DNA of 64,000 nucleotides, from the sequence record OZ346158.1; one strand, given 5' to 3'. Both the position numbers and the translations under genes were made by a program. Numbering within the stretch: the stretch's first letter is position 1; the number at the start of each line of letters is the position of its first letter. Positions 1 to 64,000 of the stretch are shown one piece after another. The DNA is from a phage. Under the pieces are notes generated by a model that worked only from the letters and a program-made list of their open reading frames with translations, searched no databases and was not told the DNA's origin.

Positions 1-1443
1 AATGGTTGGAAATGGTTAAAAGATAAGCTTGGCTATCCTGTAGACATGAGCGCTTTAGAATTCAAAGCCCCGCCTAAGCGAGCATTTACCTCCACAGGAG
101 ATGTCAGCAAGATGGGGATAAAATGGTGCGAAGAGATGGGCTGCAAAGACCCCGACAAGATGGCTGATTTCTTGAGAGGTTATATTAAGGGCACCTCCAC
201 ACCACAACCTTTACCTAAAGAGCTGATGGATCAGGCAATAAGTGATCTGCAGCAGAAGCGAATGCCTGACTGCAAGATACCTATGAAAATCAGCAATCAG
301 GACGACATTAAGCGATACCTGATCAGTGCTGGTTGGCTTCCGACAATGTGGAGAACTAAGGATGTAACTAAGGACAGCAAGAAGAAAGCTCTACCTGATG
401 CAGATGTTGATGCACGAGTATATGCATACATGGACGAGCTTTTAGAGTCAGAGTATTGTGACCTAATTATCAACTTCTGGAACAAAACTGATGCTAAGTT
501 TCAGACAACAGTGCACAAGTTCCGAAGCTTTCCTAACTCCGAAAGGATTAAAAAGGAAGTGTTCGGGAAAATACGCAGAAAAGCCAGGGCACTTATTACT
601 TCTCCGCAACTGAAAGATACGTTTGGACACCTATGTCCGAATCTTGAAAAATTGAACGGAGAGATGGCTAAAGATATCGTCTTGTGGTTATCATTGCGAA
701 ACCGCAGATCGGTCCTTGATCCAATCAAGGAGGATAAGGTTGATACTGGTCTTCTTAATCACCCACGTTTGAAGATTGACCATAAGCTTCCTGCTAAAAG
801 CTCTGGATTAACAAACACTTCCCGACAGAAACACAGTATTTGTGCAAACATGCCTAAACCATCTCCTAAAGTGGTTATGGGTAAAGAGATGCGTAGCTTG
901 TGGGGTGTTCCTCCTGGATACTTTGAGATCGGTATTGACGGGTCCAACTTAGAGCAGCTTATCGGGGCTTGGGGTGCCTTTGAGTTCGACAACGGCTTGT
1001 ACTATGATGTTGTAAGTAACGGGGACGCACACCAAAACAATGCTGAGGCATATACAAAAGTAGCAGGCAGAGAGGTGTCTCGTAACGACGGTAAACCTAT
1101 CACGTATGGGGTTATGTACGGGGCACAAAAAGATAAAGTTGCAGATATGCTGGATATCTCCCCAGAGTTGGGGCAAAGGGTGATCGATGCACTTTGGGAT
1201 GCCAACCCCGGTCTTAAGGGGCGCAAAGAGGATCTGGAGAAATTCTGGGAAGCAACGGGTAAGAAGTTTATCTACTCTTTTGATGGTCATGCCATCTGGA
1301 CCCGATCTAAACACTCTTTACTTAATGCATACCAACAGAATGGTGGTGCATCGCTGTGTGACTTGGTTGGGATACTTATGCACCACCAAATGGTGAAGCG
1401 TGGGTGGTACGATGAAGGTGTTCGTCGTATTATTTATTACCAT
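1..1443 (+). CDS. DNA polymerase family A, exon 1 (5'-partial; reading frame open to window start)
   Basis: Pol A motif A (IDGSNLEQL), motif B (R..SRNDGKPITYGVMYG); ORF ends ...RRIIYYH then K-stop exactly where motif C HDE is expected. Confidence 0.85.
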
Positions 1444-2285
1444 AAATAACATTGTGGCTTCGTGCAGTGATGCACGTCGAAAACCTCTTTAATTGACGGG
1501 AAGGCTAAGTTGACTTTTACACCTAAACATGGTAAAAGCTCAATATGCTAATCCGCAGCGAAGACTAAAGGGGTGTAGTTAAAATGGCTAGATCAGTTGA
1601 TTATCACGGATATACCGTGTTTGATGATGGAACAATACCTTTATCGAAACGTGATCATACAACAATGTTCTGTTTTGATAATGGTCGAGGTTACCTTTGC
1701 GTAACCATGTTCATCGAGGGGAAGCAGTGCACAAAAGGTGTCCACCACTTGGTTGCTGAATGCTTTGTATCAAACCCTGATCCTGAAAGGCTCACATGGG
1801 TGAACCATAAGGACGGAAACAAATACAACAATGCATACTGGAACCTTGAATGGACCACCCCTGGTGGAAATATCAAACACGCTTATGATAATGACCTCAG
1901 AGTAAGGCCAGTCGGTGAGTATAATGCCAACGCTGTACTGACCGAGGATGAGGTAACGGAGATTTGCGAACTGTTACAAAGTGGTTTACGACAATGCGAG
2001 ATTAGGGATCTTGGGTATCCTTATGAGACGGTCAGAGCCATAAAGCAAAGAAGACAGTGGAAACATATCTCTAAAAACTACACCTGGTAGTAACGTTCAG
2101 AGACTATCGAAAGCATAGCGCCAACATAAATTGGTGCGAAGAAGCGAGTAGAGTAGGCCAGCAAGTGCGGTCGAAATGGGAGGTGCCTTGGTAACAAGGT
2201 AGTGAGATAGTCCGATCCATACAGGAAACTGTATGGCTGTGCACGTAATGGTGCGGGGTAGCTTAACGACCTACCTGAACTATTG
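1444..2285 (+). mobile_element. Group I intron interrupting DNA polymerase at motif C
   Basis: Exon1 ends with U after CAT(His); downstream ORF begins DEYQLQV restoring HDE; P-like (aattgacgggaagg ~1489), Q-like (aatccgcagc ~1549), R-like (gttcagagacta ~2097), S-like (gagatagtcc ~2204) elements; terminal G at 2285. Confidence 0.75.
1584..2090 (+). CDS. HNH homing endonuclease, intron-encoded
   Basis: HNH motif VHHLVAECF...VNHKDGNKYNNAYWNLEW; located inside intron between Q and R elements. Confidence 0.85.
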   Translation: MARSVDYHGYTVFDDGTIPLSKRDHTTMFCFDNGRGYLCVTMFIEGKQCTKGVHHLVAECFVSNPDPERLTWVNHKDGNKYNNAYWNLEWTTPGGNIKHAYDNDLRVRPVGEYNANAVLTEDEVTEICELLQSGLRQCEIRDLGYPYETVRAIKQRRQWKHISKNYTW

Positions 2286-2639
2286 GATGAGTACCAACTT
2301 CAGGTCCCTGACACACCTAAGTATAAGACTGTGTACACCTTCGACACAATTGAAGAATTGGAAGCATTTAAGGCAGAGCAGGAGGCCAAACTTCATGTGT
2401 TCGACGGTCATAAGTACAAAAAGGCACGCAAGGATGAAAACGGAAACGAAGTGGTTGACAGAGACGGAAACACGGTGTACGATCCTATCCTGAACGATGA
2501 CGGAAAGCTTGAACTTATCTGGAGCCCTGTGGGTGAAATGGTGGTGCATTGCTTCTGGCAAGCTTCTAAAATGATGGGCGTTCCATTCCAGATCACAGGT
2601 GAATACTTGTGCGGTCGTAACTGGGGTGATTGTCACTAA
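2286..2639 (+). CDS. DNA polymerase family A, exon 2 (C-terminal, begins with DE of motif C)
   Basis: Translation DEYQLQV... in frame after intron 3' G; completes YYH|DE motif C. Confidence 0.8.
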   Translation, partial: DEYQLQVPDTPKYKTVYTFDTIEELEAFKAEQEAKLHVFDGHKYKKARKDENGNEVVDRDGNTVYDPILNDDGKLELIWSPVGEMVVHCFWQASKMMGVPFQITGEYLCGRNWGDCH

Positions 2640-2688
2640 TGTAAACTATCAGCACAGGGAGGTGCTGTTGAGCAAAGAGGAGACTTTT

Positions 2689-2973
2689 ATGGTAGTAGAG
2701 CCAACAAAAACATTTACATCCATGACCATTCCTGTTATTATGCAGGTGGAGTGTGTTCAGGTATCTCAAGTGTGGCCTGGCACCAAAATCCCAACAGGGC
2801 CTGATTTCTTTCAGGTTGGGAAAGTGTACAATGTCTGGAAGGCACCAGATTGTTACCCTTTCATTAAAGATGACCGTGGGATGCTGTGGTATCTTGGAAA
2901 TGACTTGACACTGCACCTTGGGAATGCTATTATTGCAGTATTCAGACTTAACAAGAAGGAGACCGATCAATGA
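2689..2973 (+). CDS. hypothetical protein
   Basis: ORF with SD aagaggag upstream of ATG; start codon choice uncertain. Confidence 0.5.
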   Translation: MVVEPTKTFTSMTIPVIMQVECVQVSQVWPGTKIPTGPDFFQVGKVYNVWKAPDCYPFIKDDRGMLWYLGNDLTLHLGNAIIAVFRLNKKETDQ

Positions 2974-3197
2974 CGACTTTGGTTAAAGCTACCTTTGTAG
3001 AAGAAAAGATGACAGACCTGTCATTCTTTAAAGAAGGAAAGACCTACGAGGTTTATTACGATAAAGCTCGTGCAAACAAAATGATTAAAGACGAGGAAGG
3101 GGTTGCCTGGTATATCTCTCACCTGGCAAACGGTGAGTATCATATCTACGGAACCACTTTGCTTGCCAAGTTTGTAGTTGTTGAAGAGGACCTATGA
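2970..3197 (+). CDS. hypothetical protein
   Basis: ORF, ATGA stop-start overlap with upstream gene. Confidence 0.55.
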   Translation: MTTLVKATFVEEKMTDLSFFKEGKTYEVYYDKARANKMIKDEEGVAWYISHLANGEYHIYGTTLLAKFVVVEEDL

Positions 3198-3388
3198 AAG
3201 TAAAGTATCTTGCTGAAGGTATGAATAGGTATTTTACCCTTGGTGAAGAATATTGGCCCTTTACAAACAACGGTGATGTCTACGTGAAAGATAATTTCGG
3301 CACGCCGTGGTTTCTGCACTCTAATGGGCTGGGATACTCCATTTACTGCGGTGCAGTGAACAACACAACTCTTGCAGAGTTCGTTTAG
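3194..3388 (+). CDS. hypothetical protein
   Basis: ORF with overlapping stop-start coupling. Confidence 0.5.
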   Translation: MKVKYLAEGMNRYFTLGEEYWPFTNNGDVYVKDNFGTPWFLHSNGLGYSIYCGAVNNTTLAEFV

Positions 3389-3398
3389 AGGAGGTAGG

Positions 3399-3770
3399 AT
3401 GTTAGTAAAAGGTACCCATACAGTCAAACAACGTATTGAAGTTGAGATTGATGATTGTGAGCTGAAGCATATTTTACGGTCATGCTCCAACGTTTTGCTC
3501 CTTAGTATTCTCCAGGAGCGAGCGGAGAACGAGTTCTTAAATGCACTGGCAGGCCGCCCTGGTGATTTCTGTGTGCGTAAGCGTGGTGACAACAAGTCAT
3601 GGCTGTGGGAGATAGACGCAGAATGGGATTACCATAAAAATGAGGGTATAGATGAACCTATTCGTGAATTGACGGACAACGAGGTTCAGATGTACAATGA
3701 AGTTTGTCAGTGGGCAAAAAGTCAACAAACTTATCTTGATCCTTGGTGGATGATCGAAAATAGTCGTTGA
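3399..3770 (+). CDS. hypothetical protein
   Basis: ORF with SD agaggaggtagg before ATG. Confidence 0.55.
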   Translation: MLVKGTHTVKQRIEVEIDDCELKHILRSCSNVLLLSILQERAENEFLNALAGRPGDFCVRKRGDNKSWLWEIDAEWDYHKNEGIDEPIRELTDNEVQMYNEVCQWAKSQQTYLDPWWMIENSR

Positions 3771-3795
3771 CAGGAAGTAAGATTAGATATAAGAT
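3767..3795 (+). promoter_or_regulatory. sigma70-like promoter TTGACA-N17-TAAGAT
   Basis: Hexamer match read directly. Confidence 0.45.
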
Positions 3796-3846
3796 GCTTC
3801 ACACAAACAGAGCGTTGATTGTTTAACACTTAAGGAGACCGCTAAG

Positions 3847-4101
3847 ATGAAAATTACTCTGAAGCCAGAATGCGTTGAAAATGACCGAGCTTTTAAAGAT
3901 TGCACAATCGGTGCAATTTATGAAGCAGAGTTTTGTGAGAACCCTTTGGTAAAAGCCCTTCTGGAAGAAGGGGCCCCTTTATCACAAGAAGAGATCGATG
4001 AGCTGGAAAACTCAGCACAGTGCCTTACCTTTAAAGATGATGAAGGAGACTCTGTCTGGTGCACTGTTAATGAAGTCGTTTTTGTAAAACCTGAACATTA
4101 A
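3847..4101 (+). CDS. hypothetical protein (paralog of 4165-4437)
   Basis: Shares D(R/S)AF(K/R)DCT and KDD(E/Q)GD motifs with next gene. Confidence 0.55.
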   Translation: MKITLKPECVENDRAFKDCTIGAIYEAEFCENPLVKALLEEGAPLSQEEIDELENSAQCLTFKDDEGDSVWCTVNEVVFVKPEH

Positions 4102-4104
4102 TAC

Positions 4105-4133
4105 TTGACAACAGCGATAGGACCTAATACAAT
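4105..4133 (+). promoter_or_regulatory. sigma70-like promoter TTGACA-N17-TACAAT
   Basis: Hexamers and spacing read directly. Confidence 0.5.
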
Positions 4134-4164
4134 GGTCCTATCAAAACGAAAGGGGACCACAACA

Positions 4165-4437
4165 ATGACCAAACAATACCAACGAATTAAAGCCAAGGTT
4201 AAGCCAGACTATCTGGAGAAGGACTCTGCTTTTCGGGACTGCACAGCTGACAAAGTTTACACAGGGGCCGTCCTGCTGAACGATGAACTTGAAGTAGATA
4301 TTCTTGGTAAAGAGGCCACTATTAAGGACGACCAAGGCGATTATGTTTGCTGCACCACACGTGAGCTAGAAATCTTAGAATACTTCGGTGAAATCTTCAC
4401 CTCTCTTGATGATTACTTAGATGATGAGGAAGCGTGA
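4165..4437 (+). CDS. hypothetical protein (paralog of 3847-4101)
   Basis: SD aaagggga before ATG; motif similarity to upstream gene. Confidence 0.55.
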   Translation: MTKQYQRIKAKVKPDYLEKDSAFRDCTADKVYTGAVLLNDELEVDILGKEATIKDDQGDYVCCTTRELEILEYFGEIFTSLDDYLDDEEA

Positions 4438-4826
4438 TGAAAAATATTTGGGATATCGATATCTTTGAAGCCTCTAAGCTTGATGGTGCTGATGGAGTGA
4501 TTATGGTGTCTGATGGCAAGGCAACACTAACTTCTGGGGATATCATCTATGCCTTGGACGAGCTGGCGCTTCTGAAATCTACCGGTAACACTTTAGAGGA
4601 GCGTCTTCAAGGCTTCGCCTTCAAAGAAGGCACAAATACCGCCATGATGTGCACCACACGGACAGTTCAAGTTGGTAACGGTGTCTATATGATCATTGCT
4701 GTGTGTCCTAAATTCAGCAACGTCAACAAAGATGATGCTGACGCTGTCAACGATGTGGTTGTTCTCTTCGTGGGTGACGCTATGGCAGATCTGATGAATG
4801 CAGGAGAAGCAGCAAATGAAGACTGA
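4434..4826 (+). CDS. hypothetical protein
   Basis: ORF with ATGA overlap. Confidence 0.55.
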   Translation: MMKNIWDIDIFEASKLDGADGVIMVSDGKATLTSGDIIYALDELALLKSTGNTLEERLQGFAFKEGTNTAMMCTTRTVQVGNGVYMIIAVCPKFSNVNKDDADAVNDVVVLFVGDAMADLMNAGEAANED

Positions 4827-5118
4827 AAACATCACCCCCGCAGGGTTCTTAAAAGTATACCGTGAACTGCTATATACTACAGAGGACAGTGTTCTAGAGT
4901 ATCCAGAATATCTTTTGCTGTATAAGTATCTGCAGGAGGCTGGTGAAAATCTGCCAGTTAGTGCAGAAGGTGGTCCGAACTGGATATACAGCGCATGGAG
5001 AAAGGTTGACATTCTCCCCGACCCAGGTAAAGATATGGTAGTTTGGCAGCTTATTAACAACATCGGGATTCCAATCTTTGATGAAGCTGTTAAAATCTAT
5101 TTTGAACTTGACGATTAA
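4816..5118 (+). CDS. hypothetical protein
   Basis: ORF with SD gcaggagaag. Confidence 0.5.
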   Translation: MKTENITPAGFLKVYRELLYTTEDSVLEYPEYLLLYKYLQEAGENLPVSAEGGPNWIYSAWRKVDILPDPGKDMVVWQLINNIGIPIFDEAVKIYFELDD

Positions 5119-5135
5119 TATCAGGAGACCTTAAG

Positions 5136-5381
5136 ATGACTGAAGTAGTTGCTCGCGCAGGACAGAAAGTACGTTGTGTTGAAGTAGGTTTTGGTGGCAA
5201 AGGGTGTCAAAACTTGACTCAAGGTAAGGAATACGCTGTTATTTCTGGTGGTGGCGACGAAAGTATTGTGTTCGAGGGCCACATCCTGGATGCTGAAAAC
5301 TTTGAAATCTTTGACGACGATGGGGATCCGATCACCTGCCTGCTGGACGGGAATTGGGGAACTTTCGAAGTGATTGGCTAA
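5136..5381 (+). CDS. hypothetical protein
   Basis: ORF with SD caggagacc. Confidence 0.55.
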   Translation: MTEVVARAGQKVRCVEVGFGGKGCQNLTQGKEYAVISGGGDESIVFEGHILDAENFEIFDDDGDPITCLLDGNWGTFEVIG

Positions 5382-5464
5382 CAAATACCTATTGTAATTT
5401 ACAGAAGGGGATGCTAAAATAGTGTCTCCTTCTATGTTGTTCAAATAAAATCGGAGATTCCATA

Positions 5465-5830
5465 ATGGAACAAATGAACGATCAAGCGTCGGTTGCGATG
5501 AACGAGCAAGAACAACCTCAAGAATTTTTCTTAGGGTTAAGTAAAGATCAAGTGTCTCTTTTGCTAGTGCTTTCTTCTTTCATGGGAAGACTTCAGGAGC
5601 TCACACAACAACCGGAGGCTGAACAATTATTTCAGGCTCTGCGTGAAGAAGAAAAATATCGTCGTTTGGACTATGCCTTAGGTTGGGTAGCTCAACAACG
5701 AGATATGCTGATGGCCCTCTCTGGGACCACAAGTTTTGCAATGGGCCTGTTGGCTCAAGTTCAGGACAAATTAATTCAAGCAGGGTTTGCACACACGGCA
5801 AACACTAACGAAGAACAAGGAGACAAATAA
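5465..5830 (+). CDS. hypothetical protein
   Basis: ORF with SD aatcggagatt. Confidence 0.55.
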   Translation: MEQMNDQASVAMNEQEQPQEFFLGLSKDQVSLLLVLSSFMGRLQELTQQPEAEQLFQALREEEKYRRLDYALGWVAQQRDMLMALSGTTSFAMGLLAQVQDKLIQAGFAHTANTNEEQGDK

Positions 5831-7101
5831 TGAGCGTTATTCAACAATTCGCTAACCCGATGAATCCGCGTGAAACTGTTTTACTGGCTCACGGCATGAT
5901 TAAACGCGTCAGCATCAAGCCTATCAAAGGTGCTGATCCTACAACAGGTATTAAAACCACTGTGTGGCAAGGTAAGAAAATTGAGTCCAGCCACACCATC
6001 TCTTTACTGATTTCTGAACTGGATTCCTCTGATAACCTGCTTCAAGGTGGTGAAGAAGTCTGGATCAGCATGGGTGATAAACTGCTTAAACCGGGTCATC
6101 AAGACTCTGTCTCTGTTAAGATTGATGACAAGTGGGAAACCGTAACGCCAGGATGGATCGTAAATATCCCTTTGAAGGCAAACGAGCATAACGGTAAGAC
6201 CTACTACAAGGGCTCACTGGCTAAGATGGTTAAGCTGGGTGCAGGGGAGGCTCCAGCAGCGACTCAGCAGCAAAAACAGCAACAAGGTGCACAATCACAA
6301 GGCCAGAAGCAGAAACCTCAGCAGAATGCCAATCAGGACGTTTTACGCATCTATGGCGATGTGACTCAGATTGTTGGCAACGTGGTTACTGTTAATGACC
6401 ACAAGATTGGCGAAGGTGCTATGGTTGTCACTGATGAGCAGCTTAAAGACCTGGTGGTAGGTGGTCGTGTTGCAGCCATTGTTGACAAAGACACCGGAAA
6501 CATTATCAGTGGTTTCAAAGCCTACCCACCTAAGGCAGAGAACGGCACTCAAGGCTCTGGTGGCAAGCGTAAATCCTCTTACGACCCTATTGGTGTGGAG
6601 ACGGGACATAGCATCAATGCGTTGCAAATCATCCTGGATCGCGGGTTTAAGGTAGACGACCCACTAGGTGTGGCTAAAACACTGCACGTAGTCACCATTG
6701 AGCTTAAGAAAGAGTATGCTCAAGCCACCAACCGAACTGAAGATGAAGTAGGTGCCAGTGTCGGTAATGCGGTGTTGAACGCTTGTCGCCGTATTGACAA
6801 GAAAACGAAAGTTGATGATTTTGCAGCGGCAATTACTGCAGAAGCAAAAGATGTCTTGACTAATCTGGCTGAGCCGTTGTACGATTGGATCAAGAACGGT
6901 GCTGGGTCCACTGACCATCAAGAACCTCAAGCTGCCAAACAGGAAGCTGCTTCACAGCAAAATACTGTAGACGCTCCTCCTGTAAATGACGAGGAAGATG
7001 ACCCAATGGATCAGAATCCAGCACAGTATGACTTCTGTGATGACATACCTTTCGCTCCGGTGGGTTTGCAATATGGCAAAAGTAGAATCCACGCATTGTA
7101 A
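5830..7101 (+). CDS. putative DNA-binding protein with SSB-type acidic tail motif (DDIPF) and Gln-rich linker
   Basis: Near C-terminus ...YDFCDDIPF as in bacterial SSB tails, but followed by 15 extra residues that overlap the next gene. Confidence 0.45.
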
Positions 7102-7696
7102 GAGGTGCATCAAGTGTGGAGAGGTGAAAAACCTCTCCGAGTTCTACAAACATCCAAAGATGTCTGACGGTCATCTTAATAAGTGCAAAGAGTGTTGCAA
7201 GAAGGCCAGCAGGGAGGCTGACCAATTTTCCCACGACTCTTCAGAAAAAGGTGTGATCCGCGTGTTGTACAAGACTCAAAAGTGCAACAGTAAGAAGAGA
7301 GGTCACCCACCTCCGACTTACACCAAAAAAGAGTTTAAGGAGTGGCTATACCTAAACGGTTACAAAGAGTTGTATGATCAATGGGTAGCCAGCGGATACG
7401 ACAAAAGGAAAAAGCCTTCTTGTGACAGGATAGATGATTTCAAAGGGTACTCTTTTGATAATATCCGTTTAACGACTTGGGGAGAAAATAAAGACAAGCA
7501 GACAGAGGATATTCTGTTACATAGAAGCACCAGCGGTAGACGGTGCAAAAATGTAAGGAGGTTGGACATGAATGGTAACGTTCTTAAAGAATGGGTATCC
7601 CACAATTCTTGCCGAAGAGAAACAGGGATATGTGTTGATTACTACATTCATGAAAAAATTCCAGCTCCCGATGGATACCTCTATGAATACTTCTAA
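7070..7696 (+). CDS. HNH endonuclease with CxxC zinc finger (free-standing)
   Basis: [10 protein letters not shown]...CKECC plus [25 protein letters not shown] core. Confidence 0.75.
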
Positions 7697-7711
7697 CATC
7701 TAGTTAACATA

Positions 7712-7739
7712 GCCCTGCCCGAAAGGGTGGGGCATTTTT
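7712..7739 (+). terminator. putative intrinsic terminator
   Basis: GC hairpin cccgaaaggg followed by TTTTT. Confidence 0.45.
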
Positions 7740-7758
7740 GTATAAGGAGATCTGAAAA

Positions 7759-8175
7759 ATGACATTAGAAGATATCATTGTTAAGCCTGAGAACTATGAC
7801 CAATACAACCTGTCAACTCAATCTGTAGACCTTGGATGCGCCACGGTCAGTGCGTGGCTGGTTAACGGAAAAGAGCTGGATAAATGCTTAGAAGCTCACA
7901 TGTCTATTAACAAGTTTCTGGATGAAAATACTCACTGGCTTGAGGGTGCAGGCGTATATGCTTCATGGTTGGAGAGTATGGGATTCGACTACCAATCTGA
8001 AGAGGGGTGGTGGAGCTATTTAGCTATCTGCCCAGAGACGCTGCAATGCTTCATGAAATATTCTGAAGATTTAGAGTATCGCGCTGTGGTTGACAGTGCT
8101 ATTGCCCGTTATAGCCGTAAACCTTTTTCCCACGACATTAAAACTGTGGAAGAGTTTGTTGAAGTTTTCTGTTGA
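7759..8175 (+). CDS. hypothetical protein
   Basis: ORF with SD aaggagatc. Confidence 0.55.
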   Translation: MTLEDIIVKPENYDQYNLSTQSVDLGCATVSAWLVNGKELDKCLEAHMSINKFLDENTHWLEGAGVYASWLESMGFDYQSEEGWWSYLAICPETLQCFMKYSEDLEYRAVVDSAIARYSRKPFSHDIKTVEEFVEVFC

Positions 8176-8270
8176 CACAGGTTGAAAGGTGTGCAATTAT
8201 AACTTCATAGACGGGAGGACGTGATGAACGAAGAAAACTGGGATGTATAACTAACAGGAGGCCACTGCCC

Positions 8271-8468
8271 ATGATTTATCGAATCCGTGTAAGAGAAGAT
8301 GCACCAGGCTGTTACTTTGACTGGCGTGGGTGGTGGTTTCTCCACCCGATGGATGGACTCACAGATAGAATGCTGGATGCTGCCCTTTATACAGATACCG
8401 ACATAGAATATAATCTCTATCTGAAGGACGGTATAGATAACGGTCTATTTGAAGCAATTCCTGTGTAA
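8271..8468 (+). CDS. hypothetical protein
   Basis: ORF with SD caggaggcc. Confidence 0.5.
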   Translation: MIYRIRVREDAPGCYFDWRGWWFLHPMDGLTDRMLDAALYTDTDIEYNLYLKDGIDNGLFEAIPV

Positions 8469-8536
8469 GAGACTGTGATAGCCATGTTTTATGATCTTCC
8501 TGTAGCACCACCACCTGTTGAACCCGGAGAACTAAG

Positions 8537-8962
8537 ATGATCTATGAAATGCCAAAACTGATTCGTGATGATGCCCAAAACGCTCACACCATTATTATGG
8601 GCAAACGTATGGATATTATTTGTCATAAAGATTTCTGGGAAGGAAGTTACTTCACAGAGTATTTTGGTAAACTGGACAATGGTCTGCTGATCCAGTTCTA
8701 CACCGATGCGGAAAACAACATTCACTGGGAGTTCGAAACTGAAGATATCCATAAACTTTTCACCTTCCTCGGTATTAAGGTCGAGGCCAAGTTTGAAGAA
8801 GGTGAGTGCGACGATTGTGGATTCTATGAGGTAACAGATTTCTACCTTCCAAGTGGTAAAAATCTCTACTACGAAAGCCACTTCGGCAACTCAAATATGC
8901 CACAGGGTTGGGATGAGTTTTTGGAAATTGCAGAAGAGGAGCTGGAATACCGTGATTATTGA
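8537..8962 (+). CDS. hypothetical protein
   Basis: ORF with SD cggagaact. Confidence 0.55.
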   Translation: MIYEMPKLIRDDAQNAHTIIMGKRMDIICHKDFWEGSYFTEYFGKLDNGLLIQFYTDAENNIHWEFETEDIHKLFTFLGIKVEAKFEEGECDDCGFYEVTDFYLPSGKNLYYESHFGNSNMPQGWDEFLEIAEEELEYRDY

Positions 8963-9410
8963 TACTGTAAAGGGAGATCTAATCTCCATTTTCAAGAAAG
9001 GGTCAGGCCACATGATCCACGGTTGTAACTGCTTTCACACAATGGGTGCAGGTATAGCGAAAGATATTGCCCGTGAGTTCCCTCAAGCACTGGCAGCCGA
9101 CAAAGAGACTGCTTATGGTAATCTAGACAAGCTGGGTATGTTTTCTTGTTGGGAGCATTTTGCCAAGGCCAGGGTCGTATATGGAATCAACCTGTATACC
9201 CAGTTCTACCCAGGGCCCAATGCTGAATACTTCTCAATCATGAAAGGTTTTGAGCGAGTCAACGAGGTATTCAAAGGTATGTCATTGCCGTTCTACATTC
9301 CTAAAATCGGATGCGGTATTGGAGGTCTAAAGTGGAAACATGTAGAAGATGTAATTAATCTTGCAACCACAGATATTGATGTGGTTGTAGTAGAGTACAA
9401 AAAGTGTTGA
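8952..9410 (+). CDS. macro domain protein (ADP-ribose binding / ADP-ribosyl hydrolase-like)
   Basis: HGCNCFHTMGAGIAKDI resembles macrodomain N-A-N...G-G-G-V motif; about 150 aa; start codon (GTG 8952 or internal ATG) uncertain. Confidence 0.6.
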   Translation: MIIDTVKGDLISIFKKGSGHMIHGCNCFHTMGAGIAKDIAREFPQALAADKETAYGNLDKLGMFSCWEHFAKARVVYGINLYTQFYPGPNAEYFSIMKGFERVNEVFKGMSLPFYIPKIGCGIGGLKWKHVEDVINLATTDIDVVVVEYKKC

Positions 9411-9661
9411 CGACCATCTTCTGAGGTGATATAGTTTCCACAACAACTAAGAGAGGAGAGCACTGTGGAGACTAAAATCTTAATTCTTGCTGTGGTAGAT
9501 ACAACCGAAGGAGCTATATTCGAATCTGCAGGAGGGTATTTCTACCTACCATACGGAAAAAGAACTTCCGAGCCAAGTAAAGATTCAATCCTCAAAGTGT
9601 TCCCGTGTGCTTTCTGGCTGGAGATTTTGGTATAAGATTGCAGATGATTTGGGAGAGAATT

Positions 9662-9856
9662 ATGAGAAACAAGAAAGAACTTTACTCTGGTGAGTGGATC
9701 AACGATCAACAGGTGGGAGAGGTAACCTGCTTCCGATGTTTTACCAGGTACAATCTTAAAACTGCACCAAAAAGTGTTCCAAAGACTGATGGTTATTATA
9801 TAAAAGAACCTCATTGCCCAAAATGTAAATGCCGATTGTACTGGAGCAATCTGTAA
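9662..9856 (+). CDS. small zinc-ribbon protein
   Basis: CFRCF...CPKCKC cysteine pairs. Confidence 0.45.
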   Translation: MRNKKELYSGEWINDQQVGEVTCFRCFTRYNLKTAPKSVPKTDGYYIKEPHCPKCKCRLYWSNL

Positions 9857-9860
9857 GAGG

Positions 9861-9888
9861 TTGACATCTGAAAACTGCAGTGTATAAT
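9861..9888 (+). promoter_or_regulatory. sigma70-like promoter TTGACA-N16-TATAAT
   Basis: Consensus hexamers read directly. Confidence 0.6.
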
Positions 9889-9919
9889 ATACGCATAAAC
9901 TAACAGAGAGCGATGTATT

Positions 9920-10111
9920 ATGGTAATTTTTAACCGAGATGGTATCATAGTTAGACAGCACCCGTTCCTTGAATACTATCAAATTGAGCAATGGTGCTAC
10001 GGGGATTGCAGTCACTCCTATGGGCAAAGTTGGGGATACCGTACAGTTTTTGAATCCACAGACCTTGACAAAGTAAGACAGAAAGTTTTAGAACTTATTA
10101 ACAACAAGTGA
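9920..10111 (+). CDS. hypothetical protein
   Basis: ORF downstream of promoter. Confidence 0.45.
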   Translation: MVIFNRDGIIVRQHPFLEYYQIEQWCYGDCSHSYGQSWGYRTVFESTDLDKVRQKVLELINNK

Positions 10112-10118
10112 GTATGAT

Positions 10119-10451
10119 ATGGTAACATTAGAAAGACGTAAAGCTATTGCCGCCACACTGGCAGACATCTTTTGGGATTGTAATTTAAAATCTACCCGAA
10201 ATTGTGGCGCATCTGTAGATGTATTATTCCCACGGCCTACTATTGTTGCAATGGGCAACCTTCTTGATGTGGTATATGGAGCATGGGACAAGGAAGGTGG
10301 ATTCTATATCTGGCAACCTGACTACGGGACTTGGAAAGAGGTTAGTGGTTCTACGGACTTCACTCCTGCAGTGGCTAAAATGGATGGCTGGAAAATCTAT
10401 GTCGGTAACGACATGGAACTGAAAGGCGAAATTGTTTACTGGTTACCTTAA
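10119..10451 (+). CDS. hypothetical protein
   Basis: ORF. Confidence 0.5.
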   Translation: MVTLERRKAIAATLADIFWDCNLKSTRNCGASVDVLFPRPTIVAMGNLLDVVYGAWDKEGGFYIWQPDYGTWKEVSGSTDFTPAVAKMDGWKIYVGNDMELKGEIVYWLP

Positions 10452-10471
10452 GAAAGTGCAGGAGATAAAGT

Positions 10472-10717
10472 ATGAACAAAGGGTGGACATTTGTAGACGG
10501 CGTTGAAAACATGCCTCTAGGAAAGTATATTGTAGCCATGGCAGATGAGAATGGCAAGGTTGATTTCGGAGCTTGCGAGATTGTTCTTGCAGGATCTGGT
10601 GACCATGTGCACAAAACTGGGATAATTAACGGTCATTTCTACTTTGATTACAACCCTGTTGTGGCGTATATGGCTATGCCAGAGTTAGAGCTCCCAAAGG
10701 AGGGTGCAGATGTTTAA
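10472..10717 (+). CDS. hypothetical protein
   Basis: ORF with SD gcaggagat. Confidence 0.5.
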   Translation: MNKGWTFVDGVENMPLGKYIVAMADENGKVDFGACEIVLAGSGDHVHKTGIINGHFYFDYNPVVAYMAMPELELPKEGADV

Positions 10718-10907
10718 GCTTAAATCTGCATGGAACATCGCTGTGGGGGATGAGATCCGCATCCCAGGTGGAAAGACCATTATGAAGATATCACGTATCG
10801 AGTATGAAGGTGATCGTGTATTTCATATCTTTGCAGAAGATGGTCGAGAAATTTATATACAGGCAGGCTCTCACATCTATATCAGTAAGAAAGGGGACGA
10901 CAAATGA
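10704..10907 (+). CDS. hypothetical protein
   Basis: ORF with overlapping start. Confidence 0.45.
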   Translation: MQMFKLKSAWNIAVGDEIRIPGGKTIMKISRIEYEGDRVFHIFAEDGREIYIQAGSHIYISKKGDDK

Positions 10908-11236
10908 CAGAGATCATCGTTTCAACTGCAGGGTATGTATTCCTGACAATCATTGCGTTGGCTATTCTGGTGGCGGTGTATGGATTTGTTATCCTGCCTA
11001 TTCTTGAGACATTTAGCTTGTGTCGGTGTTGGAGAAAAGCTTACGGACCACAACCGTGGAAAGACTGGTTTCATTTGGTGCGTATAGCGTTCTCTTATGC
11101 CTATGATCACTCCAGCAGTGCATGCGTAACCGGGTACCATGCCTACAACTGGAACTGGGAAGGGCTTGGGAGATGGACTGTTACAAAAACTATACCCTTA
11201 CGGTTGTATAAAGGAAAGAACACACTGGGAGCCTGA
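10904..11236 (+). CDS. putative membrane protein
   Basis: Hydrophobic N-terminal segment VFLTIIALAILVAVYGFVILPIL. Confidence 0.45.
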   Translation: MTEIIVSTAGYVFLTIIALAILVAVYGFVILPILETFSLCRCWRKAYGPQPWKDWFHLVRIAFSYAYDHSSSACVTGYHAYNWNWEGLGRWTVTKTIPLRLYKGKNTLGA

Positions 11237-11544
11237 TATTTTAAGTTATCAGATTGCCAGAGATCAGGAGGATTTCTAAAATGGATTTCCTCCTTTTGAT
11301 ATTTTACCTACCAGGATATTTTAAAATCCTTAGAAAATCAGAAAATGGATCGAAAACTAAAATGGATTTTTCAGAGCAGGCACGACGAGATGAACCACTC
11401 ATCCTATCGTCTGCACCATATTCCAGACCACCATTACAGATTTCCCGCACATGCTCACATCCTTCTACTAGAACTTCCCCCACTTACCCTTGACCTTTTA
11501 TAGTAATAATCCAACCACTACCTTGAAGTTGTGGCGCAGCTTTC

Positions 11545-11720
11545 CAAGTACTCGATCTGTTTTTCGTTTCAAAGATTTAATTTTCTGAAAATTTTTCTCG
11601 ATAAATTTCTCAGTACTCGATCTGTTTTTCGTTTTCTGAATCGGATTTTCTGGAAATCGTTCCGGCTCTCGACCTGAAATTTTTGGGGACGAAATCGATT
11701 TTTCGTTTTCAGAAATGGAT
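11545..11720. repeat. Direct repeats (25-nt unit cagtactcgatctgtttttcgtttt x2 plus degenerate copies) in non-coding region
   Basis: Identical 25-mers at 11545-11569 and 11611-11635; related atcgatttttcgttttc at about 11693. Confidence 0.8.
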
Positions 11721-11839
11721 TTTTAAAATTTCTATATGGGAATATTTTAGTGGATACTATTTTATAGGAAATTGTTACGGAGGGTAATTAGCGTGCTAAT
11801 TAAATTTATTAAATGCGAGGAGTTCTCATTTAGAATTTT

Positions 11840-12050
11840 GAATGATAATCATTCTCGTTTGCAGAATAACGGGCAGGCCCGGTGATTGTCTCCCGGCCCC
11901 TACTGCCCCGGCTTGTTATTATAGTAACACACAGGACAAAGAAAGCAAGAAGTTTTTGCATAAATTTTTAGACGATAATGATAATCGTTCTCATTTCATG
12001 CAGCGCCCATCCCCGGTGGTTGTCTCCCCCGTCACCGGTGCCTGCCGTCC
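11840..12050. repeat. Two direct copies of a ~60-bp unit (gataatc..ttctc..gcag ... ccggtgRttgtctccc)
   Basis: Units at about 11840-11901 and 11972-12048; the 16-mer ccggtgattgtctccc recurs inverted at 21016-21031. Confidence 0.75.
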
Positions 12051-12238
12051 TTTCAATAGGTATATTTTGCCACCTGGCGGGGCCGCTGTCAACACTTTTC
12101 AAAAAAAAAATTCTAACCTGATGCGCTGACCGCTGCAACCTGGCAGGGCCTAACTGACCAGGTAGGAGAGAATGAAGGCTTGCAAACCTGGTGGGCCTAT
12201 GCTATAGGATAGGTAACAATTGAAGAGGAGGTACAAAA

Positions 12239-12415
12239 ATGGAAGGTAATATGATCCCCCTGGAAAATGTAGCTATTAATGACGCTGAGGCTATCGCCCT
12301 GGTTGAAAAGGCTATGGCGGGAGCGTTGGAACATAAAGAAGAGTACGAAAAAATGGTGGTTAACCTGGCAGGGGCGGCGGCTGGAGAATTCTACCCAAAA
12401 AATAATTTTAACTAA
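12239..12415 (+). CDS. hypothetical small protein (58 aa)
   Basis: Strong SD gaagaggagg 8 nt before ATG. Confidence 0.5.
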   Translation: MEGNMIPLENVAINDAEAIALVEKAMAGALEHKEEYEKMVVNLAGAAAGEFYPKNNFN

Positions 12416-12418
12416 TGG

Positions 12419-12447
12419 TTGACAGCTCGGACAGTTCTTGTTATTCT
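12419..12447 (+). promoter_or_regulatory. sigma70-like promoter TTGACA-N17-TATTCT
   Basis: Read directly. Confidence 0.5.
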
Positions 12448-12500
12448 TATCCTCGCAAGGTGAACAACACCACACCAATTAACAGAGAGGATAAAAAATC

Positions 12501-12698
12501 ATGAACGCCTACGGAATTAAAGTACGTCGCAACACTCGCCAGGTGGTCACCAATCAAGTGATTTGCCGGGTGGATGTAACCATCAACAACGGGCAAGGCC
12601 TTTATAAATTTCGTCGCGGTCATAGCTATACCCTGCAACAGCTTAACCGTTGCGCCCTGACAAAAGGTCAGATCAACCACTGGTTTAATAAAAAATAA
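12501..12698 (+). CDS. hypothetical protein
   Basis: SD agagagga; basic small protein. Confidence 0.55.
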   Translation: MNAYGIKVRRNTRQVVTNQVICRVDVTINNGQGLYKFRRGHSYTLQQLNRCALTKGQINHWFNKK

Positions 12699-12700
12699 TG

Positions 12701-12729
12701 TTGACATAGGGTCTGACACAAAATACACT
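12701..12729 (+). promoter_or_regulatory. sigma70-like promoter TTGACA-N17-TACACT with A-rich upstream tract
   Basis: Read directly. Confidence 0.55.
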
Positions 12730-12761
12730 GAAATCACAAAAGACACTAAGAGGATAAAATC

Positions 12762-13160
12762 ATGAAAACCACTACCTTTAATTTTGATAATGCGGACTTT
12801 TCTTTTTCTGATGTCAAGAACTGCCGCCGTGATCGTGGATTTTACAAGGCTTATAATCTGGTGGGCCTGGACGATGACAATAATTTGCACGAAGTAGCTG
12901 AGATCCGGTATTATGCCGCCGCCAGTGGTAACACTCACTACTGCGTGTTTTGGATTCACGACAACAAGAACAATAAGTACGGTTATACTGGCGGCAAGGC
13001 GAGCGGTCACGGTTACGATAAAGCTAACGCAGCACTTGAGAGCGCATTAAATGCTATGGGGATCACTGCCGACGGCTGGATCTACGAAGAAGAGTTTTTG
13101 TCGGCACTTGCTGACCACCTGGGCTATAAAAAGCACATTGTGACATGCGCCCACGAATAA
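12762..13160 (+). CDS. hypothetical protein
   Basis: SD aagaggata. Confidence 0.55.
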   Translation: MKTTTFNFDNADFSFSDVKNCRRDRGFYKAYNLVGLDDDNNLHEVAEIRYYAAASGNTHYCVFWIHDNKNNKYGYTGGKASGHGYDKANAALESALNAMGITADGWIYEEEFLSALADHLGYKKHIVTCAHE

Positions 13161-13243
13161 AAATCATTGACACGCTGCAAAATTTAAGTAAACTAGACAC
13201 AAAAGGCGGGAATGTTTCCCGCCAGCACAAAGGAAAAAAGATC

Positions 13244-13639
13244 ATGAATAAGAACGTACGCCGCATCATGAACGAACTGGCAAACGATGAAAAAATTATT
13301 GACATGCATTTAGTCAACATTTGCCGCCGTTGTGTAACATATAACAACCGCGCCGCAAAAGCGCGTGAGATGAACGCAAAAGGCACCTTAAAGCCCTTTC
13401 AGGTGGTTGTAAAATCTATAACCAGTGCAGCAGGCCAGGCGCATGACCACAACAACGGGAGCACTAATATTGATCCGTCTTACGTAATGAAACGGATCCG
13501 GACTTGCAAGAATAAAGAGCAGGTGTATAATGTCATAGACTGGTTGGATTCTATGGGCGATGTGGTTTACAATAGGTTTTCTGCAGCTATCGAGATCCAG
13601 CTTGACAGGTTGGACGGTAAAGTACTGAAAACTTACTAA
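13244..13639 (+). CDS. hypothetical protein
   Basis: SD aaaggaaaaaag; preceded by promoter and 5' hairpin ggcgggaatgtttcccgcc. Confidence 0.55.
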   Translation: MNKNVRRIMNELANDEKIIDMHLVNICRRCVTYNNRAAKAREMNAKGTLKPFQVVVKSITSAAGQAHDHNNGSTNIDPSYVMKRIRTCKNKEQVYNVIDWLDSMGDVVYNRFSAAIEIQLDRLDGKVLKTY

Positions 13640-13686
13640 GATTATTTTTAGATGGCCTTGACTTCAGGGCCATCAATAAAGTAAAC
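13640..13686 (+). repeat. 47-bp conserved intergenic element, copy 1 (hairpin gatggcc/ggccatc)
   Basis: Identical to 14271-14317; near-identical to 18010-18058. Confidence 0.85.
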
Positions 13687-13719
13687 TAATCCCAGTTAAG
13701 CGAAAAAGGAGGCTTGAAG

Positions 13720-13839
13720 ATGAGCACTACACGCCAACACACAAAGGTAACGATTATCGTTTGCATCATTGGTTACATCCTGGCGCAAATGTTGATGGGT
13801 AGCGCCAATGATTTCGCAAAATTTTTCTTAGACTTTTAA
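13720..13839 (+). CDS. small hydrophobic protein (39 aa)
   Basis: SD aaaaggagg; TM-like IIVCIIGYILAQMLM. Confidence 0.4.
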   Translation: MSTTRQHTKVTIIVCIIGYILAQMLMGSANDFAKFFLDF

Positions 13840-13867
13840 TTGACAAGCTAACTTAAATCAGTATAAT
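13840..13867 (+). promoter_or_regulatory. sigma70-like promoter TTGACA-N16-TATAAT
   Basis: Perfect hexamers. Confidence 0.6.
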
Positions 13868-13919
13868 ACTAAGCACATAAACGGGAAAACTTCCCAGAAC
13901 ACCAAAAGGAGAAAACATT

Positions 13920-14270
13920 ATGAATACTTCCATCACTATGACCGCCGAAGAAAAAGCCCTGCAGATCGCCGCTCTGAAAAAACAGATTGCAGAACTTGAA
14001 GACAAGATCGACAATTTTGAAATCGACGAAGACAAGTACGACGATAAATATGATGAATGGTTAGACGAGATCTACGGCGAAATTATGATCGGAAACATTT
14101 CTTTTCTTCCGTCGCGTATCCTCAAGGAGCTAGATCCTATCGCTTACCGCTGCGGATTTAGCGACTACATCGACAGCCTGGATATTGAGGACGATGAAGA
14201 ATACCAGGAATTACAGACAGAGTTAGAAGAAGCAAAAGAAGAGCTTGCAGAACTGGAAGAAAACGAGTAA
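13920..14270 (+). CDS. highly acidic coiled-coil protein (candidate DNA mimic)
   Basis: D/E-rich throughout (EDKIDNFEIDEDKYDDKYDEW...DIEDDEEYQELQTELEEAKEELAELEENE). Confidence 0.55.
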   Translation: MNTSITMTAEEKALQIAALKKQIAELEDKIDNFEIDEDKYDDKYDEWLDEIYGEIMIGNISFLPSRILKELDPIAYRCGFSDYIDSLDIEDDEEYQELQTELEEAKEELAELEENE

Positions 14271-14317
14271 GATTATTTTTAGATGGCCTTGACTTCAGGG
14301 CCATCAATAAAGTAAAC
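14271..14317 (+). repeat. 47-bp conserved intergenic element, copy 2
   Basis: Exact repeat of 13640-13686. Confidence 0.85.
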
Positions 14318-14359
14318 TTTATACTGTTAACACTGAACTAATGCATAGGAGTTAAAACC

Positions 14360-14605
14360 ATGGCAGCACTAATCACCAAATATTATGCCCCTACCAACAC
14401 CAAAAGCGCCCGTATCATGGTAAAAGGCTTCGGACGTAAAAAGGTGTACACCTGGGATTATGCCTTAGACACGGAAGACAACTACACCAACGCGATGACC
14501 GATTTTATTAATGATCTGAACACGCGGATCTTGACAAATTATAAAATTACCGATATTGCCTATATAGGGGAAGGCGGGATCTGTTTTGTCGGTATCGTCA
14601 AATAA
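14360..14605 (+). CDS. hypothetical protein
   Basis: SD ataggagtt. Confidence 0.55.
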   Translation: MAALITKYYAPTNTKSARIMVKGFGRKKVYTWDYALDTEDNYTNAMTDFINDLNTRILTNYKITDIAYIGEGGICFVGIVK

Positions 14606-14680
14606 GCTGTTTTTTCGGTGGTCCTGGTAGCAGGGCCATCTATAAAGATAGTTTATCAATACAATGAAAGGAGAAAGTAC

Positions 14681-15034
14681 ATGATCAGCGGGGCAAGTTT
14701 TATTATTGGCGCTATTGCTACGGCTTTAATTGTAAACAAGATCCAATCTAAAAACGAAAAAGATAGCAACGCCCTTACAGAATACCCGTTTTGGGTATTC
14801 AACGACAATGAAGACTATATTATCAAGTACAAGAATGAGAAGGGCGACCAGGTAACACCTCGACCGATCCCGGCTTACAAGATGCAAGAAACACTATACC
14901 GCCTAAAGGCTGGAGGCGCAAAAATCGTAGACTTTTGGGGATACGATCACACAGATCAGGAAGTTATAAAGCGCCGTATCCGGGCTATTCAGGCCAATAT
15001 TGAAGTTAGCAAGGGGGGAATATATGAAGATTAA
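14681..15034 (+). CDS. hypothetical membrane-anchored protein
   Basis: SD gaaaggagaaag; N-terminal TM FIIGAIATALIV. Confidence 0.5.
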   Translation: MISGASFIIGAIATALIVNKIQSKNEKDSNALTEYPFWVFNDNEDYIIKYKNEKGDQVTPRPIPAYKMQETLYRLKAGGAKIVDFWGYDHTDQEVIKRRIRAIQANIEVSKGGIYED

Positions 15035-15221
15035 TTTTGAGAAGATTGTAAAGCGATCTCATGCTTCCGAAGAGCTGCCGGAACGCCGCCAGCGCAACAA
15101 TAAACTGAATAAGCCAAAAAGATTTGGGAAGATCTGGCGGAATCATTATGATCGCAAATTACCGGGCCTGCTTTTGGAACGTGAACGACAGGCGGAACGA
15201 TACCGCCACAAAGGCAAATAA
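15024..15221 (+). CDS. small basic protein
   Basis: SD aaggggggaa; Arg/Lys-rich. Confidence 0.45.
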   Translation: MKINFEKIVKRSHASEELPERRQRNNKLNKPKRFGKIWRNHYDRKLPGLLLERERQAERYRHKGK

Positions 15222-15230
15222 CAACCAACG

Positions 15231-15256
15231 CCCCGCCATTGTGCGGGGCTTTTTAT
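15231..15256 (+). terminator. intrinsic terminator
   Basis: gccccgc-cattg-tgcggggc followed by TTTTTATTT. Confidence 0.7.
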
Positions 15257-15403
15257 TTCTATCCTACAAATAGCGCCCCTGGTTGGCCCTGTAAGCGCCA
15301 AAAAGGCCCCACCTATGCAATCGCCCCCCCTTTAACCTGAAAACATCGCTTAGGGCCGTTTTATGGCGTTAAAAATATCATTGACAGTGATTTTATTTAA
15401 AGC

Positions 15404-15431
15404 TTGACATCTTAAACAGGTTAGCTATACT
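15404..15431 (+). promoter_or_regulatory. sigma70-like promoter TTGACA-N16-TATACT
   Basis: Read directly; a second TTGACA lies 23 nt upstream. Confidence 0.55.
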
Positions 15432-15463
15432 AACCACATCAAAGAGAGAAAGGAGTAAACGCC

Positions 15464-15724
15464 ATGCGTAAATTAAAAAATTTTGATAAAGTTGATGTTG
15501 TCCTGAATAATTTTTACTACTGCAACAACAAGGCCATTTGGTGGCGTGATAGTTCCACCGATAAAGTCAAGGCGCGCTTTCTCCAGGGGCACTGGCAAGG
15601 CCGCCCAGTGATTAAAATCATGGGGCAATTGGTAGCGTTTAAAAATTGCCGCCGTGTTGATGACGTTGAAGAGATCTTGAATATTTTACGCCACAATAAT
15701 TTAAAAAATAGTGTTGACAAGTAA
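15464..15724 (+). CDS. hypothetical protein
   Basis: SD gaaaggagtaaacg. Confidence 0.55.
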   Translation: MRKLKNFDKVDVVLNNFYYCNNKAIWWRDSSTDKVKARFLQGHWQGRPVIKIMGQLVAFKNCRRVDDVEEILNILRHNNLKNSVDK

Positions 15725-15741
15725 ATCTCAATAAGTATACT
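15714..15741 (+). promoter_or_regulatory. sigma70-like promoter TTGACA-N16-TATACT, followed by 5' hairpin ggcgggaagttttcccgcc
   Basis: Read directly. Confidence 0.55.
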
Positions 15742-15798
15742 TAAGCACACAGGCGGGAAGTTTTCCCGCCACTAACAAAGAAAATAGGAGAAAATATC

Positions 15799-16422
15799 AT
15801 GACCACCGTTAACATTACCACAGGTTGCAATTTATCTTTCGACGTGCTGACCGACGAACAAAAAGAAAAAGCTATTGAAATGGTCCGCGAAAGAGAAGAA
15901 CACAGCGGAGAGGATTTTTTCGCAGAAAGTGTAATTGAATATTATAAAGAACAAGTTTTTCCAGAGTACGGCCTTGAAGATACCGATGTACATTGGTCCG
16001 GCTTTTGGTGTCAAGGCGATGGCGCGTCAATTAATGCTGAAAATGTAGACTTAGAGAAATTCTTGCGTAAAGTCAAGGCCCTGACCAAGTTCCGATCAAT
16101 TCGTCACTTGTTCGGCACAATGCACGATGGCGAACTATCAGCCAGTGTTGAACGCGACAAGTACAGCCATTACAGCCATGAAAACACTGTAAGCGGATAT
16201 ATTGATACTACCTGGCTAGATCTGACCGCAAAACAAGAAAATAAAGTAGAAGATCTGGAAGAGCTGATCACCGAGACGGTACGGGAGCTATCCCGCAAGG
16301 TTTATGTAGACCTGGAGGAGGCCTATCTTGAACAGTTTACTACCGAAAACCTGATCGGCCTTATTGAAGCCAATGATTGGCGGTTTGATGTGGATGAATA
16401 TGGAGAAATGAGTTTTTCATAA
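15799..16422 (+). CDS. hypothetical acidic protein
   Basis: SD aataggagaaa; 207 aa, E/D-rich. Confidence 0.55.
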   Translation: MTTVNITTGCNLSFDVLTDEQKEKAIEMVREREEHSGEDFFAESVIEYYKEQVFPEYGLEDTDVHWSGFWCQGDGASINAENVDLEKFLRKVKALTKFRSIRHLFGTMHDGELSASVERDKYSHYSHENTVSGYIDTTWLDLTAKQENKVEDLEELITETVRELSRKVYVDLEEAYLEQFTTENLIGLIEANDWRFDVDEYGEMSFS

Positions 16423-16513
16423 ATAAAGTGTTGCAATAATCTAAAAACCTGCTATATTAAAACTTAAGGGGGAGAGATGACTTGCCCCCACACAAAACAA
16501 AGAGGAAAACATC

Positions 16514-16894
16514 ATGAAAAACACTACTAAAGCTATTGACACCGTTATGTTTAACCTGGTTACATTCCGTGAAGATATGAAAGATCTTCCACGTGAAACA
16601 GTGTGCGACCATATCGAAAACTATCGCAAACTAATCAAAGAGTTGCCTTTAAAACGTGACCAGTACGCGGCTAACGCTATGCTTAACGCCATGATCAAGA
16701 AAATGATTCAGTGCGATTTGACTTTAGCTTATGATTATGCAGGTGGTCGTTTTGCAGTATACAATCAGCCCGTGCCTGGTATGAGCACCACAGAAGAATT
16801 GCACGCGTTAAATCTAAAACAAGACGTATGGGATAACATGCCCCGCGTGGTGGTGTGGGCAGAAAGCGGAAAGATTTACGGCGATAATTTTTAA
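16514..16894 (+). CDS. hypothetical protein
   Basis: SD agaggaaaac. Confidence 0.55.
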   Translation: MKNTTKAIDTVMFNLVTFREDMKDLPRETVCDHIENYRKLIKELPLKRDQYAANAMLNAMIKKMIQCDLTLAYDYAGGRFAVYNQPVPGMSTTEELHALNLKQDVWDNMPRVVVWAESGKIYGDNF

Positions 16895-16958
16895 TCAGGT
16901 AACAGGCGGCATATTTGCCGCCTTATTGTTAAACAGAACTGCAAAAGAGGTACATAGA

Positions 16959-17330
16959 ATGGAATTTATTATTTTGGCTGTAGTAGTTGCCTTGTTCAAC
17001 GCCTGGATCGCTGGCAAGATAGGTAGATCCGCTTTTCTATGGTTTGTTATATCTATTTTCCTGGGAGTGGTTGCAACTATTGTATTGGTTATCCTTGCAA
17101 TTGTTGACAAGGGGAATAATAGAAAGGGTAAAGTATTTTCAGACCTGTACGACGCTCAAACGTTTGTCAACGCCTATTATAGTGATCTTCCAGTCTCCCT
17201 ACGTTGCAGCCTTGCACAACAGGTTTTCGATGAAGCTAAAACCAGAGATCACGCCCATGAGATTTGTTTAACTGAGGCGGATCGCCTATTTGAGAGGAAT
17301 AGAAAATATGTGGACCAGCCGTTTAAATAA
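16959..17330 (+). CDS. membrane protein (2 TM)
   Basis: FIILAVVVALFNAWIA and LWFVISIFLGVVATIVLVILAIV. Confidence 0.5.
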   Translation: MEFIILAVVVALFNAWIAGKIGRSAFLWFVISIFLGVVATIVLVILAIVDKGNNRKGKVFSDLYDAQTFVNAYYSDLPVSLRCSLAQQVFDEAKTRDHAHEICLTEADRLFERNRKYVDQPFK

Positions 17331-17547
17331 TGCCACGTTAATTAACCCCTTTAGTGAAGATTTGAAGCCAGCCGCCTGGCGGGATGGATTCAATAACGAA
17401 AGCTTTATTTTCAGGCCTGATCTTAAGGAATTTTATAACAATGGATCGAACAACGACAGAGATAATTTTTCTTGTAATGTGCGTGGTGATAATACTCCTG
17501 GGGGCCATTGCAAACCACGTCACTGCTAACAGGAGGAAAGGGGAGAC

Positions 17548-17668
17548 GATGACACCCAAGGATAAGCCCCGTACCGATAAGGCGCGCCGTGTTATGGTAT
17601 GGCTTGAGATCATCGCCCTTGAAATATTGTTAGGCGTAGGGATGTATTTTATCGCTGTAAGTAATTGA
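17548..17668 (+). CDS. small membrane protein
   Basis: SD aacaggaggaaagggg; TM VMVWLEIIALEILLGVGMYFIAV. Confidence 0.4.
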
Positions 17669-17808
17669 TAACGGCCCCGATCCCTGGGGCCTAACTTTTC
17701 AAATTTTTTTCTCCCTGAGTGTTGCAATCCGATCCAGAATATGGATAATAACAATCAACGGGGAGACACTCCCCACCGCATAGACAAAGTTCCAAAAGGA
17801 GAAACAAA

Positions 17809-18009
17809 ATGAGCAACAATATCCGCGTTATTAACTTCAAAAAAGAAGAAAAAATTGCCGTGCTGATTGACGGTCAAGAAATCTTTAAAGGTGATTATGA
17901 AGATCATCAAACGGCGATTAGTATCACTCGCGTGATTGGTTACCATAATTTTTACCCTCAAGGCGCTGAGGCAGCAGTAAAACGAATTAAAGAGATTGTA
18001 GGCCTGTAA
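17809..18009 (+). CDS. hypothetical protein
   Basis: SD caaaaggagaaac. Confidence 0.55.
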   Translation: MSNNIRVINFKKEEKIAVLIDGQEIFKGDYEDHQTAISITRVIGYHNFYPQGAEAAVKRIKEIVGL

Positions 18010-18058
18010 AATTTATTTTTAGATGGCCTTGACTCCAGGGCCATCAATAAAGTAAATT
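18010..18058 (+). repeat. conserved intergenic element, copy 3 (2 mismatches)
   Basis: tttttagatggccttgactccagggccatcaataaagtaaa. Confidence 0.8.
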
Positions 18059-18100
18059 TAAACCCTGTTAAAATAATCAGTGCAAAAAGGAGTAATGATC

Positions 18101-18400
18101 ATGTTTATCCAGGCTAATAATCTTTATTTCTTTGATGGTCAGATCGTAGACGGCGTGGAGGTGGAAATCACCGGGTGCCCTGGCGGTCAGGTTATGACTT
18201 TTCGGAATAATGCCTTTGATGATTCTCATATCGTTATGAGAATGGAAGTTAGTAAGCTGGATGACAAGAAAACACTCATTGATTATTCCGTGAAAGATCA
18301 TCCAGACTACCACATGATCTATGGTGATTTGTGCATTGTTGACCGTGACAAGGTGGGCGGCATTGTGATCGCTATTGTGAACGATGTTTTCTCAAACTAA
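18101..18400 (+). CDS. hypothetical protein
   Basis: SD aaaaaggagtaatg. Confidence 0.5.
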   Translation: MFIQANNLYFFDGQIVDGVEVEITGCPGGQVMTFRNNAFDDSHIVMRMEVSKLDDKKTLIDYSVKDHPDYHMIYGDLCIVDRDKVGGIVIAIVNDVFSN

Positions 18401-18417
18401 TTTCAGCAGGTGATTTT

Positions 18418-18768
18418 ATGAAAGTAAAACTATATTACCTTAATGAGCTTAACCCCCTTGCCCAGGTCCGCGCCATGGCTAATACCTTGATTTGTGAGAA
18501 ATCTGTATATTGTGTTGAGCTTAACTCCATGCGTGAACGTCTCAAAGGTGGTTACTTTGACATCCATGCTGCAATCAACGGCCTGAATATGGAATTTATC
18601 CGCTTACGTAACAGCCGCCAGAATCTGGGAAGAATGGAACAAGATCCGGCCCACCTTCGTAAGCTGGTTATTGAAAATCATCTAATGTTTAATGCCGATG
18701 GTGATTATTACCATTTTCACCGTAAACGCTGGTACCGTAGCGGCAATATAGGAAAGAATGCAAAATAA
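18418..18768 (+). CDS. hypothetical protein
   Basis: ORF. Confidence 0.5.
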   Translation: MKVKLYYLNELNPLAQVRAMANTLICEKSVYCVELNSMRERLKGGYFDIHAAINGLNMEFIRLRNSRQNLGRMEQDPAHLRKLVIENHLMFNADGDYYHFHRKRWYRSGNIGKNAK

Positions 18769-18976
18769 GGCCCCTGGCAGGGCCTGCAGCGATATAATCA
18801 CATAAAGGCTATGCGGTTGCATAGCCTTTATTATTTTGGCGTTACAGCGGCCCCCAAGGCGCTTAAAAAAATTTTTAAAGAAGTACTTGCATCAAGTCCT
18901 ACAATATGGATAATAAAGGGTGTCGGGGGGGCGGTGAGGCCTCCAATCATTAACCGGATAGATAGGAGTTAAAACC

Positions 18977-19261
18977 ATGGCTATTGTTACCGTTGGCGAT
19001 GTAGTAGAAATGGAAGCCAAATACTTAAAAGCTGGTATGCATATCATACGGAATGATCAAGAATTGTTATTAACCATGGTTGAATATAATCCCGGTCAGG
19101 ATTATCCAAGCATTGACTACTTTTTCCAGTATGTTGATGAAGAATTAAAAGAGGATGAGGCTTATCAGGGTGAATTTTGTAATTTCTTTTGCCCTGATGA
19201 GGTTGTAAAAGTTATCTATCAACCTGGCGTACCTTTCCCGCTGCACGCTATCAACAAATAA
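18977..19261 (+). CDS. hypothetical protein
   Basis: SD gataggagtt. Confidence 0.55.
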   Translation: MAIVTVGDVVEMEAKYLKAGMHIIRNDQELLLTMVEYNPGQDYPSIDYFFQYVDEELKEDEAYQGEFCNFFCPDEVVKVIYQPGVPFPLHAINK

Positions 19262-19316
19262 ACCTGGCGGGGCCGAAAAGGCCCCCAATTATGAAAATAA
19301 AGAGAGGCAAATCATC

Positions 19317-19550
19317 ATGATGGAACAAATTAAACGCGCCGAGGCTATTAATGGCAACGTGATCTATTTTGTCAGCAAAAACGAAAAAGGCGTACCCTAT
19401 GCGGCGGTAATAGTACAGCCTGACGGCGATTATTGGTGTACTGTGTACGGCGCTTATTCTTTTGGGCGTCCAGTGCATGATAAAATTTTGAAAGTAGCGA
19501 ACCCTACCGGGAAAAATATCACAGCAGAAAAATTTTTTGAAAATAGTTGA
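19317..19550 (+). CDS. hypothetical protein
   Basis: SD aagagaggcaaa. Confidence 0.5.
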   Translation: MMEQIKRAEAINGNVIYFVSKNEKGVPYAAVIVQPDGDYWCTVYGAYSFGRPVHDKILKVANPTGKNITAEKFFENS

Positions 19551-19621
19551 CATGACCATATAAGACTGTAGTATATAAATCAAAGGGGCAAGCCCCACCA
19601 ACCACAAAGAGGATAAAAATC

Positions 19622-19801
19622 ATGGCTATTATTGCAAAGACTGAGATCGTAGGCTTGGATTCTATTCTCCTCGCATATGAGGAAGCTATAGAAATGTATG
19701 TGGTTTCCTATGGTGAGTATATCCGTGAATATAAATCTATTGATCTGGCTTTTGAATGTTATATTCGCCAGGTTAATAAAGCGTACGATGATTATCGTTA
19801 A
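19622..19801 (+). CDS. hypothetical small protein
   Basis: SD aaagaggataaaaat; downstream of promoter at about 19547. Confidence 0.45.
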   Translation: MAIIAKTEIVGLDSILLAYEEAIEMYVVSYGEYIREYKSIDLAFECYIRQVNKAYDDYR

Positions 19802-19891
19802 AATAGTTTGAAAACAAACAACCATCTTACAAAGCATAATACATAAGGCGGTGGAATGGTCCGCCACCTGGAACAAGAAGAGGAAAACAAA

Positions 19892-19996
19892 ATGAAACAG
19901 AAATTAATTGATGCGGTGATCCTGGTTATTGCCCTGGGTATTGGCCTGATTGCAACCATGGCTAATGTGATCTTGTCTTCCAACGGTATCGGGTGA
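19892..19996 (+). CDS. small single-TM protein (34 aa)
   Basis: SD aagaggaaaac; AVILVIALGIGLIATMA. Confidence 0.35.
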   Translation: MKQKLIDAVILVIALGIGLIATMANVILSSNGIG

Positions 19997-20311
19997 GGTT
20001 GGCAAATGATCACTAACAAAACAGGCAAGCGGAATTTTTACTCAACTTACAGATCGGCAAGCCTGAGATCTGGTATTGCACTAAAACACCACGTGACGAA
20101 ATGAAAGACTTCACCGCCACGCTGCAACGGGTAAAGATATCCATCACGCAGAAAAAGGCCTTGATAGTGGTGGAAGGTGAGATCCCTCAAACCGTTGTTA
20201 TAGTTGAGCGTACAGCATAGTTTAATTTATACCGATACCCGAAAATTAACCAACAAAGCATAAACAGGCGGTTACCGCCGCCTTAAACGTAGCAGAAAGA
20301 GGATAGACACA

Positions 20312-20596
20312 ATGAAAAAGATGATCGCAGTGGTTGCCCTGGTTGTTGGACTTAATGCGCCTGTAATGGCTAAAGAGCTGGCAAAAGAGGTTAATCTAAC
20401 GGATATTCATGCCGTCAATCGAATCGGGGTTACTTATCGCTTATGCCTTGCCGCTAAAACTTTTAAGGACGGCACGACAGAGTACTACGGATTCGAAGGT
20501 GTCCGGTGCGGTGAACTTGCTCGCGACCTTAAGGAAGATCCAGACCTGGAGGATCTGCCCATCACCGTAAACGGGAAAACTTACGTAAACCGTTAA
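20312..20596 (+). CDS. secreted/periplasmic small protein
   Basis: Signal peptide MKKMIAVVALVVGLNAPVMA. Confidence 0.55.
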   Translation: MKKMIAVVALVVGLNAPVMAKELAKEVNLTDIHAVNRIGVTYRLCLAAKTFKDGTTEYYGFEGVRCGELARDLKEDPDLEDLPITVNGKTYVNR

Positions 20597-20744
20597 CCAT
20601 GATAAAGATAATCATCACCTTGGCATCGTGGCGGGATCGCTGGCGCTCTTTCTCCTTATGGTTAGGTATGTGCTGATCGGTATTGTCCTGGTAGTCAGTG
20701 ATCTATTGGAAACGGTTGGCACCTTGTTTTAAAGAGCGGTAAAA

Positions 20745-20936
20745 ATGAATATCGAACAAGTTAGAAAGGTATTGGCGGTACTGCGTTATCATAATCATAG
20801 AAAGGTCATAGACGATCCTGATTATGTCGATTCAAGCCTGGAAGGGGATACACTACAAGCCATAAGTAACATGCAAGAATTGCTAAAGCGCATGACAGAG
20901 AAAAACCGACCGGACTACATAGGCGAAAAAATATAA
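20745..20936 (+). CDS. hypothetical protein
   Basis: ORF followed by terminator hairpin at about 20955. Confidence 0.5.
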   Translation: MNIEQVRKVLAVLRYHNHRKVIDDPDYVDSSLEGDTLQAISNMQELLKRMTEKNRPDYIGEKI

Positions 20937-21015
20937 TCCTTATAAACTACAAAACAGGGCTTGCAATGGTCCTGTTTTTTGTTATACTTGTTTCACGGCA
21001 GGCGCCTGGCGACGG

Positions 21016-21031
21016 GGGAGACAATCACCGG
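21016..21031 (-). repeat. inverted copy of 16-mer ccggtgattgtctccc (extended similarity 20996-21035)
   Basis: Exact reverse complement of 11879-11894; about 85 percent match to 12014-12048. Confidence 0.8.
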
Positions 21032-21063
21032 GTGTGCCTGCTATATAAAAACTATAAAAACCG

Positions 21064-21092
21064 TTGACATCTGCCAGGTGGTGGGGTAGCAT
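21064..21092 (+). promoter_or_regulatory. sigma70-like promoter TTGACA-N17-TAGCAT
   Basis: Read directly. Confidence 0.5.
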
Positions 21093-21147
21093 TTATCTCG
21101 AAGGGGGCAAAAGCGCCCACACAACAACCGGAAGAGAGGAAAACGCC

Positions 21148-21420
21148 ATGTTAAGCTGGATTAACCAAGAAGTTGAATCACGTTTCAATGCTATTTGGGA
21201 TCTCATCGAAAAAGAGGACGGAACATCAAGCCCTTATCTCAATAATCTTGAATTCCATTTCGTGGAAGCGATGAACGCAGAACATGATCACGAAGGTGGT
21301 GCGGATGAATTCGCTAAAGGATATGGCTTCAACAATGCCAACGAAATGATCGAGGCGGTTGTACTCCAGGCTGAGGAAGATTATCAATTAAAAACGCTTG
21401 AATTCTGCCGCCGTAAGTAA
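21148..21420 (+). CDS. hypothetical protein
   Basis: SD aagagaggaaaacg. Confidence 0.5.
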   Translation: MLSWINQEVESRFNAIWDLIEKEDGTSSPYLNNLEFHFVEAMNAEHDHEGGADEFAKGYGFNNANEMIEAVVLQAEEDYQLKTLEFCRRK

Positions 21421-21482
21421 TAAGATAATGACACGGGCCAAAAGGCCCACTAAACAAAAACCACATAAAGAGGAAAAACATC

Positions 21483-21746
21483 ATGAAACGTCTTGATCAG
21501 CTCAAATTAGTTCAATATATGGCTTATCGTGTTCTTGAAGTCCAGAAAGGTAGCAAAAAAGAGGTTTGCGAGAAAGCTTATAAGATCTTCACTCGCAAAA
21601 AAGATGATTGGATGTTACGCCAGACCAAAAAAGCCGATATCTTGGGGTACCTGGAAGAAGAGATCCGGCTTGAAGAGCAAGAAGAGATCCGCCGCAGTGA
21701 GGCAGATTATCAGGCAGCTTGGGAAAACTGGATGAATAACAAATAA
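21483..21746 (+). CDS. hypothetical protein
   Basis: SD aaagaggaaaaac. Confidence 0.5.
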   Translation: MKRLDQLKLVQYMAYRVLEVQKGSKKEVCEKAYKIFTRKKDDWMLRQTKKADILGYLEEEIRLEEQEEIRRSEADYQAAWENWMNNK

Positions 21747-21812
21747 TACAACAAGTTACATGGTCAGGGGCAATAAAGCCCCTTGATCACATAAAAATTA
21801 TGCCATCCTTGG

Positions 21813-21841
21813 TTGACAGGGATCGGCAGTTTTGCTATATT
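21813..21841 (+). promoter_or_regulatory. sigma70-like promoter TTGACA-N17-TATATT
   Basis: Read directly. Confidence 0.55.
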
Positions 21842-21890
21842 CTTTTTTGAAGGGAAGTTGTAAGAAAATTAACTAAGAGGTAAAAACACC

Positions 21891-22310
21891 ATGAACATTA
21901 AATCTAATAATCCGGCATATAGCTTTGATAACGCTTTTTGTCACGGTCCGGCGGCGAAAGGATTCGAAATCGATGGTAAACTAGTTATTGTCAATGTTGA
22001 CGGGGAAGAGGTTGCAGTATATCCGGTGGCAGACGTTAAAAGCCGTCTACAATGCCGCATCGATGTTACCGCCTACCAGCTTGATCCGGTCCGGGTAGTT
22101 GCCCTGGTCCTGGAAGAAGAAATTAAAGCAATGCACCACAGCAACAAGTTTATTGGTGACGCTCAAGATAATATGAAGGTGTGCCGCCATAAAGTTAATG
22201 AAGTGCTTAAAGAATATGGCTTTAAAGATCTGATGATCAAACGTGAGGAAAAATTCCGCTACCGTAACGACCTGGCAAATCGGATTTTTGAAATATACGA
22301 ATCATTATAA
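21891..22310 (+). CDS. hypothetical protein
   Basis: SD taagaggtaaaaac. Confidence 0.55.
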   Translation: MNIKSNNPAYSFDNAFCHGPAAKGFEIDGKLVIVNVDGEEVAVYPVADVKSRLQCRIDVTAYQLDPVRVVALVLEEEIKAMHHSNKFIGDAQDNMKVCRHKVNEVLKEYGFKDLMIKREEKFRYRNDLANRIFEIYESL

Positions 22311-22328
22311 TTTCTTAACTGAATTATC

Positions 22329-22356
22329 AAGGGGCTTAAAGGCCCCTTTCTTTTTG
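22329..22356 (+). terminator. intrinsic terminator closing the + strand block
   Basis: aaggggc-ttaaag-gcccctt followed by TCTTTTTG. Confidence 0.7.
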
Positions 22357-23123
22357 TCTGCTCTTCTCCTACCATAAACGGCCCTACCTGGCAAGTGGAA
22401 TAATTGACTAGCCATCAATCCCACATACTGTACAAATATACATGGAAAATAACTATTGCATAATTTTTCATTGTGTGGTAGCAAGTCCATTTTTACCCGT
22501 TTTCTCTCCCAAAAGTGCACGTAATGCCGCTATTGCACAAATTTTAACCTGATGCACATCTCCAATATCTTGTCAACAACTAAAAATCTTTATAAGTCAT
22601 ACACTTACACAGCATCGAAAGCGTGTTCTACGCGAAAAATCGAGTATAACTATAGCCGCCAGATCTCAGAATTCACGTACGCACGCCATTCTATAGCCTG
22701 CAAAGTATTTATTCCAACCACAGAATAACGGAATAGTCAATACCTGCATAAAATAATTATTCGTGTAAACTGCATAACATAAATCAGCTCAGGTGTCAAC
22801 ATTTTTCGTAAACAGTCCGAAATTATCACGATGAGTTATCATAAACAGAGAAATCTTTAGTCGTCTAATGTTTACTGTACATTACTATACTGACTGGAAT
22901 CATTAGATGACTAATACAATAGAACAAATTAATAATGTAATTATTTTACCTGTAACAATAAGGCAACTATGCAAACGAATGGCATGGCGCGACGGAGTCG
23001 CGACATAATATAAAAGCAGTAACCATCACCCCCGTGATAGTTTGTCTGCAAACTATTAATCAGATCATAGTTGCCTTGTATTTAGTTAATCATGACATAA
23101 CAAGCAAGGCAACTATAGATATA

Positions 23124-23381
23124 CTAAACCATAGCTTCAAAAGGAGTCATGAACGAATAAACGGCATCATCATCTGCTTCAGGGAATGCTCCCAAAGACT
23201 TCATATCTGAACCCTTGACAAATACAAGGTTTTGATCAAAGGCTTCTTGGGGGTCAATCCGATACATATTTCGTAGAATATCGCTTACCTCCTCATCAAG
23301 AGGTGAGTATGCTGTGCACGTTTTTCCGATCAAGCTTTGAGAATCAGGGTATCCACCTGAAGTTTTAAAATAAACAATCAT
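23124..23381 (-). CDS. hypothetical protein
   Basis: ORF at end of - strand block. Confidence 0.5.
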   Translation of the reverse strand: MIVYFKTSGGYPDSQSLIGKTCTAYSPLDEEVSDILRNMYRIDPQEAFDQNLVFVKGSDMKSLGAFPEADDDAVYSFMTPFEAMV

Positions 23382-23472
23382 ATAGTATCACCTCTGGTAA
23401 GAGATTGGGATTCCTTTCCCACAAATAATTACAAATCTTCCTTATCGAGGAAGTATGCTAATCCAAGCAGGA

Positions 23473-23742
23473 TTATTCCTCTACAATCTCATACACATCA
23501 GGAGTTACAATCAATTCTTCTCCGTTACCCGGTGCAACAAACACCACCAAACCTTCAGGTGTGTGCTTTTTAGCCATCTCGATAACATCTTCTCGCAGAG
23601 CTGGCTCCATCAGATCAAAACCTTCACCCAGGGCATCACGAACCACCTTCATATAGTCCACTGGTTGTGCTTCAACAATCATGCCTTCAACCAGTCCACA
23701 GTTTTTGTCTGCCAGCTCAGTTTTGAATAATTTAATTTTCAT
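23473..23742 (-). CDS. small protein, distant member of MKVK..EIVEE paralog family
   Basis: MKIKL N-terminus and EIVEE C-terminus shared with 25243/28892 genes. Confidence 0.5.
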   Translation of the reverse strand: MKIKLFKTELADKNCGLVEGMIVEAQPVDYMKVVRDALGEGFDLMEPALREDVIEMAKKHTPEGLVVFVAPGNGEELIVTPDVYEIVEE

Positions 23743-23879
23743 TTAGAGGTCTCCTCAATTATTTGATATTAATAGCCGTAACCTAACACATTAACTACAA
23801 CTGCGATTGCAAACATAATTTCAAAGCATGCAATCTCTACATTTGGGACTAATTTCTTAATCACACCCATTGTAGCACC

Positions 23880-24197
23880 TCATTTTCCAAAGTCAATCTT
23901 TACTTTGCCTTTCCCCTTACCTTTCTTTCCACCGCATTTAGCCAGCTGACGTGCTGCAACATCTACCATACGGTCAGTTGCCTCGTAAGCATCACTACCT
24001 TTAGCCTTGGCAATAACTTCTTTTCCAGAATTGTCAAAAATGAACGCCATAACTTCCTGGTGATCATTTTCAACTTTTACACTCACACGTGCATAGTTGG
24101 CAGAGGGGTGCAAACGCTCCAGTTTAGACATTTTGTTGGAAATGAAAGACACCATACCTTCAGTGATTTCTACGTTGCCAGTGATTTCAATTTGCAT
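23880..24197 (-). CDS. ribosome hibernation promoting factor / RaiA (S30AE family) homolog
   Basis: MQIEITGNVEITEGM...KLERL...VSVKVE and ...GSDAYEATDRMVDVAARQLAK closely parallel bacterial HPF (MQLNITGNNVEITEAL...KLARQL). Confidence 0.8.
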   Translation of the reverse strand: MQIEITGNVEITEGMVSFISNKMSKLERLHPSANYARVSVKVENDHQEVMAFIFDNSGKEVIAKAKGSDAYEATDRMVDVAARQLAKCGGKKGKGKGKVKIDFGK

Positions 24198-24279
24198 AAC
24201 GTGTTCCTTTTAAAGAAGAGGGAACCAAACCCTCTTTGAAAACAATGATACTAAATCTGAAGCGTTGTGTCAACAGTTT

Positions 24280-24570
24280 TTACAGATTGTTGTCGATAGT
24301 TTTTAAAATATCCACAGCAAGATCTGCCATTTTTCGAACATACTCTGCAAACTCAACAGGATCCTTGATCAAAGAATTCACAGGGTCGTACCCTAGAGCG
24401 TTCAAAATGGCTGCAGCATCTACAACCTTCTCATCATTTGCGAAGATCTCTCCATCAAACTTGTAGGTCCATTTTGAGTCAATCTTGGCAGGGAAGGATT
24501 GGTCAACGCTTGTTACACCATCCTTTTTAAACGCTCCGGTGTTATCAGTGTCCAGAACTAAATCCATCAT
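24280..24570 (-). CDS. hypothetical protein
   Basis: ORF. Confidence 0.5.
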   Translation of the reverse strand: MMDLVLDTDNTGAFKKDGVTSVDQSFPAKIDSKWTYKFDGEIFANDEKVVDAAAILNALGYDPVNSLIKDPVEFAEYVRKMADLAVDILKTIDNNL

Positions 24571-24587
24571 GTTAGTACCCCACTGTT

Positions 24588-24986
24588 TCAGTTTAGCTTT
24601 TCTTCAACAACCCCATAGCTCGGGACAGAGTCAAGAGCTTTCTGGTTTAAAAGTGGTGTAGCAGAATCTGCAAACGGTGTCCAAGTTTTTGTTCTGGCAT
24701 TCCAGTAATGCTTCACTCTGGAATCTGGATGCACTATAACAAAAACTTTTTCACTTGTCAACACATTAATTTCTTCTACACCCTTGCTGATAATTTCTCC
24801 GTCATAGCCCCCAGTCTGGTATCCTTCGTACCAGGTTCTTGCATAGGCATAGCCAGCTTGCCAGCATGCAGCCTCCTCCGAGGTGGAGACTACGTAGAAG
24901 TCTTTCTCAAATTCTGGAATACGCCCTTGCTTTATGCTCCAAGCTCCGCGAATTTTCATTGTAACTTTGAACAGTTTATTTTTCAC
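24588..24986 (-). CDS. hypothetical protein
   Basis: ORF. Confidence 0.5.
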   Translation of the reverse strand: MKNKLFKVTMKIRGAWSIKQGRIPEFEKDFYVVSTSEEAACWQAGYAYARTWYEGYQTGGYDGEIISKGVEEINVLTSEKVFVIVHPDSRVKHYWNARTKTWTPFADSATPLLNQKALDSVPSYGVVEEKLN

Positions 24987-24998
24987 AACGGTTACCCA

Positions 24999-25253
24999 TC
25001 ACAGCTCTACAATATTTGCATCTGACCCTACCCCAAAGGCATAATAGGACTCTTCCCCGAAATAATATTCAGGTGCACCAGCGGTGATCAGGTCTGCTCC
25101 TAAGATAAACACTACGTTGTGGCCTACATAACTGTGATGTTGCCGAACAGGATCATCCCACGGCAACCCTTCAAAGTATACCGCAGGAACGACCTTTCCC
25201 TTCAGGAAGGATTGTCCCAAGTAGACGTTAGAATCAAGAATTTTAACCTTCAT
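24999..25253 (-). CDS. small protein, MKVK-LD/LIAAGA paralog family
   Basis: MKVKILDSNVYLGQ...GADLITAGA. Confidence 0.55.
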   Translation of the reverse strand: MKVKILDSNVYLGQSFLKGKVVPAVYFEGLPWDDPVRQHHSYVGHNVVFILGADLITAGAPEYYFGEESYYAFGVGSDANIVEL

Positions 25254-25470
25254 GATTGTCCTCCACTATCTCTACATCCTCACCTAGGGCAAAGTTGTAG
25301 GTCCACTGACTGTCAAAGCATTCCTGAGATGCACCAGCGGCAATAAGATCTGCCCCTTTTATTTTTAAAAGGTCGGGGTAATCTTCGTTAGGGACAGCAG
25401 TAAACACTTTCCCCACTAAGGGCTCCTGACCAATATAGAAGCTCGAATCTAAAACTTTAACTTTCATCAA
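25243..25470 (-). CDS. small protein, MKVK-LD/LIAAGA paralog family
   Basis: MKVKVLDSSFYIGQ...GADLIAAGA...EIVED. Confidence 0.55.
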   Translation of the reverse strand: MMKVKVLDSSFYIGQEPLVGKVFTAVPNEDYPDLLKIKGADLIAAGASQECFDSQWTYNFALGEDVEIVEDNHEG

Positions 25471-25754
25471 CGGTCTCCATCAGGTGGTTGTGGGACGTAA
25501 ACACTGTTACGAATATCGTCCGCAGTATAGTAATAAGTGTCTCCAACCCTATCTCTGGCTGCAATGTACTCTGCTATACCAATAAGTGCCATTGATTTGG
25601 TGGCGTATCTTCCCCACTCGTTAGCTCCCCAGTAGAATTTAGACCAGTAAGGAATAAGACCGAACAAATATACCTTTTGACGAACTTCCCAGTAAGTGCC
25701 TTTTCCGACAAGTTTAAACTCGACTTCACTACTGTTAATCTTTTTCATTATCAA
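25467..25754 (-). CDS. hypothetical protein
   Basis: ORF, translationally coupled. Confidence 0.5.
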   Translation of the reverse strand: MIMKKINSSEVEFKLVGKGTYWEVRQKVYLFGLIPYWSKFYWGANEWGRYATKSMALIGIAEYIAARDRVGDTYYYTADDIRNSVYVPQPPDGDR

Positions 25755-26047
25755 TCTCCCTCTACCGTGGTAGGATTGTCAGTAAGAAATTGAGCATTGG
25801 CTGGAGGCACGCCTGACATTTTCCACACAACCATAAGTTTGTAACCAGGCACTCTATTAAGTGCAGATCGAGTAGAGTTTGTGCACGTATACTTTCGCTT
25901 TCCAAACCCGTTCTCCATCATAATCCAGTACCCAGTATCTTTGTCACCAGGTATCGGTAGACCACCTTCATCAACCCACTGAATGGACCACGGCACGATG
26001 GCTACAGCTTTATATTTAAACTTTTTAAACCACTCAAAAAGTTTCAT
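25751..26047 (-). CDS. hypothetical protein
   Basis: ORF. Confidence 0.5.
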   Translation of the reverse strand: MKLFEWFKKFKYKAVAIVPWSIQWVDEGGLPIPGDKDTGYWIMMENGFGKRKYTCTNSTRSALNRVPGYKLMVVWKMSGVPPANAQFLTDNPTTVEGD

Positions 26048-26142
26048 AATTCAGCCTCGCATAGACATAATCACTATAAACAGGCAAACAATGAATCCGA
26101 ATGCCACGCCACCCATAAACGTTAATATTGATGCAATCATAG

Positions 26143-26328
26143 TCAATCAGCCTCGCTTGGCAACTCTTCTACCTTAACATGCCGAAAAGTGTTACCGTAA
26201 TGGTTGATCCATGACATCAGCTCGCTTTCTTGCTCTTCCTCTGGGATGAACTCTCGAATGCTGACAAGTTTTAAGAAAACCCAATCACAATCTGCACCCA
26301 TTCTACCAGACAGGCAATAGTGCTTCAT
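26143..26328 (-). CDS. hypothetical protein
   Basis: ORF. Confidence 0.4.
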   Translation of the reverse strand: MKHYCLSGRMGADCDWVFLKLVSIREFIPEEEQESELMSWINHYGNTFRHVKVEELPSEAD

Positions 26329-26346
26329 AAAACCCTCCCGCCTGGT

Positions 26347-26541
26347 TTAGAATATTGCTTCTTCCATTGCGCCTGAGAGCAACAAAGAGGTGATCTGGCT
26401 AACATTCATCTCAGACTCTACTTCCTCCCCTTTGAAAGGTTCGCGGCAGAATAGGACTGTTTCAGGACTTTTACTTCGAACAATATAATACAAATCATTC
26501 AATGTGTTGTAGTAATAAGTGTTAAAACGTAAGTTTTTCAT
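26347..26541 (-). CDS. hypothetical protein
   Basis: ORF. Confidence 0.45.
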   Translation of the reverse strand: MKNLRFNTYYYNTLNDLYYIVRSKSPETVLFCREPFKGEEVESEMNVSQITSLLLSGAMEEAIF

Positions 26542-26825
26542 TTTCTAGTCCTCTTCTTAGATTTTTGGGGAGAAACGCTTTCTGCAATACGAGACAGACG
26601 TTCTTCTGAAGCCTTACCTACTCCAGGTTTTTTGAGTGGATTATCTTTATGACCACAATCCAACTGGATATTGGATACCTCTCCAACTTTGTAAGTCAAT
26701 TCTAGCAAAAGGTTGTCGTCCTTGTCAAATGTTTTTACGATAAATTTTTTATCGTTCTCCTGAACTTCATATCTGGTACCTGCAGTATACAGCATGGTGC
26801 CATCAGCATAGGATATCCAAATCAT
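26538..26825 (-). CDS. hypothetical protein
   Basis: ORF. Confidence 0.5.
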   Translation of the reverse strand: MIWISYADGTMLYTAGTRYEVQENDKKFIVKTFDKDDNLLLELTYKVGEVSNIQLDCGHKDNPLKKPGVGKASEERLSRIAESVSPQKSKKRTRK

Positions 26826-27169
26826 TGAGCCTCCTTTTGCTGCAACAGCATTAACTCTTTGTTAGAAATCTTTACTGCTGTTTTTATTGTTCCATCTTCA
26901 CGAAACCACGACCAGAACTCTACAGTGTCACCACTATCAAGTAAAGCATGCCCATGGTAAAAATCTTTGTCCTTAGACAGTTTCTCATCTATATCTGCAT
27001 CAACACATTCGTGATCCATAGCATTTTGCCTGAACGCATCGGTTATGCCAATGCACGCCTTGCTCTCAAGACTGGTATATCCGATATCTTTTAATTCAGT
27101 TTCCCAAGTCCAGTACCCTATAAAAGCTAAAACAGCTACCCACAGTAATAACGTTTTAATCTTTGGCAT
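26822..27169 (-). CDS. secreted or membrane-anchored protein
   Basis: N-terminal hydrophobic LLLWVAVLAFIGYWTW. Confidence 0.5.
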   Translation of the reverse strand: MPKIKTLLLWVAVLAFIGYWTWETELKDIGYTSLESKACIGITDAFRQNAMDHECVDADIDEKLSKDKDFYHGHALLDSGDTVEFWSWFREDGTIKTAVKISNKELMLLQQKEAQ

Positions 27170-27231
27170 TCTCTCTACCTCTTTCTTAGTTTATTTCACT
27201 ATGGCACATCCTTTGTGCCATATCTCAACTA

Positions 27232-27702
27232 CTACTTAAATAGTAGTTCAAAATAGTGCAAAATTAACAGAAGTTGAACTACACCTAGTGCAACGGCGAG
27301 TATGTTAATCTTAGAATCGAAAAACTTCTTAACTTTTACTCTAAAAGGTTCCTTAATGTCCTTTACGATCCTATCTATAGATGACCTCATATCTCTGATT
27401 ACCATCCTGAACATTAAAGACGGATGCTCCCCCATCTCTGTAACGGAATCGAAAACATACTCTCTTCGGTCATAAGGGCCGCCAGCTCTGCGTATTAACC
27501 TCTCCACAGAGACCTCGAACGTCACACCTGTAACGTAATCATCTATAACAAGTCGTGACGGGTCTTTACCTTTACTGTCAAGAGGTATCAAAGTTATCTT
27601 TCCAGATTTTGTTAAAATTTCCCCTTTTTCAAGCAAGGTGTACCAATGCTCTCTGCCAAGACTGTTGAGGCACGTTTTTACATATTTAACAAACATCGTC
27701 AC
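27232..27702 (-). CDS. C-terminally membrane-anchored protein
   Basis: C-terminal ILAVALGVVQLLLILHYF. Confidence 0.5.
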   Translation of the reverse strand: MTMFVKYVKTCLNSLGREHWYTLLEKGEILTKSGKITLIPLDSKGKDPSRLVIDDYVTGVTFEVSVERLIRRAGGPYDRREYVFDSVTEMGEHPSLMFRMVIRDMRSSIDRIVKDIKEPFRVKVKKFFDSKINILAVALGVVQLLLILHYFELLFK

Positions 27703-27902
27703 CCCTCATCACACGTCTGATATAACCACTCTATGAAATCTTGATACCATTCGCCCTCTGAGCGCTCCGTAGGCCAATAATCTTCACCCTCTCGTGCATT
27801 AAAATCTGAGTATTCAACTTTCCACTCCTTTACCAGCTCGTGGAGAAGGTTTTCAGCCTGTTCTAAAGATTTATTTTTTACCATTGCTGTCTCCTTTTTC
27901 AA
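27699..27902 (-). CDS. hypothetical protein
   Basis: ORF. Confidence 0.45.
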   Translation of the reverse strand: MKKETAMVKNKSLEQAENLLHELVKEWKVEYSDFNAREGEDYWPTERSEGEWYQDFIEWLYQTCDEG

Positions 27903-27967
27903 GATAGTTATACATCAGAACTGCACCACCTAAGATGGCTACCAGTAACAATATCCCAGATAGCATC

Positions 27968-28120
27968 TCAATAAACATGGCTTGAAACACTGGAAGGTCT
28001 CCCTAAATTAACGCACCATTTTAAATACATGCTCTTTTCCCATAAAGGTGCCTGGCTAAGATCTGCGTAGAACGCAATCTCTTTAAGAACAGTATAGATA
28101 GTTTTAGGTGCGGTCTCCAT
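27968..28120 (-). CDS. hypothetical small protein
   Basis: ORF; start uncertain. Confidence 0.3.
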   Translation of the reverse strand: METAPKTIYTVLKEIAFYADLSQAPLWEKSMYLKWCVNLGRPSSVSSHVY

Positions 28121-28331
28121 CCCTACTCTCCTTCCTGATATTCTTGTAGTAATCAACTAGGCACATTATTACGATGAAGATAACAACAGGCCAAAAAGGT
28201 GCAGCAGTGATGATGGTGATAAAATCATCAAACTTCACCCTTCGTCTGGACACGATGCATACACCTGTCAAGAATACCGCTGTTATAACGGACATTACCA
28301 GGTAACCTATTAGCACAACATTTATACTCAT
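28104..28331 (-). CDS. small membrane protein (2 TM)
   Basis: VVLIGYLVMSVITAVFLTGVCIV and AAPFWPVVIFIVIMCLV. Confidence 0.5.
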   Translation of the reverse strand: MSINVVLIGYLVMSVITAVFLTGVCIVSRRRVKFDDFITIITAAPFWPVVIFIVIMCLVDYYKNIRKESRDGDRT

Positions 28332-28361
28332 TGGTCCTCCCTTTGTAGGTTAAATTGTATA

Positions 28362-28895
28362 CTACAAATGGTCGCTGAGGGTGTCAAGAAAATTATCCCG
28401 TTCTTTCTCAGAGTTTTCATGTGTGTAGCTGAAAAACATATCGAGAATAACCTTATTGATATATTCCAGCTCCTCTGTGTTCAGATGCTTAGCAGGATCT
28501 ACAATGACATCCCAAATATCATACAGACCACACTCATGATACCCATAACGCCACTCAATTGTCAAGCTGAGCGGCAAATCTTTACCTTCACAAACAACCT
28601 TCCATCTACATATGTTGGTATCTGGTCGTACCTGTGCACGGTACACCTGCACAAAATCCAATTTGAATTTGAGGTACTCGTCATACAATTTAAGCACAAA
28701 GCTCTCGATTTGTGGAGACACTTTTGCAGCAAACTGTGCGTATTTGTACTTGCACTGGATGATCTTTCTGCGTTTTGCAGTTAAATTTTTTGCCGCCAGT
28801 TGTTCTTCAGTGTATCTCCACCTACGATCAACAAACGCAACAGGGTCTTTGTCCCCATAGAGGTCTTCCCAGTTAATCAGAAGCATACCTGTCAC
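28362..28895 (-). CDS. hypothetical protein
   Basis: ORF. Confidence 0.5.
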   Translation of the reverse strand: MTGMLLINWEDLYGDKDPVAFVDRRWRYTEEQLAAKNLTAKRRKIIQCKYKYAQFAAKVSPQIESFVLKLYDEYLKFKLDFVQVYRAQVRPDTNICRWKVVCEGKDLPLSLTIEWRYGYHECGLYDIWDVIVDPAKHLNTEELEYINKVILDMFFSYTHENSEKERDNFLDTLSDHL

Positions 28896-29125
28896 TCCTC
28901 CACAACTTCAAGGCCTTTACCGCCTCGCTCTGGCAGATTACTTAAAGATAGGTAATACATATAATCAGGAGAGATCCTGCCAGACTCTGCACCTGCAGCT
29001 AGTAAATCCTTCCCTTTAACCAGGACAACATTCTCGTTTGCAGATAGCCGTTTTGCTTCCACAATTTTACCAACACAGTCAACCAAGGAAGGGTACCCTA
29101 AATCTGTAAGAAATTTAACTTTCAT
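28892..29125 (-). CDS. small protein, MKVK-LD/LIAAGA paralog family
   Basis: MKVKFLTDLGY...GKDLLAAGA...EVVEE. Confidence 0.55.
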   Translation of the reverse strand: MKVKFLTDLGYPSLVDCVGKIVEAKRLSANENVVLVKGKDLLAAGAESGRISPDYMYYLSLSNLPERGGKGLEVVEE

Positions 29126-29162
29126 GCTACCTCCTACCTACCGTCCCTGGTAAGATAAATTA

Positions 29163-29561
29163 TTACTGAACAGAGCGCGGTGCTGGGAAGGATAACTCTT
29201 CTAAAGAGAAGATTTCATTTCCTACCACCCAAGTTGCTGGGTCATCTGGATCAACAGGTTGGATAATCATTACCTCATCCGCCTCGCACACACGTTTCCC
29301 ACCCATAGTAGCGTCAGCCACTAACATACGCGGCTCTTCAGAAATGCACAGGTAGCCACCTCGGCCCACTGTTCCTTCCACGGGATCCTGCCCTTTGACC
29401 ACAATGAATACCTTCTCTCCTGTGGAGATATTACTTTTCACACTAACAGTTTGACCAACTTTAGATGTACCGATCTTGGTGGCTTCAAACATTAAATCCC
29501 GAATTACTGTTGCATAGTTGCCGGACACTTTCTTACCTTCTTTAGTAATCTCAATCTTCAT
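29163..29561 (-). CDS. hypothetical protein
   Basis: ORF. Confidence 0.5.
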   Translation of the reverse strand: MKIEITKEGKKVSGNYATVIRDLMFEATKIGTSKVGQTVSVKSNISTGEKVFIVVKGQDPVEGTVGRGGYLCISEEPRMLVADATMGGKRVCEADEVMIIQPVDPDDPATWVVGNEIFSLEELSFPAPRSVQ

Positions 29562-29833
29562 AATCTAGGCTCCTTAAATGAATCTATGTAATCAATTAAA
29601 TCCCAAGCATCGCGATGGGCTGTCAGAGGGTATACTTCTCCGAGAGGGATCATAGCAATAAGTCTATCAAAAACCCAGTCTGGACGCAACATTTTATGGT
29701 GATATTCCCACTCACCTTCCACAGATTTTTTCTGAGTGATCAGGATCTCTGTGTAGTGTTTCGCCTGTCTTGAGTAGATTGAAAATGACTTGTACATAAA
29801 TGACCCCCTCTTGTTGAAAACAACAATACACAA
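29558..29833 (-). CDS. hypothetical protein
   Basis: ORF. Confidence 0.5.
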   Translation of the reverse strand: MCIVVFNKRGSFMYKSFSIYSRQAKHYTEILITQKKSVEGEWEYHHKMLRPDWVFDRLIAMIPLGEVYPLTAHRDAWDLIDYIDSFKEPRL

Positions 29834-30148
29834 CTACCAGGTTACTGTCAAGTAGGCAACCGTATTATTTTTCTCTGGGGAGATGCCAACAACATCTACC
29901 TGCAGACCTCCTGCCCTTAAATCTCCAACAATGTGCGGGAAGTAATCTGAGAGATGCGAGGGTAGATTTATCGAAAATCCGCACCCCAGAAAGCCTGCTA
30001 ACGCTTTATTTTGTATCTCCCCTACAATCGCATCATAAATGGAGTTAAGCTCGTCAGGGAGCGTTACAGGGCGTTTTAGCGCTAGCTGGTGTAATTTGTC
30101 CTTAGCACTCATTTTCATTTCAGGTCTACCTCTGGGGGTGCCAACCAC
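29834..30148 (-). CDS. hypothetical protein
   Basis: ORF. Confidence 0.5.
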   Translation of the reverse strand: MVGTPRGRPEMKMSAKDKLHQLALKRPVTLPDELNSIYDAIVGEIQNKALAGFLGCGFSINLPSHLSDYFPHIVGDLRAGGLQVDVVGISPEKNNTVAYLTVTW

Positions 30149-30648
30149 ATAAACGGCGGCAAGTCTAAACGGTTTTTCTTATCCCACACAAAATATGCAT
30201 ATGCTTGCCCGTCAGTTCTGCCGTTTGATTGAAATGATGGACGCTTAGATATTGTGATCACAGTAGTAGGTGCATTATCAAGCCACCATTCAAATCTGGC
30301 TTTGCTTTCCAGAAAATTAAGACGCAAAAGCATAATAACTACGTCAGCATCTTTCAACGCCTTGTCTACAAACTCACGAGCCAGGCTGTATGGTGGGTTG
30401 GTGATAATACAGTCAACATGGTTGTATTCTGTATTCAGATAGTCAACACCTTCTTGTATTTCTCCCCATGCAGATCCTAACGGCATACGGGAGTAGAACA
30501 CACCTGAGGCACTATTCCTGCAAGGCTCTAAGTAGGTCCAGTCTTCTGGGAACGGAATAAGGTCATACAGCCCTTCTGCACACCACTCCGGTGTCACATA
30601 CTCATCGTAGGCGTTACGTTGTTCATCAGGTTTTCTAGCACAAGTCAT
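30115..30648 (-). CDS. DNA methyltransferase (N6-adenine/N4-cytosine class, NPPY motif), orphan
   Basis: DCIITNPPYS catalytic motif; no adjacent restriction enzyme. Confidence 0.6.
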   Translation of the reverse strand: MTCARKPDEQRNAYDEYVTPEWCAEGLYDLIPFPEDWTYLEPCRNSASGVFYSRMPLGSAWGEIQEGVDYLNTEYNHVDCIITNPPYSLAREFVDKALKDADVVIMLLRLNFLESKARFEWWLDNAPTTVITISKRPSFQSNGRTDGQAYAYFVWDKKNRLDLPPFMWLAPPEVDLK

Positions 30649-30699
30649 GCAAATCTCCAGATCATAAAAGCCCTCCGAAGAGGGCTTTAGAATTAATGT

Positions 30700-31749
30700 T
30701 TAAGCTTCTTCGACAATTCCTGCACCCAGGATTTTTTCATTGAGCTCTTTTGCTGTTTTAATAATATTGTCCACCAGACGCTTGCGAGTCTTATCTTTCA
30801 CCTTAACCTCTTCACCGCCGTTCAGAGTAGTCTTCAATTGAGACAGAATATCCTGAAGTTCAACGACAGAGAATCTCTGCAGATCTTCTGAAGTAATCTC
30901 ACTCAGGGCAATTCTGACGGTCTCGCCACTTTCCATCTGCAGATTCAGGAACACAGTGTGAACATCACCTTTCGAACCACCCGCTTTTGCAGATTCAACA
31001 GCATGAACTAACTCATCTAAAGATGTGCACTGGTGAATCTCCGGAAGACCTGCTTCACCTAACACGCCTTCTTCATCACCTTTTGCCAGAAGCTTTTTCG
31101 GTTTTTGTCCGTTCTGGATGCGTTGTATGTTGCCTTCATCCAGAATAATAGCTCCAGTGCGTGCTGCCAGCTCTTCTCCGTCCAACCACACTTCGCCACC
31201 AGCTGTGATGGATGCGATCTCATCTTCTGTCAGCACCCCACCGTAGTATTTTTCGATCAGGCGTTCAAAACGTTTTTTCCAGTAGCTGACCTGAGTATTC
31301 ATGTTCACACCGTTACCATAAGTGCCACCTTGATAGTAGTGGAACATAAACTCTGTGTCCGGAGCCACAGTACGTTCTTTACAACCAAGCCATAAGATTG
31401 TTCCAGCAGAGCAGCACATCCCTTCAGCATGTGCAACAACGCTTGCCTGAGACTCTCGGAATGCCTGCAGATAAGCCATTGCAATGTGCACGCAACCCCC
31501 AGGACTATTGATGATCACCCGAATGCTTTCTTCCGGCTGAGCCATACGGATCGTCTGCAGACGAGACATATGATCTTGTAAGTCTTCCAAATCGTCGATA
31601 TAAAGAACGTGGTCAACAACAGGTGTTGGGTAGCTGTATGTTTCCATGATACCGCCCGGCATACCGAACATTTTATTACTCATAGGTTCGAAACCGTTCT
31701 GTTTTTCTTTCATGCCGTGTACCATGGTTCTGCGAGGTGTTAAATTCAT
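30700..31749 (-). CDS. ClpP-like serine protease (S14 family) with C-terminal extension
   Basis: INSPGG...GMCCSAGTILWLG active-site serine context; about 130 aa extra C-terminal region; terminator hairpin 30661-30700. Confidence 0.65.
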   Translation of the reverse strand: MNLTPRRTMVHGMKEKQNGFEPMSNKMFGMPGGIMETYSYPTPVVDHVLYIDDLEDLQDHMSRLQTIRMAQPEESIRVIINSPGGCVHIAMAYLQAFRESQASVVAHAEGMCCSAGTILWLGCKERTVAPDTEFMFHYYQGGTYGNGVNMNTQVSYWKKRFERLIEKYYGGVLTEDEIASITAGGEVWLDGEELAARTGAIILDEGNIQRIQNGQKPKKLLAKGDEEGVLGEAGLPEIHQCTSLDELVHAVESAKAGGSKGDVHTVFLNLQMESGETVRIALSEITSEDLQRFSVVELQDILSQLKTTLNGGEEVKVKDKTRKRLVDNIIKTAKELNEKILGAGIVEEA

Positions 31750-31809
31750 GAGAAATCCTTAATATTGGAAGTTGAAAGCTATTTATTTAAACCTGATTCA
31801 CATTTACCT

Positions 31810-32121
31810 TTATTTAGCAATCACTATGGAATACTTACGATTGTCAGAAGCATCACAACTCAATGATTGCCAGTCTACCACATACCACGTATCATTGTCA
31901 ACAATTACTTTATCGCCTGTTCTGTAGCAAGTGCTGCTTTCAATAATTCGAGACTCGATAAAGAATCTGTGTCGGCGCTCACGTAGCAACGCTAAGTTAA
32001 TTATATTACCACCGCTGTCCTTGGTCCACACATTCTTGGATCCCTTATTTGCCAAAATTGTCTCGCCGTTATAGACAAACAGGCAGTATATTTTATTCAG
32101 TTTCTCTTGTATTGTAGCCAT
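31810..32121 (-). CDS. hypothetical protein
   Basis: ORF. Confidence 0.5.
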   Translation of the reverse strand: MATIQEKLNKIYCLFVYNGETILANKGSKNVWTKDSGGNIINLALLRERRHRFFIESRIIESSTCYRTGDKVIVDNDTWYVVDWQSLSCDASDNRKYSIVIAK

Positions 32122-32222
32122 ACTGTCCTTCTCTCTGTTTTGTCCGATAATAATATCTAAAGCTTACCTATTTGTCAACAACTGTTTTAGATATTTAAGG
32201 GTGGAATAACCACCCTTCTGTA

Positions 32223-33011
32223 TTACTCGGAAACAGGGGTCCAAATATGATTTGCACGATCCTCAATAAGATTGAGTGCGATCTGACGACCCAACCCAGA
32301 ACGAACGACATCGTCTGGACTATCAAAGCTGATCATTCCAACCTCAGGATCTGGATGACGAGTAAAGAAATCCGTCACCCATGCAAGGCCAGATTTACCA
32401 GGGATGTCACGTTGGCTATTATCACCCATAATTACAAGGGTGGCTTGATCAGAGATCCTTGTGATAATTGACAACATTTCTTCAGGGTTAGTTTGCTGTG
32501 CCTCGTCAATCAGGACAAAGCATCGCTCATCGAAACTACGACCACGAATGCTTTCAACTTCACAAATCTCGATACGGCTGTTCTGACCGTCTCCCAGCAT
32601 TGCGGCAAAAGCACCTTTGCCAACACGACGACAAATCGTGTCCATCATGCTTCGAAGATAGGGCCACAGTTTCTGCATTGCATTTCCAGGTTTAAATCCT
32701 GAAGTCTTTCCTGTCTGAACGTAAGGACGTGCAACAATAATCTTATCAATCTCGTTCTTACGCAGAAGATCACCTGCATATGCAGATGCCATGAATGTCT
32801 TACCGGATCCAAACACACCGTTTACAATAATAATCTTACGTGACCCTAGATAATCAAGATACTTTTGCTGCTTCTTATTCATTGGTCGGAGAGCTGGAGC
32901 GGTGTGCTCTCTTTCGTCAGCAAATTTCTCAGCAGCCTTACGCAGGCGATCAGATTTGCGAGCCTCTCTAGCTTCATCACGCATGCGTTTTGTTTCTTTA
33001 GCTCGACCCAT
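32223..33011 (-). CDS. phoH: PhoH-like ATPase
   Basis: Walker A GVFGSGKTFMA, Walker B-like VLIDEAQ, PhoH architecture. Confidence 0.85.
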   Translation of the reverse strand: MGRAKETKRMRDEAREARKSDRLRKAAEKFADEREHTAPALRPMNKKQQKYLDYLGSRKIIIVNGVFGSGKTFMASAYAGDLLRKNEIDKIIVARPYVQTGKTSGFKPGNAMQKLWPYLRSMMDTICRRVGKGAFAAMLGDGQNSRIEICEVESIRGRSFDERCFVLIDEAQQTNPEEMLSIITRISDQATLVIMGDNSQRDIPGKSGLAWVTDFFTRHPDPEVGMISFDSPDDVVRSGLGRQIALNLIEDRANHIWTPVSE

Positions 33012-33049
33012 GTTGGGACTCCTTTCAGATTGAGATGTGCCAAGTACTT

Positions 33050-33400
33050 TTACTGCAACAGTTTTTCAATAGCCGCTTCCATGCTGCTTGCAACAGCCTG
33101 AACTCGGATATTCATCTCTTCTTGGTGGATCAGCTCCTTAAGCTCTTTAATGGTAAATTCTTTAGAGAAACCTTCCACCATAATCTTGTGCAAGGCTTCT
33201 TGCGTGTCTACTTGCAAGAACTTTTCCAGTTTGTTGGCAGAGGCTTCTAAATCAGCCCGAATACGAGGGTCATCTGTGCGATTCAGCATTAGGCGTAAGC
33301 CATCAAGATTAGTAGAAATAGCATCTGCATGTTGAGTAACTAACCGTGGCAAAATGAGATCTACAAACTTATTAGCCAAATCGATACGTTCTTGTGTCAC
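33050..33400 (-). CDS. hypothetical protein
   Basis: ORF. Confidence 0.5.
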   Translation of the reverse strand: MTQERIDLANKFVDLILPRLVTQHADAISTNLDGLRLMLNRTDDPRIRADLEASANKLEKFLQVDTQEALHKIMVEGFSKEFTIKELKELIHQEEMNIRVQAVASSMEAAIEKLLQ

Positions 33401-33572
33401 TGTTGCACCCCCTCTTCATCTTCATGATGTTTCTTTTCACGCTTGTGTTTTTTCTTAAGCTCAAGCGCAATCTCTTTCTTGTACGCCTTCTTCAAGGCTT
33501 TTTTAGCCATTTGGCACCTCCTCTGCTTTCATTACGGCAATTATAACCAACTCAACAAAGCTTTGTCAACAA

Positions 33573-34046
33573 CTAGTCTACCTGAACCCAACCGCCTGAT
33601 ACTTTTTTAAACATTCTTTGGTTATCACTGCCTCGGAACGGTTTCTTGGTTGGTAAATCTTTTACATACTTACCGTCAATGATGATATCAGCCAGTTTAA
33701 GAACATCACTAGAGATATGGTCAAATGTGAACCCAGTATATACAAGAATAGTTTTCTTGTCACCAAATTTTTCCTTAATTTTCTCCATCAGGCTAATAAT
33801 ATCTGGCTCATTATAGTATGCTAAGGGTTCTCCACCCAGCAGAGAGATACCGCACACAGACGGGTTATCTAAATCTGACAAGATTTTTTGCAAGTCTTCT
33901 TCAGTGAACTCCCTCCCCTTATCTTTTGACCAAAATGCCTGATTAAAGCAACCAGGGCAAGCGTGTGGGCACCCAGATACCCACAAGGCAGTTCTAATAC
34001 CTGGTCCTTCGGTGTAAGATATTTCTGTGTATCCAGCAATGTTCAT
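33573..34046 (-). CDS. nrdG: anaerobic ribonucleotide reductase activating protein (radical SAM)
   Basis: CPHACPGC radical-SAM CxxxCxxC cluster; adjacent to nrdD. Confidence 0.85.
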   Translation of the reverse strand: MNIAGYTEISYTEGPGIRTALWVSGCPHACPGCFNQAFWSKDKGREFTEEDLQKILSDLDNPSVCGISLLGGEPLAYYNEPDIISLMEKIKEKFGDKKTILVYTGFTFDHISSDVLKLADIIIDGKYVKDLPTKKPFRGSDNQRMFKKVSGGWVQVD

Positions 34047-34159
34047 AGATACTCCGCATCACATTTAGGGCAATGCCAAATAAAATCGTCTAGTGCCTTG
34101 CACCAACGAAGATTACAACTACAGCCGCACTTGCAAATTTTATAAATACCTGATGACAT
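34043..34159 (-). CDS. small Cys-rich (zinc-ribbon-like) protein, 38 aa
   Basis: Hand translation MSSGIYKICKCGCSCNLRWCKALDDFIWHCPKCDAEYL between nrdD and nrdG; not in ORF track (under 60 aa). Confidence 0.3.
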   Translation of the reverse strand: MSSGIYKICKCGCSCNLRWCKALDDFIWHCPKCDAEYL

Positions 34160-34222
34160 ACTGCACCTCCTAGCTCACTGTGTGTCAATAATATGCCACA
34201 TCCTTGTGGCTTTTGTCAAGAA

Positions 34223-35467
34223 TCAGCAACCACAACTTCCGTAGTGCTTAACTCGCTCGATAACTTCCGCTTGCTTACCTTTATTGTAAGGACGGGAGTT
34301 AGGACTGGAAAGGTATCCAGACACACGTCGAATTACACTGATCGTTCCCTCTTCATGGTTTCCACACTCTGGGCATACAAAGCCTTTAGCTGTTGCACTG
34401 AACTCACCAGAGAAACCACACTTGAGACATTTATCCACAGGTTGGTTAATACCAAAATACATAATGTGTTTATACCCGAAGTCAACAAGAGCCTCTAAAG
34501 CATCCAGGTTGTTTTTCAGGTTAGGTGTTTCTACGTATCCGATGTTGCCACCAGAGGAGATCATAGCAAAACCTTCCTCATACTCCCACTTATCAAAAGG
34601 AGAGCTATTTATCCATACTGGCTGATGGAAACTGTTGGTGAGATATTCATGCTCGTGCTTCAACACTTCCGGATATTCACGATCCAGACAGGTTGCAGCT
34701 TTATAGCATAGACTCTCAGAAGGAGTGCCGTACAAGCTAAATGCTAGTCTACTTTCCTTCTTGTATCGCTCACAAGCATCTCTCATGTGCTGAAGGATTC
34801 CAAGAGCTAAAGCCTTGTCACCCTCTCTGCCCAAAATCTGACAGGTTTCATACACACCGATATACCCAATACTGATGGAAGCGTACCCGTCATAGAAGAG
34901 TTTATCAATACTCTCTTCAGGATCCAGGCGAGCAAGAGCGCCTTCACACCACATGATGGGGTTCTGCCCTGCCTTTGTTCCTTTTAGACGATTAACCCTT
35001 ACAAGGTGAGCCTCGTATGCAAGATCCAAGTATTCGTCAAGAACTGCAAAGAAATCAACACCTTCCGTCTTGGCTTTTGCCGCAATCATTGGCAGGTTAA
35101 GGCTAACAACGCCTAAGTTAAATCTGCCAAGGTATTTCTCCTCGCCTGTTTCCAAGTCATTGTATTTGCTAAGAAAACTCCTGCAACCCATGCTAGTTAC
35201 TTTGCCATCTGTCGAGCCTGTCACTTTTCTATTTAGTGGTACAGATACGAAGTCAGGATAGATACGTTCTGCACAGCATTCCAGAGCTAATCGTTTCAAA
35301 TCATAGTTAGGATCCCCAGGGTTCATGTTGACACCCTCTTCCAGGAAGAACAGCACTTTAGGGAACACAGGTGTGATACGTTCTTCACCAAGACCCATTT
35401 TGTGGACTTTCAGGTAGTTTTTGGTAATCATTCTACCAAAGACCGAGGTATCCAGTCCTAAACTCAA
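34223..35467 (-). CDS. nrdD: anaerobic ribonucleoside-triphosphate reductase, C-terminal exon
   Basis: C-terminal CxxC...CPECG zinc site and glycyl-radical motif RRVSGYL; exact 5' exon boundary not determined. Confidence 0.8.
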   Translation of the reverse strand: MSLGLDTSVFGRMITKNYLKVHKMGLGEERITPVFPKVLFFLEEGVNMNPGDPNYDLKRLALECCAERIYPDFVSVPLNRKVTGSTDGKVTSMGCRSFLSKYNDLETGEEKYLGRFNLGVVSLNLPMIAAKAKTEGVDFFAVLDEYLDLAYEAHLVRVNRLKGTKAGQNPIMWCEGALARLDPEESIDKLFYDGYASISIGYIGVYETCQILGREGDKALALGILQHMRDACERYKKESRLAFSLYGTPSESLCYKAATCLDREYPEVLKHEHEYLTNSFHQPVWINSSPFDKWEYEEGFAMISSGGNIGYVETPNLKNNLDALEALVDFGYKHIMYFGINQPVDKCLKCGFSGEFSATAKGFVCPECGNHEEGTISVIRRVSGYLSSPNSRPYNKGKQAEVIERVKHYGSCGC

Positions 35468-36282
35468 TGTGATGAATGGAGTCTGCTGTCTCCTCCCTGT
35501 GTTTCCACAGGGCCAGACTATCTCTTACTCTACTTCAATAAGATAATAACCCTTTATTGTGAGATGCTTACCTTCGGCATTTCCTTCGATAGCCCTATGA
35601 ACGTTACCTACGTTCAAATTTAAGGCTTTTGCACAGGCATAGAGTGAAGGATATTCACCAACCAAGGTTTTACCTTTGTATGCCTGCACTTTCCTATAGC
35701 ACTTACCTGGACAAAGTCCTGTTCGGAAAGCATGTCTCTTATTATCTTCCGGCAAAACCCACTCTAGGTTAGACGGATGATCATTCAATGTATTGCCATC
35801 TTTATGATTCACTTCCCAGTTTTCAGGGTCTACTGGGACATCTGGCAAACAATACAAGGCAACAACCCTTGAGGTTTGGATTCGAATCTTTTTGCCTTTG
35901 TGGTTGAAAGAGTACATATAACGGCGTTTAACATGCTTGTTACCTTTTCCATAACCTCCCCACAATATTGGGTGTAGCATTCCACGTTTTCCGTATACGT
36001 TTCCAACCTCATCAATCACATAGTTTGATTCTTCACCATTAAGAATGATCTTTTTCATAGAGCCTCTCCATTTCGAAGTTAGTATTTCAACTAACCCCTA
36101 CACTACTTGGTTCAGAAATGTTTGTCAAGCATCTCTGCCTTTCGTTAGTCGTTACAACCGTTCCAACTCCTGTAAGAACTAGTCACGGGATTGGCATAGC
36201 TTTCGCCTTAGCGTTCCCCGTTAGCCGGATTTACCGACCCCTCTTATGAGGTTAGGAGAGTTTTACAACGGCCAGTTTGTTA
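35468..36282 (-). mobile_element. Group I intron in nrdD (approximate bounds) carrying HNH endonuclease
   Basis: nrdD split into N- and C-terminal ORFs flanking an HNH ORF; S-like element agatagtctgg on - strand near 35480. Confidence 0.65.
35525..36058 (-). CDS. HNH homing endonuclease, intron-encoded
   Basis: NWEVNHKDGNTLNDHPSNLEWV HNH core. Confidence 0.85.
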   Translation of the reverse strand: MKKIILNGEESNYVIDEVGNVYGKRGMLHPILWGGYGKGNKHVKRRYMYSFNHKGKKIRIQTSRVVALYCLPDVPVDPENWEVNHKDGNTLNDHPSNLEWVLPEDNKRHAFRTGLCPGKCYRKVQAYKGKTLVGEYPSLYACAKALNLNVGNVHRAIEGNAEGKHLTIKGYYLIEVE

Positions 36283-37143
36283 ACCGTTGACAGAAGTTAA
36301 CGTATTGATTTGATAGAGCAAAGTCTGCATGCTGTCAAATACGTCTTTATCTGTCATTTGCATTGCAACAGTCTCAGCATCTGGCAACCAATGTTCCTGG
36401 CAAAATTTAAGGTTCTTCTCATAGGTCGCTTCAGCATACTGTGCCAGATAATGATCAATATGGCTCATAGTCTGACCACCATATTGAGCACTAGCTACCG
36501 CACTAGAGATTTGGCTAAGGATTGTTGTTGCAACCCCTATTGACTTCGGCTTACTGACATGGGCGTTACCAATGTTGAATCCGTTTTCCAACATATCTGG
36601 ATAATTTACCAAACAACAGTTTGTTAACGGACTGATCAAGTAGTCAAGATCATGCACATGGATGAATCCTTTATTGTGCTCTTCGGAGACACGGTCTGGC
36701 AGGATCTGTGTTGATGCAAGGTGTTTGCTAAGAATACCTGCAAGCAGGTCGCGATGAGTGTGTACATGATTAGTAGGCTTATTTGCGTTTTCTTTTGTAA
36801 ATTCATCACAAGTTCGATCCAAGAAGCCACTAATATCTGCAAGCAGTTTTCCACCTGCCTCTCTGTTATTATCTCTTGTCTGTCTATACTGGATGTATTC
36901 TCTGGCTGCACATTTTAAACCCATATCCATAAGAGCATCTTCAACAAGGATATGGATATTTTTTACAGAGATCGTGCACTGGTCGGTTGGTAGATTGTTA
37001 GCAACAACTTCATTAACCGCGCAGGCGATCCGGTAAGCTTCTTCTTCAGTATGTCCAGACTCAAGTAAGGCGGACTCTGCCGCCTTGATCACCTTAATTC
37101 CGTTATAGAACTCTTCTCTACCGTCCCGTTTTACAACTTTCAC
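36280..37143 (-). CDS. nrdD: anaerobic ribonucleoside-triphosphate reductase, N-terminal exon (ATP cone)
   Basis: ATP-cone start MKVVKRDGREEFYNGIKVIKA; ORF terminates at intron border. Confidence 0.8.
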   Translation of the reverse strand: MKVVKRDGREEFYNGIKVIKAAESALLESGHTEEEAYRIACAVNEVVANNLPTDQCTISVKNIHILVEDALMDMGLKCAAREYIQYRQTRDNNREAGGKLLADISGFLDRTCDEFTKENANKPTNHVHTHRDLLAGILSKHLASTQILPDRVSEEHNKGFIHVHDLDYLISPLTNCCLVNYPDMLENGFNIGNAHVSKPKSIGVATTILSQISSAVASAQYGGQTMSHIDHYLAQYAEATYEKNLKFCQEHWLPDAETVAMQMTDKDVFDSMQTLLYQINTLTSVNG

Positions 37144-37418
37144 TTTTTCTCTCCAAAACCATTCTTAACAAAAGAGATGAAATCGTCGGCACCGCCTATA
37201 TGGACACTGTCAAGATCGCTTTCTAAGAAGATCTGCGGCAACGTTCTGGGGACAATTGGACTGCACTTCTCAATAAGCTCTTCTTTTGTGTAGCCCTCGC
37301 CAAGTGTCTTATATACAAAAGGCAGACCTTTGCTGATTGCAAATTCTTTTGCTCTGACACAATGTGGGCAGTTATCCTTACCGTAAATGATGATGAAAAA
37401 AGATTTTTCGCAGCTCAT
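37140..37418 (-). CDS. glutaredoxin
   Basis: CPHC active site, TLPQIF and GGADDF motifs. Confidence 0.8.
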   Translation of the reverse strand: MSCEKSFFIIIYGKDNCPHCVRAKEFAISKGLPFVYKTLGEGYTKEELIEKCSPIVPRTLPQIFLESDLDSVHIGGADDFISFVKNGFGEKK

Positions 37419-37421
37419 ATA

Positions 37422-38510
37422 TTAAAACTCCCAAATTTCTTCTTCAGCGTCGTTAACAGTTGTGTTGACGCGGTAGTCAGTGTTCGACATTTCTTGGTTC
37501 GCCGTCTGTTGTAATGAAGGTTTCATCCACACCTGCATAAACGGTAGCGGGTCCTTTGTTGGCGGCACAAAGTCTTTGTCGATGTCGTAGTAATCATAAA
37601 TCGGTGAGCAGTTATAGTCAACCCACTCTTTAAGCAACGGTGAGTTAAGACCTATAATCGCTCTTCCTTCGCTGAAAATATAGTCACTCCAACCGTACTC
37701 TTTGGTTCGTACTTCATCAAGAATCTCTTTTAACTCCCCCTTTATCTCAAGGAAGCTTTTCTCCCATGCGGGATCATTAAGCAAGATATCAATGATGGCA
37801 AAATCACCTTTCGAATGTAGCATTTCGTCAAGCATGATTTTTTGAACAAGCTGCGCCACCTGAACAAAGATACCCTGTTCAGCTACTGCGAAAGTGCATG
37901 CAAAACTTGCAATAAACTCAATACTTTCCAGAGCTAAAAGCGCAAAAAGCGCTCTAAGAATGCATTTCCGCACAATATCTTCTTCAACACTAGAAGGATC
38001 CAGGCGGTATTTTGCACCAATAACCTCAAGCTCTTGCATGTATTTGACAATAACGCCGGATCTGCTCAGAACGTTTTGGTTTTCCTGAATCTCTTCTATA
38101 ATCTCACGGGCATTGGGGAGGCATTGTCTAACAATCTCTGAGTAAGTTAGTGCGTGAAGAACTTCAATCTCTGACTGTTTCATCAATAGAGTGAAAAGCT
38201 CACTATTAGTGATGAATGGTGAAAAGAGGCAGATGATCGATCTTGCCGCAACGCTATCAGCCTCCCATTGCCACATCAAGGTCTGCACCATCACGTCATA
38301 AGTTGACTTTGAGCATGTTACAAAATCTGAAATAGATTGCGACAAATCCACTTCATCCTCTGCCCAATCTTGCTCTTTTTGTTTTTTGTATAGTTCAAAC
38401 AGTTGTGGATATTTTTTGTTGATAGAGTCGTACATACCCATTTGCTGTCCCAGAAACAGCGGATAGTCACCAGTTTTATGAGCGGTGTTCTCAGCATTAA
38501 ATACAGCCAT
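37422..38510 (-). CDS. nrdB: ribonucleotide reductase class Ia small subunit
   Basis: About 360 aa immediately downstream of nrdA; start taken at MAVFNAEN with SD agagg; a GC hairpin lies between nrdA stop and this start. Confidence 0.75.
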   Translation of the reverse strand: MAVFNAENTAHKTGDYPLFLGQQMGMYDSINKKYPQLFELYKKQKEQDWAEDEVDLSQSISDFVTCSKSTYDVMVQTLMWQWEADSVAARSIICLFSPFITNSELFTLLMKQSEIEVLHALTYSEIVRQCLPNAREIIEEIQENQNVLSRSGVIVKYMQELEVIGAKYRLDPSSVEEDIVRKCILRALFALLALESIEFIASFACTFAVAEQGIFVQVAQLVQKIMLDEMLHSKGDFAIIDILLNDPAWEKSFLEIKGELKEILDEVRTKEYGWSDYIFSEGRAIIGLNSPLLKEWVDYNCSPIYDYYDIDKDFVPPTKDPLPFMQVWMKPSLQQTANQEMSNTDYRVNTTVNDAEEEIWEF

Positions 38511-38548
38511 TATTCTACCTCTAAAATGGGGCCGAAGCCCCTTTAAAA

Positions 38549-40864
38549 TTATAGTGCACAGCTTTCGCAATACGGATCTTCAACTGAACTATCTGCAATC
38601 AAAGGATAGTTCTTTCTGGTTTCATCTTCAGCCTGTTTCTTGGCATGAAGTTCCTCTGCCAAGGAGTCACCAGCACCAACCCTAGAGTTTAAATAATACC
38701 ATGTCTTCATCCCGAATTTAGTGGCACGGATAAGGTACCCTAACTGCTCCTTCATTGAAATTTTACCATCTTTCAACTTGGTGTAGTCTATGTATAAATC
38801 CGCGCTGATTGCCTGACCTGTGAATTTTTGAATCACGGCATACATATCGATCATGTCGTTAGTATCAACGTCCCAAGCCGAGGTATAATACTCTTTCAAC
38901 TCATCATAGTCAGGAACGATAAACAGCACCTGCCCTTGTGGCGACTTTTTAAAGATAATGTGCTCACGGACAGGATAAACCCCGTTAGTGGTGTTTGTTG
39001 CCAGCGAAGAGCTTTCATTAGGCATATATGCTTCAAGAACGCTATTACGTAGCCCACCATTCTCAATGATTTCTTTACGTAACCCTTCCCAATCCTGTTT
39101 AAGAGAAGGATCTTTCACCACGCTATCGACCTCTTTGTTATAGGTGTCGATTGGTAACCAACCTTCTGGATATTTTGTTTTATGCATCCACTCGCAGACA
39201 CCACGCTCTTTTGCCAACCGTAAACTTGCCTTATGCAAGCTGTAGCTGTGAAGTTCTGCAAGATCGTGAACGAGCTGTTTACTTTCAGGAGACCCGTAAG
39301 TAACCTTGTGGCTGGCAATAAAATGTGCAACATTGGTAAGGCCAACCCCGATGGATCTGCGTTTTTTAACTGTGCTTTCCATATTTTCATACGGATATGT
39401 CATGATTTCCATAACATTGTCAATCATAAGCACCGTATAGTATGCAACATCCTCATACTCCTCTGGAGTAACCCTCCCAGCTACAAGAGATGACAGGAAG
39501 CACAATGCAACCTCTCCATCATCAGCATCGTACTTGAAGATATTACGCATATCTGAATAGCCTTTTGTCGGGAGGGCTATTTCTGCACACAGGTTGCTTG
39601 AATAGATCACATCTTTAAAAGGTGTATGTCTATTCATCTCATCTGTCCAGTATACGTACAGCCTTCCCACCTCAGTGCGCTGCGTGATCAGTTCAACAGC
39701 AAGATCTCTAGCTCGGATCCATGTTTTAGGAATACTGTCATCTTTAGCAATACGATCAACCTCTGCATCAAACTCCTCCATAGACATGGTGAAGATACCC
39801 TCATGCAGTTGAGGCGCGTGCTTATAAGAAACAAGCATCCAATCTAAATTCTTAGCCACACGGTTGATAAACGACCTATTAATACCGATGGAGTAGTCCA
39901 TGGTGTTGATTCTTTTTGAAGCAACAGTCATAGGGTTTCTCAAACGGATTAGCTCATCAATCTGCGGGTCCAGTGCAAGGAATGATACTGTTGCAGAACC
40001 ACCACGTGATTGTTGTCTGTTCTCCTTAACCCCAGCATCAATACCTCGATAATATGGAATCTTACCCATATGTTTAATAGTGTTACCACGAACACCATCG
40101 CCTGCAGATCTTGAGGATAAGTAGTAGCCGATACCTGCTTGGTTAACCGTCATTGTGTACGCAACTTCACGTGCCACACCAATAGATTTTGCTGTATCGT
40201 CAGCTTTTATTACACAACAAGATGCATACCCTGTCTTACCTGTGCGCAGCCCGTTTAAGTACGGTGTTGGGGCATTGATCTTTAAGTCGGACAGATAAGT
40301 GTATAATTTTACAACATCGTTGATACGACGTTCTTTCGGCATATTCTTCATGACAGCCATTGCTATCCCCATAAACATCATCTGGGGAGATTCAAACAAG
40401 GTGTCTTTAAGAGTATCCTTGATCCCGTATTTGTCGCGAAACTGTTTAAGGACTGCATAGCCATAACCGAGATCTTTACTGTGGTCAATAACAGCGTCTA
40501 AAGTGTTTAGCTCGGTAAAGCTATAACCCATATCCTCCCAATAACCTTTCTCAACCATGTCATTGTAAAATGATGGTAAGGAAGGGATCTTTGTAAACCC
40601 TCCAAAAGCCTCTTTATAGATCTGACCAATAAGAACACGACCAGCCATACGGGAATGTGCTTCGTCTTTACGGCTAACACAAGAGTCTATAATAGCTTGG
40701 TTAACTTCTTTGGTTGTACATCCATCATACAACCGCTTGTAGGCATCCAGTGCAATATGTGACCAATTGCCGTTACCATCGTCACCGAAAATAGCTGCCT
40801 TATTTAAACGTTCTGGATCGAATGCCACTTCACATCCGTTGCTTTTAATTACCTTGGTGATCAA
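38549..40864 (-). CDS. nrdA: ribonucleotide reductase class Ia large subunit
   Basis: ATP cone at N-terminus, active-site SSNLCAEIALP, 771 aa. Confidence 0.9.
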   Translation of the reverse strand: MITKVIKSNGCEVAFDPERLNKAAIFGDDGNGNWSHIALDAYKRLYDGCTTKEVNQAIIDSCVSRKDEAHSRMAGRVLIGQIYKEAFGGFTKIPSLPSFYNDMVEKGYWEDMGYSFTELNTLDAVIDHSKDLGYGYAVLKQFRDKYGIKDTLKDTLFESPQMMFMGIAMAVMKNMPKERRINDVVKLYTYLSDLKINAPTPYLNGLRTGKTGYASCCVIKADDTAKSIGVAREVAYTMTVNQAGIGYYLSSRSAGDGVRGNTIKHMGKIPYYRGIDAGVKENRQQSRGGSATVSFLALDPQIDELIRLRNPMTVASKRINTMDYSIGINRSFINRVAKNLDWMLVSYKHAPQLHEGIFTMSMEEFDAEVDRIAKDDSIPKTWIRARDLAVELITQRTEVGRLYVYWTDEMNRHTPFKDVIYSSNLCAEIALPTKGYSDMRNIFKYDADDGEVALCFLSSLVAGRVTPEEYEDVAYYTVLMIDNVMEIMTYPYENMESTVKKRRSIGVGLTNVAHFIASHKVTYGSPESKQLVHDLAELHSYSLHKASLRLAKERGVCEWMHKTKYPEGWLPIDTYNKEVDSVVKDPSLKQDWEGLRKEIIENGGLRNSVLEAYMPNESSSLATNTTNGVYPVREHIIFKKSPQGQVLFIVPDYDELKEYYTSAWDVDTNDMIDMYAVIQKFTGQAISADLYIDYTKLKDGKISMKEQLGYLIRATKFGMKTWYYLNSRVGAGDSLAEELHAKKQAEDETRKNYPLIADSSVEDPYCESCAL

Positions 40865-41169
40865 TTTGCTTCCTCCACTTCACTAACGTATTTATCAAGG
40901 CAGGTATCAGTATCTTGCTGGATAAAAGTATCCTCTTCTACAGAGATATTTATAATTTTACCTGTATACTCGTCATAATAGACATCATCATACATTTTAA
41001 TATCGTTTGTCAGGCCATTGAACCAAAGCCAACCAACATACTCTGCCCGACTTGCAAAACCAAGATCCTTCCACTTGGAGTTATGACTCATCTTCACCAC
41101 CTTAGCTTTCAATACCGAATAATTTTTCCAGGCGATGCAGATCTTCAAAATTGAAAGGTTCATCAACAA
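40861..41169 (-). CDS. hypothetical protein
   Basis: ORF. Confidence 0.45.
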   Translation of the reverse strand: MLMNLSILKICIAWKNYSVLKAKVVKMSHNSKWKDLGFASRAEYVGWLWFNGLTNDIKMYDDVYYDEYTGKIINISVEEDTFIQQDTDTCLDKYVSEVEEAN

Positions 41170-41602
41170 TATGAATATCTTCAGCCTTTTCAGATTGTTT
41201 TGTATACTTTCTTACATTAACACGATCCTCTACGGGGATATCATACGGGAGATCTTGAACAAGCATTGCCTCACCAGGTGCTTTATCTACATCTAAAATA
41301 TCTACACCGTTATACATTTGTGGGTATCTAAAGTCTGCACGCATGACACCAGCAAATACATCTGCCTTTCGATAATGTGTTGGCTTATTTTTGCATCGAA
41401 CGTTTTTTCCACGAAGAACATCAATACTTTTTAAATCAAACCCTACGGCAAAGAGTGCAGCTCGGAGACCGTTTCGTGTGCGAACGTTAAACCCGGGGAC
41501 GGTAGATAGAAAATCTAAAGTAACTGAAATAAATGTCTTTTTAGGAATCATAACATTACTCATATCTGTCTCCATTTCTGGCTCACCAACAAAGTGAGCC
41601 AT
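41102..41602 (-). CDS. hypothetical protein
   Basis: ORF. Confidence 0.5.
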   Translation of the reverse strand: MAHFVGEPEMETDMSNVMIPKKTFISVTLDFLSTVPGFNVRTRNGLRAALFAVGFDLKSIDVLRGKNVRCKNKPTHYRKADVFAGVMRADFRYPQMYNGVDILDVDKAPGEAMLVQDLPYDIPVEDRVNVRKYTKQSEKAEDIHIVDEPFNFEDLHRLEKLFGIES

Positions 41603-41661
41603 TATTATAGATTATCTAATACTATTAGTCAACACAAAAGTTACCTATCGCTGTGATAGGA

Positions 41662-42645
41662 TTAACCTTTCACGAAGTGGTTATTAAGCAGTTGTCTGTG
41701 CTGAACCCACCCACAAAAGTTGGCAGACCAGAATTTACCATCACGGTCTTGATGGGTTACACCTTCCTGCCAAGTACTGATGTCTTGTGTGATTTCACAT
41801 GAAGACAGGTAGTAGTTTAAACGTTCCATTGCGTTATCGTGATCCATAGGTGTTGCCTGGTGCTCGTAAGGGCTTGCATGAATACGATCCCCACCAATCA
41901 ATTTTTTAGCCACACTATCTGCCTTTTCAAACGTGCTGTCAATATTTCGATAAGATACTTGTGCACAGCAACTAGCACTGATAGACAGAGCTTCTTTAGT
42001 ATCGAGAATGCAGAGCTTTCCTTCTGTGTCACGTACAGCGTAGTTAAACTCTCCGTCCAAATAAACGTGCTCTACATATGGGGTGTGCCATTGACCCGGT
42101 TTAAGGATTTCAGGAGTGCTATTCTCAAGAGCCTCCCACATACAATTAGCTAACATCTGAATCGTAGGATCCGCATCGTGCCAGCAACGGAGGTGGAAAA
42201 AATTATTCCACTCGGTGCTTGTTACAACTGTTTTCATGCGCTGGAACGGCTCCACTAAGCGGTTACATACTTGCTTATGGTAACCAGCAAGGGCGAACTT
42301 CTCTGCATGCCAAGCGGCGTTTTTTGCAGCTTCTTTCCAAAACTCTTCAGGAGTTAGCTCCATGTCAGTGTACTCTACACGGATCTTTTGATCGTGTTCC
42401 CCACCATCTTCCATTCCTCGCTTATTTACACCGAAGCGAACTGGCATTGCCGGATTCTCCACAATCTGTTGCAGCATCTTGCCGACAGGTACTGCACGGG
42501 AAGACATGGCGTTTCGGCTGAACACTCGGTGCGTCATAAGCTCTGAGTGAATAATTCGAGGATACTCTAGTTCAAAAGTGGTGATACGCTTACCTTTCTC
42601 GGAAATGCTGTCAGCAATAATCTTTGCAGTGCACAGTTTTAGCAT
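41662..42645 (-). CDS. thyX: flavin-dependent thymidylate synthase
   Basis: ThyX signature HRVFSRNAMSSRA (RHR..S..N..S.R pattern). Confidence 0.7.
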   Translation of the reverse strand: MLKLCTAKIIADSISEKGKRITTFELEYPRIIHSELMTHRVFSRNAMSSRAVPVGKMLQQIVENPAMPVRFGVNKRGMEDGGEHDQKIRVEYTDMELTPEEFWKEAAKNAAWHAEKFALAGYHKQVCNRLVEPFQRMKTVVTSTEWNNFFHLRCWHDADPTIQMLANCMWEALENSTPEILKPGQWHTPYVEHVYLDGEFNYAVRDTEGKLCILDTKEALSISASCCAQVSYRNIDSTFEKADSVAKKLIGGDRIHASPYEHQATPMDHDNAMERLNYYLSSCEITQDISTWQEGVTHQDRDGKFWSANFCGWVQHRQLLNNHFVKG

Positions 42646-42845
42646 TATTTAGCTCTCCTTGTTTTAATTTTGGAAATTTCGTCTGGGTTTATGTTGGCCT
42701 TAAATGCAAGGTATCTGTTGAACATGTCAGAGCACATATCTTGGGTGATCCTAGAGGCATACACTAGCTTACCTCCTAGATCATACACCTCTAGCCAGTC
42801 ACCGTATCTGACTACAGGATCGCCACCTTTAGAACATCTGCCCAT
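42645..42845 (-). CDS. hypothetical protein
   Basis: ORF. Confidence 0.45.
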   Translation of the reverse strand: MGRCSKGGDPVVRYGDWLEVYDLGGKLVYASRITQDMCSDMFNRYLAFKANINPDEISKIKTRRAK

Positions 42846-42846
42846 T

Positions 42847-43440
42847 TCAAATACCTTCTAAAAATTTTCCTATTTTATACCAGCTATTAGCGGTATAGTC
42901 AACACTGACCTTTAACTCCTCGAATTGCTCATAAGGCGTATCTTTTAGGATTTTAATAACTTCAGGTCGTGAAGCGAATTGGTTCAGGTATTCATGCCTG
43001 TCGTCAATTATAACATCTACAGCCACATTCCCTTTGAAATGTGTGGCGTAGAAGCCGTGGCCCTGGGTGTGATCGTCCAGATCCATAAAATCACTGGTCC
43101 AACGCTTTAAGAACCTTGATTTAGATGCAAGGTGACCTTTCTTGCATACCGAGATAAATGCAAGCTTGTGACCACGAGCCACCAAATCTTTCATAACCTC
43201 AATAGCCCCCTCTTCAGGCTTAAGGAAGTCGTAGAGGAACGGATCACTCCAGAAATCAAAAGGTCCTATGATGTTTTCTTTGGGACGATCAGGCCAATAC
43301 TTTGACAGATCGTAATACATTAGCCCATTAGAAGGTTTAGCTACTGTCTTACTGGCTGGACCATACAAACGCTCCAACCACTCCCACCATGCTGTTCCTG
43401 AATCTACCAGTGTCAGATCTACATCAATTCCGATTAACAT
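42847..43440 (-). CDS. HAD-superfamily 5'-nucleotidase (deoxyribonucleotidase-like)
   Basis: N-terminal DVDLT (DxDxT) HAD motif I. Confidence 0.6.
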   Translation of the reverse strand: MLIGIDVDLTLVDSGTAWWEWLERLYGPASKTVAKPSNGLMYYDLSKYWPDRPKENIIGPFDFWSDPFLYDFLKPEEGAIEVMKDLVARGHKLAFISVCKKGHLASKSRFLKRWTSDFMDLDDHTQGHGFYATHFKGNVAVDVIIDDRHEYLNQFASRPEVIKILKDTPYEQFEELKVSVDYTANSWYKIGKFLEGI

Positions 43441-44048
43441 TCTTCTTGGGCCTCTTTAGCATCAATATACTTGCACACAATCTCCGATGCACACTCCCAA
43501 GGTGCACCTTCAGGGTTTACAACATCAAACTCAACCCCTTTTATTCCGTTCTTTTCCAGACTTAGATAGGTTCTGGAATCATTTCCCCAGTCATATCCTA
43601 CACGGTGAATACGGAACAACAACAGATCTCCACCTGTGCTGTATGCGTACTCGCTAAGGCATGCCAGCTCCTCTTTGAATCCCCCATCGGAGTAAACAAT
43701 AACCCCTTTACCTTCAGGGAAATCTTTCTTCAAAGATGCGACTGCGGCTTTACCGAAAGCATCTTCACCAAAGATAGGTTTAATCAGATTTTCACTACAA
43801 TGGATCATCCATTCTCGCGGAGAAACATGCTTGCCGTCTATCATTAAGAAAGGGCAAGGCTCTTCTTTGTAGTGGCGGTCATAAAGTGCATTCCAGAGTT
43901 GAGGAGTTACACCAGCTGCCTTAATTGCCACACTGAAGAGCATTTCCTTAACCTCACGGTGGTGTGAGTTAGGAATAGCTTCCAACAAGAGATCTGCAAT
44001 GTGATCCTTACCACTGCTGGGTGGGGCGTTAAGAACAATAATATCCAT
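43434..44048 (-). CDS. P-loop nucleotide kinase (dNMP kinase-like)
   Basis: N-terminal P-loop NAPPSSGKD. Confidence 0.55.
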   Translation of the reverse strand: MDIIVLNAPPSSGKDHIADLLLEAIPNSHHREVKEMLFSVAIKAAGVTPQLWNALYDRHYKEEPCPFLMIDGKHVSPREWMIHCSENLIKPIFGEDAFGKAAVASLKKDFPEGKGVIVYSDGGFKEELACLSEYAYSTGGDLLLFRIHRVGYDWGNDSRTYLSLEKNGIKGVEFDVVNPEGAPWECASEIVCKYIDAKEAQEEC

Positions 44049-44251
44049 TAAAAACCTCCGTGGTATTCTTCAACTGCATCAATAATACTTTTACACTTAT
44101 CTACCAGCTCGTTAGCCACTACAGCATCGTCTTCCCAAACAGCCTCCTCAATCTGATCAAGCAATGATCGCATCTTACTCATCATTTCTGGGATAAAGTT
44201 TTCTGAAAAGCTGTCTGGAATTGTTAACTCTAGTGTCATTTCGGTCTCCAA
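44048..44251 (-). CDS. hypothetical protein
   Basis: ORF. Confidence 0.45.
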   Translation of the reverse strand: METEMTLELTIPDSFSENFIPEMMSKMRSLLDQIEEAVWEDDAVVANELVDKCKSIIDAVEEYHGGF

Positions 44252-44266
44252 TCATACTATGCGTTA

Positions 44267-44725
44267 TTAGAAGTTTGTTTTTACACGTCCCTTCTCATCA
44301 ACCTCGTTGTTAGCTAAAAGCGTTACAAAGTCTGTGAAACGAACATGAAGAACCCTTTTCTTATCAAGGTATCCTAAAGCCACCCCTGAGAAATTTAGCA
44401 TCAAAGGGGCTAAAGAAGCTCTGGCACTGAAATGCTGTTGTTCTACCCTTCCAACACCCTTAGTGTAGGATGGGTTAAGATTGTAAGTTCTGAATCCCAG
44501 TTTTGTTGGAGCTTTAGAATTAAAAACGACTTTATAGCGTTTCTTACTCAACTTATGCTCCAGGATAAGCATTCCCTTATCACCTTTGATAAGTTGAAAA
44601 TCTGTAAAGTGCTCTTTTAAGACGAAAGGTAGTGCCAGTCCCATCGCCTGTCCTCTTTGTACCGCTGTCTCACCAAAAGCTTTTGCATCAGTAAGTTCTT
44701 TGGTCAAGTCTATGCTTTTGATCAT
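44267..44725 (-). CDS. hypothetical protein
   Basis: ORF. Confidence 0.5.
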   Translation of the reverse strand: MIKSIDLTKELTDAKAFGETAVQRGQAMGLALPFVLKEHFTDFQLIKGDKGMLILEHKLSKKRYKVVFNSKAPTKLGFRTYNLNPSYTKGVGRVEQQHFSARASLAPLMLNFSGVALGYLDKKRVLHVRFTDFVTLLANNEVDEKGRVKTNF

Positions 44726-45536
44726 ACCTGGTCTCCAAAATGTATTGTAGTTCTTTCTTACCTATACTCTTCATTCCAGCAGTCTTACCTGCTTCTTCTT
44801 GAAAAGAAGAATAGCATTCAGCAAACACTCTGTCAACACCGTTAACTAAAGATTTTATGAAATATGTTGATTCTTCAGATTTTGGGTCATCATCCCCCAA
44901 TACTTTTCCAGCATTATACCCAACACGTCTTACACAGAAGTCGTAGTCATCTGGTGTGCTAAAAGAAAATAACTTATTCTCTCCAATCTCTACAGGATCC
45001 CTATTGCACGCCTTTTTCTCCCAAATTTGGAAAACACATGGCACGTCATAAGGTTTGCCATTAAGTAAAAACGAATTCTTAGGGCACCTTTCGCTGTAGA
45101 CAAGGTGCATCGACATGTCCAGTTTGTTTGCAAAAAATATTTTTTCAAATGTCCGTGGCAAGATGAAGGCTATAGCCCCTCCAAGCTCTAGCAATGATGC
45201 ACAATGGTTAAAGAATTTGCAAGCTAAGGATGAATTCTTGCCAAATGGTGGGTTACCTATGAAGACATCTGCCTTGGGATGCACCTCCAAGAAGTTTGCC
45301 TGAATGCACGGTGTTGGTCCTTCAAATTCAGGATCTGGTACTAAATCGTACGACAGTATCTCTGAAAATAGTTTTGAAAAAGAACCCCTTCCAGCAGAAG
45401 GCTCAACGTATGCACAATTCCCATACTTATCTTTTACTTTACCAACAAGATATTCTGCATACTCAGGGTTTGTGTAGTATTTGTCGTTGGACTCTTTCTT
45501 GCTCAAAGTGCCTCCAAAAGGAAAAGGGAGGCGCAA
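44688..45536 (-). CDS. DNA N6-adenine methyltransferase (NPPF motif), orphan
   Basis: SAM-binding VEPSAGRGSF and catalytic FIGNPPFG. Confidence 0.65.
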   Translation of the reverse strand: MRLPFPFGGTLSKKESNDKYYTNPEYAEYLVGKVKDKYGNCAYVEPSAGRGSFSKLFSEILSYDLVPDPEFEGPTPCIQANFLEVHPKADVFIGNPPFGKNSSLACKFFNHCASLLELGGAIAFILPRTFEKIFFANKLDMSMHLVYSERCPKNSFLLNGKPYDVPCVFQIWEKKACNRDPVEIGENKLFSFSTPDDYDFCVRRVGYNAGKVLGDDDPKSEESTYFIKSLVNGVDRVFAECYSSFQEEAGKTAGMKSIGKKELQYILETRYDQKHRLDQRTY

Positions 45537-45551
45537 GCCTCCCTATAATTG

Positions 45552-46535
45552 TTAGATTATCTGAATCAGGGTATTTTTCATTTCTTCTCTGGTGCGGATG
45601 TTGTTACGGTCACGAACAACAGATCCACAACCTTCGCAGCGGTATGTTTTAAATGCACTCAGTTGAGTATACGCCAAAGCTTCTTCCTCGTGAAGGTGTT
45701 CTCCACCACAGCGTGGGCAACGAACTTTTGGCTCCTCATCCTGGTAGTACAATGACATGTTGGGGTGCTGCTTAGCAAACGGGCGAGCCAGCAAATACAG
45801 GCCTTCCAGAGATAGGATATCGCCAACATTGTACTCCCGCATCTGTTTAAACGCCTCAAGATCACCGTGAACACACTTGATCCACATTTCAAATGTGTGG
45901 TCAATCAGTTTCTGTCGGGCAAGTTGGAAGTATTTGCATGCATACTCCAAAGTGTTTGCATTCAAACGGAATGCCTTCTTGATCATTTTAAGGGTGTCAA
46001 CCTCTTTGTAGGGGCTTGTTGGAGGCAATCCGTGAAATGCAAATCGTTGGTTGGCCCACCCACAGTCAAAACCTGAATTGTGGGCTACTGCGACATCACA
46101 TTTATCCAGATAATACCACAAATCCTGAATCAATTCGAGATCATTGTGAATATCCTCATCCCACATTTTGTAATCAGGAAGAGCGCAGTCAACCACACTA
46201 GGACTGTCTAACCACTTACCTGCGAAAGTTAGCATGTAGGGCATAATTTCAATACCGCAGGTTTGAATGTTGGTCTTATAGTGCCCAAAGAACCAGCCGT
46301 TTGTTGGAGATGTCTCTGTATCATACACCCAAACTTTAGCACCTTTGTGCTCTTCAAGGAAGCGCTCCGTTGCTTCTCCTACAATCTCTGACATATTCTC
46401 TTGTGCACGTTTAAGCTGTAGTCGGATCCAGCTCTCACGTGACTCACGGCCTAAAAATTCACGAGCAATTTGTCTATTAGTGTATCCCTGTTGCTTTAGT
46501 GTTAAAATTTGCTCAAGAGTTAACTTTGTCATCAT
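45552..46535 (-). CDS. DEDD-family 3'-5' exonuclease (DnaQ-like) with N-terminal HTH
   Basis: Exo I VWVYDTETS, Exo II AHNSGFD, Exo III-like YNVGD; C-terminal CPRCGG...CEGCG zinc ribbon. Confidence 0.6.
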   Translation of the reverse strand: MMTKLTLEQILTLKQQGYTNRQIAREFLGRESRESWIRLQLKRAQENMSEIVGEATERFLEEHKGAKVWVYDTETSPTNGWFFGHYKTNIQTCGIEIMPYMLTFAGKWLDSPSVVDCALPDYKMWDEDIHNDLELIQDLWYYLDKCDVAVAHNSGFDCGWANQRFAFHGLPPTSPYKEVDTLKMIKKAFRLNANTLEYACKYFQLARQKLIDHTFEMWIKCVHGDLEAFKQMREYNVGDILSLEGLYLLARPFAKQHPNMSLYYQDEEPKVRCPRCGGEHLHEEEALAYTQLSAFKTYRCEGCGSVVRDRNNIRTREEMKNTLIQII

Positions 46536-46547
46536 CGTTAAGATTCC

Positions 46548-46769
46548 TTAGTAAAACTGAAGAATGTCTTTTAAAGCGAAGTCACGATATTCGCCCTTGT
46601 CTACATCGAAGGCACGCATCAACCACTGCTCTTCTTTATGATACTCTGTAGAGCCAAACCATAAATTAGGCTCAGTAACGCAGCGATCTGCAACAACACC
46701 TTTCCAGTTACGGTATTTCATCCTGATCAGAACTGAATCGCAAGGATTGAATACCTTTTTCATCCCCAT
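46548..46769 (-). CDS. hypothetical protein
   Basis: ORF. Confidence 0.45.
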   Translation of the reverse strand: MGMKKVFNPCDSVLIRMKYRNWKGVVADRCVTEPNLWFGSTEYHKEEQWLMRAFDVDKGEYRDFALKDILQFY

Positions 46770-47313
46770 AGAAATCTCTCTCCTCAGTTTTCTTTATAAA
46801 CTCCTGCATGTAGAACTCAATAGCCTCATGCTTGGTGCACTCCGGATTAATGACAAGATTGAGATCTGATTCTGCTCGTGCAATGATCGTAGCTTTAGAG
46901 CATCTCCTCAAGAACTTTGTCATATCATCTCTGTAGTTTTTGTGGAGCGGGAAGTCGCTGTAGTCTTTCTCCAAATAGTCAGCCATCCGGCGCAACGCCT
47001 CTGATAAACTGCAATCTGTATACTCGTTACAGTATTTCATCCAGTATTTAAGCACATACCCCTCAAAGGTATTAGTGCATTGGGACAAAACACCCCTGCA
47101 ACGACCAGTCAGATGGTCATGATCCAAACAAGGCTTACGAAGTGGCTCGCACAAGATAGGATCAAGACCATCCTGCTCCTCTGACAATTCTTTTCGAAAG
47201 TTGGCTATGTCCTTAGAATCTTTTAACCACCCGTTATGAACGGGGGCTTTGACAGCTTTCTTTCTTATTTTACGCTTTGCGATAATCCCTCCAGATGCGC
47301 CCTGCCTATCCAA
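46708..47313 (-). CDS. endonuclease VII-family protein (junction-resolving / HNH-like)
   Basis: CLDHDHLTGRCRGVLSQCTN matches Endo VII core (DHDH.TG..RG.LC..CN). Confidence 0.65.
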   Translation of the reverse strand: MDRQGASGGIIAKRKIRKKAVKAPVHNGWLKDSKDIANFRKELSEEQDGLDPILCEPLRKPCLDHDHLTGRCRGVLSQCTNTFEGYVLKYWMKYCNEYTDCSLSEALRRMADYLEKDYSDFPLHKNYRDDMTKFLRRCSKATIIARAESDLNLVINPECTKHEAIEFYMQEFIKKTEERDFYGDEKGIQSLRFSSDQDEIP

Positions 47314-47894
47314 TAAGCATCTGCGAGATCGGCCTTACCTTGTACCAAATTGATCCCATCTAGGAACCCAGGTTCAGATACTTCGCAGGCCTTAACCATC
47401 AACTTTTTATCCATCGTAACAGGTTTCTTCACAGTATGCTCTTTACCTGTCTTTTTGTCAAGCTTTTTCTTCTCCTCGAAAGCAAGTTCCTCAGGAAGAT
47501 GACCACGAGCAAACTTTTTGGCAGTTGTTGGTGTCACTGTGTGGACCTTAAACAGGCCGTCATTTTCACAATCAGCTAAGGCATCCCAAAGCATAACTTC
47601 AAGACCGTAAAACAACCCAGCCAGTTCACGTGTGGCATCCCCGCGTGATCCAAAGGAAAGCCCTTCCATAACTACAGTGTCAACGCCGTGCGTGTGGATA
47701 TAATATCTGACCTGTTTGCAGATCCAGTCAATACGCTCAGCAGCTGTTGCAAAAGAAACCGTCCCTGGTTTCTTCTCTTTTGCAGATGAGCTTTGAGTTC
47801 GTAACACAACCTTATGAACAGGCTTTCCATCGTCCCATACAACGCAAGCTGTGTGTGTCAACGACTGGTCTATGGATAATAGACGCTCTCTCAT
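47265..47894 (-). CDS. RuvC-like Holliday junction resolvase
   Basis: LSIDQSLTHTACVV, VVMEGLSFGSRGD, DLADAYWIG motifs in RuvC order. Confidence 0.6.
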   Translation of the reverse strand: MRERLLSIDQSLTHTACVVWDDGKPVHKVVLRTQSSSAKEKKPGTVSFATAAERIDWICKQVRYYIHTHGVDTVVMEGLSFGSRGDATRELAGLFYGLEVMLWDALADCENDGLFKVHTVTPTTAKKFARGHLPEELAFEEKKKLDKKTGKEHTVKKPVTMDKKLMVKACEVSEPGFLDGINLVQGKADLADAYWIGRAHLEGLSQSVK

Positions 47895-48226
47895 GCTTCC
47901 TCATCCTCCTCTCCTTCATCAGGAGCATAAGCCTTATCTTTGAACAATACGAGAGAGCAAAGCTTAACATCTGTTTCCACACTGGTGAACATGCATAACC
48001 GCTCGCCCTCAATCAGCTCACAATCCTCTTTTAAAACAGCAGACCATACACGGTCATCTGCGTAATCATCCGTGTACAGGATGTATGAAATGGTGTCATC
48101 TTCATACAACCGCCACATACCTGTGGCAACAACGAATGTATTTTTTGTTTTAAGTGTCCCTGTTGTGTGATCATCCTCAAAAACAGCTTCCATAATTGCG
48201 TTATCTACAGAATTTTTAGTCATCAA
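47891..48226 (-). CDS. hypothetical protein
   Basis: ORF. Confidence 0.5.
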   Translation of the reverse strand: MMTKNSVDNAIMEAVFEDDHTTGTLKTKNTFVVATGMWRLYEDDTISYILYTDDYADDRVWSAVLKEDCELIEGERLCMFTSVETDVKLCSLVLFKDKAYAPDEGEEDEEA

Positions 48227-49362
48227 ATTGCTCCAACATTTCTAAGAACGTTAACAAGTTTTGTTTGATCATTGAATGTTCGCTTCATATACAAACAGTC
48301 AAAAATTATACTCATCCATTGACCTACAGAGATTCTACGATCAATACCATTGAAGTCAGTATACTTAACAACACCTTTCGGGAACCACTTCTTGTACTGA
48401 TCAATAATAGCCACCCACATCTCCTTTGGAGTGCTGCACTGAGACAGTAGGTAGAATGCTGAGGCATCTCCGAACTTACCCTTACCGATAAGTCCTTGAT
48501 ACGGCTTGATGTTGTCAGCAGAGTCACCACACAGCATTTGGTATCCGAAGAACAGCATTCCGTAACCACCAACCTCTCCATTAGGCTTCATGAAGATGTT
48601 CCCCATACCGTTATCGATCAGCATAGGGGTTTCCCTTACAAAATCTCCCTTATCGTTTCGCATGGGATCGAACACAAGCCCCGGTAGTGTTCTTTGGTCC
48701 TTATCAATAGAGATAATAAACTTGTTGAACTTACCTGTTTTTTGGTAGTGGTTCCAACCTTCAAATTGCTGGATAGCTAACCAGTCATCAGCCTCGATAC
48801 CGTTGATCACTTGAGCATTATACTGCTTTTGGAGATACTGTCTTGCATCTCCAAGCAGCAGTGGTCGAAGAGTATTGTTACGGTTGGCTTTGTATCTTTC
48901 CGGCATTGGAAGATCTAGTCTGAAGTTACCTGTGCCTCCCAACACCCCGACACATCGCTCTTCCGGAATACCAAGATAGTTAAGAACTGCATTTGCCTTA
49001 CATTTTATTGTGTGCAAGCAGTTCTCTACAGGGTCAGGTGTTTGGATATCCAAGACATCAAAATCTTCACGTGTCCACGGAATAAACTCCTTACCAGACT
49101 TTTTACATGCGGCTTCACGGTTGGTATTCTCAGCTTTTAGCCAACCACCAACGGTGTTCTTCTGCCGCCCCCAGAACTCTGTTCGTGTTTTAAACATCTT
49201 CTTACGTCCGGAGGCTTTGTGTGTTACCTCAATTGTCCTTTTTTCACAACTTGCTGCAGCTTGATATGCAACCTGATCGAAGTCATAATAAACTATAGCG
49301 TCAGGTTCAAGAAGATCAGCCAGACAATCTATGGACTCAATAAGTGGATATTCTCTACTCAA
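48223..49362 (-). CDS. 5'-3' exonuclease / flap endonuclease (FEN family)
   Basis: YKANR...NGIEADDWLA...ISIDKDQRTL parallels Pol I 5'-nuclease YKAGR...GVEADDVIG...STGDKDMAQL. Confidence 0.8.
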   Translation of the reverse strand: MSREYPLIESIDCLADLLEPDAIVYYDFDQVAYQAAASCEKRTIEVTHKASGRKKMFKTRTEFWGRQKNTVGGWLKAENTNREAACKKSGKEFIPWTREDFDVLDIQTPDPVENCLHTIKCKANAVLNYLGIPEERCVGVLGGTGNFRLDLPMPERYKANRNNTLRPLLLGDARQYLQKQYNAQVINGIEADDWLAIQQFEGWNHYQKTGKFNKFIISIDKDQRTLPGLVFDPMRNDKGDFVRETPMLIDNGMGNIFMKPNGEVGGYGMLFFGYQMLCGDSADNIKPYQGLIGKGKFGDASAFYLLSQCSTPKEMWVAIIDQYKKWFPKGVVKYTDFNGIDRRISVGQWMSIIFDCLYMKRTFNDQTKLVNVLRNVGAI

Positions 49363-49663
49363 AGACCCTCCTGTTAGTTATTCTGCAAGATGGTTGGATG
49401 CTGTAATGGAATGCATCATCACTCTCTGCAATAAGTGACTCAACATCCCAATACTTTTCAAAAAGGAACGGATTAGACCCCCAGTGGTGGGTTATTTTCA
49501 TCAAGGAGTCTGGTATCATATAACCACAGATCTTAATTACATCGCCAGGTTGAATTGTGTTTTCATGAAGGTTGCTTGCCTTCTTCAGAATCATACCTTT
49601 ATGATTCTCGTTTGCATACAACTGGACAATATCTTTATCTTCAACAATAAAAATTTTAAGCAT
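49355..49663 (-). CDS. hypothetical protein
   Basis: ORF. Confidence 0.5.
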   Translation of the reverse strand: MLKIFIVEDKDIVQLYANENHKGMILKKASNLHENTIQPGDVIKICGYMIPDSLMKITHHWGSNPFLFEKYWDVESLIAESDDAFHYSIQPSCRITNRRVFE

Positions 49664-49722
49664 ACCTAGTTCTCCTAGTTTATAGATATCTGACCGATAA
49701 TATCAGATTAATAACACTTTTG

Positions 49723-50016
49723 TCAAGACTTTTTAGTCTTTCTTGGAGAGCTTTTTGTTGATCTTTTCCTTTTGTGGTAGATTCCAAGTGCAGCGTTTTC
49801 TTGGGCGCACGTTTTAACAGTTCTCAGACAAGAACTTTCAGCTTTAGGCAGGTTTAACTCCCACCAACCAAGCCAGTAAAGTTCTGATTCAGACAACTGC
49901 TCAGATTCAGCCTTCCGATACAAGGATTGCATACCTCTGATGATGTCGTCCAGAGGTGTATCGAATACAAAAGCTGTCTTATCAAATTTCTCTTTTAAAG
50001 GTTTCTTAGCCATCAA
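49723..50016 (-). CDS. hypothetical protein
   Basis: ORF. Confidence 0.45.
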   Translation of the reverse strand: MMAKKPLKEKFDKTAFVFDTPLDDIIRGMQSLYRKAESEQLSESELYWLGWWELNLPKAESSCLRTVKTCAQENAALGIYHKRKRSTKSSPRKTKKS

Positions 50017-50470
50017 GGTAACCCTCTATCCACGAAAAGTCAGTCTTCCATTCTGGAACTTTACTAAGCTCACGCCACTCTGCAAAGCAGTCTCGGTAAT
50101 ACGCCTCTGCCATACCCTTGGTGATCTTATTCACCTTAGCCAACTGACTAACTGCCTGAGCATACTTTCCACGGATATTTGCTAACCCAGGATGCACAGA
50201 TGTGTGACAATCTGGGCACAACGCTATCAGTCCGACAAGCCGGATCACTCCCTCTTCGAAAGTGTAAAGTTCATGACACTCCACTGGGTGTTTGCTGCCT
50301 TTACCGCCGCACACCTCACAGGTGTAGTTGGCTTCTCTATAGCACTTCTTGCGGATCTTATCCCACTCACTCTTCTTTACAGCGTTTCGGAGGTTATTAT
50401 ACCAAGCTGTTTCTGGGATCAGTTGCACAATAAGCCTGCGTTCAGACTTCATTAAACGTCCGTCTTCCAC
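50006..50470 (-). CDS. zinc-finger HNH-like nuclease
   Basis: CEVCGG...HPVECHEL...CPDCH arrangement. Confidence 0.45.
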   Translation of the reverse strand: MEDGRLMKSERRLIVQLIPETAWYNNLRNAVKKSEWDKIRKKCYREANYTCEVCGGKGSKHPVECHELYTFEEGVIRLVGLIALCPDCHTSVHPGLANIRGKYAQAVSQLAKVNKITKGMAEAYYRDCFAEWRELSKVPEWKTDFSWIEGYLDG

Positions 50471-50479
50471 GTATCCCCC

Positions 50480-50686
50480 TTATTCAAAGAAATGGGTGCG
50501 AGGGCAGGAACCTGCCTCGCCTTGTTTCACAAGCTCGTAGAGCTCACCTTGGCTTGTCTCATAAAGGCAAATACGTTTACCATTGTCCCGATATACATCG
50601 ACAAGATACGCTGTTTCACCTGCAAACACGACACCACAGGCCAGACATGCTGCCATGAACAAAATTGCCAACAGAAAATCTTTCAT
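50480..50686 (-). CDS. small secreted protein or lipoprotein
   Basis: Signal peptide MKDFLLAILFMAACLACGVVFAG with possible lipobox. Confidence 0.45.
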   Translation of the reverse strand: MKDFLLAILFMAACLACGVVFAGETAYLVDVYRDNGKRICLYETSQGELYELVKQGEAGSCPRTHFFE

Positions 50687-50754
50687 GGTTAAACCCTCCC
50701 TAACATTGTATGAGGTAACAATACCACGTCCGTGTGGTCATGTCAATGATACTG

Positions 50755-51453
50755 TTACAATCTTTCAGCAAGAGCCTTTGCGTAACACGCTTCAGCAGAC
50801 TCTTTGGTGTCAAACCTGCCTAGCGTTTTTCCTCTGAAAGTTACTTTCCATTTGCCCCTATCTGCTTCAAATCTGACACCTCTAGATTTATCCCTCCCTA
50901 AAGGCTGTCCACGATATTCCCTGACAAACGTGCCACTTTCAAAAGACTTTTGAGCAGCAAGGGCCTCTTCTAAGGTATCGTATTCTCCTAGGTCTTTCTT
51001 ATAGTAATGACCTACCTTACCAAAAGCAGCATACCTTCCAGTTCTAGCATGAAAATATACACCCAAGTGTCCAGTGTTAGATTTAGGTATCTTGCGTGCC
51101 AGGCATCCGTCATCTGCCGCCTTTTTTGCGTTTTCTTCTGGTGTTAACAGTTGTAGGTTTTCTATCCTGTCATCAGCAACACCATCGGAATAGAAAAGTG
51201 GCTTTATGTGATCAACTTCGTACCCTTCTGGAATTGGTCCATAATGCATCTCCCACACCAATCTATGCCTGTAGTAATGCACGCCGCGATAGATTATATC
51301 CCTGTACCCGTCCATGTTAGTACATCCAGCCTCCTTTCCCATCAGTTGAGGTTTGTTTTTTGGTGGGGACTTCCAAAACAACCTTCCAGTGCCTGTATCG
51401 TATCTAAAGACACTCCACCAGTCAATCCCGTTACTCATCTGTAACAACTCCAC
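50755..51453 (-). CDS. HNH endonuclease with AP2-like DNA-binding domain (free-standing)
   Basis: HRLVWEMHYGPIPEGYEVDHIKP...NLQLLTPEEN HNH core plus C-terminal AP2-like repeats. Confidence 0.75.
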   Translation of the reverse strand: MELLQMSNGIDWWSVFRYDTGTGRLFWKSPPKNKPQLMGKEAGCTNMDGYRDIIYRGVHYYRHRLVWEMHYGPIPEGYEVDHIKPLFYSDGVADDRIENLQLLTPEENAKKAADDGCLARKIPKSNTGHLGVYFHARTGRYAAFGKVGHYYKKDLGEYDTLEEALAAQKSFESGTFVREYRGQPLGRDKSRGVRFEADRGKWKVTFRGKTLGRFDTKESAEACYAKALAERL

Positions 51454-51919
51454 CTGCCTTCTTAAAGATCTCCAGCATCTTGTCTATACTTTCTGCTCGC
51501 TGATTGTACAGCTTTCCAGCCCCTGGCGGTGGTGGGAAGCTTGCCCAGCGGCTGCGGCATTTATAAATGGCCTGATGAATACGCCCTTCATCAATGTCGG
51601 CGAGAGCCTTGCACTCACGGATCAGTTGCAACGCAATCTTGTCCTGACTGTCAGGGCCAAAATCTGGTAATCCTAACTGTTTCATGTAGTGTTTAGCAAA
51701 CTTCTCCAAAACCTGGTAACGCCCAGCAGCGGAGGAGGTAAGTTTAGCATTTAGCTTAACGTAAACACCGGGATGCTTGCTGTAATCGCTGAACAGCTTG
51801 CCTCCGACTATGACATCGTACCCCCGATCCTTGGTAGGTTGTCTACCATTATCTGTGCCTTCCGAATATGCGATCATATCCAAGAAAGCTTTTCGTTGAA
51901 CATTTTTATCAAGTTTCAT
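51431..51919 (-). CDS. endolysin, lambda R-type lytic transglycosylase
   Basis: QRKAFLDMIAYSEGTDNGRQPTKDRGYDVIVGG...AGRYQ matches lambda R nearly residue-for-residue at the N-terminus. Confidence 0.9.
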   Translation of the reverse strand: MKLDKNVQRKAFLDMIAYSEGTDNGRQPTKDRGYDVIVGGKLFSDYSKHPGVYVKLNAKLTSSAAGRYQVLEKFAKHYMKQLGLPDFGPDSQDKIALQLIRECKALADIDEGRIHQAIYKCRSRWASFPPPPGAGKLYNQRAESIDKMLEIFKKAGGVVTDE

Positions 51920-52043
51920 TTTTCATACTCTCCAGTTTACTCATAACTAACCCGATCAACAACACTGCATAGTGTGGTTATGTAGGTGCCAATTGAAAAA
52001 CCATCATTCAATTGGCTACCGTTACCTACTGAACCTCCCTACA

Positions 52044-53327
52044 TCATTCCAGCACCTCCCAAGTGTCTGGGTTAACATTTCGGACGCAGATACCGACAGG
52101 GAATTGGTAGTTGTTGTCTTCTGTCCTTGCTTGATATTTGAAGGTGACAAACTTGCCGATCATTTCCTGCATCCTGTCATAGCTACGCTCCTCGTGCGTG
52201 CCTTTCATCTTCATTTTAACAATAACACCTTCCTTGTCAACACAGATAAGAACACCTTCATCATTCTTATCTTTCTCAACGTCAATAACTTTCACCTCTG
52301 CGTCGTTGAACTTTTTCCATTTCAATGCTTCAGATGTTCGCTGACCGTACTCGTATTTACCGCAGAAATTACGCATGATAGTACCTTCATATCCTTCGGA
52401 CATGAATATACCAACAGATTCTTCGCAATGATCAACTGTGTACGCAAGCTCTGCGTCAACAACCTTGATATGGTCAAGCATCAGAGTGGTAACGGTATCC
52501 TCTGCATCCATAAGATCCTTGCAGCGTCCAGACTCTGTTTCTGGATCCCACCACACCTTGTCGCTAGGAATATCAAAAATGTGATACTCCAGATCGTAGC
52601 TACAGTACCCACCGTAACGCAAATCATCACGAACAGGCTCAACATCGACAGGAATATCTACCTTGTTGAAGTTTTTGTATGTTGATAAGCCTGCCTTAAT
52701 TGCTGCATGACGGCGTTTTTTATCTGCCTCATAGTCTTTATCGATCTCGGCCTGAATCTCTTCCTGTGTGCGCCACCGTTTAGCAAGAGACACTATTTTC
52801 TGCAAAGGAAGACCATGAATGTATAGTTCCCCATCAAGTTGTTTAATCCCAGTGGTAGAATGGAAAGAACGAAGTTGCTCTAAAAGCTTTCCTTGAATAG
52901 GGTAGGACTTATTACCACGGGAAATAAATTTAGGCTCACCATTTTGGAAAACAACAAGCAGACGAAGGCCATCTAACTTACGCAAGATCCAGCAAGGTAA
53001 TTTAAGTGCCTTGCCACGCTTCAGGTAGTCATGCACCAGCATGGGTAAAAGATCAACACCCTGCTCGCAATCTTCCATGTTTTCAACATACCCCAGACGG
53101 ACTTGTTTTTCCCACTTGCTGATAGCCTCAAGCTCGGCCTGTTGCTCAGCTGTAGTCTCGTTGGCACGACCTACGTTCTTAGGTGTGCATACCGTCTCTT
53201 TGTACTGCAGTTTACCATCAAGCTTGCCAAACTCTACGATAACCTTATCACCATCCGTGAATACTTTCCACTGTTGGTAGCTGCCATCTTTATTCAGTGC
53301 GTACAGTGTTGTTTTGATCTGATGCAT
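52044..53327 (-). CDS. DNA ligase (nucleotidyltransferase motifs I/IV/V)
   Basis: Motif I KLDGLR, motif IV EGTIMR, motif V LKWKKF. Confidence 0.7.
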   Translation of the reverse strand: MHQIKTTLYALNKDGSYQQWKVFTDGDKVIVEFGKLDGKLQYKETVCTPKNVGRANETTAEQQAELEAISKWEKQVRLGYVENMEDCEQGVDLLPMLVHDYLKRGKALKLPCWILRKLDGLRLLVVFQNGEPKFISRGNKSYPIQGKLLEQLRSFHSTTGIKQLDGELYIHGLPLQKIVSLAKRWRTQEEIQAEIDKDYEADKKRRHAAIKAGLSTYKNFNKVDIPVDVEPVRDDLRYGGYCSYDLEYHIFDIPSDKVWWDPETESGRCKDLMDAEDTVTTLMLDHIKVVDAELAYTVDHCEESVGIFMSEGYEGTIMRNFCGKYEYGQRTSEALKWKKFNDAEVKVIDVEKDKNDEGVLICVDKEGVIVKMKMKGTHEERSYDRMQEMIGKFVTFKYQARTEDNNYQFPVGICVRNVNPDTWEVLE

Positions 53328-53596
53328 TACTCGGCCTCTTCCTTAAAAATTTTAAACATCTCTTCTTTACTCATTACCAACCAGTCTCCCATAAAGTCAA
53401 CTAGCCAATCTCCCTGGTACAAGACAAGGTTACCAAAAGGCTCGACAAGCTCACACATGCGACGAAGATCTCTGGTCCGAACAGGTGACGATGTAAACAC
53501 ACCTGTATCAATCCACCGTTGCAGATCAGATACTGATGAAGAGCTTCCGTCAAACTGATGTGCTTCTACAGGTTTAGCAAGATTAAATAACGGCAT
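53327..53596 (-). CDS. hypothetical protein
   Basis: ORF. Confidence 0.5.
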   Translation of the reverse strand: MPLFNLAKPVEAHQFDGSSSSVSDLQRWIDTGVFTSSPVRTRDLRRMCELVEPFGNLVLYQGDWLVDFMGDWLVMSKEEMFKIFKEEAE

Positions 53597-53891
53597 TGCA
53601 GTCCTCCTTCTGTAGTAGGTCTTTTATAGGATAAACAAGTAAGTGTGGGTCGTAATAACGTATAGTCCTATTCTGCCACACTATGAACTTTATTACAACC
53701 AAATTTACAATATCTTTATCACCATGTAGCCCAACACACACATTTGTCCATATTTTGTGGTTGAAGACCTTGCTATCGATGTAGATTTTAGTGTCAAACT
53801 TATCTTCCATTCTACCAATAAGTTTGATCAGCTCCTTCATCTGGTCGCCAAACACAGCATCTTTTTCAAGATCTCTGGAATGCTTGTACAT
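53583..53891 (-). CDS. hypothetical protein
   Basis: ORF. Confidence 0.5.
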   Translation of the reverse strand: MYKHSRDLEKDAVFGDQMKELIKLIGRMEDKFDTKIYIDSKVFNHKIWTNVCVGLHGDKDIVNLVVIKFIVWQNRTIRYYDPHLLVYPIKDLLQKEDCNAVI

Positions 53892-53953
53892 AACTGACTA
53901 CCTCACTGCATACTTTCCATAATAAGTAAAGCCGGGTAATCCCGGCTATGTTG

Positions 53954-54667
53954 TTAAATATACTCTGTTACATCCTTGAAGCTCGAAGGCTTCATAATCT
54001 TACCTTTACTGTCAAGGAATATAATAACTTTATTGCCGTTGTAGAACTCCTCTTTAGCAACGAAACCTTCGTAGCGACCACCAAAACGACGCTCAAGATC
54101 TTTAATCTCCAACTCGATGAGTTGTTCAGCAGGCATATCTGCACTGGCACCGTGTGAATGCCGTAGATGGTTGATCCGTGCAAACTTACTGTCATTAGAT
54201 TTTAGAACCTTCCGCATCATCCCACACACATCCCCGCTAAGCTGGAACAGCAAAGCTGTTGATAACTCCGCTAGTCGGTAAGCTGACGCTCTTTGCTTGG
54301 ATGTGTTTTTCGCAGCGATCAGTGTATCATAGAACTCACCGATCTTGAACTTAAGACCTCGCGGATTATCAAACAGGTTTGACCACTTTTCGTGGTTATC
54401 ATTAACAAGATAAGCTGCATAACTTGTGACAACGTGAAGATCGCAGGCCTCTTTTAGCAGGTGATCTCCACCATCACCTTTCTCCAGCTCTTCCAAAACC
54501 TCATTGAACTCTTCCTCAATGAAGCTAAGCTGTAATTCGAATGGTGTGTATGATTTTTTCACTTTAGCTGCCACACGGTTCCAGTTTTCCACCCAGTTGG
54601 CAGACCAAAGGTAGTTTTCAGGCTGGGACAGTTTTTCCAGGTTGTCGATCAGTTTAGTATTCAGCAT
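53954..54667 (-). CDS. MazG-like nucleotide pyrophosphohydrolase (tentative)
   Basis: EEEFNEVLEELEKGD...LLKEACDLHVV resembles MazG EExxE/D metal-binding helices. Confidence 0.45.
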   Translation of the reverse strand: MLNTKLIDNLEKLSQPENYLWSANWVENWNRVAAKVKKSYTPFELQLSFIEEEFNEVLEELEKGDGGDHLLKEACDLHVVTSYAAYLVNDNHEKWSNLFDNPRGLKFKIGEFYDTLIAAKNTSKQRASAYRLAELSTALLFQLSGDVCGMMRKVLKSNDSKFARINHLRHSHGASADMPAEQLIELEIKDLERRFGGRYEGFVAKEEFYNGNKVIIFLDSKGKIMKPSSFKDVTEYI

Positions 54668-54680
54668 TAAAGGTCTCCTT

Positions 54681-55442
54681 TTAAAGTTCCATAAAGTTTT
54701 CTACAGTTTCAATAAATGCTTTATCAGAGAAAGCGTCAACAGCACCGTTAAACCATACAGGGATCCCGCGATCCTCATATTGATAAAGGTCGCTACGTGA
54801 AATGCCACTTCCATCTGCACTCTGCGAATCATACTTGTTTACAATCAGCAGTTTTGTGCCTTTACAAGTAGCAGGAAACAATTCCCAGTTAAAATTAATA
54901 ACTGTGTTAGAACAACCTACCAGGATCACCATATCATTGCTTGTGAGAGATGTCAACAGGTCATACATGTCTGTATACTTAGGAGCAACCTCACCGAAGA
55001 ACACTACATTGGGCTTAACCCAGGTATACTTGCCTGTATCTACCTCCGTGTATCCGATATTTTTAATTACATCATTACCTTCAGCATCTTCGTAGGTGAT
55101 TTCAGGCAAATACCCGTGGACATGTAAAATATCTTCATGTTTTACACCAGCACGCTCCAGCAAATCATCTACATTGGTAGTAAGGTTGATCACACGACCA
55201 GACCAGCGGGAATACCACTCAGCGATCCGAAGATGTGCAAGGTTAGGATCAACACTGCCCAGAGCTACACGACGTGCATTGTAAAAGTCATGCACCTTAT
55301 AGTAGTTCTTGGCAAAGGTGTGGATGTTGCACACCTCATCGATGCTGAAATTCTCCCACATTGCAGTGCTACCAGATCGGAAAGTGGGAATACCAGATTC
55401 AGCGCTCAAACCAGCACCGGAGATAATAATCAGTCGTCGCAT
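54681..55442 (-). CDS. Sir2-family NAD-dependent deacylase / ADP-ribosyltransferase
   Basis: GAGLSAESGIPTFR, TTNVDDLLERAG, catalytic HVHG, PNVVFFGE; no obvious zinc-ribbon cysteines. Confidence 0.8.
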   Translation of the reverse strand: MRRLIIISGAGLSAESGIPTFRSGSTAMWENFSIDEVCNIHTFAKNYYKVHDFYNARRVALGSVDPNLAHLRIAEWYSRWSGRVINLTTNVDDLLERAGVKHEDILHVHGYLPEITYEDAEGNDVIKNIGYTEVDTGKYTWVKPNVVFFGEVAPKYTDMYDLLTSLTSNDMVILVGCSNTVINFNWELFPATCKGTKLLIVNKYDSQSADGSGISRSDLYQYEDRGIPVWFNGAVDAFSDKAFIETVENFMEL

Positions 55443-55450
55443 AAGTGTCC

Positions 55451-55801
55451 TCAGTAGATGTTTTGTTTAATCTCTATTCCAAACTTCTTGAATGAGTCAG
55501 CAGCAAGCATAAATTTACGAGCTGCCGATGGATTAGAAGTATGCACGAAAATAATCACGTTGTCAATAAGTGGTGGCTTTCCGAATACAAGTTTCTCCTC
55601 TAGCGCAGAGAAGCAGTCGTACCCTTCAAGCACTTCACCTAGATCATTGTCAAAATGCCACTCAGAAACGCGCCTGTAGAGCTTTCTATTATCGTTAATA
55701 AAATCCATGAACTCAGAAGAGTTCTTCAGCCAAAGAGCATCTTGGATTCCGTAATTTGACGGATCTCTCAAGTCATCTAGCCACACAATCAACTTCTTCA
55801 T
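55451..55801 (-). CDS. hypothetical protein
   Basis: ORF; start MKKLIVW overlaps upstream stop. Confidence 0.5.
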   Translation of the reverse strand: MKKLIVWLDDLRDPSNYGIQDALWLKNSSEFMDFINDNRKLYRRVSEWHFDNDLGEVLEGYDCFSALEEKLVFGKPPLIDNVIIFVHTSNPSAARKFMLAADSFKKFGIEIKQNIY

Positions 55802-56733
55802 TGCATATAGTCCTCGTTGTGAAAATAGCAATCAAGTATCTCACGGCGTTCCTGCTCCAGGAGGCAGTTCCACACATCTTCTGTGTAATTGCTACGAATG
55901 AAGTTTACCATGCCATAAAACTCTTCGTCAATACGTTTAAAGATATCATCATCCCAAATCTTCCAAGCTTTACCCCTCATTACGGCCTTCCGTGCCAAAT
56001 AGTATGGAGACTTGATCTTCAGCTGCAGGTCATAAGGGTAGTAAGGCTTACGGATCATATACCCTTCGCCCCTTGTTTCTGCAGCTAATTCTTTTGCATA
56101 GCTGAACGGGATTTCACGCAAAGTGTGAGGACGTTTTGCACCAAGGTATTTGGCAATCCCATCTAAAGCTGCTTCTGGTAGCATTATTCCAGAATCATTA
56201 TATCTGCAACCTATCAAATATGCGCCATGGTCTTCTTGAACAATATGCGGATCTGAAGGGTGACAAATTTCAAACATGAATGTCATGTTTTCATTGCCCA
56301 TAACCTTCTTGATAAGATCTAAATTACCACATTGCTCTTGGATGGTTTCCTTTGCAAGGTTACAATATGGAGAATCAAGAGACCCGGTTGTTGAGAACAA
56401 TAGGTCACCTTTATGAGATGATACCACACCAAGGAATCCGTTCTTTTTCTCTACCGCAGTCACAAGCTTATTGTCAGGCAGGTTGGTGGAGTTTTCTCCC
56501 AAGTTAAACACTTTTGTGAAGGGCCATGCCACAACATTTCCTTCATTACCTACAACAATGCCTCGGCACTCCAGTAAACGAGGGGACAAATGCCATAAAT
56601 TGTTGTAAAATACTTTTCTAGCATATTTATAGATCTTTAACCCGAGATCTGGGTAATACCTACTGGTTACAAGACCTTTGTCAACTAGGTCGTCTGCATT
56701 AAAATACTTCATCATACGTTCCTCATTTGTCAT
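55798..56733 (-). CDS. RNA ligase-like nucleotidyltransferase
   Basis: Motif I VEKKNGFLG (Kx[DN]G), motif IV GEGYMIRKP, motif V LQLKIKSP; divergently adjacent to kinase/phosphoesterase pair. Confidence 0.6.
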   Translation of the reverse strand: MTNEERMMKYFNADDLVDKGLVTSRYYPDLGLKIYKYARKVFYNNLWHLSPRLLECRGIVVGNEGNVVAWPFTKVFNLGENSTNLPDNKLVTAVEKKNGFLGVVSSHKGDLLFSTTGSLDSPYCNLAKETIQEQCGNLDLIKKVMGNENMTFMFEICHPSDPHIVQEDHGAYLIGCRYNDSGIMLPEAALDGIAKYLGAKRPHTLREIPFSYAKELAAETRGEGYMIRKPYYPYDLQLKIKSPYYLARKAVMRGKAWKIWDDDIFKRIDEEFYGMVNFIRSNYTEDVWNCLLEQERREILDCYFHNEDYMQ

Positions 56734-56833
56734 TTTGTCAGTCTATCCTGCCACACAAATAACCTAGTGTCAACACTTGAAATTAACAAAACAGTTAGAT
56801 ATACTATCGTTGAAATTAAAACGGAGGGTCACT

Positions 56834-57244
56834 ATGTCTAAAATGCTATATATCGTGCGTGGTCTACCAGGGTCTGGCAAATCAACACTGGCAAATGCGC
56901 TATCTTTAGAGGGTCTGTATCCACATTTTGAGAACGACATGTTCTGGTATGACGATGACGGCAATTACAACTGGGATGCAAGTAAAGTAACACTCGCAGC
57001 GAAATGGTGCAAAGATAACGTAGAAGATATGATGCGTATGGGATACGACCGTATCGTGGTAAGTAATACGTTTACAAAAGAAAAACATGTGCAGGAATAT
57101 GTTGACATGGCAATCAGTCATGGGTATAGTTATACCGTGATCGTGGTTGAAAACCGCCACGGTAATAAAAGCATTCATGATGTTCCAGACAAGGTTGTGG
57201 ATCGTATGGAACGCCAGCTTAAAAACTGCATTAAACTTAAATGA
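56834..57244 (+). CDS. P-loop kinase, polynucleotide 5'-kinase-like
   Basis: YIVRGLPGSGKSTLA resembles T4 Pnk kinase P-loop; SD aacggagggtcact. Confidence 0.6.
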   Translation: MSKMLYIVRGLPGSGKSTLANALSLEGLYPHFENDMFWYDDDGNYNWDASKVTLAAKWCKDNVEDMMRMGYDRIVVSNTFTKEKHVQEYVDMAISHGYSYTVIVVENRHGNKSIHDVPDKVVDRMERQLKNCIKLK

Positions 57245-57251
57245 GGAATGT

Positions 57252-57806
57252 ATGAAATACTTTGTAACAAGCGACACACACTTTCTCCACCAGCGGGTCA
57301 TGGAGTTTGATTCATGTCAAAAACACAGATCTCAGTATGATCACAATCTTGACAGTATGAATGCGGGAATCATCGCCGAATGGAACTCTGTTGTGTCACC
57401 TGCAGACACTGTGTTCCACTTGGGAGATATTGCGTGCACTAATGATAAGAATATCAACAACTTACTTCCAGATATTCTAAATATGTTGAACGGACATATT
57501 ATTCTTGTTCGTGGCAACCATGACACACGGACGACTGTCAGAATTATGAAAGAGTTCGGTCATGAGGTTGTAGATTATTACGAGCTTCGCCACAACAAGA
57601 ATTTGATCTGTATGAGCCATTACCAATTTGCAAAGTGGAACAGAAAGCCTCACGGATCAGTCCAACTGTTCGGTCATGCTCACGGAACCACACAACAGTT
57701 GTTTGGCAGGCAGCTTGATGTCGGTTGGGATGTGTGGGGGAGACTCTTACCATTAGAAGAGGCATACCGTATTGCAATGAGTCTTGCTATTGACAGCGGG
57801 GAGTAA
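57252..57806 (+). CDS. calcineurin-like metallophosphoesterase
   Basis: DTHF, GDI, GNHD, GHAH metal-binding motifs in order. Confidence 0.75.
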   Translation: MKYFVTSDTHFLHQRVMEFDSCQKHRSQYDHNLDSMNAGIIAEWNSVVSPADTVFHLGDIACTNDKNINNLLPDILNMLNGHIILVRGNHDTRTTVRIMKEFGHEVVDYYELRHNKNLICMSHYQFAKWNRKPHGSVQLFGHAHGTTQQLFGRQLDVGWDVWGRLLPLEEAYRIAMSLAIDSGE

Positions 57807-57853
57807 TCCCTGCTATTTTAAAGAAAATTGCCACACAAGGAGAATCAGGAGAT

Positions 57854-58204
57854 ATGAAAGATGGGGATAAGCTGCTATATCTTAAAGTCCCCCTTGAAAT
57901 ACTGTCTATGTCAAAAGTTTTGAATGACACAACTGGGGAGGTTGTTGTTCTTGACTTGTATGACAAGATCGTATACTGCTACCTGCACAACTGGTATAAG
58001 CTTGGAGGAAGTTCACGCTTCACACCCAGCACAAGGAAAATTGCAGCAGATGTTGGGATAAAGAAAACAAAAGCAGCAGCGTGCGTTAAAACTTTAGAAT
58101 GTGCAGGAGTGGTTGAAATATCCACACAAGGGAGAGGTAAAAGATGCACATTTTCCAAAGTTTTGCCACCAGAAGAGGTTATTCGAATGTCAACAACTGG
58201 TTAG
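57854..58204 (+). CDS. winged-helix DNA-binding protein (replication-initiator O N-terminal-domain-like, tentative)
   Basis: HTH segment TPSTRKIAADVGIKKTKAAACVKTLECAGVVEI; immediately upstream of iteron array. Confidence 0.5.
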   Translation: MKDGDKLLYLKVPLEILSMSKVLNDTTGEVVVLDLYDKIVYCYLHNWYKLGGSSRFTPSTRKIAADVGIKKTKAAACVKTLECAGVVEISTQGRGKRCTFSKVLPPEEVIRMSTTG

Positions 58205-58278
58205 ACCAGTAAAAACTTAAATATCTGTACTATAAGGATTCGTATGTTTTATGTTCGCTCTGGAACAGAGGTTAGTAA

Positions 58279-58361
58279 CTGTCCGTGATACGGACACTAC
58301 TGTCCGTCACGCGGACACATCTGCCCGTAATACGGACACTAACTGTCCGTGATACGGACAC
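58279..58361. repeat. Four tandem about 21-bp palindromic iterons (consensus cTGTCCGTgatACGGACAc)
   Basis: Copies at 58279, 58300, 58321, 58343; each has 7-bp inverted arms with a 3-nt spacer; followed by AT-rich tract 58362-58490. Confidence 0.85.
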
Positions 58362-58864
58362 ATAAAGAATATAACTAAAATAACTAAATAATAAAAAATA
58401 AAAGATCTAGTACTTATGGTACTAAGTACATATACTTAACTTATGTAGAATATACTAGATCCTAAGTACCATGTTTTAAATTTATTACTTACTATGGGTA
58501 GTGTCGGCCCTTCATTGGCACTCGCCTACGAGGGGCGAGATGCCGGGCCTCCCTGGTGCACACAATAACAGAAGTGCATACATGCAGGTCTGGTAACATG
58601 TGTGGGAGCGAAGCGATAGCGCAGGCCAAAGGCCGAGCACTGATGTGGACCACCGACGAAAGCTTGCCAGCGCCGTAAGGAGTCGGTTGAGAGTCTCCCG
58701 CGCGAGCTTGGATGAAGTTTATGTGTGGAAACGGACAAGAAGGCCCCTAAATCGCTCCACAGCTATATAAACTATACCAGGTAAGGCAATCGCACCAGTT
58801 TGATAGAAAAGCTCGTTACAAAGCGATACAGTGAGTTTTTCTATAACTTGAAGAGGAGGTAGTT

Positions 58865-59443
58865 ATGAGTCCACGCAAAGATGACCGTGAAAAGATTGCA
58901 AAACGTTATCAGAATGAAGAACAGATGGAGAAAACTTTCAAGTGGAAGCCAGGTTTCCAGCGTAATCATTCTAACGCTCGTGATCGTAAGCATCCGGATA
59001 AGTGGTTAACACCGCCAAATGATGGCATTCAGGTTGGTGATGAGAAGGAGCTGTCACCTGGAAAAGATGGCAACTACATTCGAACTAAGGAAGCAGGTCC
59101 AAAGGATGACAGCTATCTTGTAGATAAGGTTCTTGACGGTGTTGATGTAGGTGTTGACACTGTACGAAACCTTTTTCTTGGTTGGTATCGCACAGGGTTT
59201 TTCGACATCAAGGCTATTCGTCGTGTTTGTGATATTAAAAAGTCTGCCTACGATGATGATTCCCTACATCGCACTCTGAGACAATACTCAGAGAGATACG
59301 GTCATCCAGTTATCACTCTTGACGATATTAACGAAGTTATGTATCATGTAGAGGTTGTTGCAGGTAGGTTCGGTGATGCATATCTCGGTATTCTCTCTGC
59401 AAAGGATGAGGTAATGTTAAATAAGATTTACTATGAACGCTGA
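58865..59443 (+). CDS. hypothetical protein
   Basis: Strong SD gaagaggaggtag. Confidence 0.55.
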   Translation: MSPRKDDREKIAKRYQNEEQMEKTFKWKPGFQRNHSNARDRKHPDKWLTPPNDGIQVGDEKELSPGKDGNYIRTKEAGPKDDSYLVDKVLDGVDVGVDTVRNLFLGWYRTGFFDIKAIRRVCDIKKSAYDDDSLHRTLRQYSERYGHPVITLDDINEVMYHVEVVAGRFGDAYLGILSAKDEVMLNKIYYER

Positions 59444-59453
59444 GGGGCGATTA

Positions 59454-59642
59454 ATGAACAATCCGGTAGCAAAGAACTGTAATAAATTCAACAAGTCTGC
59501 GATTCACACTGACAGGAAAAAGAGTTGGTTTCCTGACATTGACGAGGAGCTTGAGAGTTACTTTGAAGATTTAGTCACCAATGCAGAGGAGGTTGCGATT
59601 AAAGAATACGCAGACAGGAGGGATAAGGCCGGAATCTGTTGA
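59454..59642 (+). CDS. hypothetical small protein
   Basis: ORF. Confidence 0.45.
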   Translation: MNNPVAKNCNKFNKSAIHTDRKKSWFPDIDEELESYFEDLVTNAEEVAIKEYADRRDKAGIC

Positions 59643-59718
59643 CAAAAATAATGTTACCTGATAAGATCTGCAATATGATGTGATACAATTTTAACTTACG
59701 AGGTCTACAGGTAATGCT

Positions 59719-59961
59719 ATGTTTAAGGTTAAGCTCGTTTTTCGTTCCATGAATGAGGATTATTTAGAAGATGAAGGTGAATTTCGTGCACTGGATGATG
59801 CAATAGATTTTGCCAACGACTTAGCTTGTATGAATACGGGTTATGGGCTATGCTGTTGGGATGGTGGTGTTCAGATCGGTGATAGCAAGATCTTCTACTT
59901 CTACCCTGAGCCCGATAACAAACAAATTAAGTATGTTTTATTTATTTGTGCTTTACAATGA
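59719..59961 (+). CDS. hypothetical protein
   Basis: ORF with SD ttacgaggtctac. Confidence 0.5.
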   Translation: MFKVKLVFRSMNEDYLEDEGEFRALDDAIDFANDLACMNTGYGLCCWDGGVQIGDSKIFYFYPEPDNKQIKYVLFICALQ

Positions 59962-60250
59962 GGTTGTTTTCGTGTATCATGATGAATATCCAATTTAAAG
60001 ATGAATTTGATGGCTTTATCTCCGGATGCTTTGAAACAGGGTTCGGAGAAGACTGAGTTCCCCTTAGAGGGCTTGATAGTGCACCACACTTAAAATGGTA
60101 GGGGCAGCCAGCACATGACGATGTGACTCCAGCCAACCTGTAACAAGGTCGAGCCGAAGCGCGGGTAATAGGCCTCTGGTAACCCACTTGTTGGGTCTTG
60201 CTGGTCCAGGACGCTGGACAAGTCGCAGGGAACACCACCCTGCGGCGAAC

Positions 60251-60279
60251 TTGACAATCAGTATTTGCTATGATAAAAT
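60251..60279 (+). promoter_or_regulatory. sigma70-like promoter TTGACA-N17-TAAAAT
   Basis: Read directly. Confidence 0.55.
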
Positions 60280-60307
60280 CCACCTATCACGTGATAATGG
60301 AGGAAAC

Positions 60308-60646
60308 ATGGCGGATACAACTAAAAAGCGTCGCCGTAGAGGCAGACCTCTGAAAGAGGAGTCCAACGCCATTCAGCTAGAGAAGAACATCCTTGATATG
60401 AAGGAATCTTTTATAGCGATGGTTCCAGAAGCTCACAAAGTTTTAAGAGAGCTGATGTTGGACCCGAAAACCAAACAAAATATTCGTCAAAGCATTGCAG
60501 AGTATGTTCTTGATAAGGCAGACCGAATGCAGGAAGAATATGATGAGATGTTTGGTGAAGAGGAAGAGGTGGTAGTAGAAGAGGCTGAAAAACCAGCACC
60601 TTTTATGCCATTCACCACAGAAATACAGCCTGTTGGCAATAGTTAA
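60308..60646 (+). CDS. basic-N-terminus/acidic-C-terminus DNA-binding-like protein
   Basis: KKRRRRGRPLKE followed by acidic tail; SD aatggaggaaac. Confidence 0.5.
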   Translation: MADTTKKRRRRGRPLKEESNAIQLEKNILDMKESFIAMVPEAHKVLRELMLDPKTKQNIRQSIAEYVLDKADRMQEEYDEMFGEEEEVVVEEAEKPAPFMPFTTEIQPVGNS

Positions 60647-60742
60647 AATATTTTCTTGACAAACTTTGCTTAACAGTGTAATATTGTAAACATGGTCTCC
60701 CACCTTTTCTGGCGGCTAAGGTGTAAAAGAAAGCCACCCAGT

Positions 60743-60817
60743 GCCCTGTTAGCTTAGTGGATAAAGCAGCGGCCTTCTAAGCCGTTGACACTGGTTCGAG
60801 TCCAGTACGGGGTGCCA
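60743..60817 (+). tRNA. tRNA-Arg (anticodon UCU)
   Basis: Hand-folded cloverleaf: acceptor gccctgt/acggggt, anticodon loop cuUCUaa, T-loop ttcgagt, encoded CCA. Confidence 0.85.
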
Positions 60818-60821
60818 AATT

Positions 60822-60908
60822 GGGGAGTTATCCCGTAGAGGTAGCGGTGTAGACTGTAAATCTATTGTCATTGCGACTCGGGTGGTTCGACTCCACCACT
60901 CCCCACCA
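60822..60908 (+). tRNA. tRNA-Tyr (anticodon GUA), long variable arm
   Basis: Acceptor ggggagt/actcccc, anticodon loop ctGTAaa, T-loop ttcgact, CCA. Confidence 0.85.
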
Positions 60909-61022
60909 AATTTATATTTTTAGATGCATAAATAATACAGATAATGGCATTGATATTTATCGTCGTTTATACTAGTCACTAACTGCTCGAAAATCAGTGT
61001 CATTATCAGTATAATTTATAAA

Positions 61023-61113
61023 GGAGGGTAGGGAGCAATGGTGCTCAAGCGGTCTTGAAAACCGTCCCGTTGAGGATGACTCGATGATGGTTCGATTCCA
61101 TTACTCTCCGCCA
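61023..61113 (+). tRNA. tRNA-Ser (anticodon UGA), long variable arm
   Basis: Acceptor ggagggt/actctcc, anticodon loop ctTGAaa, T-loop ttcgatt, CCA. Confidence 0.8.
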
Positions 61114-61211
61114 CATTGTTGACCTTGTAATTAAGCGAAAGCCGGAAGCAGAACCGGATTATCAAATGTTACAGTCGTCATCGCCGACTAGCAACATGGT
61201 CAACATACTGA

Positions 61212-61308
61212 GCTAGGTAAGCCCTTTGGCAAGGGCGAGGATTTTTAATCCTGAAAATAGACGAGGTAGTCGTTGAATACATAGGTGGTTCGATTCCATC
61301 ACCTAGCA
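61212..61308 (+). tRNA. atypical tRNA-like gene (possible tRNA-Lys UUU with about 30-nt variable region)
   Basis: Perfect 7-bp acceptor gctaggt/acctagc, D-arm gccc..gggc, T-loop ttcgatt; anticodon arm imperfect; 97 nt. Confidence 0.4.
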
Positions 61309-61315
61309 CCTTTTT

Positions 61316-61388
61316 GCTGATGTAGCACAATCGGTAGTGCAATTGATTTGTAATCAATAGGTTGTAGGTTCAAGTCCTGCCATCAGCA
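61316..61388 (+). tRNA. tRNA-Thr (anticodon UGU)
   Basis: Acceptor gctgatg/catcagc, anticodon stem attga/tcaat, loop ttTGTaa, T-loop ttcaagt. Confidence 0.85.
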
Positions 61389-61392
61389 CCAA

Positions 61393-61467
61393 GGCCCTGT
61401 AGCTGGAAGGTTCAAGCAAGCGACTCATAATCGCCAGACGGTGGTTCAATTCCACCCAGGGCCACCA
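61393..61467 (+). tRNA. tRNA-Met/Ile2 (anticodon CAU)
   Basis: Acceptor ggccctg/cagggcc, anticodon loop ctCATaa, T-loop ttcaatt, CCA. Confidence 0.85.
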
Positions 61468-61478
61468 AATAGTAAATA

Positions 61479-61555
61479 CTCCGCGTAGCTCAGCTTGGTA
61501 GAGCGCCTGATTTGGGATCAGGAGGTCGAGTGTTCGAATCACTCCGTGGAGACCA
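61479..61555 (+). tRNA. tRNA-Pro (anticodon UGG)
   Basis: D-arm tagctcagcttggtagagc, anticodon loop ttTGGga, T-loop ttcgaat, CCA. Confidence 0.85.
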
Positions 61556-61601
61556 CTTTCAGTTATACTTTAAACATATATAAACAAAAGGAACCTTTAA
61601 A

Positions 61602-61871
61602 ATGTATACACTTAAAATTGTAGAGCGTGTAAATCCAACTCATACCGTAGATTTTCGTGACGATTTCAATCCTCTGGCTGTAAATCTTCGAGAGTCATAT
61701 CATGAACTCAGCTGCGATGCAGTGGTGGTCTTTTTTGAAGACAACTCTGAAGGGGCGGTAGCTTGTGTTGTTGATAGTGAGCAGAAGTTTTATATTTACA
61801 GAGATGTAGATGCATACTTGATGAATGAAAACGCAGTTACTGTTAGAATCATCCACCGAGTGCCTCGATAA
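61602..61871 (+). CDS. hypothetical protein
   Basis: SD aaaggaacc. Confidence 0.5.
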   Translation: MYTLKIVERVNPTHTVDFRDDFNPLAVNLRESYHELSCDAVVVFFEDNSEGAVACVVDSEQKFYIYRDVDAYLMNENAVTVRIIHRVPR

Positions 61872-61976
61872 GTATTAGTCTCCTTTTAGTTAGTTTCGAT
61901 CTATTTAGGTTACTCAATTTTAACCCGCCCCGTTAGCTGTATAGCTGCGGGGTTTTTTCGTTTCTGGAGCCTTAAA

Positions 61977-62375
61977 ATGATTTCAGGTTTAACATGGCTG
62001 AGTAGGTATAGAGGGATTATAAAAGGTTTAGTTTTTGCAGCGGCTATAGGTACAGCTTATCTTGGGGCCGTGTATTGGTTTAACTCTAAGCTTAATGAAG
62101 CCTACCAAGAAGGTGTGTTAGCAACAGAGTTGAAGTGGGAACGGATCCTTGATCAGCAACAAAAGCAGGCCGACAAAATTAAAATGGGCCACGCAGAGGA
62201 GGTTAAAAACCTTGAAAAATCCCTTTCTGATCTACAGGATAAATTAAATATAGCTGAGAGGGCAGGTAGAGAAAAGCAGATTATCTACCTCCAGTCACCT
62301 GAAGGCAAGAAGTCAACACTTCCTGATCAGCTTATAGATATTTATAATGAGAGTATCAATCAGGAGGATCAATGA
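61977..62375 (+). CDS. i-spanin (Rz-like)
   Basis: N-terminal TM LVFAAAIGTAYLGAVYWF then coiled-coil periplasmic domain; next gene is a lipoprotein. Confidence 0.6.
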   Translation: MISGLTWLSRYRGIIKGLVFAAAIGTAYLGAVYWFNSKLNEAYQEGVLATELKWERILDQQQKQADKIKMGHAEEVKNLEKSLSDLQDKLNIAERAGREKQIIYLQSPEGKKSTLPDQLIDIYNESINQEDQ

Positions 62376-62659
62376 GAGTTGCTACACTGTTTATTGTGTG
62401 CTTGTTATTATGTGGGTGTGCAACCAGCGTTGAGAGAGAATACAAGATTGACCCTCCTGATGTAGGAAGGTTGATTGTTAAACCCCCGGAAGGTGCCATG
62501 AAACCACCTGCTAAAGCTATGCCTTTGAAGAAAGGTGCGCCAGATGCAGTGAATTCTGGCATTATGAGGGATAATAATCTGTCTTGTAGCAATGATAGAG
62601 CTAAATTGATCATTTTGCAAGACTATATTAGAACACTTTTTCCAAAGGAGAGAGGTTAA
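62372..62659 (+). CDS. o-spanin (Rz1-like outer-membrane lipoprotein)
   Basis: Lipobox LLLCGCA, Pro-rich mature region; start overlaps i-spanin stop. Confidence 0.65.
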   Translation: MRVATLFIVCLLLCGCATSVEREYKIDPPDVGRLIVKPPEGAMKPPAKAMPLKKGAPDAVNSGIMRDNNLSCSNDRAKLIILQDYIRTLFPKERG

Positions 62660-63084
62660 TGTCTAAGATTTACGGACCGTGTTCTGAAAAGCAGAAGATG
62701 ATCCTAGAAAACGATGCAGATATTTTGGTAATCGGCGGTGCCGCAGGGTCTGGCAAGTCGTTCCTCTTGCAATTGATGCCACTTAAAATTATTGATGACC
62801 CCCACAGCTCTGTGGTTATGTTCCGAAGAACAACCCCACAGTTGGAAGGTGAGGGTGGATTATGGCCTAAAGCAGTAGCTATTTATAGTGATCTGCCTGA
62901 AAACATTAAGCCAAAGTTTAGAGAGAAGGATCATAAGTTCATTTTTCCACGGTTTGATCCGAACACTGGCAAGTGGGATAGAAGCAAAAAGGGAGCTGTT
63001 GTAAAATACTGCCACATGGAGTATGTACAAGATAAGCTTAACCATCAGGGGCTTGAGTACACCATGGTTTGCTTCGATGAGGGT
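62659..63084 (+). CDS. terminase large subunit, exon 1 (ATPase N-terminus)
   Basis: Walker A GGAAGSGKS, Walker B MVCFDE then G-stop at intron border. Confidence 0.8.
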
Positions 63085-64000
63085 TAATTTGTAGCTCTCG
63101 TAAAACCTCCCTAATTGCGGGGAAATCTTTATTATTGACACCACCAACCTGTCATGGTAACATGACAGAGGCTTCGAAGAGAGATCGAAGGTATGGTAAC
63201 AGTGTGTTAATTTAGATAATCCGCAGCGAAGCATCCGAGAGGATGAACGTTCAACGACTAGTCGAAAGACGTAGAATCAAGCGATTCGAAACGGGAGGGT
63301 GAATGTGTAATACTAAGAAATGTATGGATTGCCAAAGAGTTCTACCTATTGATGATTTCTTTTTATCATCTAAGAGCAAGGATGGATACTCAGGTACATG
63401 CAAGGAATGCTATATGTACTACAGGAAGGGTGGATCTCGTAAAAACAAAAATATGGTTAAGAGAGATGATGCAGCATTGTTTATTCAAGACTTGCTGAAG
63501 AAAGGTGAACTTTTTGAATGCAAATCTTGTCATGAAAGTATGCTCGCTGATAGTTTTTACACAAAACGTGACTATGGTAAAGTATATCTGGTTACGAACA
63601 GGTGTAAGATGTGTGAAAAGTTTTATCAGATTGAGAAGAAATTTCACATAACAAAAGATGAATACTATCGTCTACTCTCAGATCAAGATCATAAGTGTGC
63701 CATTTGTAGAATATCCCTTGATGAGTATAGGACGCAAGGGTATAGAGATTTCTTTTGTGTTGATCATGACCATAAAACTGGTGCTGTAAGAGGGTTGCTT
63801 TGTGATAAATGCAACAGAGCTTTAGGTTTCTTCCAAGAGGATGAGGAAACTATTCTTAGAGCGGCAGAGTATTTACACATTCATAAGATATAGTCTGGTC
63901 TGCATGGAGACATGCAGCTGCCTGAAAATGGCGGGGCAAGACTAGCGACCTTGCCCGAACATAAACGACACAATTCGAATGGGAGCAGATAGACTACCTG
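63085..64000 (+). mobile_element. Group I intron in terminase large subunit gene (3' end beyond window)
   Basis: P-like aattgcgggga (63106), Q-like aatccgcagc (63220), R-like gttcaacgactagtcg (63250); contains endonuclease ORF; shares the 15-mer taatccgcagcgaag with the polymerase intron. Confidence 0.7.
63303..63893 (+). CDS. intron-encoded endonuclease (Endo VII / HNH-like)
   Basis: Zinc fingers CMDCQ..C and CVDHDHKTGAVRGLLCDKCN core. Confidence 0.8.
   Translation: MCNTKKCMDCQRVLPIDDFFLSSKSKDGYSGTCKECYMYYRKGGSRKNKNMVKRDDAALFIQDLLKKGELFECKSCHESMLADSFYTKRDYGKVYLVTNRCKMCEKFYQIEKKFHITKDEYYRLLSDQDHKCAICRISLDEYRTQGYRDFFCVDHDHKTGAVRGLLCDKCNRALGFFQEDEETILRAAEYLHIHKI

Follow-up and report, generated by a model that had tools for sequence, protein, structure and literature searches.

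INTRODUCTION

Group IA introns interrupt nucleotide-metabolism genes of coliphage T4 (td, nrdB and nrdD (sunY)). As in the intron described here, the reading frame soon meets a stop codon, the endonuclease gene forms a loop on a peripheral helix, and the start of its translation is structured or masked. They differ from it in their host genes and in their endonucleases (GIY-YIG I-TevI and I-TevII, HNH I-TevIII).

Family-A DNA polymerase genes are interrupted in phages SPO1, SP82 and Bastille, whose introns also belong to subgroup IA2 and also encode an HNH homing (nicking) endonuclease (I-HmuI, I-HmuII and I-BasI). Among solved structures, that of I-HmuI, the SPO1 member of this group and a nicking homing enzyme, comes nearest to the protein encoded in our intron; the similarity is limited to the N-terminal 100 residues. 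Unlike the phage studied here, SPO1, SP82 and Bastille infect Gram-positive hosts, and their introns are inserted at site 674 in the fingers subdomain, not in motif C (PMC3428280).

Introns at the motif C position itself are described for the T7-like phages ΦI and W31 (Bonocora & Shub 2004), where the account in PMC3428280 places IA2, HNH-containing introns at polymerase "site 881"; in E. coli Pol I numbering this is the motif C His. We found such an intron by blastn with the 3' end of T7 gene 5. In Teseptimavirus PDP351P2 (OZ035763) a 601-nt group I intron lies exactly after the His653 codon (MAWVH/DEIQV), and we take it to be the same as the ΦI/W31 intron (AY769989/AY769990). Like the intron reported below, it carries P7.1, a GUA linker and P7.2 as well as an HNH gene (HNH_3) in the P6 region, and it interrupts an essential replication gene in a phage of enterobacteria. 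However, nucleotide similarity between the two is confined to 26 nt of universal core, the HNH proteins (131 aa in PDP351P2, 168 aa and I-HmuI-like in our phage) are unrelated by BLASTP (E = 14), P2 is present only in ours, and the host phages belong to the Autographiviridae and to the Vequintavirinae (a myophage), respectively. The two are therefore separate intron lineages that occupy one codon boundary in two phage families.

For Pectobacterium phage CB7, removal of the CB7_50 insertion in infected cells was reported on the basis of RT-PCR and cDNA sequencing (PMC7344957). CB7 is a Certrevirus of the Vequintavirinae and its polymerase intron occupies the same H/DE site as ours. The ribozymes are homologous: one structure fits both, with 74% identity in the 3' half of the core and a divergent P5-P6 region (54% identity in the 5' half). 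In the HNH proteins (127 aa in CB7) only the motif could be aligned, with 38% identity over 53 aa. The CB7 polymerase gene has a second, upstream intron, which is absent from the phage studied here (in the record of its near-identical relative WalterGehring the polymerase is a two-piece join).

Here we analyse the polymerase locus at the left end of a 64,000-nt stretch of phage DNA (OZ346158.1; "the window"). We conclude, with little room for doubt, that a mobile, self-splicing group I intron of IA2 type takes up positions 1444-2285, lodged between the His and Asp codons of the HDE motif in the family-A DNA polymerase gene of an rV5-like E. coli phage. For this phage we infer splicing, homing and the activity and target of the nuclease from sequence.

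RESULTS

The insert separates the His and Asp codons of polymerase motif C

The first 3 kb of the window share 99.3% identity with Escherichia phage WalterGehring (MZ501111; Bas51 in the BASEL collection) and 92-98% with numerous further rV5-like myophages (genus Vequintavirus). The left edge of the window falls within the DNA polymerase gene, and a mechanical list of open reading frames gives 46..1449, 1584..2090 (168 aa) and 2283..2639, all on the plus strand. Motif A (GIDGSNLE) and motif B (KPITYGVMYG) both lie in exon 1, which matches Pfam DNA_pol_A (E = 4e-7). The 3' end of exon 1 reads cgt cgt att att tat tac caT (RRIIYYH), the last T being position 1443, and is followed in frame by AAA TAA (K-stop; stop codon 1447-1449). 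Exon 2 starts at G2286, directly after a G at 2285, with gat gag tac caa ctt cag gtc (DEYQLQV).

When 1-1443 and 2286-2639 were joined, the frame was open and read ...IIYYHDEYQL; the predicted protein segment across the junction is IIYYHDEYQLQVPDTPK. The joined protein aligned with T7 DNA polymerase through the junction (E = 1.4e-13), with IIYYH/DEYQL opposite T7 MAWVHDEIQV, so that HDE corresponds to H653/D654/E655. Upstream of the junction, motif A was found opposite T7 GIDASGLE and motif B was aligned as well. Since the joined exons align with T7 His653-Asp654-Glu655, the insert is placed between the His and Asp codons of motif C.

Alleles with and without the insert were compared by megablast of positions 1100-2640 against 50,697 phage records. 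Relatives fell into three span classes: the full 1541 bp, 975 or 1027 bp, and 699 bp, the last being exactly 1541 - 842. One allele per class was aligned. In the intron-less phage EduardKellenberger TATTACCAT is followed by GATGAGTAC with nothing between them, and intron-less sister phages read TATTACCAT then GATGAG across the site. The intron-less site is TATTACCAT joined to GATGAGTACC. These alleles define the intron ends without recourse to any model, and the boundary cannot slide, as the neighbouring bases leave no ambiguity. About half of the Vequintavirus genomes in the collection are without exactly these 842 nt, and rV5 and JEP1 carry shorter inserts with no open reading frame (ORF) at the same position (276 and 328 nt, respectively). 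Both the intron-less alleles and the T7 alignment indicate that removal of the insert leaves a continuous host gene.

An earlier note on this DNA had read exon 1 as ending in ...RRIIYYH followed by K-stop, with DEYQLQV resuming 842 nt later, and on re-reading the sequence we found all of these coordinates to be right. It had also placed the insertion exactly at H/DE of motif C, where the intron-less alleles and the T7 alignment put it too, and had expected the HDE of family-A polymerases to be restored on joining the exons, as the alignment with T7 bears out.

The insert has a complete IA2-type ribozyme core

We searched the DNA with the Rfam group I model (RF00028, Intron_gpI). The whole model (1-253) was matched at 1434-2235, with E = 4.5e-8 when a 1.4-kb region was searched and 2.1e-6 when the search covered all 64 kb. 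At 38.9 bits the match falls short of the gathering score of 50, which we attribute to penalties for the 510-nt ORF in the P6 loop and for an enlarged P7.1 insert after P7. Natural ORF-less introns at the same site scored 64.7 (rV5), 69.8 (KP12), 73.7 (JEP1) and 91.2 bits (24-2-1), and the core of the JEP1 intron is 95-99% identical to that of the window.

The full secondary structure was derived by hand (Table 1). In the window copy, all pairs of the hand-derived helices are Watson-Crick or G·U. The 5' splice site follows U1443, which forms a wobble pair with G1454 of the internal guide sequence in a 6-bp P1, and the in-frame UAA is located in the P1 loop. A P10 of 4 bp is possible, as exon 2 GAUG (2286-2289) is complementary to C1450-U1453. 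We located the P element AAUUGACGGGAAGG at 1491-1504, the Q element AAUCCGCAGC at 1550-1559, the R element GUUCAGAGACUA at 2095-2106 and the S element GAGAUAGUCC at 2204-2213. The G-C pair of P7 at alignment columns 189/318 is invariant and by analogy we infer that this pair, G2102-C2212, is the guanosine-binding site.

Subgroup IA2 is defined by extra helices P7.1 and P7.2 between P7 and P3, linked by G-U-A (PMC3428280). The window intron has P7.1, GUA and P7.2 in this arrangement; its P7.1 is extended, and the GUA linker is invariant in 12/12 introns at this site.

Table 1. Features of the polymerase locus (positions in the 64,000-nt window). Percentages are alignment cells with standard pairs; "both sides" gives pairs in which both partners changed.
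Feature	Position	Strand	Details and evidence
DNA polymerase exon 1	1..1443	+	cut off by left window end; last codon is the motif C His
Group I intron (IA2-type), 842 nt	1444..2285	+	absent exactly from intron-less alleles; Rfam RF00028; covariation
P1	1440..1457	+	CCAU exon + AA intron (1440-1445) / UUGUGG guide (1452-1457)
P2 hairpin CGUGCA/UGCACG	1461..1476	+	6/6 both sides; 100%
P3 5' strand	1483..1489	+	partner 2178-2184; 3 both sides; 89%
P4-P5-P5a/P5b domain	1494..1557	+	P4 1494-1500/1552-1557 (90%); P5 1504-1505/1547-1548; P5a/b 1510-1520/1532-1543; P5 extension variable
P6 and P6a 5' strands	1557..1580	+	P6 1557/8-1560; P6a 1564-1567, 1571-1580; mini-construct folds
HNH homing endonuclease gene, 168 aa, I-HmuI-like	1584..2090	+	looped out of P6a
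P6a and P6 3' strands	2076..2097	+	P6a 2076-2085, 2088-2091; P6 2094-2097 (94%)
P7 5' strand	2100..2106	+	G2100, bulged A2101, GACUA 2102-2106; partner 2208-2213; 2 both sides; 100%
P7.1, GUA linker, P7.2	2107..2172	+	P7.1 2107-2147; GUA 2153-2155; P7.2 2156-2159/2169-2172 (3 both sides; 100%); subgroup IA2 hallmark
P3 3' strand	2178..2184	+	covariation count
P8 hairpin, GUAA loop	2185..2200	+	5/6 both sides; 98.5%
P7 3' strand, inside S element	2208..2213	+	Rfam match; covariation
P9, P9.1, P9.2	2217..2275	+	P9 2217-2224/2229-2236 (GAAA loop; 4 both sides); P9.1 2241-2244/2251-2254 (1 both sides); P9.2 2257-2261/2271-2275 (3 both sides); each 100%
Omega-G, terminal guanosine at 3' splice site	2285..2285	+	invariant 12/12
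DNA polymerase exon 2	2286..2639	+	DEYQLQV…GDCH, stop 2637-2639; aligned to T7 DNA polymerase

The fold is maintained by covariation in introns at the same site

We used tblastn with the two exon ends to find further introns at the H/DE site. Their ORFs were cut out, 12 distinct cores with short exon flanks were aligned by MAFFT, and pairs were counted for the hand-derived structure. The set comes from Vequintavirinae of at least the genera Vequintavirus, Avunavirus, Seunavirus, Mydovirus and Certrevirus. Besides those of rV5 and JEP1, intron lengths at this site were 843 nt (Mangalyan and Av-05), 317 nt (24-2-1), 771 nt (SSE121/AV124), 772 nt (A5-4 and PBES02), 919 nt (R7), 343 nt (KP12) and 687 nt (CB7). 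GE_vB_MG (frameshifts, an UNVERIFIED record) was left out of the alignment, and so from the comparison was Vibrio phage K412, which had no tblastn match to the exons of the window.

Standard pairs filled 91.9% of 854 cells, compared with 36-42% when the 3' partners were slid by 1-3 columns. Both partners had changed in 36 of the 74 pairs (slid controls, 1-12), and the covariation score of 0.370 compares with no more than 0.094 after sliding. Values as high as these did not occur in any of 500 shuffles; shuffle controls may be inflated by relatedness, but the slid controls speak against that here. P2, P7, P7.2, P9, P9.1 and P9.2 were paired in all cells. P1 gave no covariation signal because all 6 of its pairs are invariant in 12/12 sequences. 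The structure model is least secure in the distal P5 helices, which vary in length and were described by eye; in the alignment made by MAFFT, 59-75% of their cells were paired. P7.1 was identified by eye in every sequence and was not counted because MAFFT put it out of register. Taken across these genera, the counts are strong evidence that the ribozyme fold is under purifying selection, the ORF-less copies included.

The earlier note had called the insert a group I intron with P, Q, R and S-like elements. All four elements were found in it, and the assignment is upheld by the covariance-model match and the strong covariation, by a core with no helix missing, and by the splice-site features, a U·G pair at the 5' site and a G as the last base of the intron.

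An HNH gene is looped out of P6a

The HNH gene that had likewise been noticed in the insert was recovered by profile search. The ORF matched PHROG 59 ("HNH endonuclease") with E = 9e-38, and the best solved structure was I-HmuI (1U3E, E = 4.5e-6). Aligned to 1U3E, the protein keeps H75, N87 and N96 and has N in place of D74. The Pfam HNH_3 score was 17.7 bits, under the cutoff of 24.8, compared with 39.6 bits (above the cutoff) for the orthologue in SSE121. Because of the sub-cutoff score and the Asp74 to Asn change, nuclease activity of the 168-aa protein is not guaranteed. Orthologues are found at the same P6a position in Av-05 (72% identity), SSE121 (55%), PBES02 (55%) and A5-4 (51%). A reading of the insert as a free-standing endonuclease gene was considered and rejected.

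Base pairing brings the start and the end of the ORF together. G1571-U1580 pairs with A2076-U2085 and A1564-A1567 with U2088-U2091, the latter strand overlapping the stop codon of the ORF (UAG, 2088-2090). A Shine-Dalgarno-like GGGGUG (1570-1575) lies upstream of the AUG of the HNH gene and is therefore buried in the P6a pairing. Mini-constructs of this phage, Av-05 and SSE121 all paired the ORF ends, with modest z-scores of -2.1 to -2.9, and in Av-05 the helix is kept by a compensatory change. The folding models suggest that P6a masks the ribosome-binding site and so probably down-regulates the nuclease. Such down-regulation of the endonuclease is known from other phage introns.

Presence and absence of the intron do not follow exon relatedness

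From an evenly spaced sample we estimated that about 31 records have the intron with an ORF, about 28 an ORF-less intron and about 57 no intron. Over 340 nt upstream of the site the intron-less EduardKellenberger allele (Bas59) is 98.2% identical to the window, and over 350 nt downstream 100%, compared with 95-97% for the flanks of the intron-bearing Mangalyan, rV5 and JEP1. SNPs in the flanking sequence lie at -22 and -67. Presence and absence of the intron are thus incongruent with the relatedness of the exons, and the near-identical intron-less flanks point to recent gain or precise loss. This polymorphism is what would be expected of the homing-type element that had been proposed, and it indicates a homing element, although the pattern alone does not imply an active nuclease.

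The patchiness could also have arisen by vertical descent and repeated precise loss, in a ribozyme that still splices but has lost homing because its HNH gene is inactive or repurposed. The sub-cutoff HNH_3 score and the Asp74 to Asn change relative to I-HmuI fit such a history, as does the repeated loss of the ORF (rV5, 276 nt; JEP1, 328 nt; KP12, 343 nt; 24-2-1, 317 nt). We nevertheless regard it as unlikely. The 168-aa ORF is intact, and orthologues in other genera occupy the equivalent place in P6a with 51-72% identity, which speaks for selection acting at the protein level; His75, Asn87 and Asn96 are conserved; the near-identical flanks of the intron-less allele fit recent gain and recent loss equally.

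The cargo of the introns at this site is not uniform. The CB7 intron carries its 127-aa HNH gene (Pfam HNH_3), which is like that of the window in the HNH motif only. The intron of Salmonella phage R7 carries a LAGLIDADG gene (Pfam E = 1.4e-16), and carries it in P7.1, not in P6a. One ribozyme lineage at the H/DE site of the Vequintavirinae may have been colonised independently by unrelated endonuclease genes at different peripheral loops and have lost them repeatedly; we give this scenario an even chance. If true, the motif C codons would be a convergent target of several nuclease families, and the site would offer a tractable natural system for watching mobile introns assemble from a ribozyme and an invading nuclease gene. 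Intron-plus, ORF-less and intron-less isolates that grow on E. coli K-12 exist in the BASEL collection.

No similarity to the two other introns of the window was seen when the polymerase intron was compared by blastn with the remaining sequence. For this reason a 52-nt match between the JEP1 intron and Vequintavirus terminase genes is irrelevant to the window copy. The genomes of WalterGehring and the window are not collinear out at the two other intron matches.

Proposed splicing and homing pathway

Taken together, the structure suggests the following course of events. Ribosomes translating exon 1 would halt at the UAA two codons into the intron, and the intron RNA would adopt the P1-P10 ribozyme fold. 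An external guanosine held in P7 would attack after U1443, positioned by the U·G pair of P1. The freed 3'-OH of exon 1 would then attack after omega-G2285, with P10 aligning exon 2, and ligation (caU/gau) would yield an mRNA for full-length polymerase with an intact HDE. The HNH protein would most probably nick or cut intron-less polymerase alleles of co-infecting relatives, with repair copying the intron in, and its synthesis would probably be restrained by the P6a helix between the ORF ends, which would mask its ribosome-binding site.

We weighed this against the possibility that the insert stays in the RNA and that two polypeptides, exon 1 ending in …YYHK and exon 2 initiated from TTG at 2283, assemble post-translationally. 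Such an arrangement would separate His from Asp-Glu within a single catalytic motif. Exon 1 does end at a stop codon of its own and a mechanical ORF with a TTG start spans 2283-2639, but on reading the sequence we found neither a Shine-Dalgarno-like sequence nor an ATG ahead of the start of exon 2, and the region before 2283 is buried in P9.2. There are precedents for unspliced insertions and for assembly from pieces: in CB7, one HNH-containing insertion, in the nicotinamide phosphoribosyl transferase gene, is reported not to splice, and NrdA of Aeromonas phage Aeh1, split by mobE, is cited in the same paper (PMC7344957). However, the CB7 homologue at the same site as ours does splice (PMC7344957). 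The full ribozyme core is kept by compensatory changes across genera, and the ORF-less forms would have no other obvious reason to persist. We consider two separate polypeptides very improbable, and the split-gene reading was rejected because exon 2 lacks both a ribosome-binding site and an ATG.

Inteins occur in polymerases of related phages, and exon 1 of Mangalyan and JEP1 contains an extra in-frame stretch of ~970 bp. For the insert studied here, an intein or other in-frame insertion acting at the protein level is refuted by the UAA two codons into the insert and by its length of 842 nt, which is not a multiple of 3; its RNA, moreover, matches the group I model.

DISCUSSION

The self-splicing intron described here adds a case to the homing introns that target essential phage genes at their most conserved catalytic codons. 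The element is of a textbook kind and already known, being annotated in records of near-identical phages, and knowledge of how such elements work is unchanged by it. The modestly interesting part is the presence of several unrelated nuclease cargoes on one scaffold together with the convergent use of H/DE. The comparative set comprises three allele states, at least three endonuclease cargoes on one ribozyme scaffold and an independent T7-like intron at the same site, and it could serve as an experimental system for homing and for the entry of endonuclease genes into introns.

The main value of the analysis lies in annotation hygiene for rV5-like polymerase genes. The correct gene model is the spliced polymerase of about 925 aa. 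The WalterGehring record (MZ501111) joins the polymerase CDS from two pieces that flank a "putative homing endonuclease"; once joined, they have a length compatible with the 2778 nt of the EduardKellenberger gene, which has no intron. Intron boundaries in the BASEL phages were annotated by comparative genomics (PMC8594841). The rV5 genome paper reports a 775-aa polymerase and discusses introns only in the terminase (PMC3606486); these 775 aa correspond to exon 1 only. Many rV5-like records, that of rV5 included, list a truncated 775-aa polymerase and, separately, exon 2 as a "hypothetical protein".

Group I intron signals in the terminase and nrdD-like genes

Besides the intron at polymerase motif C, two further group I intron signals were found in the window (see table). 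One splits the gene for the terminase large subunit, encodes an endonuclease VII-like protein and is the counterpart of the terminase intron that the rV5 paper mentions (PMC3606486). The other lies between the separated parts of an nrdD-like gene (minus strand, 36280-37143 and 34223-35467), as does an HNH ORF.

In the ORF-less polymerase intron of the Vequintavirus JEP1, a 52-nt stretch covering Q-P6-P6a-R (nt 107-157; L005 750-800) matches part of the terminase gene in many Vequintaviruses (e.g. MZ501083 1241-1292) at 94% identity. The match hints that sequence may have been exchanged between the polymerase and terminase introns. When the window's own intron copies were compared with each other, this similarity was undetectable.

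Features in the window and in related phage loci
Feature	Sequence	Coordinates	Strand	Evidence or remark
Terminase exon 1 ORF	window	62659-63087	+	contains Walker A motif
Second group I intron	window	63075-63917	+	Rfam 48.7 bits, E = 2.5e-9
196-aa ORF in terminase intron	window	63303-63893	+	Endonuclease VII family, Pfam E = 2e-21
Third group I intron signal	window	35495-35782	-	Rfam 27.8 bits, E = 0.0047; interval 35495-36279
177-aa HNH ORF	window	35525-36058		HNH_3 and weak I-HmuI NUMOD-like match
tRNA gene cluster, at least 6 genes	window	60743-61552	+	Rfam tRNA matches
Motif C-site intron	vB_Sen_SG_WM_RUS_R7 (L012)	1502-2420		
Upstream polymerase intron	24-2-1 (L007)	15-218		Rfam 47.5 bits
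Upstream polymerase intron	Av-05 (L013)	446-1117		Rfam 39.1 bits
Upstream polymerase intron	KP12 (L006)	1584-2299		
Upstream polymerase intron	CB7 (L015)	CB7_52 region		
Putative homing endonuclease gene, free-standing	WalterGehring (L001)	1289-2023		just upstream of window's left end

Insertions in the polymerase genes of related phages

In the lineage of the window's phage the motif C intron is the sole polymerase intron. A second one, also of group I, lies farther upstream in the polymerase genes of Avunavirus 24-2-1, Av-05, Klebsiella phage KP12 and CB7. Salmonella phage R7 has an intron at the motif C site, but with a LAGLIDADG gene in P7.1 rather than HNH in P6a as in the window. The R7 record is labelled Demerecviridae, which looks doubtful because its polymerase exons are 77% identical to Vequintavirinae sequence at the protein level.

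Polymerase exon 1 of Mangalyan (L002 1520-4918; CDS 3399 nt) is ~970 bp longer than that of WalterGehring with the frame kept, and JEP1 and VB-EcoM-WM show the same lengthening, which suggests that some Vequintaviruses carry an intein or other in-frame insertion in this protein. The free-standing putative homing endonuclease gene of WalterGehring, located between the primase/helicase and polymerase genes, adds one more mobile-element insertion to the replication module.

Database records and tRNA genes

In rV5 (DQ832317, ORF 228/225) and numerous other public records, the polymerase is given as the truncated exon-1 protein and exon 2 is annotated separately, as 'hypothetical protein' or a 'DNA polymerase' fragment; the rV5 polymerase was quoted as 775 aa (PMC3606486). 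Such split gene models need to be joined. Approximately 16-20 unannotated 'Campylobacter phage' records (MG0656xx; host Campylobacter jejuni) are 92-97% identical to the E. coli Vequintavirus region of the window and are probably mislabelled or contaminant assemblies. Two additional weak Rfam matches in the tRNA cluster, at 60822-60904 and 61023-61109, are tRNA-Sec-like but probably represent ordinary long-arm tRNAs.

What the first reader, a model, noticed from the sequence alone, without database searches (positions are those of the whole stretch)
5830..7696. SSB-type DDIPF tail motif buried 15 residues from the C-terminus, overlapped by an HNH endonuclease gene
Bacterial SSBs end exactly with ...DDDIPF, the partner-protein docking tip. 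Here DDIPF is followed by [15 protein letters not shown], and the HNH gene start (7070) overlaps this extension. Either the HNH insertion displaced the original stop, masking the tail, or this is not a canonical SSB.
Basis: inference. Interest (0 to 1): 0.45.

Follow-up and report, generated by a model that had tools for sequence, protein, structure and literature searches.

The report
Capped SSB tail carried by homing endonuclease
In this rV5-like coliphage, the SSB-like protein's copy of the E. coli SSB docking tip (…DDIPF) is followed by a 15-residue peptide that is conserved in many phage SSBs, is apparently undescribed, and in this genus travels with a selfish homing-endonuclease gene that starts inside it.

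Summary
ORF 5830-7101 (423 aa) ends …[23 protein letters not shown]. The next gene overlaps it by 29 nt, but its ATG is at 7073, not 7070.

The window is a Vequintavirus (rV5-like, 99.4% identical to MaxBurger/Bas54). The protein is not a canonical SSB. It has an OB fold, a second beta domain, a four-helix bundle and a disordered tail that copies the E. coli SSB tip. Its orthologue Bas52_0087 was recently reported as the trigger of the DRT10 defence.

Within the genus the extension is strictly linked to the endonuclease gene. About 64 of 116 genomes lack that gene and stop right after F. Eighteen carry another allele of it with a free tip. Thirty-two, including rV5 itself, carry this allele.

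The extension is nevertheless not read-through junk. The motif AP[IV]GLQY-x3-[LIF]-x2-[CA]-[MILF] directly follows the tip in distant orthologues with no endonuclease gene. It also follows the tip in dozens of canonical phage and prophage SSBs. It is under purifying selection in the SSB frame (dN/dS about 0.14).

The endonuclease is PacI-like (HNH fold, no Pfam hit). Its family habitually sits at the 3' ends of genes that encode an SSB-type tip.

What the cap does is inferred only. It removes the free Phe carboxylate that known SSB partners bind, so it probably masks or redirects the tail.

The parts
5830..7101 (+). SSB-like protein gene (423 aa), member of phrog_4477; orthologue of Bas52_0087
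   Evidence: ORF list. phrog_4477 at 2e-173 over residues 1-408. 99.8% identical to the MaxBurger protein. D252 and Y351, the published DRT10 escape sites in Bas52_0087, are both present.
5830..6249 (+). N-terminal beta domain (aa 1-140), OB fold
6340..6525 (+). Second small beta domain (aa 171-232), preceded by a disordered Q-rich linker (aa 141-170)
   Evidence: AF2 strands 171-232 at pLDDT 84-89; residues 143-168 below 50. This domain is absent from the shorter phi92-like relatives. The preprint calls it a second OB fold.
6586..6894 (+). Four-helix bundle (aa 253-355), the most conserved part of the family
   Evidence: AF2 helices 253-270, 278-300, 304-321 and 328-355 at pLDDT about 90-96. 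Conserved motifs D..G.ETGH.IN and [12 protein letters not shown]. The escape substitutions D252V and Y351C flank or lie in it.
6895..7029 (+). Disordered, poorly conserved acidic/Pro/Gln-rich linker (aa 356-400)
   Evidence: pLDDT below 50. Length and sequence vary across the family.
7030..7053 (+). SSB-type tip DFCDDIPF (aa 401-408), internal in this allele
   Evidence: Aligns to the E. coli SSB C-terminus. P407 and F408 are invariant. Alleles without the endonuclease gene end here.
7054..7101 (+). 15-residue conserved cap [15 protein letters not shown] plus stop codon
   Evidence: The same motif occurs in distant orthologues and in canonical phage SSBs. dN/dS is 0.135 in this frame, against 0.70 and 2.9 in the other two frames.
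7059..7064 (+). GGTGGG, a Shine-Dalgarno-like sequence 8 nt upstream of the endonuclease ATG, inside the cap codons (P-V-G)
   Evidence: Read directly from the sequence. Its function is inferred.
7073..7696 (+). Free-standing homing-endonuclease-like gene (207 aa): N-terminal CxxC…CxxC zinc ribbon plus a PacI-like HNH-type nuclease motif ([24 protein letters not shown])
7040..7215 (+). Mosaic patch that distinguishes this allele from the other endonuclease-bearing allele (bov10K2 type)
   Evidence: Window versus bov10K2 identity in 60-nt bins is 27-58% for 7030-7209. It is 93-100% in all upstream bins. Downstream it recovers through 88% and 92% to 93-100% from 7330.
7694..7743 (+). 3' junction: the TAA now ending the endonuclease gene is the position of the SSB-like gene's stop in endonuclease-free alleles; it is followed by the shared intrinsic terminator
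   Evidence: FFH2 reads …CCGTTT TAA CATCTAGTTAACATAGCCC…; the window reads …TACTTC TAA CATCTAGTTAACATAGCCC…. Terminator stem at 7712-7733 plus a T run.

Best explanation
ORF 5830-7101 encodes the rV5-family SSB-like protein. It consists of an OB fold, a second beta domain, a four-helix bundle and a disordered tail. The tail ends in a copy of the host SSB docking tip.

In this allele the tip is capped by a 15-residue peptide. The peptide is not read-through sequence. It belongs to a conserved, selected C-terminal module, AP[IV]GLQY-x3-[LIF]-x2-[CA]-[MILF]. In phages of gamma-proteobacteria this module directly follows …DDIPF, both in this family and in canonical SSBs.

In Vequintavirus the cap arrived, and still travels, with a free-standing PacI-like HNH homing-endonuclease gene. 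A patch of about 175 nt was placed between the F codon and the old stop codon. It comprises the tip codons, the cap and the first ~40 endonuclease codons. The most likely route is homing or gene conversion from a cap-bearing donor, with the 5' crossover in the conserved tip-coding sequence.

The endonuclease is translated from the ATG created by the cap's Y-G codons (caaTATGGc, 7073). A Shine-Dalgarno-like GGTGGG lies inside the cap codons. Expression is therefore probably coupled to the highly expressed SSB-like gene.

Functional consequence (inferred): the cap replaces the free alpha-carboxylate of the terminal Phe with a peptide bond. Known SSB partners such as ExoI, chi, RecQ, RecO and DnaG bury that Phe and bind the C-terminal carboxyl and acidic residues. 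The capped tail should therefore dock poorly on host SSB-interacting proteins. It instead presents a new hydrophobic C-terminus that probably engages a different, still unknown, conserved partner.

Shown: anatomy, allele series, conservation and selection of the cap, linkage to the endonuclease gene, folds. Inferred: direction and mechanism of transfer, translational coupling, effect on partner binding.
For: Identity and fold:
- Searches place the window in rV5-like phages and the protein in phrog_4477.
- The only sequence match to solved structures is the E. coli SSB tail.
- The orthologue Bas52_0087 was independently described as SSB-like with an FDDDIPF tip and as the DRT10 trigger. D252 and Y351 are conserved here.

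Allele series in 116 Vequintavirus records:
- About 64 have no endonuclease gene and end …DDIPF*.
- 18 have a second endonuclease allele with its own TGA, SD and ATG and a free tip, …DDSIPF*.
- 32 have cap plus endonuclease, including rV5 itself.
- The junctions lie exactly at the F codon and the TAA.
- The two endonuclease-bearing alleles differ only in a patch at about 7030-7210.
- A relative 83% identical (L039) keeps the cap plus 5' and 3' stubs of a deleted endonuclease gene.

The cap is ancient and selected:
- It is present without any endonuclease remnant in SSE121, KB57, Mydo, alia, Kashira and L017.
- It is present in 38 viral contigs and 8 bacterial genomes, mostly on canonical SSBs. 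Only 3 of those 46 are followed by the endonuclease family.
- Third codon positions vary most, and dN/dS is 0.135 in the SSB frame only.

The endonuclease family is specialised on this site:
- The same zinc-ribbon N-terminus starts at the same embedded ATG in nieznany and PsgM04F.
- It abuts the cap in L068, L075 and L077.
- 4 of 4 distant family members sampled sit directly after genes ending in an SSB-type tip.

Against: - There is no direct evidence on what the cap binds, or on whether capping weakens host-partner docking.
- AF2 leaves the whole tail, cap included, disordered and undocked (pLDDT below 50).
- The actual donor of the patch was not found. The closest cap-plus-endonuclease loci (L013, L037) are clearly diverged from it on inspection of the alignment (identity not computed).
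- The tip stays strongly conserved in capped proteins (…PPMDFDDDIPF-AP…). That is hard to reconcile with simple inactivation. It suggests the tip still works, either internally or after processing.
- Capped and uncapped alleles coexist in nearly identical, viable phages. The cap may therefore be close to neutral in this genus.
- The DRT10 preprint reports protection against Stephanstirmvirinae as a group. Some of these carry capped orthologues (JohannJBalmer). If that protein is the trigger there too, capping does not prevent sensing.
- The selection test rests on 15 codons and 12 related sequences.
- The viral and genome pattern scans fixed the first seven cap residues by design. Only the residues after QY are independent evidence in those loci.
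Confidence: 0.6

Rival explanations
1. Displaced stop. The endonuclease insertion removed the original stop codon, and the 15 extra residues are meaningless read-through into the inserted DNA.
For: Within Vequintavirus the extension occurs only together with the endonuclease gene. Endonuclease-free alleles stop right after F. The extension's DNA doubles as the SD, start codon and first 9 codons of the endonuclease gene.
Against: The same motif follows the tip in orthologues 26-40% identical that have no endonuclease gene or remnant. It also follows the tip in canonical SSBs of unrelated phages. Synonymous changes dominate in the SSB frame (dN/dS 0.135). The APxGLQY part lies upstream of the endonuclease start, so an overlapping frame cannot explain its conservation. 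Another allele of the same endonuclease supplies an immediate TGA, so read-through is not forced.
Confidence: 0.05
2. Hitch-hiker. The cap is a functional module elsewhere. In Vequintavirus it is only a passenger of the endonuclease gene, co-converted flanking sequence that is neutral or slightly deleterious and has no role in this phage.
For: The cap is strictly linked to one endonuclease allele. About 82 of 116 genomes do well with a free tip. The globular domains of capped and uncapped alleles are about 99% identical, so no co-adaptation was needed. L039 keeps the cap merely as part of a deletion scar. Co-conversion of flanking markers by free-standing homing endonucleases is established for T4 SegG and gene 32 (PMC2988022, listed).
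Against: Thirty-two sequenced isolates, including the type phage, keep the cap open reading frame intact. The cap is equally intact in the 76%-identity clade and in L013, where it accompanies the same endonuclease. A functional peptide placed on a conserved docking tip is unlikely to be without effect.
Confidence: 0.2
3. Pro-peptide or degron. The cap is removed by a protease to expose the free tip at the right time. Alternatively, its hydrophobic C-terminus (…YAL, …HAL, …NCM, …HCI) targets the SSB for ClpXP-, ClpAP- or Lon-type degradation, limiting its lifetime.
For: The tip stays fully conserved under the cap, as expected if it is used after uncapping. The cap always ends in a hydrophobic residue preceded by a small one. 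That resembles C-terminal degrons such as ssrA …YALAA; this comparison is from my own knowledge and was not tested.
Against: No protease is known to cut F|AP precisely. Processive proteases would not stop at the tip. The strict conservation of the N-terminal half of the cap (APIGLQY) is not typical of C-terminal degrons. No data bear on this.
Confidence: 0.1
4. Translational control peptide. The tip plus cap (about 22 residues, the length of the ribosomal exit tunnel) acts as a nascent arrest or coupling peptide. It would set expression of the gene starting inside or just after it.
For: The cap is always at the extreme 3' end of the ORF. Downstream genes start inside it (endonucleases; a non-HNH ORF in L062 and L066) or 8-11 nt after it, with the SD overlapping the stop.
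Against: In SSE121, KB57, Mydo and Kashira the cap is followed by a terminator and a convergent gene, so there is nothing to regulate. No known arrest motif is present.
Confidence: 0.05

Closest known systems
E. coli SSB C-terminal tip (SSB-Ct, …PPMDFDDDIPF-COOH) and its docking on SSB-interacting proteins
   Same: The same acidic-hydrophobic motif at the end of a long disordered tail following an OB fold. Relatives of this protein carry up to 11 residues identical to E. coli SSB.
   Different: Here the Phe is not C-terminal; 15 more residues follow. [quoted passage not shown] An internal tip cannot offer that carboxylate. The globular part is also not PF00436.
Bas52_0087, the Vequintavirus SSB-like trigger of the DRT10 (UG17) reverse-transcriptase defence (bioRxiv 10.64898/2026.04.29.721553)
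   Same: An orthologue with the same numbering; D252 and Y351 are present. It has the same predicted architecture and tail.
   Different: Bas52_0087 is described as ending in a free FDDDIPF. The window allele (MaxBurger/Bas54 type) is capped and has C in place of the first D. The preprint does not mention the cap, the endonuclease gene or the allele series.
Phage T4 segG next to gene 32: a free-standing homing endonuclease beside the phage SSB gene, with co-conversion of flanking sequence
   Same: A free-standing endonuclease gene sits immediately beside the phage's ssDNA-binding protein gene. It is present or absent among close relatives, and flanking coding sequence is carried along (PMC2988022; details of SegG from my own knowledge).
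   Different: The nuclease family differs: SegG is GIY-YIG, this one is PacI-like HNH. Here the co-converted flank changes the functional end of the neighbouring protein, and the endonuclease borrows its start codon from it.
PacI restriction endonuclease and I-HmuI (HNH, beta-beta-alpha-metal nucleases)
   Different: No Pfam HNH hit. The usual DH of HNH_3-type motifs is DR here, as it is in PacI. There are extra helical and C-terminal domains. Cleavage activity and target are untested.
Phage SSBs whose C-termini carry phage-specific functions (T7 gp2.5 C-terminal Phe; N4 SSB C-terminal activation region)
   Same: These are precedents, from my own knowledge, for phage ssDNA-binding proteins using the last residues of the tail as a dedicated partner-binding element.
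   Different: There is no sequence similarity. In those cases the functional element is itself the terminus, not an add-on placed after a host-type tip.

Membership tests
Canonical bacterial/phage SSB (Pfam PF00436 type) | OB-fold ssDNA-binding domain | tested here: met
Canonical bacterial/phage SSB (Pfam PF00436 type) | Sequence membership in the SSB domain family | tested here: not met
   No Pfam hit at E<=0.1. NCBIfam gives only a tail match at E 0.6. The PDB profile search matches only the C-terminal tail.
Canonical bacterial/phage SSB (Pfam PF00436 type) | Disordered linker ending in an acidic tip whose Phe is the C-terminal residue | tested here: not met
   The linker and tip are present, but F408 is followed by 15 residues. 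The feature is met in endonuclease-free alleles of the same gene.
Canonical bacterial/phage SSB (Pfam PF00436 type) | ssDNA binding and oligomerisation | not testable with these tools
   Needs biochemistry. The preprint only predicts an oligomerisation interface.
rV5/phi92-type SSB-like proteins (phrog_4477; Bas52_0087 family) | Full-length similarity, including the helical-bundle motifs D..G.ETGH.IN and [12 protein letters not shown] | tested here: met
   phrog_4477 at 2e-173 over residues 1-408. 70 database clusters. Invariant D252, G259 and G312.
rV5/phi92-type SSB-like proteins (phrog_4477; Bas52_0087 family) | Residues whose substitution lets phage escape DRT10 (D252, Y351) | tested here: met
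   Both are present at the same positions.
Conserved tip cap (AP[IV]GLQY-x3-[LIF]-x2-[CA]-[MILF], defined here) | Starts immediately after …[DE][DES][IV]PF and ends the protein within 14-16 residues | tested here: met
   The window has [15 protein letters not shown] directly after DDIPF. The same layout occurs in all other examples.
Conserved tip cap (AP[IV]GLQY-x3-[LIF]-x2-[CA]-[MILF], defined here) | Purifying selection on the peptide in the SSB frame | tested here: met
   Twelve loci found through the globular domains, not through the cap, were compared. dN/dS is 0.135, against 0.70 and 2.9 in the other frames. Entropy by codon position over codons 1-7 is 0.37, 0.09 and 1.21. The region is short and the sample small.
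Conserved tip cap (AP[IV]GLQY-x3-[LIF]-x2-[CA]-[MILF], defined here) | Occurs independently of the endonuclease gene | tested here: met
   No endonuclease-like sequence was found by tblastn in L003, L006-L008, L017, L021, L022 or L040. The same holds for 43 of 46 capped SSB loci recovered by the pattern scans, most of them canonical SSBs. In the window's own genus, however, the cap is always linked to the gene.
HNH (beta-beta-alpha-metal) homing endonucleases | HNH/His-Me finger fold | tested here: met
HNH (beta-beta-alpha-metal) homing endonucleases | Sequence match to a curated HNH model, with the catalytic His of the DH/HNH motif | tested here: not met
   No Pfam or NCBIfam hit even at E<=10. 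The motif reads SCDRIDD…N…N with an invariant Arg where HNH_3-type enzymes have His. PacI has the same VDR.
HNH (beta-beta-alpha-metal) homing endonucleases | Present or absent at one fixed site among otherwise near-identical genomes, next to a conserved target gene | tested here: met
   52 of 116 Vequintavirus records carry it at the same junction and the rest lack it. Related genes occupy the same position after tip-encoding genes in unrelated phages.
HNH (beta-beta-alpha-metal) homing endonucleases | Site-specific cleavage of the endonuclease-free allele and preferential inheritance | not testable with these tools
   Needs in vitro cleavage assays and mixed-infection crosses.

The most novel reading that the evidence does not exclude
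The 14-16-residue peptide AP[IV]GLQY… is a previously unrecognised, horizontally mobile short linear motif. It caps the universal SSB docking tip in phage-encoded SSBs of two unrelated architectures. By doing so it switches the tail from 'engage the host SSB interactome' to a masked or differently partnered state. A PacI-like homing endonuclease family that homes to tip-coding DNA moves this switch between phages. That creates natural capped and uncapped allele pairs. These pairs could differ in recombination or replication partner choice. They could also differ in visibility to defences that monitor SSB-dependent host functions, such as DRT10 and ExoI.
Probability: 0.3. Interest if true: 0.8.

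Novelty: new variant of a known kind. Interest (0 to 1): 0.6.

Why it matters
The free …DDIPF-COOH end of SSB is regarded as the hub through which more than a dozen genome-maintenance proteins are recruited. C-terminal additions are generally taken to destroy that function. A conserved, selected peptide sitting directly on that end in many phage SSBs means one of two things: phages have a way of tuning or re-targeting this hub, or the tip can work internally. Either would interest people working on SSB, recombineering (SSAP-SSB tail specificity) and phage defence.

The case is unusually easy to test. The orthologue is already a known defence trigger (DRT10). The widely distributed BASEL collection also contains all three natural alleles in nearly isogenic phages:
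- capped plus endonuclease: MaxBurger/Bas54, DrSchubert, EmilHeitz;
- endonuclease with a free tip: WalterGehring, HeinrichReichert;
- no endonuclease: for example Bas52.

It also documents a homing-endonuclease family specialised on SSB-tip coding sequence. This is a clear example of a selfish gene changing the functional end of its neighbour.

Tried and rejected
- Pfam and NCBIfam on both proteins gave nothing useful.
- A PDB profile search with the SSB-like family found only the tail match.
- Literature searches for DDIPF with phage, and for the cap strings APIGLQY, APVGLQY, IPFAPIG and IPFAPVG, found no paper holding the cap motif. The library lacks most subscription papers, so absence of a description is not proven.
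- phmmer with the last 30 residues against 1.84 billion representatives gave 3 hits. Two were fragments of capped canonical SSBs and one was a spurious repeat protein. The query was too short to be informative.
- I tried to get per-phage DRT10 data for Bas54 against Bas52. Neither the text nor the list of held supplements gives per-phage values; the heat map is a figure and is not held.
No capped-to-uncapped ratio could be given. None of 102 sampled free-tip genes had the zinc-ribbon endonuclease within 330 nt.
- Beta-clamp-binding motif (QL[SD]LF / QLxLxL) and PIP-box readings of the cap were considered by eye and rejected. The hydrophobic positions do not fit, especially in the G-type caps (QYGRNF, QYARHA).
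- FtsZ C-terminal-peptide, CaaX and PDZ-ligand likenesses were considered. They were not pursued because no test was available.
- Conservation of the cap through the overlapping endonuclease frame or an RNA/DNA signal was rejected. Third positions of the SSB frame vary most, and the best-conserved half lies upstream of the endonuclease start.
- Docking of the cap onto the protein's own domains was not seen in the AF2 monomer.
Full report
**What is in the window**

The window is a Vequintavirus (rV5-like E. coli myovirus). Positions 5400-8200 are 99.4% identical to phage MaxBurger and 94-98% identical to other rV5-like genomes that cover the whole query, including rV5 itself. ORF 5830..7101 encodes 423 aa ending …[28 protein letters not shown]. 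DDIPF is residues 404-408 (nt 7039-7053). The extension is nt 7054-7098 and the stop is 7099-7101.

The next gene is in another frame. Its ATG is at 7073, not 7070, which is an in-frame AAT. It ends at 7696, so the overlap is 29 nt. An intrinsic terminator follows at 7712-7733.

**What the 423-aa protein is**

Pfam finds nothing. PHROGs places the protein in phrog_4477, annotated 'unknown function', at 2e-173. That profile ends exactly at residue 408, the F of DDIPF. An AlphaFold2 model built on 31 diverse homologues has mean pLDDT 75.9. It shows:
- a beta domain at aa 1-140;
- a disordered Q-rich linker;
- a second small beta domain at aa 171-232;
- a four-helix bundle at aa 253-355;
- a disordered tail from aa 356 to the end.

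An April 2026 preprint reaches the same structural reading for the orthologue Bas52_0087: 'two OB-fold domains', a C-terminal FDDDIPF tip. It shows that protein is required to trigger the DRT10 reverse-transcriptase defence, with escape substitutions D252V and Y351C. Both residues are present here, and D252 is invariant in the family.

**The allele series in the genus**

Among 116 Vequintavirus records there are three states at this junction.
- (a) About 64 have no endonuclease gene. The protein ends …AFDDDIPF*. The sequence TAA-CATCTAGTTAACATAGCCC… and the terminator follow directly.
- (b) Eighteen (bov10K2, slur16, WalterGehring and others) have an endonuclease gene. The SSB-like protein ends …EFDDSIPF*. 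The insert supplies TGA, a GAGG Shine-Dalgarno sequence and its own ATG.
- (c) Thirty-two (rV5, MaxBurger, DrSchubert, EmilHeitz, JES2013 and others, and this window) have the 15-residue extension, with the endonuclease gene starting inside it.

In both (b) and (c) the extra DNA lies exactly between the F codon and the TAA that terminates the SSB-like gene in (a). That TAA now terminates the endonuclease gene.

Alleles (b) and (c) differ in one patch at about 7030-7210. Identity there is 27-58% in 60-nt bins. It is 93-100% in all upstream bins, and downstream it recovers through 88% and 92% to 93-100% from 7330. The patch covers the tip codons, the extension and the first ~40 endonuclease codons.

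Within this genus, then, the buried tip is a consequence of one endonuclease-linked mosaic.

**Why the extension is not read-through junk**

The 70 database clusters of this family are dimorphic. They end either at …D[DE]DIPF or at …DIPF followed by [AS]P[IV]GLQY[GA]xxx[ILV][YH]x[LIMF]. The second form occurs in proteins only 26-40% identical to the window protein, after linkers that are otherwise unalignable.

In several lineages there is no endonuclease gene and no remnant of one:
- Seunavirus SSE121 ends …PPMDFDDDIPFAPIGLQYGRNFIHCI*, followed by a terminator and a convergent tail gene.
- Mydoviruses KB57 and Mydo have the same layout.
- Justusliebigvirus alia is followed by a methyltransferase-like gene.
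- Serratia phage Kashira and contig L017 also lack one.

These are documented, with tblastn.

I compared twelve such loci, found through the globular domains rather than through the extension. Third codon positions carry most of the variation: entropy by position over the first seven codons is 0.37, 0.09 and 1.21. Pairwise dN/dS is 0.135 in the SSB frame, against 0.70 and 2.9 in the other two frames. The best-conserved half (APxGLQY) lies upstream of the endonuclease start, so the overlapping gene cannot explain it.

**The cap is wider than this family**

I back-translated DIPFAP[IV]GLQY and scanned IMG/VR, which gave 38 contigs. Most hits are canonical SSBs of 40-55 kb phage contigs. Their N-termini read M..RGVNKVILVGNLGQDPE.RY, and they end …PPMDFDDDIPF-APIGLQYP[AQN]LL[NML]C[MI]*.

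One example, L049, lies in an Erf-like annealing protein - exonuclease - SSB - methyltransferase module. The same scan of one genome per bacterial species found only 8 hits in 185,579 genomes. These were Vibrio (a 45-kb plasmid), Pseudoalteromonas, Glaciecola, Oceanisphaera, Providencia and a Parasphingorhabdus MAG. Six of the eight are clearly canonical SSBs.

The first seven cap residues were fixed by the search pattern. The conserved residues after QY, and the constant length of 14-16 residues, were not.

The cap therefore appears to be a module of mobile-element SSBs of gamma-proteobacteria. It always sits directly on the tip, and it occurs in two unrelated SSB architectures. No paper in the searchable library contains the motif strings.

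**The endonuclease and its relation to the cap**

The 207-aa product has no Pfam or NCBIfam hit. It matches phrog_1035 ('endonuclease VII') at 3e-41 and belongs to a family of 258 clusters. Invariant features are an N-terminal CxxC…CxxC zinc ribbon (C.KCG..K.L.EFYKH..M.DGH.NKCKEC) and the motif KPS.DR.DD.KGYS..N..L.TW..N.

A second group of genes shares the same zinc ribbon fused to a classical HNH domain (HAHHCDY…). In Phapecoctavirus nieznany and in PsgM04F such a gene starts at the same place as here. That place is the ATG formed by the cap's Y-G codons (caaTATGGt), with the same 29-nt overlap. Related genes abut the cap of canonical SSBs in L068, L075 and L077.

I looked up four distant members of the window-type family, and all four lie directly after a gene ending in an SSB-type tip. 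These were …DFSDIPF* on a PF00436 SSB, …DDDETIPF*, …DDLLDDIPF*, and a helicase with …SDEDIPF plus an unrelated 24-residue extension. The family is thus specialised on the 3' ends of tip-encoding genes. That is a sensible homing target, because the coding sequence is constrained.

A relative 83% identical (L039) has the cap but no endonuclease gene. It still carries a 5' stub (…CATCAAGTGTG) and a 3' stub (…GATACTTCTA…) of one. Loss of the endonuclease therefore leaves the cap behind.

**Best-supported history (inferred)**

The cap is an old, functional feature of some SSB tails. Zinc-ribbon homing endonucleases settled just after it and adopted the embedded ATG. In the window the Shine-Dalgarno-like GGTGGG at 7059-7064 lies 8 nt upstream of that ATG.

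When such an element entered Vequintavirus, whose resident allele ends at F, the upstream crossover fell in the last stretch of homology, the tip codons. The cap came along. The sharp patch between alleles (b) and (c) suggests a second crossover inside a resident endonuclease gene.

The donor itself was not found. L013 and L037 have the same arrangement but are clearly diverged in the patch on inspection of the alignment (identity not computed). A cap-free, endonuclease-free allele with the c-type tip (DFCDDIPF*, L211) shows that recombination has since reshuffled the flank.

**What the cap does (inferred, not shown)**

Published structures and mutagenesis place the ultimate Phe of SSB in a hydrophobic pocket on ExoI, chi, RecQ, RecO and DnaG. 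[quoted passage not shown] A peptide bond after F408 removes that carboxylate and adds bulk.

The simplest expectation is weakened docking on host partners. The tail would also gain a new hydrophobic C-terminus that may serve another conserved partner.

Points against simple masking:
- The tip remains perfectly conserved under the cap.
- Capped and uncapped alleles coexist in viable, near-identical phages.
- AF2 gives no structure for the tail.

The rivals are a neutral hitch-hiker in this genus, a removable pro-peptide or degron, and a nascent-chain control peptide. They are listed with their tests. I could not obtain per-phage DRT10 data to compare Bas52 (free tip) with Bas54/MaxBurger (capped).

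**Verdict**

It is wrong in treating the extension as a by-product.

The SSB-like identity of the protein is already in the literature. As far as I can tell, the following are new:
- the conserved cap on SSB tips;
- its spread across two SSB architectures;
- its linkage to a PacI-like endonuclease family that targets tip-coding DNA.

Interest is moderate to high because the cap sits on a motif whose free end is considered essential. The needed isogenic phages are also already in a public collection.

Noticed in passing
phage records MG065644-MG065690 (hits to window 5400-8200): Sixteen to 21 GenBank records named 'Campylobacter phage' with host C. jejuni are about 97% identical to E. coli rV5-like phages across this region. 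The host label looks doubtful, perhaps from contaminating coliphages in the preparations.
   Followed up: no
L087:1-1476 and 1501-2118: A ResIII/DEAD-type helicase ends …SDEDIPF followed by an unrelated 24-residue extension (SLSIAIPLASLSLYLEWYNLII*). A window-type endonuclease gene follows directly. This is a second 'buried tip', on a helicase, and it may be a genuine displaced stop.
   Followed up: partly
L062 and L066 (canonical SSB 3' ends): These canonical SSBs have caps almost identical to the window's ([32 protein letters not shown]). A non-HNH ORF of 97-101 aa overlaps each cap. In L066 it starts at the embedded ATG (MAKAGSTRYL…, compare the window's MAKVESTH…). In L062 the first start is an upstream TTG and the embedded ATG gives …MEKAESTHYL…. 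The embedded start is thus used by different downstream genes.
   Followed up: no
window 7073-7696 versus L004:2967-3461: One N-terminal zinc-ribbon module (C.KCG..K.L.EFYKH..M.DGH.NKCKEC) is combined with two different nuclease domains. One is PacI-like with a 'DR' motif and the other is classical HNH ('HAHH'). This is domain shuffling within endonucleases that occupy the same site.
   Followed up: partly
window 6313-6351 (aa 162-174 region) versus L211: The Q-rich linker between the two beta domains varies in length. L211 lacks 13 residues ([13 protein letters not shown]) but is otherwise about 99% identical.
   Followed up: no
window 8853-9410: This ORF (185 aa, …GCNCFHTMGAGIAKDIAREFP…) corresponds to the gene annotated as a Macro/Poa1p-like (ADP-ribose-binding) protein in bov10K2 and as 'phosphatase' in FFH2.
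   Followed up: no
KY683736 / NC_041937 (Escherichia phage V18), region matching window 6700-7800: V18 matches only the 3' half of the b-type junction query and has no feature annotated there. It may carry a partly deleted endonuclease gene, another stage of decay besides L039.
   Followed up: no
window 5828-5832: The upstream gene (5465-5830, phrog_7310, unknown function) ends TAA overlapping the ATG of the SSB-like gene (ATAATG). The same arrangement occurs in FFH2 and bov10K2 and suggests translational coupling.
   Followed up: no

Follow-up and report, generated by a model that had tools for sequence, protein, structure and literature searches.

A phage macrodomain has already been linked to escape from DarTG2, a bacterial defence with a toxin that attaches ADP-ribose to thymidine in DNA. 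As reported in a preprint of November 2025 (bioRxiv 10.1101/2025.11.20.689424), gene tk.4 of phage T4 was the single hit on DarTG2 in HIDEN-SEQ, a transposon-sequencing approach, and a clean tk.4 knockout sensitised T4 to DarTG2; Humolli et al. named the product AdfM, for anti-DarT factor Macrodomain. DarTG1, which is guanosine-specific, is countered by NADAR proteins (AdfN) that are inactive against DarTG2. In the available portion of the preprint, a transposon library of Bas54 (Vequintavirinae) was used on clinical isolates, with follow-up on a system named DS-28 and not on DarTG2. A further AdfM, gp104 of the chimallivirus PhiKZ, strips DarT2 ADP-ribose from DNA in vitro (Cell Rep 2026, PMC13309987). 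Our literature search found no published DarTG2 tests on Vequintavirinae.

A second line of work concerns the cellular protein SCO6735 of Streptomyces coelicolor, a hydrolase of thymidine-linked ADP-ribose (ADPr) on DNA that can rescue cells from DarT (PMC9411070). Its Q85A mutant is catalytically dead and its N27S mutant nearly inactive, and the mechanism proposed for it is water-mediated, with the glutamine positioning the distal ribose (PMC9411070). The dead Q85A protein still inhibits DarT through interaction (PMC9411070).

Gene, start site and neighbourhood

The DNA considered here (the window) is a stretch of 64,000 nucleotides from a phage (sequence record OZ346158.1). With 99.6% identity to Escherichia phage JeffSchatz, the region is that of an rV5-like Vequintavirus of E. 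coli; at least 80% of it is covered by 116 records of such phages, and the gene under study is conserved in at least 116 Vequintavirus records. Existing GenBank labels for this gene vary between 'Macro domain protein', 'Poa1p-like family protein', 'phosphatase' and hypothetical.

The ORF lies on the + strand and ends with TGA at 9408-9410 (Table 1). GTG 8952 is the most probable start of the gene, because the N-termini and lengths of homologues agree with it, a GAGGAG precedes it, and the reading frame it opens begins before the upstream ORF has ended. Translated from this codon, the product comprises 152 aa and opens MIIDTVKGDL (N-terminal sequence MIIDTVKGDLISIFKKGSGHMIHGCNCFHTMGAGIAKDI); both the length of one homologue (P0001, 152 aa) and the opening of T4 Tk.4 (MIVKYIKGD) agree with that start. 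The longest ORF called mechanically opens at 8853, and GenBank record PMBT16 places the start at ATG 8913, giving 165 aa; neither of these N-terminal extensions is conserved. The GTG start overlaps the stop (8960-8962) of the ORF at 8537-8962 by 11 nt, and this overlap suggests that the macrodomain gene is translationally coupled to the upstream ORF.

Table 1. Features of the macrodomain gene and its upstream context, in window positions
Feature	Positions	Strand	Basis
Stand-alone macrodomain gene (Tk.4/AdfM-type), 152 aa, most probable start GTG, stop TGA	8952..9410	+	ORF, Pfam, PHROG 335, AF2, Foldseek, T4 Tk.4 homology
GAGGAG, Shine-Dalgarno-like, 10 nt 5' of GTG 8952	8936..8941	+	read from sequence
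Predicted N-terminal ADP-ribose-binding/catalytic loop, H23-G-C-N26-C-F-H-T-M-G-A-G-I-A; N26 at 9027-9029	9018..9068	+	alignments
N80-L-Y82-T83-Q84 motif; Q84 at 9201-9203, at the catalytic-Lys position	9189..9203	+	alignments
Predicted diphosphate-binding loop, P117-K-I-G-C-G-I-G-G-L-K-W128	9300..9335	+	alignments
Intrinsic-terminator-like hairpin, strong (9 bp, 7 GC, T-run), closing the upstream unit; context only	7712..7733	+	consensus scan
Sigma-70-like promoter, TTGACA-17-AATTAT with TG; candidate for the + strand gene run that includes the macrodomain gene; context only	8172..8200	+	consensus scan

The gene sits within a long series of small + strand ORFs, downstream of the DNA polymerase gene; a putative SSB gene and an endonuclease VII/HNH-like insertion also lie upstream of that series. 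A consensus scan found 22 sigma-70-like promoters in the region, an enrichment over the 12.9 ± 3.5 of shuffles; one of them, at 9861-9888, has a perfect consensus. It is plausible that the region is expressed early and transcribed by host RNA polymerase; the promoter enrichment would fit such expression and is no proof of it. We sought partner genes in the six flanking ORFs and found no Pfam match, only PHROGs of unknown function. No ADP-ribosyltransferase (ART), NADAR or other ADP-ribosylation gene was found among the roughly 40 window ORFs scanned, and the larger of these (~30) are nucleotide-metabolism, ligase, ClpP, PhoH and HNH genes.

Macrodomain fold, class and active site

The earlier note had read a macrodomain-like signature in this ORF, and the product is confirmed as a macrodomain, with a signal well above chance. 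The motif HGCNCFHTMGAGIAKDI occupies residues 23-39 (nt 9018-9068 in the translated ORF), and searches of profile HMMs returned Pfam PF01661 (Macro) at 25.5 bits and E 1.4e-5, where the gathering score is 22 and the match spans positions 1-117 of the 118 in the profile, and PHROG 335 at E 2.5e-59. Structure prediction likewise yielded a macrodomain fold: the AlphaFold2 model, built with 60 homologues as input, has a mean pLDDT of 96.1 and a pTM of 0.90, and superposes on solved macrodomains with a TM of ~0.75. Searched against the PDB with Foldseek, this model matched 173 chains at E<=1e-3, and the best 25 matches (TM 0.70-0.77) consist of macrodomains and of designed hydrolases with a related scaffold. 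Those that lead, at probability 1.0, are TARG1 (4j5r), DarG of T. aquaticus (5m31) and of M. tuberculosis (5m3i), Poa1p, BT1257 and SCO6735, with the viral nsP3 and macroH2A macrodomains ranking below the TARG1/DarG/Poa1p set.

Sequence comparison returned many of the same proteins. The macrodomain part of antitoxin DarG is the best NCBIfam match (E 5e-12), DarG is also the best PADLOC match (E 1e-12), and a family profile searched against the PDB found BT1257, SCO6735, TARG1 and DarG at 1e-13 to 1e-15. With phmmer, the similarity to yeast Poa1p (E 2e-5 to 7e-5) is comparable in strength to that to DarG. Because its nearest neighbours in both sequence and structure are of the TARG1/DarG/Poa1p class, the protein belongs to the ALC1-like class of macrodomains and not to the MacroD, PARG or nsP3 types.

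Within the N-terminal loop, N26 aligns with N22 of DarG and N27 of SCO6735, and G24, N26, C27, M31 and G34 are the same in 60 of 60 homologues; His23, which corresponds to H23 of Poa1p, is found in 58 of them. Q84 aligns with the catalytic lysine of DarG (K80, in FPTK) and of TARG1 (K84, in ITKK), and also with Gln85 of SCO6735. All 60 diverse homologues share N80, Y82, T83 and Q84, the pattern N-x-[YFHW]-T-Q occurs in 231 of the 249 homologues retrieved, and 227 of the 249 carry both the HGCNC...MGAG and the N-x-Y-T-Q motifs. In the third loop, P117, G120 and G122 are invariant among the 60; this stretch (P117-W128) aligns with P118-RIGCGLDRLQW of TARG1, where Asp125 is replaced by Gly124 of the window protein. 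By the geometry that the alignments imply, Q84 would lie adjacent to N26 in the active site.

Of 50,697 phage records searched with tblastn, 2825 hold a homologue, most of them from T4-like phages, and the family as a whole numbers 4572 representatives (50%-identity) at E<=1e-3 and 1411 at E<=1e-10. The match in T4 is tk.4, which adjoins vs: Tk.4 shows 39% identity and 66% positives over residues 1-150 of the query and 1-152 of the subject (E 1e-43), and tk.4 of Acinetobacter phage 133 gives a TM of 0.89. Judged by sequence, the window protein is thus a member of the T4 Tk.4/AdfM family. Bacterial chromosomes carry homologues as well; the one from Pelagimonas (P0057) is an orphan, with no darT found near it.

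Candidate function and competing explanations

Taken together, the macrodomain fold and class, the kinship with T4 Tk.4 along the full length and an active site of Asn/Gln pattern make an anti-DarTG2 eraser the best explanation of this gene. We infer, at a probability of roughly 0.6, that the protein is a stand-alone, single-domain, orphan-antitoxin-like ADP-ribosyl glycohydrolase with a Gln/Asn active site that acts on ADPr-thymidine in single-stranded DNA. The earlier note had proposed an eraser of ADP-ribosylation as a plausible counter to DarT-type toxins, a proposal to which the class assignment, the DarG matches and the Tk.4/AdfM homology lend support and which agrees with the later report on T4 Tk.4. 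The expected target should be DarTG2 (thymidine) specifically, and not DarTG1, since DarTG1 is countered by NADAR proteins.

In the mechanism that we envisage, infection of a DarTG2-carrying E. coli would lead DarT2 to ADP-ribosylate thymidines in single-stranded phage DNA, thereby blocking replication. The cleft of the phage macrodomain would then bind the ADP-ribose moiety on the modified phage DNA and hydrolyse the bond between ribose and thymine, which would set ADP-ribose free and leave the base as it was before modification. Catalysis would probably resemble that of SCO6735 and not that of DarG or TARG1: Gln84, held by Asn26, may position the distal ribose for water-mediated cleavage, with no lysine nucleophile.

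Several observations count against an anti-DarTG2 function. Identity to T4 Tk.4 is only 39%, and the T4 evidence is genetic and comes from a preprint. In addition, features of SCO6735 proposed for DNA binding are absent from the window protein, and its sequence is about as similar to Poa1p, a phosphatase, as to DarG. Finally, TARG1-class enzymes also act on proteins, O-acetyl-ADP-ribose and uracil-linked ADPr on RNA, so that the physiological substrate could differ.

This last point bears on an alternative in which the protein erases ADP-ribose from other targets, namely host or phage proteins or RNA (uracil- or phosphate-linked ADPr), either against another ART-based defence or toxin or in resetting ADP-ribosylation during infection. 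Both SCO6735 and TARG1 also de-modify proteins (PMC9411070) and hydrolyse uracil-linked ADPr on RNA, and the very large size of the family, together with its chromosomal orphans that have no DarT neighbour, suggests roles beyond one toxin family. We nevertheless consider such an alternative unlikely: the scanned window ORFs hold no ART, NADAR or similar gene; SCO6735 is inactive on 2'-OH RNA ADPr and, according to the Results of the paper, on 5'-phosphate ADPr (the Discussion of the same paper has it active on RNA phosphate ends); and in the T4 screen tk.4 came up under the DarTG2 condition alone (bioRxiv 10.1101/2025.11.20.689424).

It is quite unlikely that the protein is instead an enzyme of small NAD-derived metabolites, that is, a Poa1p-like ADP-ribose-1''-phosphate phosphatase and/or an O-acetyl-ADP-ribose deacetylase that clears away what RNA repair or the phage Sir2 leaves behind. 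Where Poa1p has F152, the homologues have Gly or Ala, and the sole phenotype known for a family member, that of T4 tk.4, is DarTG2 sensitivity. Yet the phmmer similarity to Poa1p is real and the motif near-identical, with His23 kept and Thr30 at the position of Ser30. PHROG 335, RefSeq and the T4 record carry the labels 'phosphatase' or 'A1pp phosphatase motif', but these are transferred names. The same phage also encodes a Sir2, a cREC cyclic-phosphate-processing domain and an Rnl1-type RNA ligase; against their relevance, these genes lie 45 kb off on the opposite strand, and Sir2 and the macrodomain are not co-inherited, the former occurring mostly in T5-like and the latter mostly in T4-like phages. 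To our knowledge, Rnl1/Pnk-type repair yields no ADP-ribose-1''-2''-cyclic phosphate.

The Sir2 gene itself is real (PF02146, E 7e-28; 54681-55442, minus strand); it neighbours a pyrophosphohydrolase-like ORF, a cREC_REC domain protein and the Rnl1-type RNA ligase, and it has homologues in 1023 phage records, mostly T5-like (records of about 100-120 kb). The earlier note had raised the possibility that Sir2 and the macrodomain are connected through NAD-derived products. We found no support for a functional link between the two genes, which stand 45 kb apart on opposite strands and differ both in module, that of Sir2 being the RNA-ligase module, and in phage distribution.

A non-catalytic ADP-ribose binder, whether it soaks up an immune signal derived from ADP-ribose or inhibits DarT stoichiometrically, would be compatible with the absence of the nucleophile pair, Lys (and Asp), that TARG1/DarG have, and the dead SCO6735 Q85A protein offers a precedent for inhibition by interaction (PMC9411070). 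However, the invariance of Q84, N26 and the entire catalytic loop is what an enzyme would show, the equivalent Gln/Asn pair is needed for hydrolysis by SCO6735 (PMC9411070), and ALC1-like macrodomains are not known to bind signals of the cyclic ADPR type. We therefore regard such a binder as highly improbable.

A wider proposal, which we put forward as doubtful, is that Gln-type phage macrodomains of the Tk.4/AdfM family might be no simple mimics of DarG but broad-spectrum, lysine-independent, water-mediated erasers, removing ADPr from DNA thymine as well as from RNA uracil and/or proteins, and might thus make the phage immune to a number of ART-based defences at once. A physical block of DarT2, of the kind that catalytically dead SCO6735 exerts, might come on top. 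The split between Gln and Lys sites could possibly go along with a broader substrate range.

If the anti-DarTG2 function holds, rV5-like phages carry an enzymatic answer to DarTG2, and a second major lineage of E. coli phages joins the AdfM family. Knowledge of the gene would then help to predict which hosts are open to rV5-like phages, whose host range is broad and which are candidates in phage therapy against E. coli. The finding is largely an expected one: some public records already bear a macrodomain label, and the role of the family was reported in 2025-2026.

Comparison with known systems

Among the top structural matches, human TARG1/OARD1 and yeast Poa1p have the HxCxx...MGAGIA and PxIGCG motifs in common with the window protein. 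The dyad of TARG1, Lys84/Asp125, is replaced by Gln84/Gly124. The HxCNC...GxGIA motif of Poa1p is near-identical, and of the Poa1p residues probed with mutants, alignments show H23 kept, S30 replaced by Thr30 and F152 by Gly124. Poa1p differs in being an ADP-ribose-1''-phosphate phosphatase that acts on a small molecule, and its F152 position is occupied by Gly or Ala across the homologues of the window protein.

DarG2 (5M31/5M3E, 5M3I; NCBIfam NF048014) shares the fold class (TM ~0.76) and the asparagine (N22), and its substrate, ADPr-thymidine in single-stranded DNA, is presumed to be the same. Membership in DarG is nonetheless rejected: NF048014 reaches 45.7 bits where the cut-off is 250, and it is covered only at profile positions 2-144 of 338, DarG Lys80 (FPTK) is replaced by Gln84 (LYTQ), and the 152-aa protein stops after the macrodomain, with no C-terminal DarT-binding domain and no adjacent darT.

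The best or near-best PDB sequence matches are SCO6735 (5E3B) and BT1257 of Bacteroides (2FG1/2AFC), at an identity of only ~23-26%. Both have a glutamine in place of the catalytic lysine, the supporting asparagine and a GCG(L/I)(A/G)GG loop, as does the window protein. The orphan character of SCO6735, which protects against DarT without a cognate toxin (PMC9411070), is a further likeness. Val25 of SCO6735 is Gly24 here, a residue invariant in 60 homologues; because the role of Val25 is backbone-mediated, this exchange is not decisive for the mechanism. The loop that follows the glutamine is longer and Lys-rich in SCO6735 (K89/K94, implicated in DNA binding), whereas in the window protein it reads FYPGPNAEY, is shorter and has no lysine. 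SCO6735 is, moreover, a cellular, DNA-damage-induced protein and not the product of a phage gene.

T4 Tk.4 resembles the window protein in being a stand-alone phage macrodomain (~152-155 aa) with full-length homology, in its HGCNCFHTMG and NLYTQF(x)PGPN motifs, in the glutamine at the catalytic-Lys position, and in the translational coupling of both genes to an unrelated upstream gene. The two differ in 61% of their residues and in context: tk.4 belongs to the Tevenvirinae and lies in the neighbourhood vs / tk.4 / tk.3, and the window gene belongs to the Vequintavirinae and has other neighbours. The anti-DarTG2 phenotype is established by genetics, and this in T4 only.

The chimallivirus AdfM, PhiKZ gp104, is likewise a single phage macrodomain that counters DarTG2, and differs in being imported into the phage nucleus (PMC13309987). 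The window protein is not of the gp104 type: identity is 21% (pairwise E 8e-4), and the PhiKZ protein has a Lys-type site (N23/K78) with FPTK where the window protein has LYTQ. The one modest new point on mechanism to emerge from these alignments is that the T4-type AdfM, the window protein included, has an SCO6735-type Gln/Asn site and the chimallivirus AdfM a DarG-type lysine; we found no mention of a glutamine at the catalytic position in the available portions of either AdfM report (bioRxiv 10.1101/2025.11.20.689424; PMC13309987). The PhiKZ-type and window-type AdfM are probably independent acquisitions, and the contrast between a Gln-type T4-like AdfM and a Lys-type chimallivirus AdfM suggests that phages have taken up erasers of thymidine-linked ADP-ribose on two or more occasions, drawing on distinct branches of the macrodomain class.

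Surroundings of the macrodomain gene

Upstream of the macrodomain gene, we found an endonuclease VII/HNH-like ORF whose start overlaps the 3' end of a putative SSB gene (5830-7101) and which is followed downstream by a strong terminator-like hairpin (7712-7733). As this ORF is annotated in the public phage records PMBT16 and slur16 and is missing from the annotation of JLBYU08, it may represent a mobile homing-endonuclease insertion. Several promoter-like sites lie between the small ORFs in this region; one of them, the perfect sigma-70 consensus, follows the macrodomain gene at a distance of ~450 nt.

Features of the window, with strand and supporting match
Feature	Position	Strand	Support
Endonuclease VII/HNH-like ORF	6986-7696	+	PHROG 1035, 2e-41
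Second good sigma-70 promoter match, directly after macrodomain stop codon	9407-9435	+	
Perfect sigma-70 consensus promoter, TTGACA-16-TATAAT, 12/12	9861-9888	+	sequence match
NrdD part: NRDD 163-562 and glycyl radical domain	34223-35467	-	
177-aa ORF between the NrdD parts	35525-36058	-	
NrdD part: ATP-cone and NRDD profile positions 1-154	36280-37143	-	
"Nucleotide pyrophosphohydrolase"-like ORF	53954-54667	-	PHROG 671
Sir2	54681-55442	-	PF02146, 7e-28
Protein with a cREC_REC domain ("cyclic-phosphate processing receiver")	55451-55831	-	
Rnl1-type RNA ligase	55798-56733	-	

Gene blocks on the minus strand

An auxiliary metabolism block occupies 30700-33011 and 37422-44048 on the minus strand, where we identified a ClpP-like protease, PhoH, a ThyX-like protein, the large and small subunits of a class I ribonucleotide reductase, and an NT5C-type deoxynucleotidase. 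The anaerobic ribonucleotide reductase NrdD (34223-37143, minus strand) is split into two ORFs with a further ORF between them, an arrangement that suggests an intron or a homing-endonuclease insertion. Further along the same strand, four ORFs form a compact module (53954-56733) that looks like an RNA-repair/NAD-linked unit; homologues of its Sir2 protein were present in 1023 phage records, T5-like for the most part.

Related sequences in other records

Between 16 and 25 public "Campylobacter phage" records (e.g., MG065659 C5 and MG065653 C14) share 96-100% identity with this E. coli Vequintavirus, as determined for records matching 7700-10500 and 54684-55442 of the window, and are probably mislabelled or contaminant assemblies.

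A Tk.4-type macrodomain, i.e., of the family with Gln at the catalytic-Lys position, was also detected in the Pelagimonas phthalicica chromosome (locus L006, 6001-6459; 41% identity), as an orphan on a 1.6-Mb bacterial contig flanked by housekeeping-looking genes. No DarT, the DNA-ADP-ribosylating toxin of DarTG, was found near this copy; thus, cellular orphan copies of the Gln-type family exist, and the family is not phage-restricted. Among viral structures in BFVD, the best match to the AF2 model of the phage protein (8952-9407) was the macrodomain of a Marseillevirus "SNF2 subfamily protein" (TM 0.93, 40% identity). This protein is an ALC1-like macro-SNF2 fusion of a giant eukaryotic virus, and its macrodomain closely resembles the phage Tk.4-type domain.
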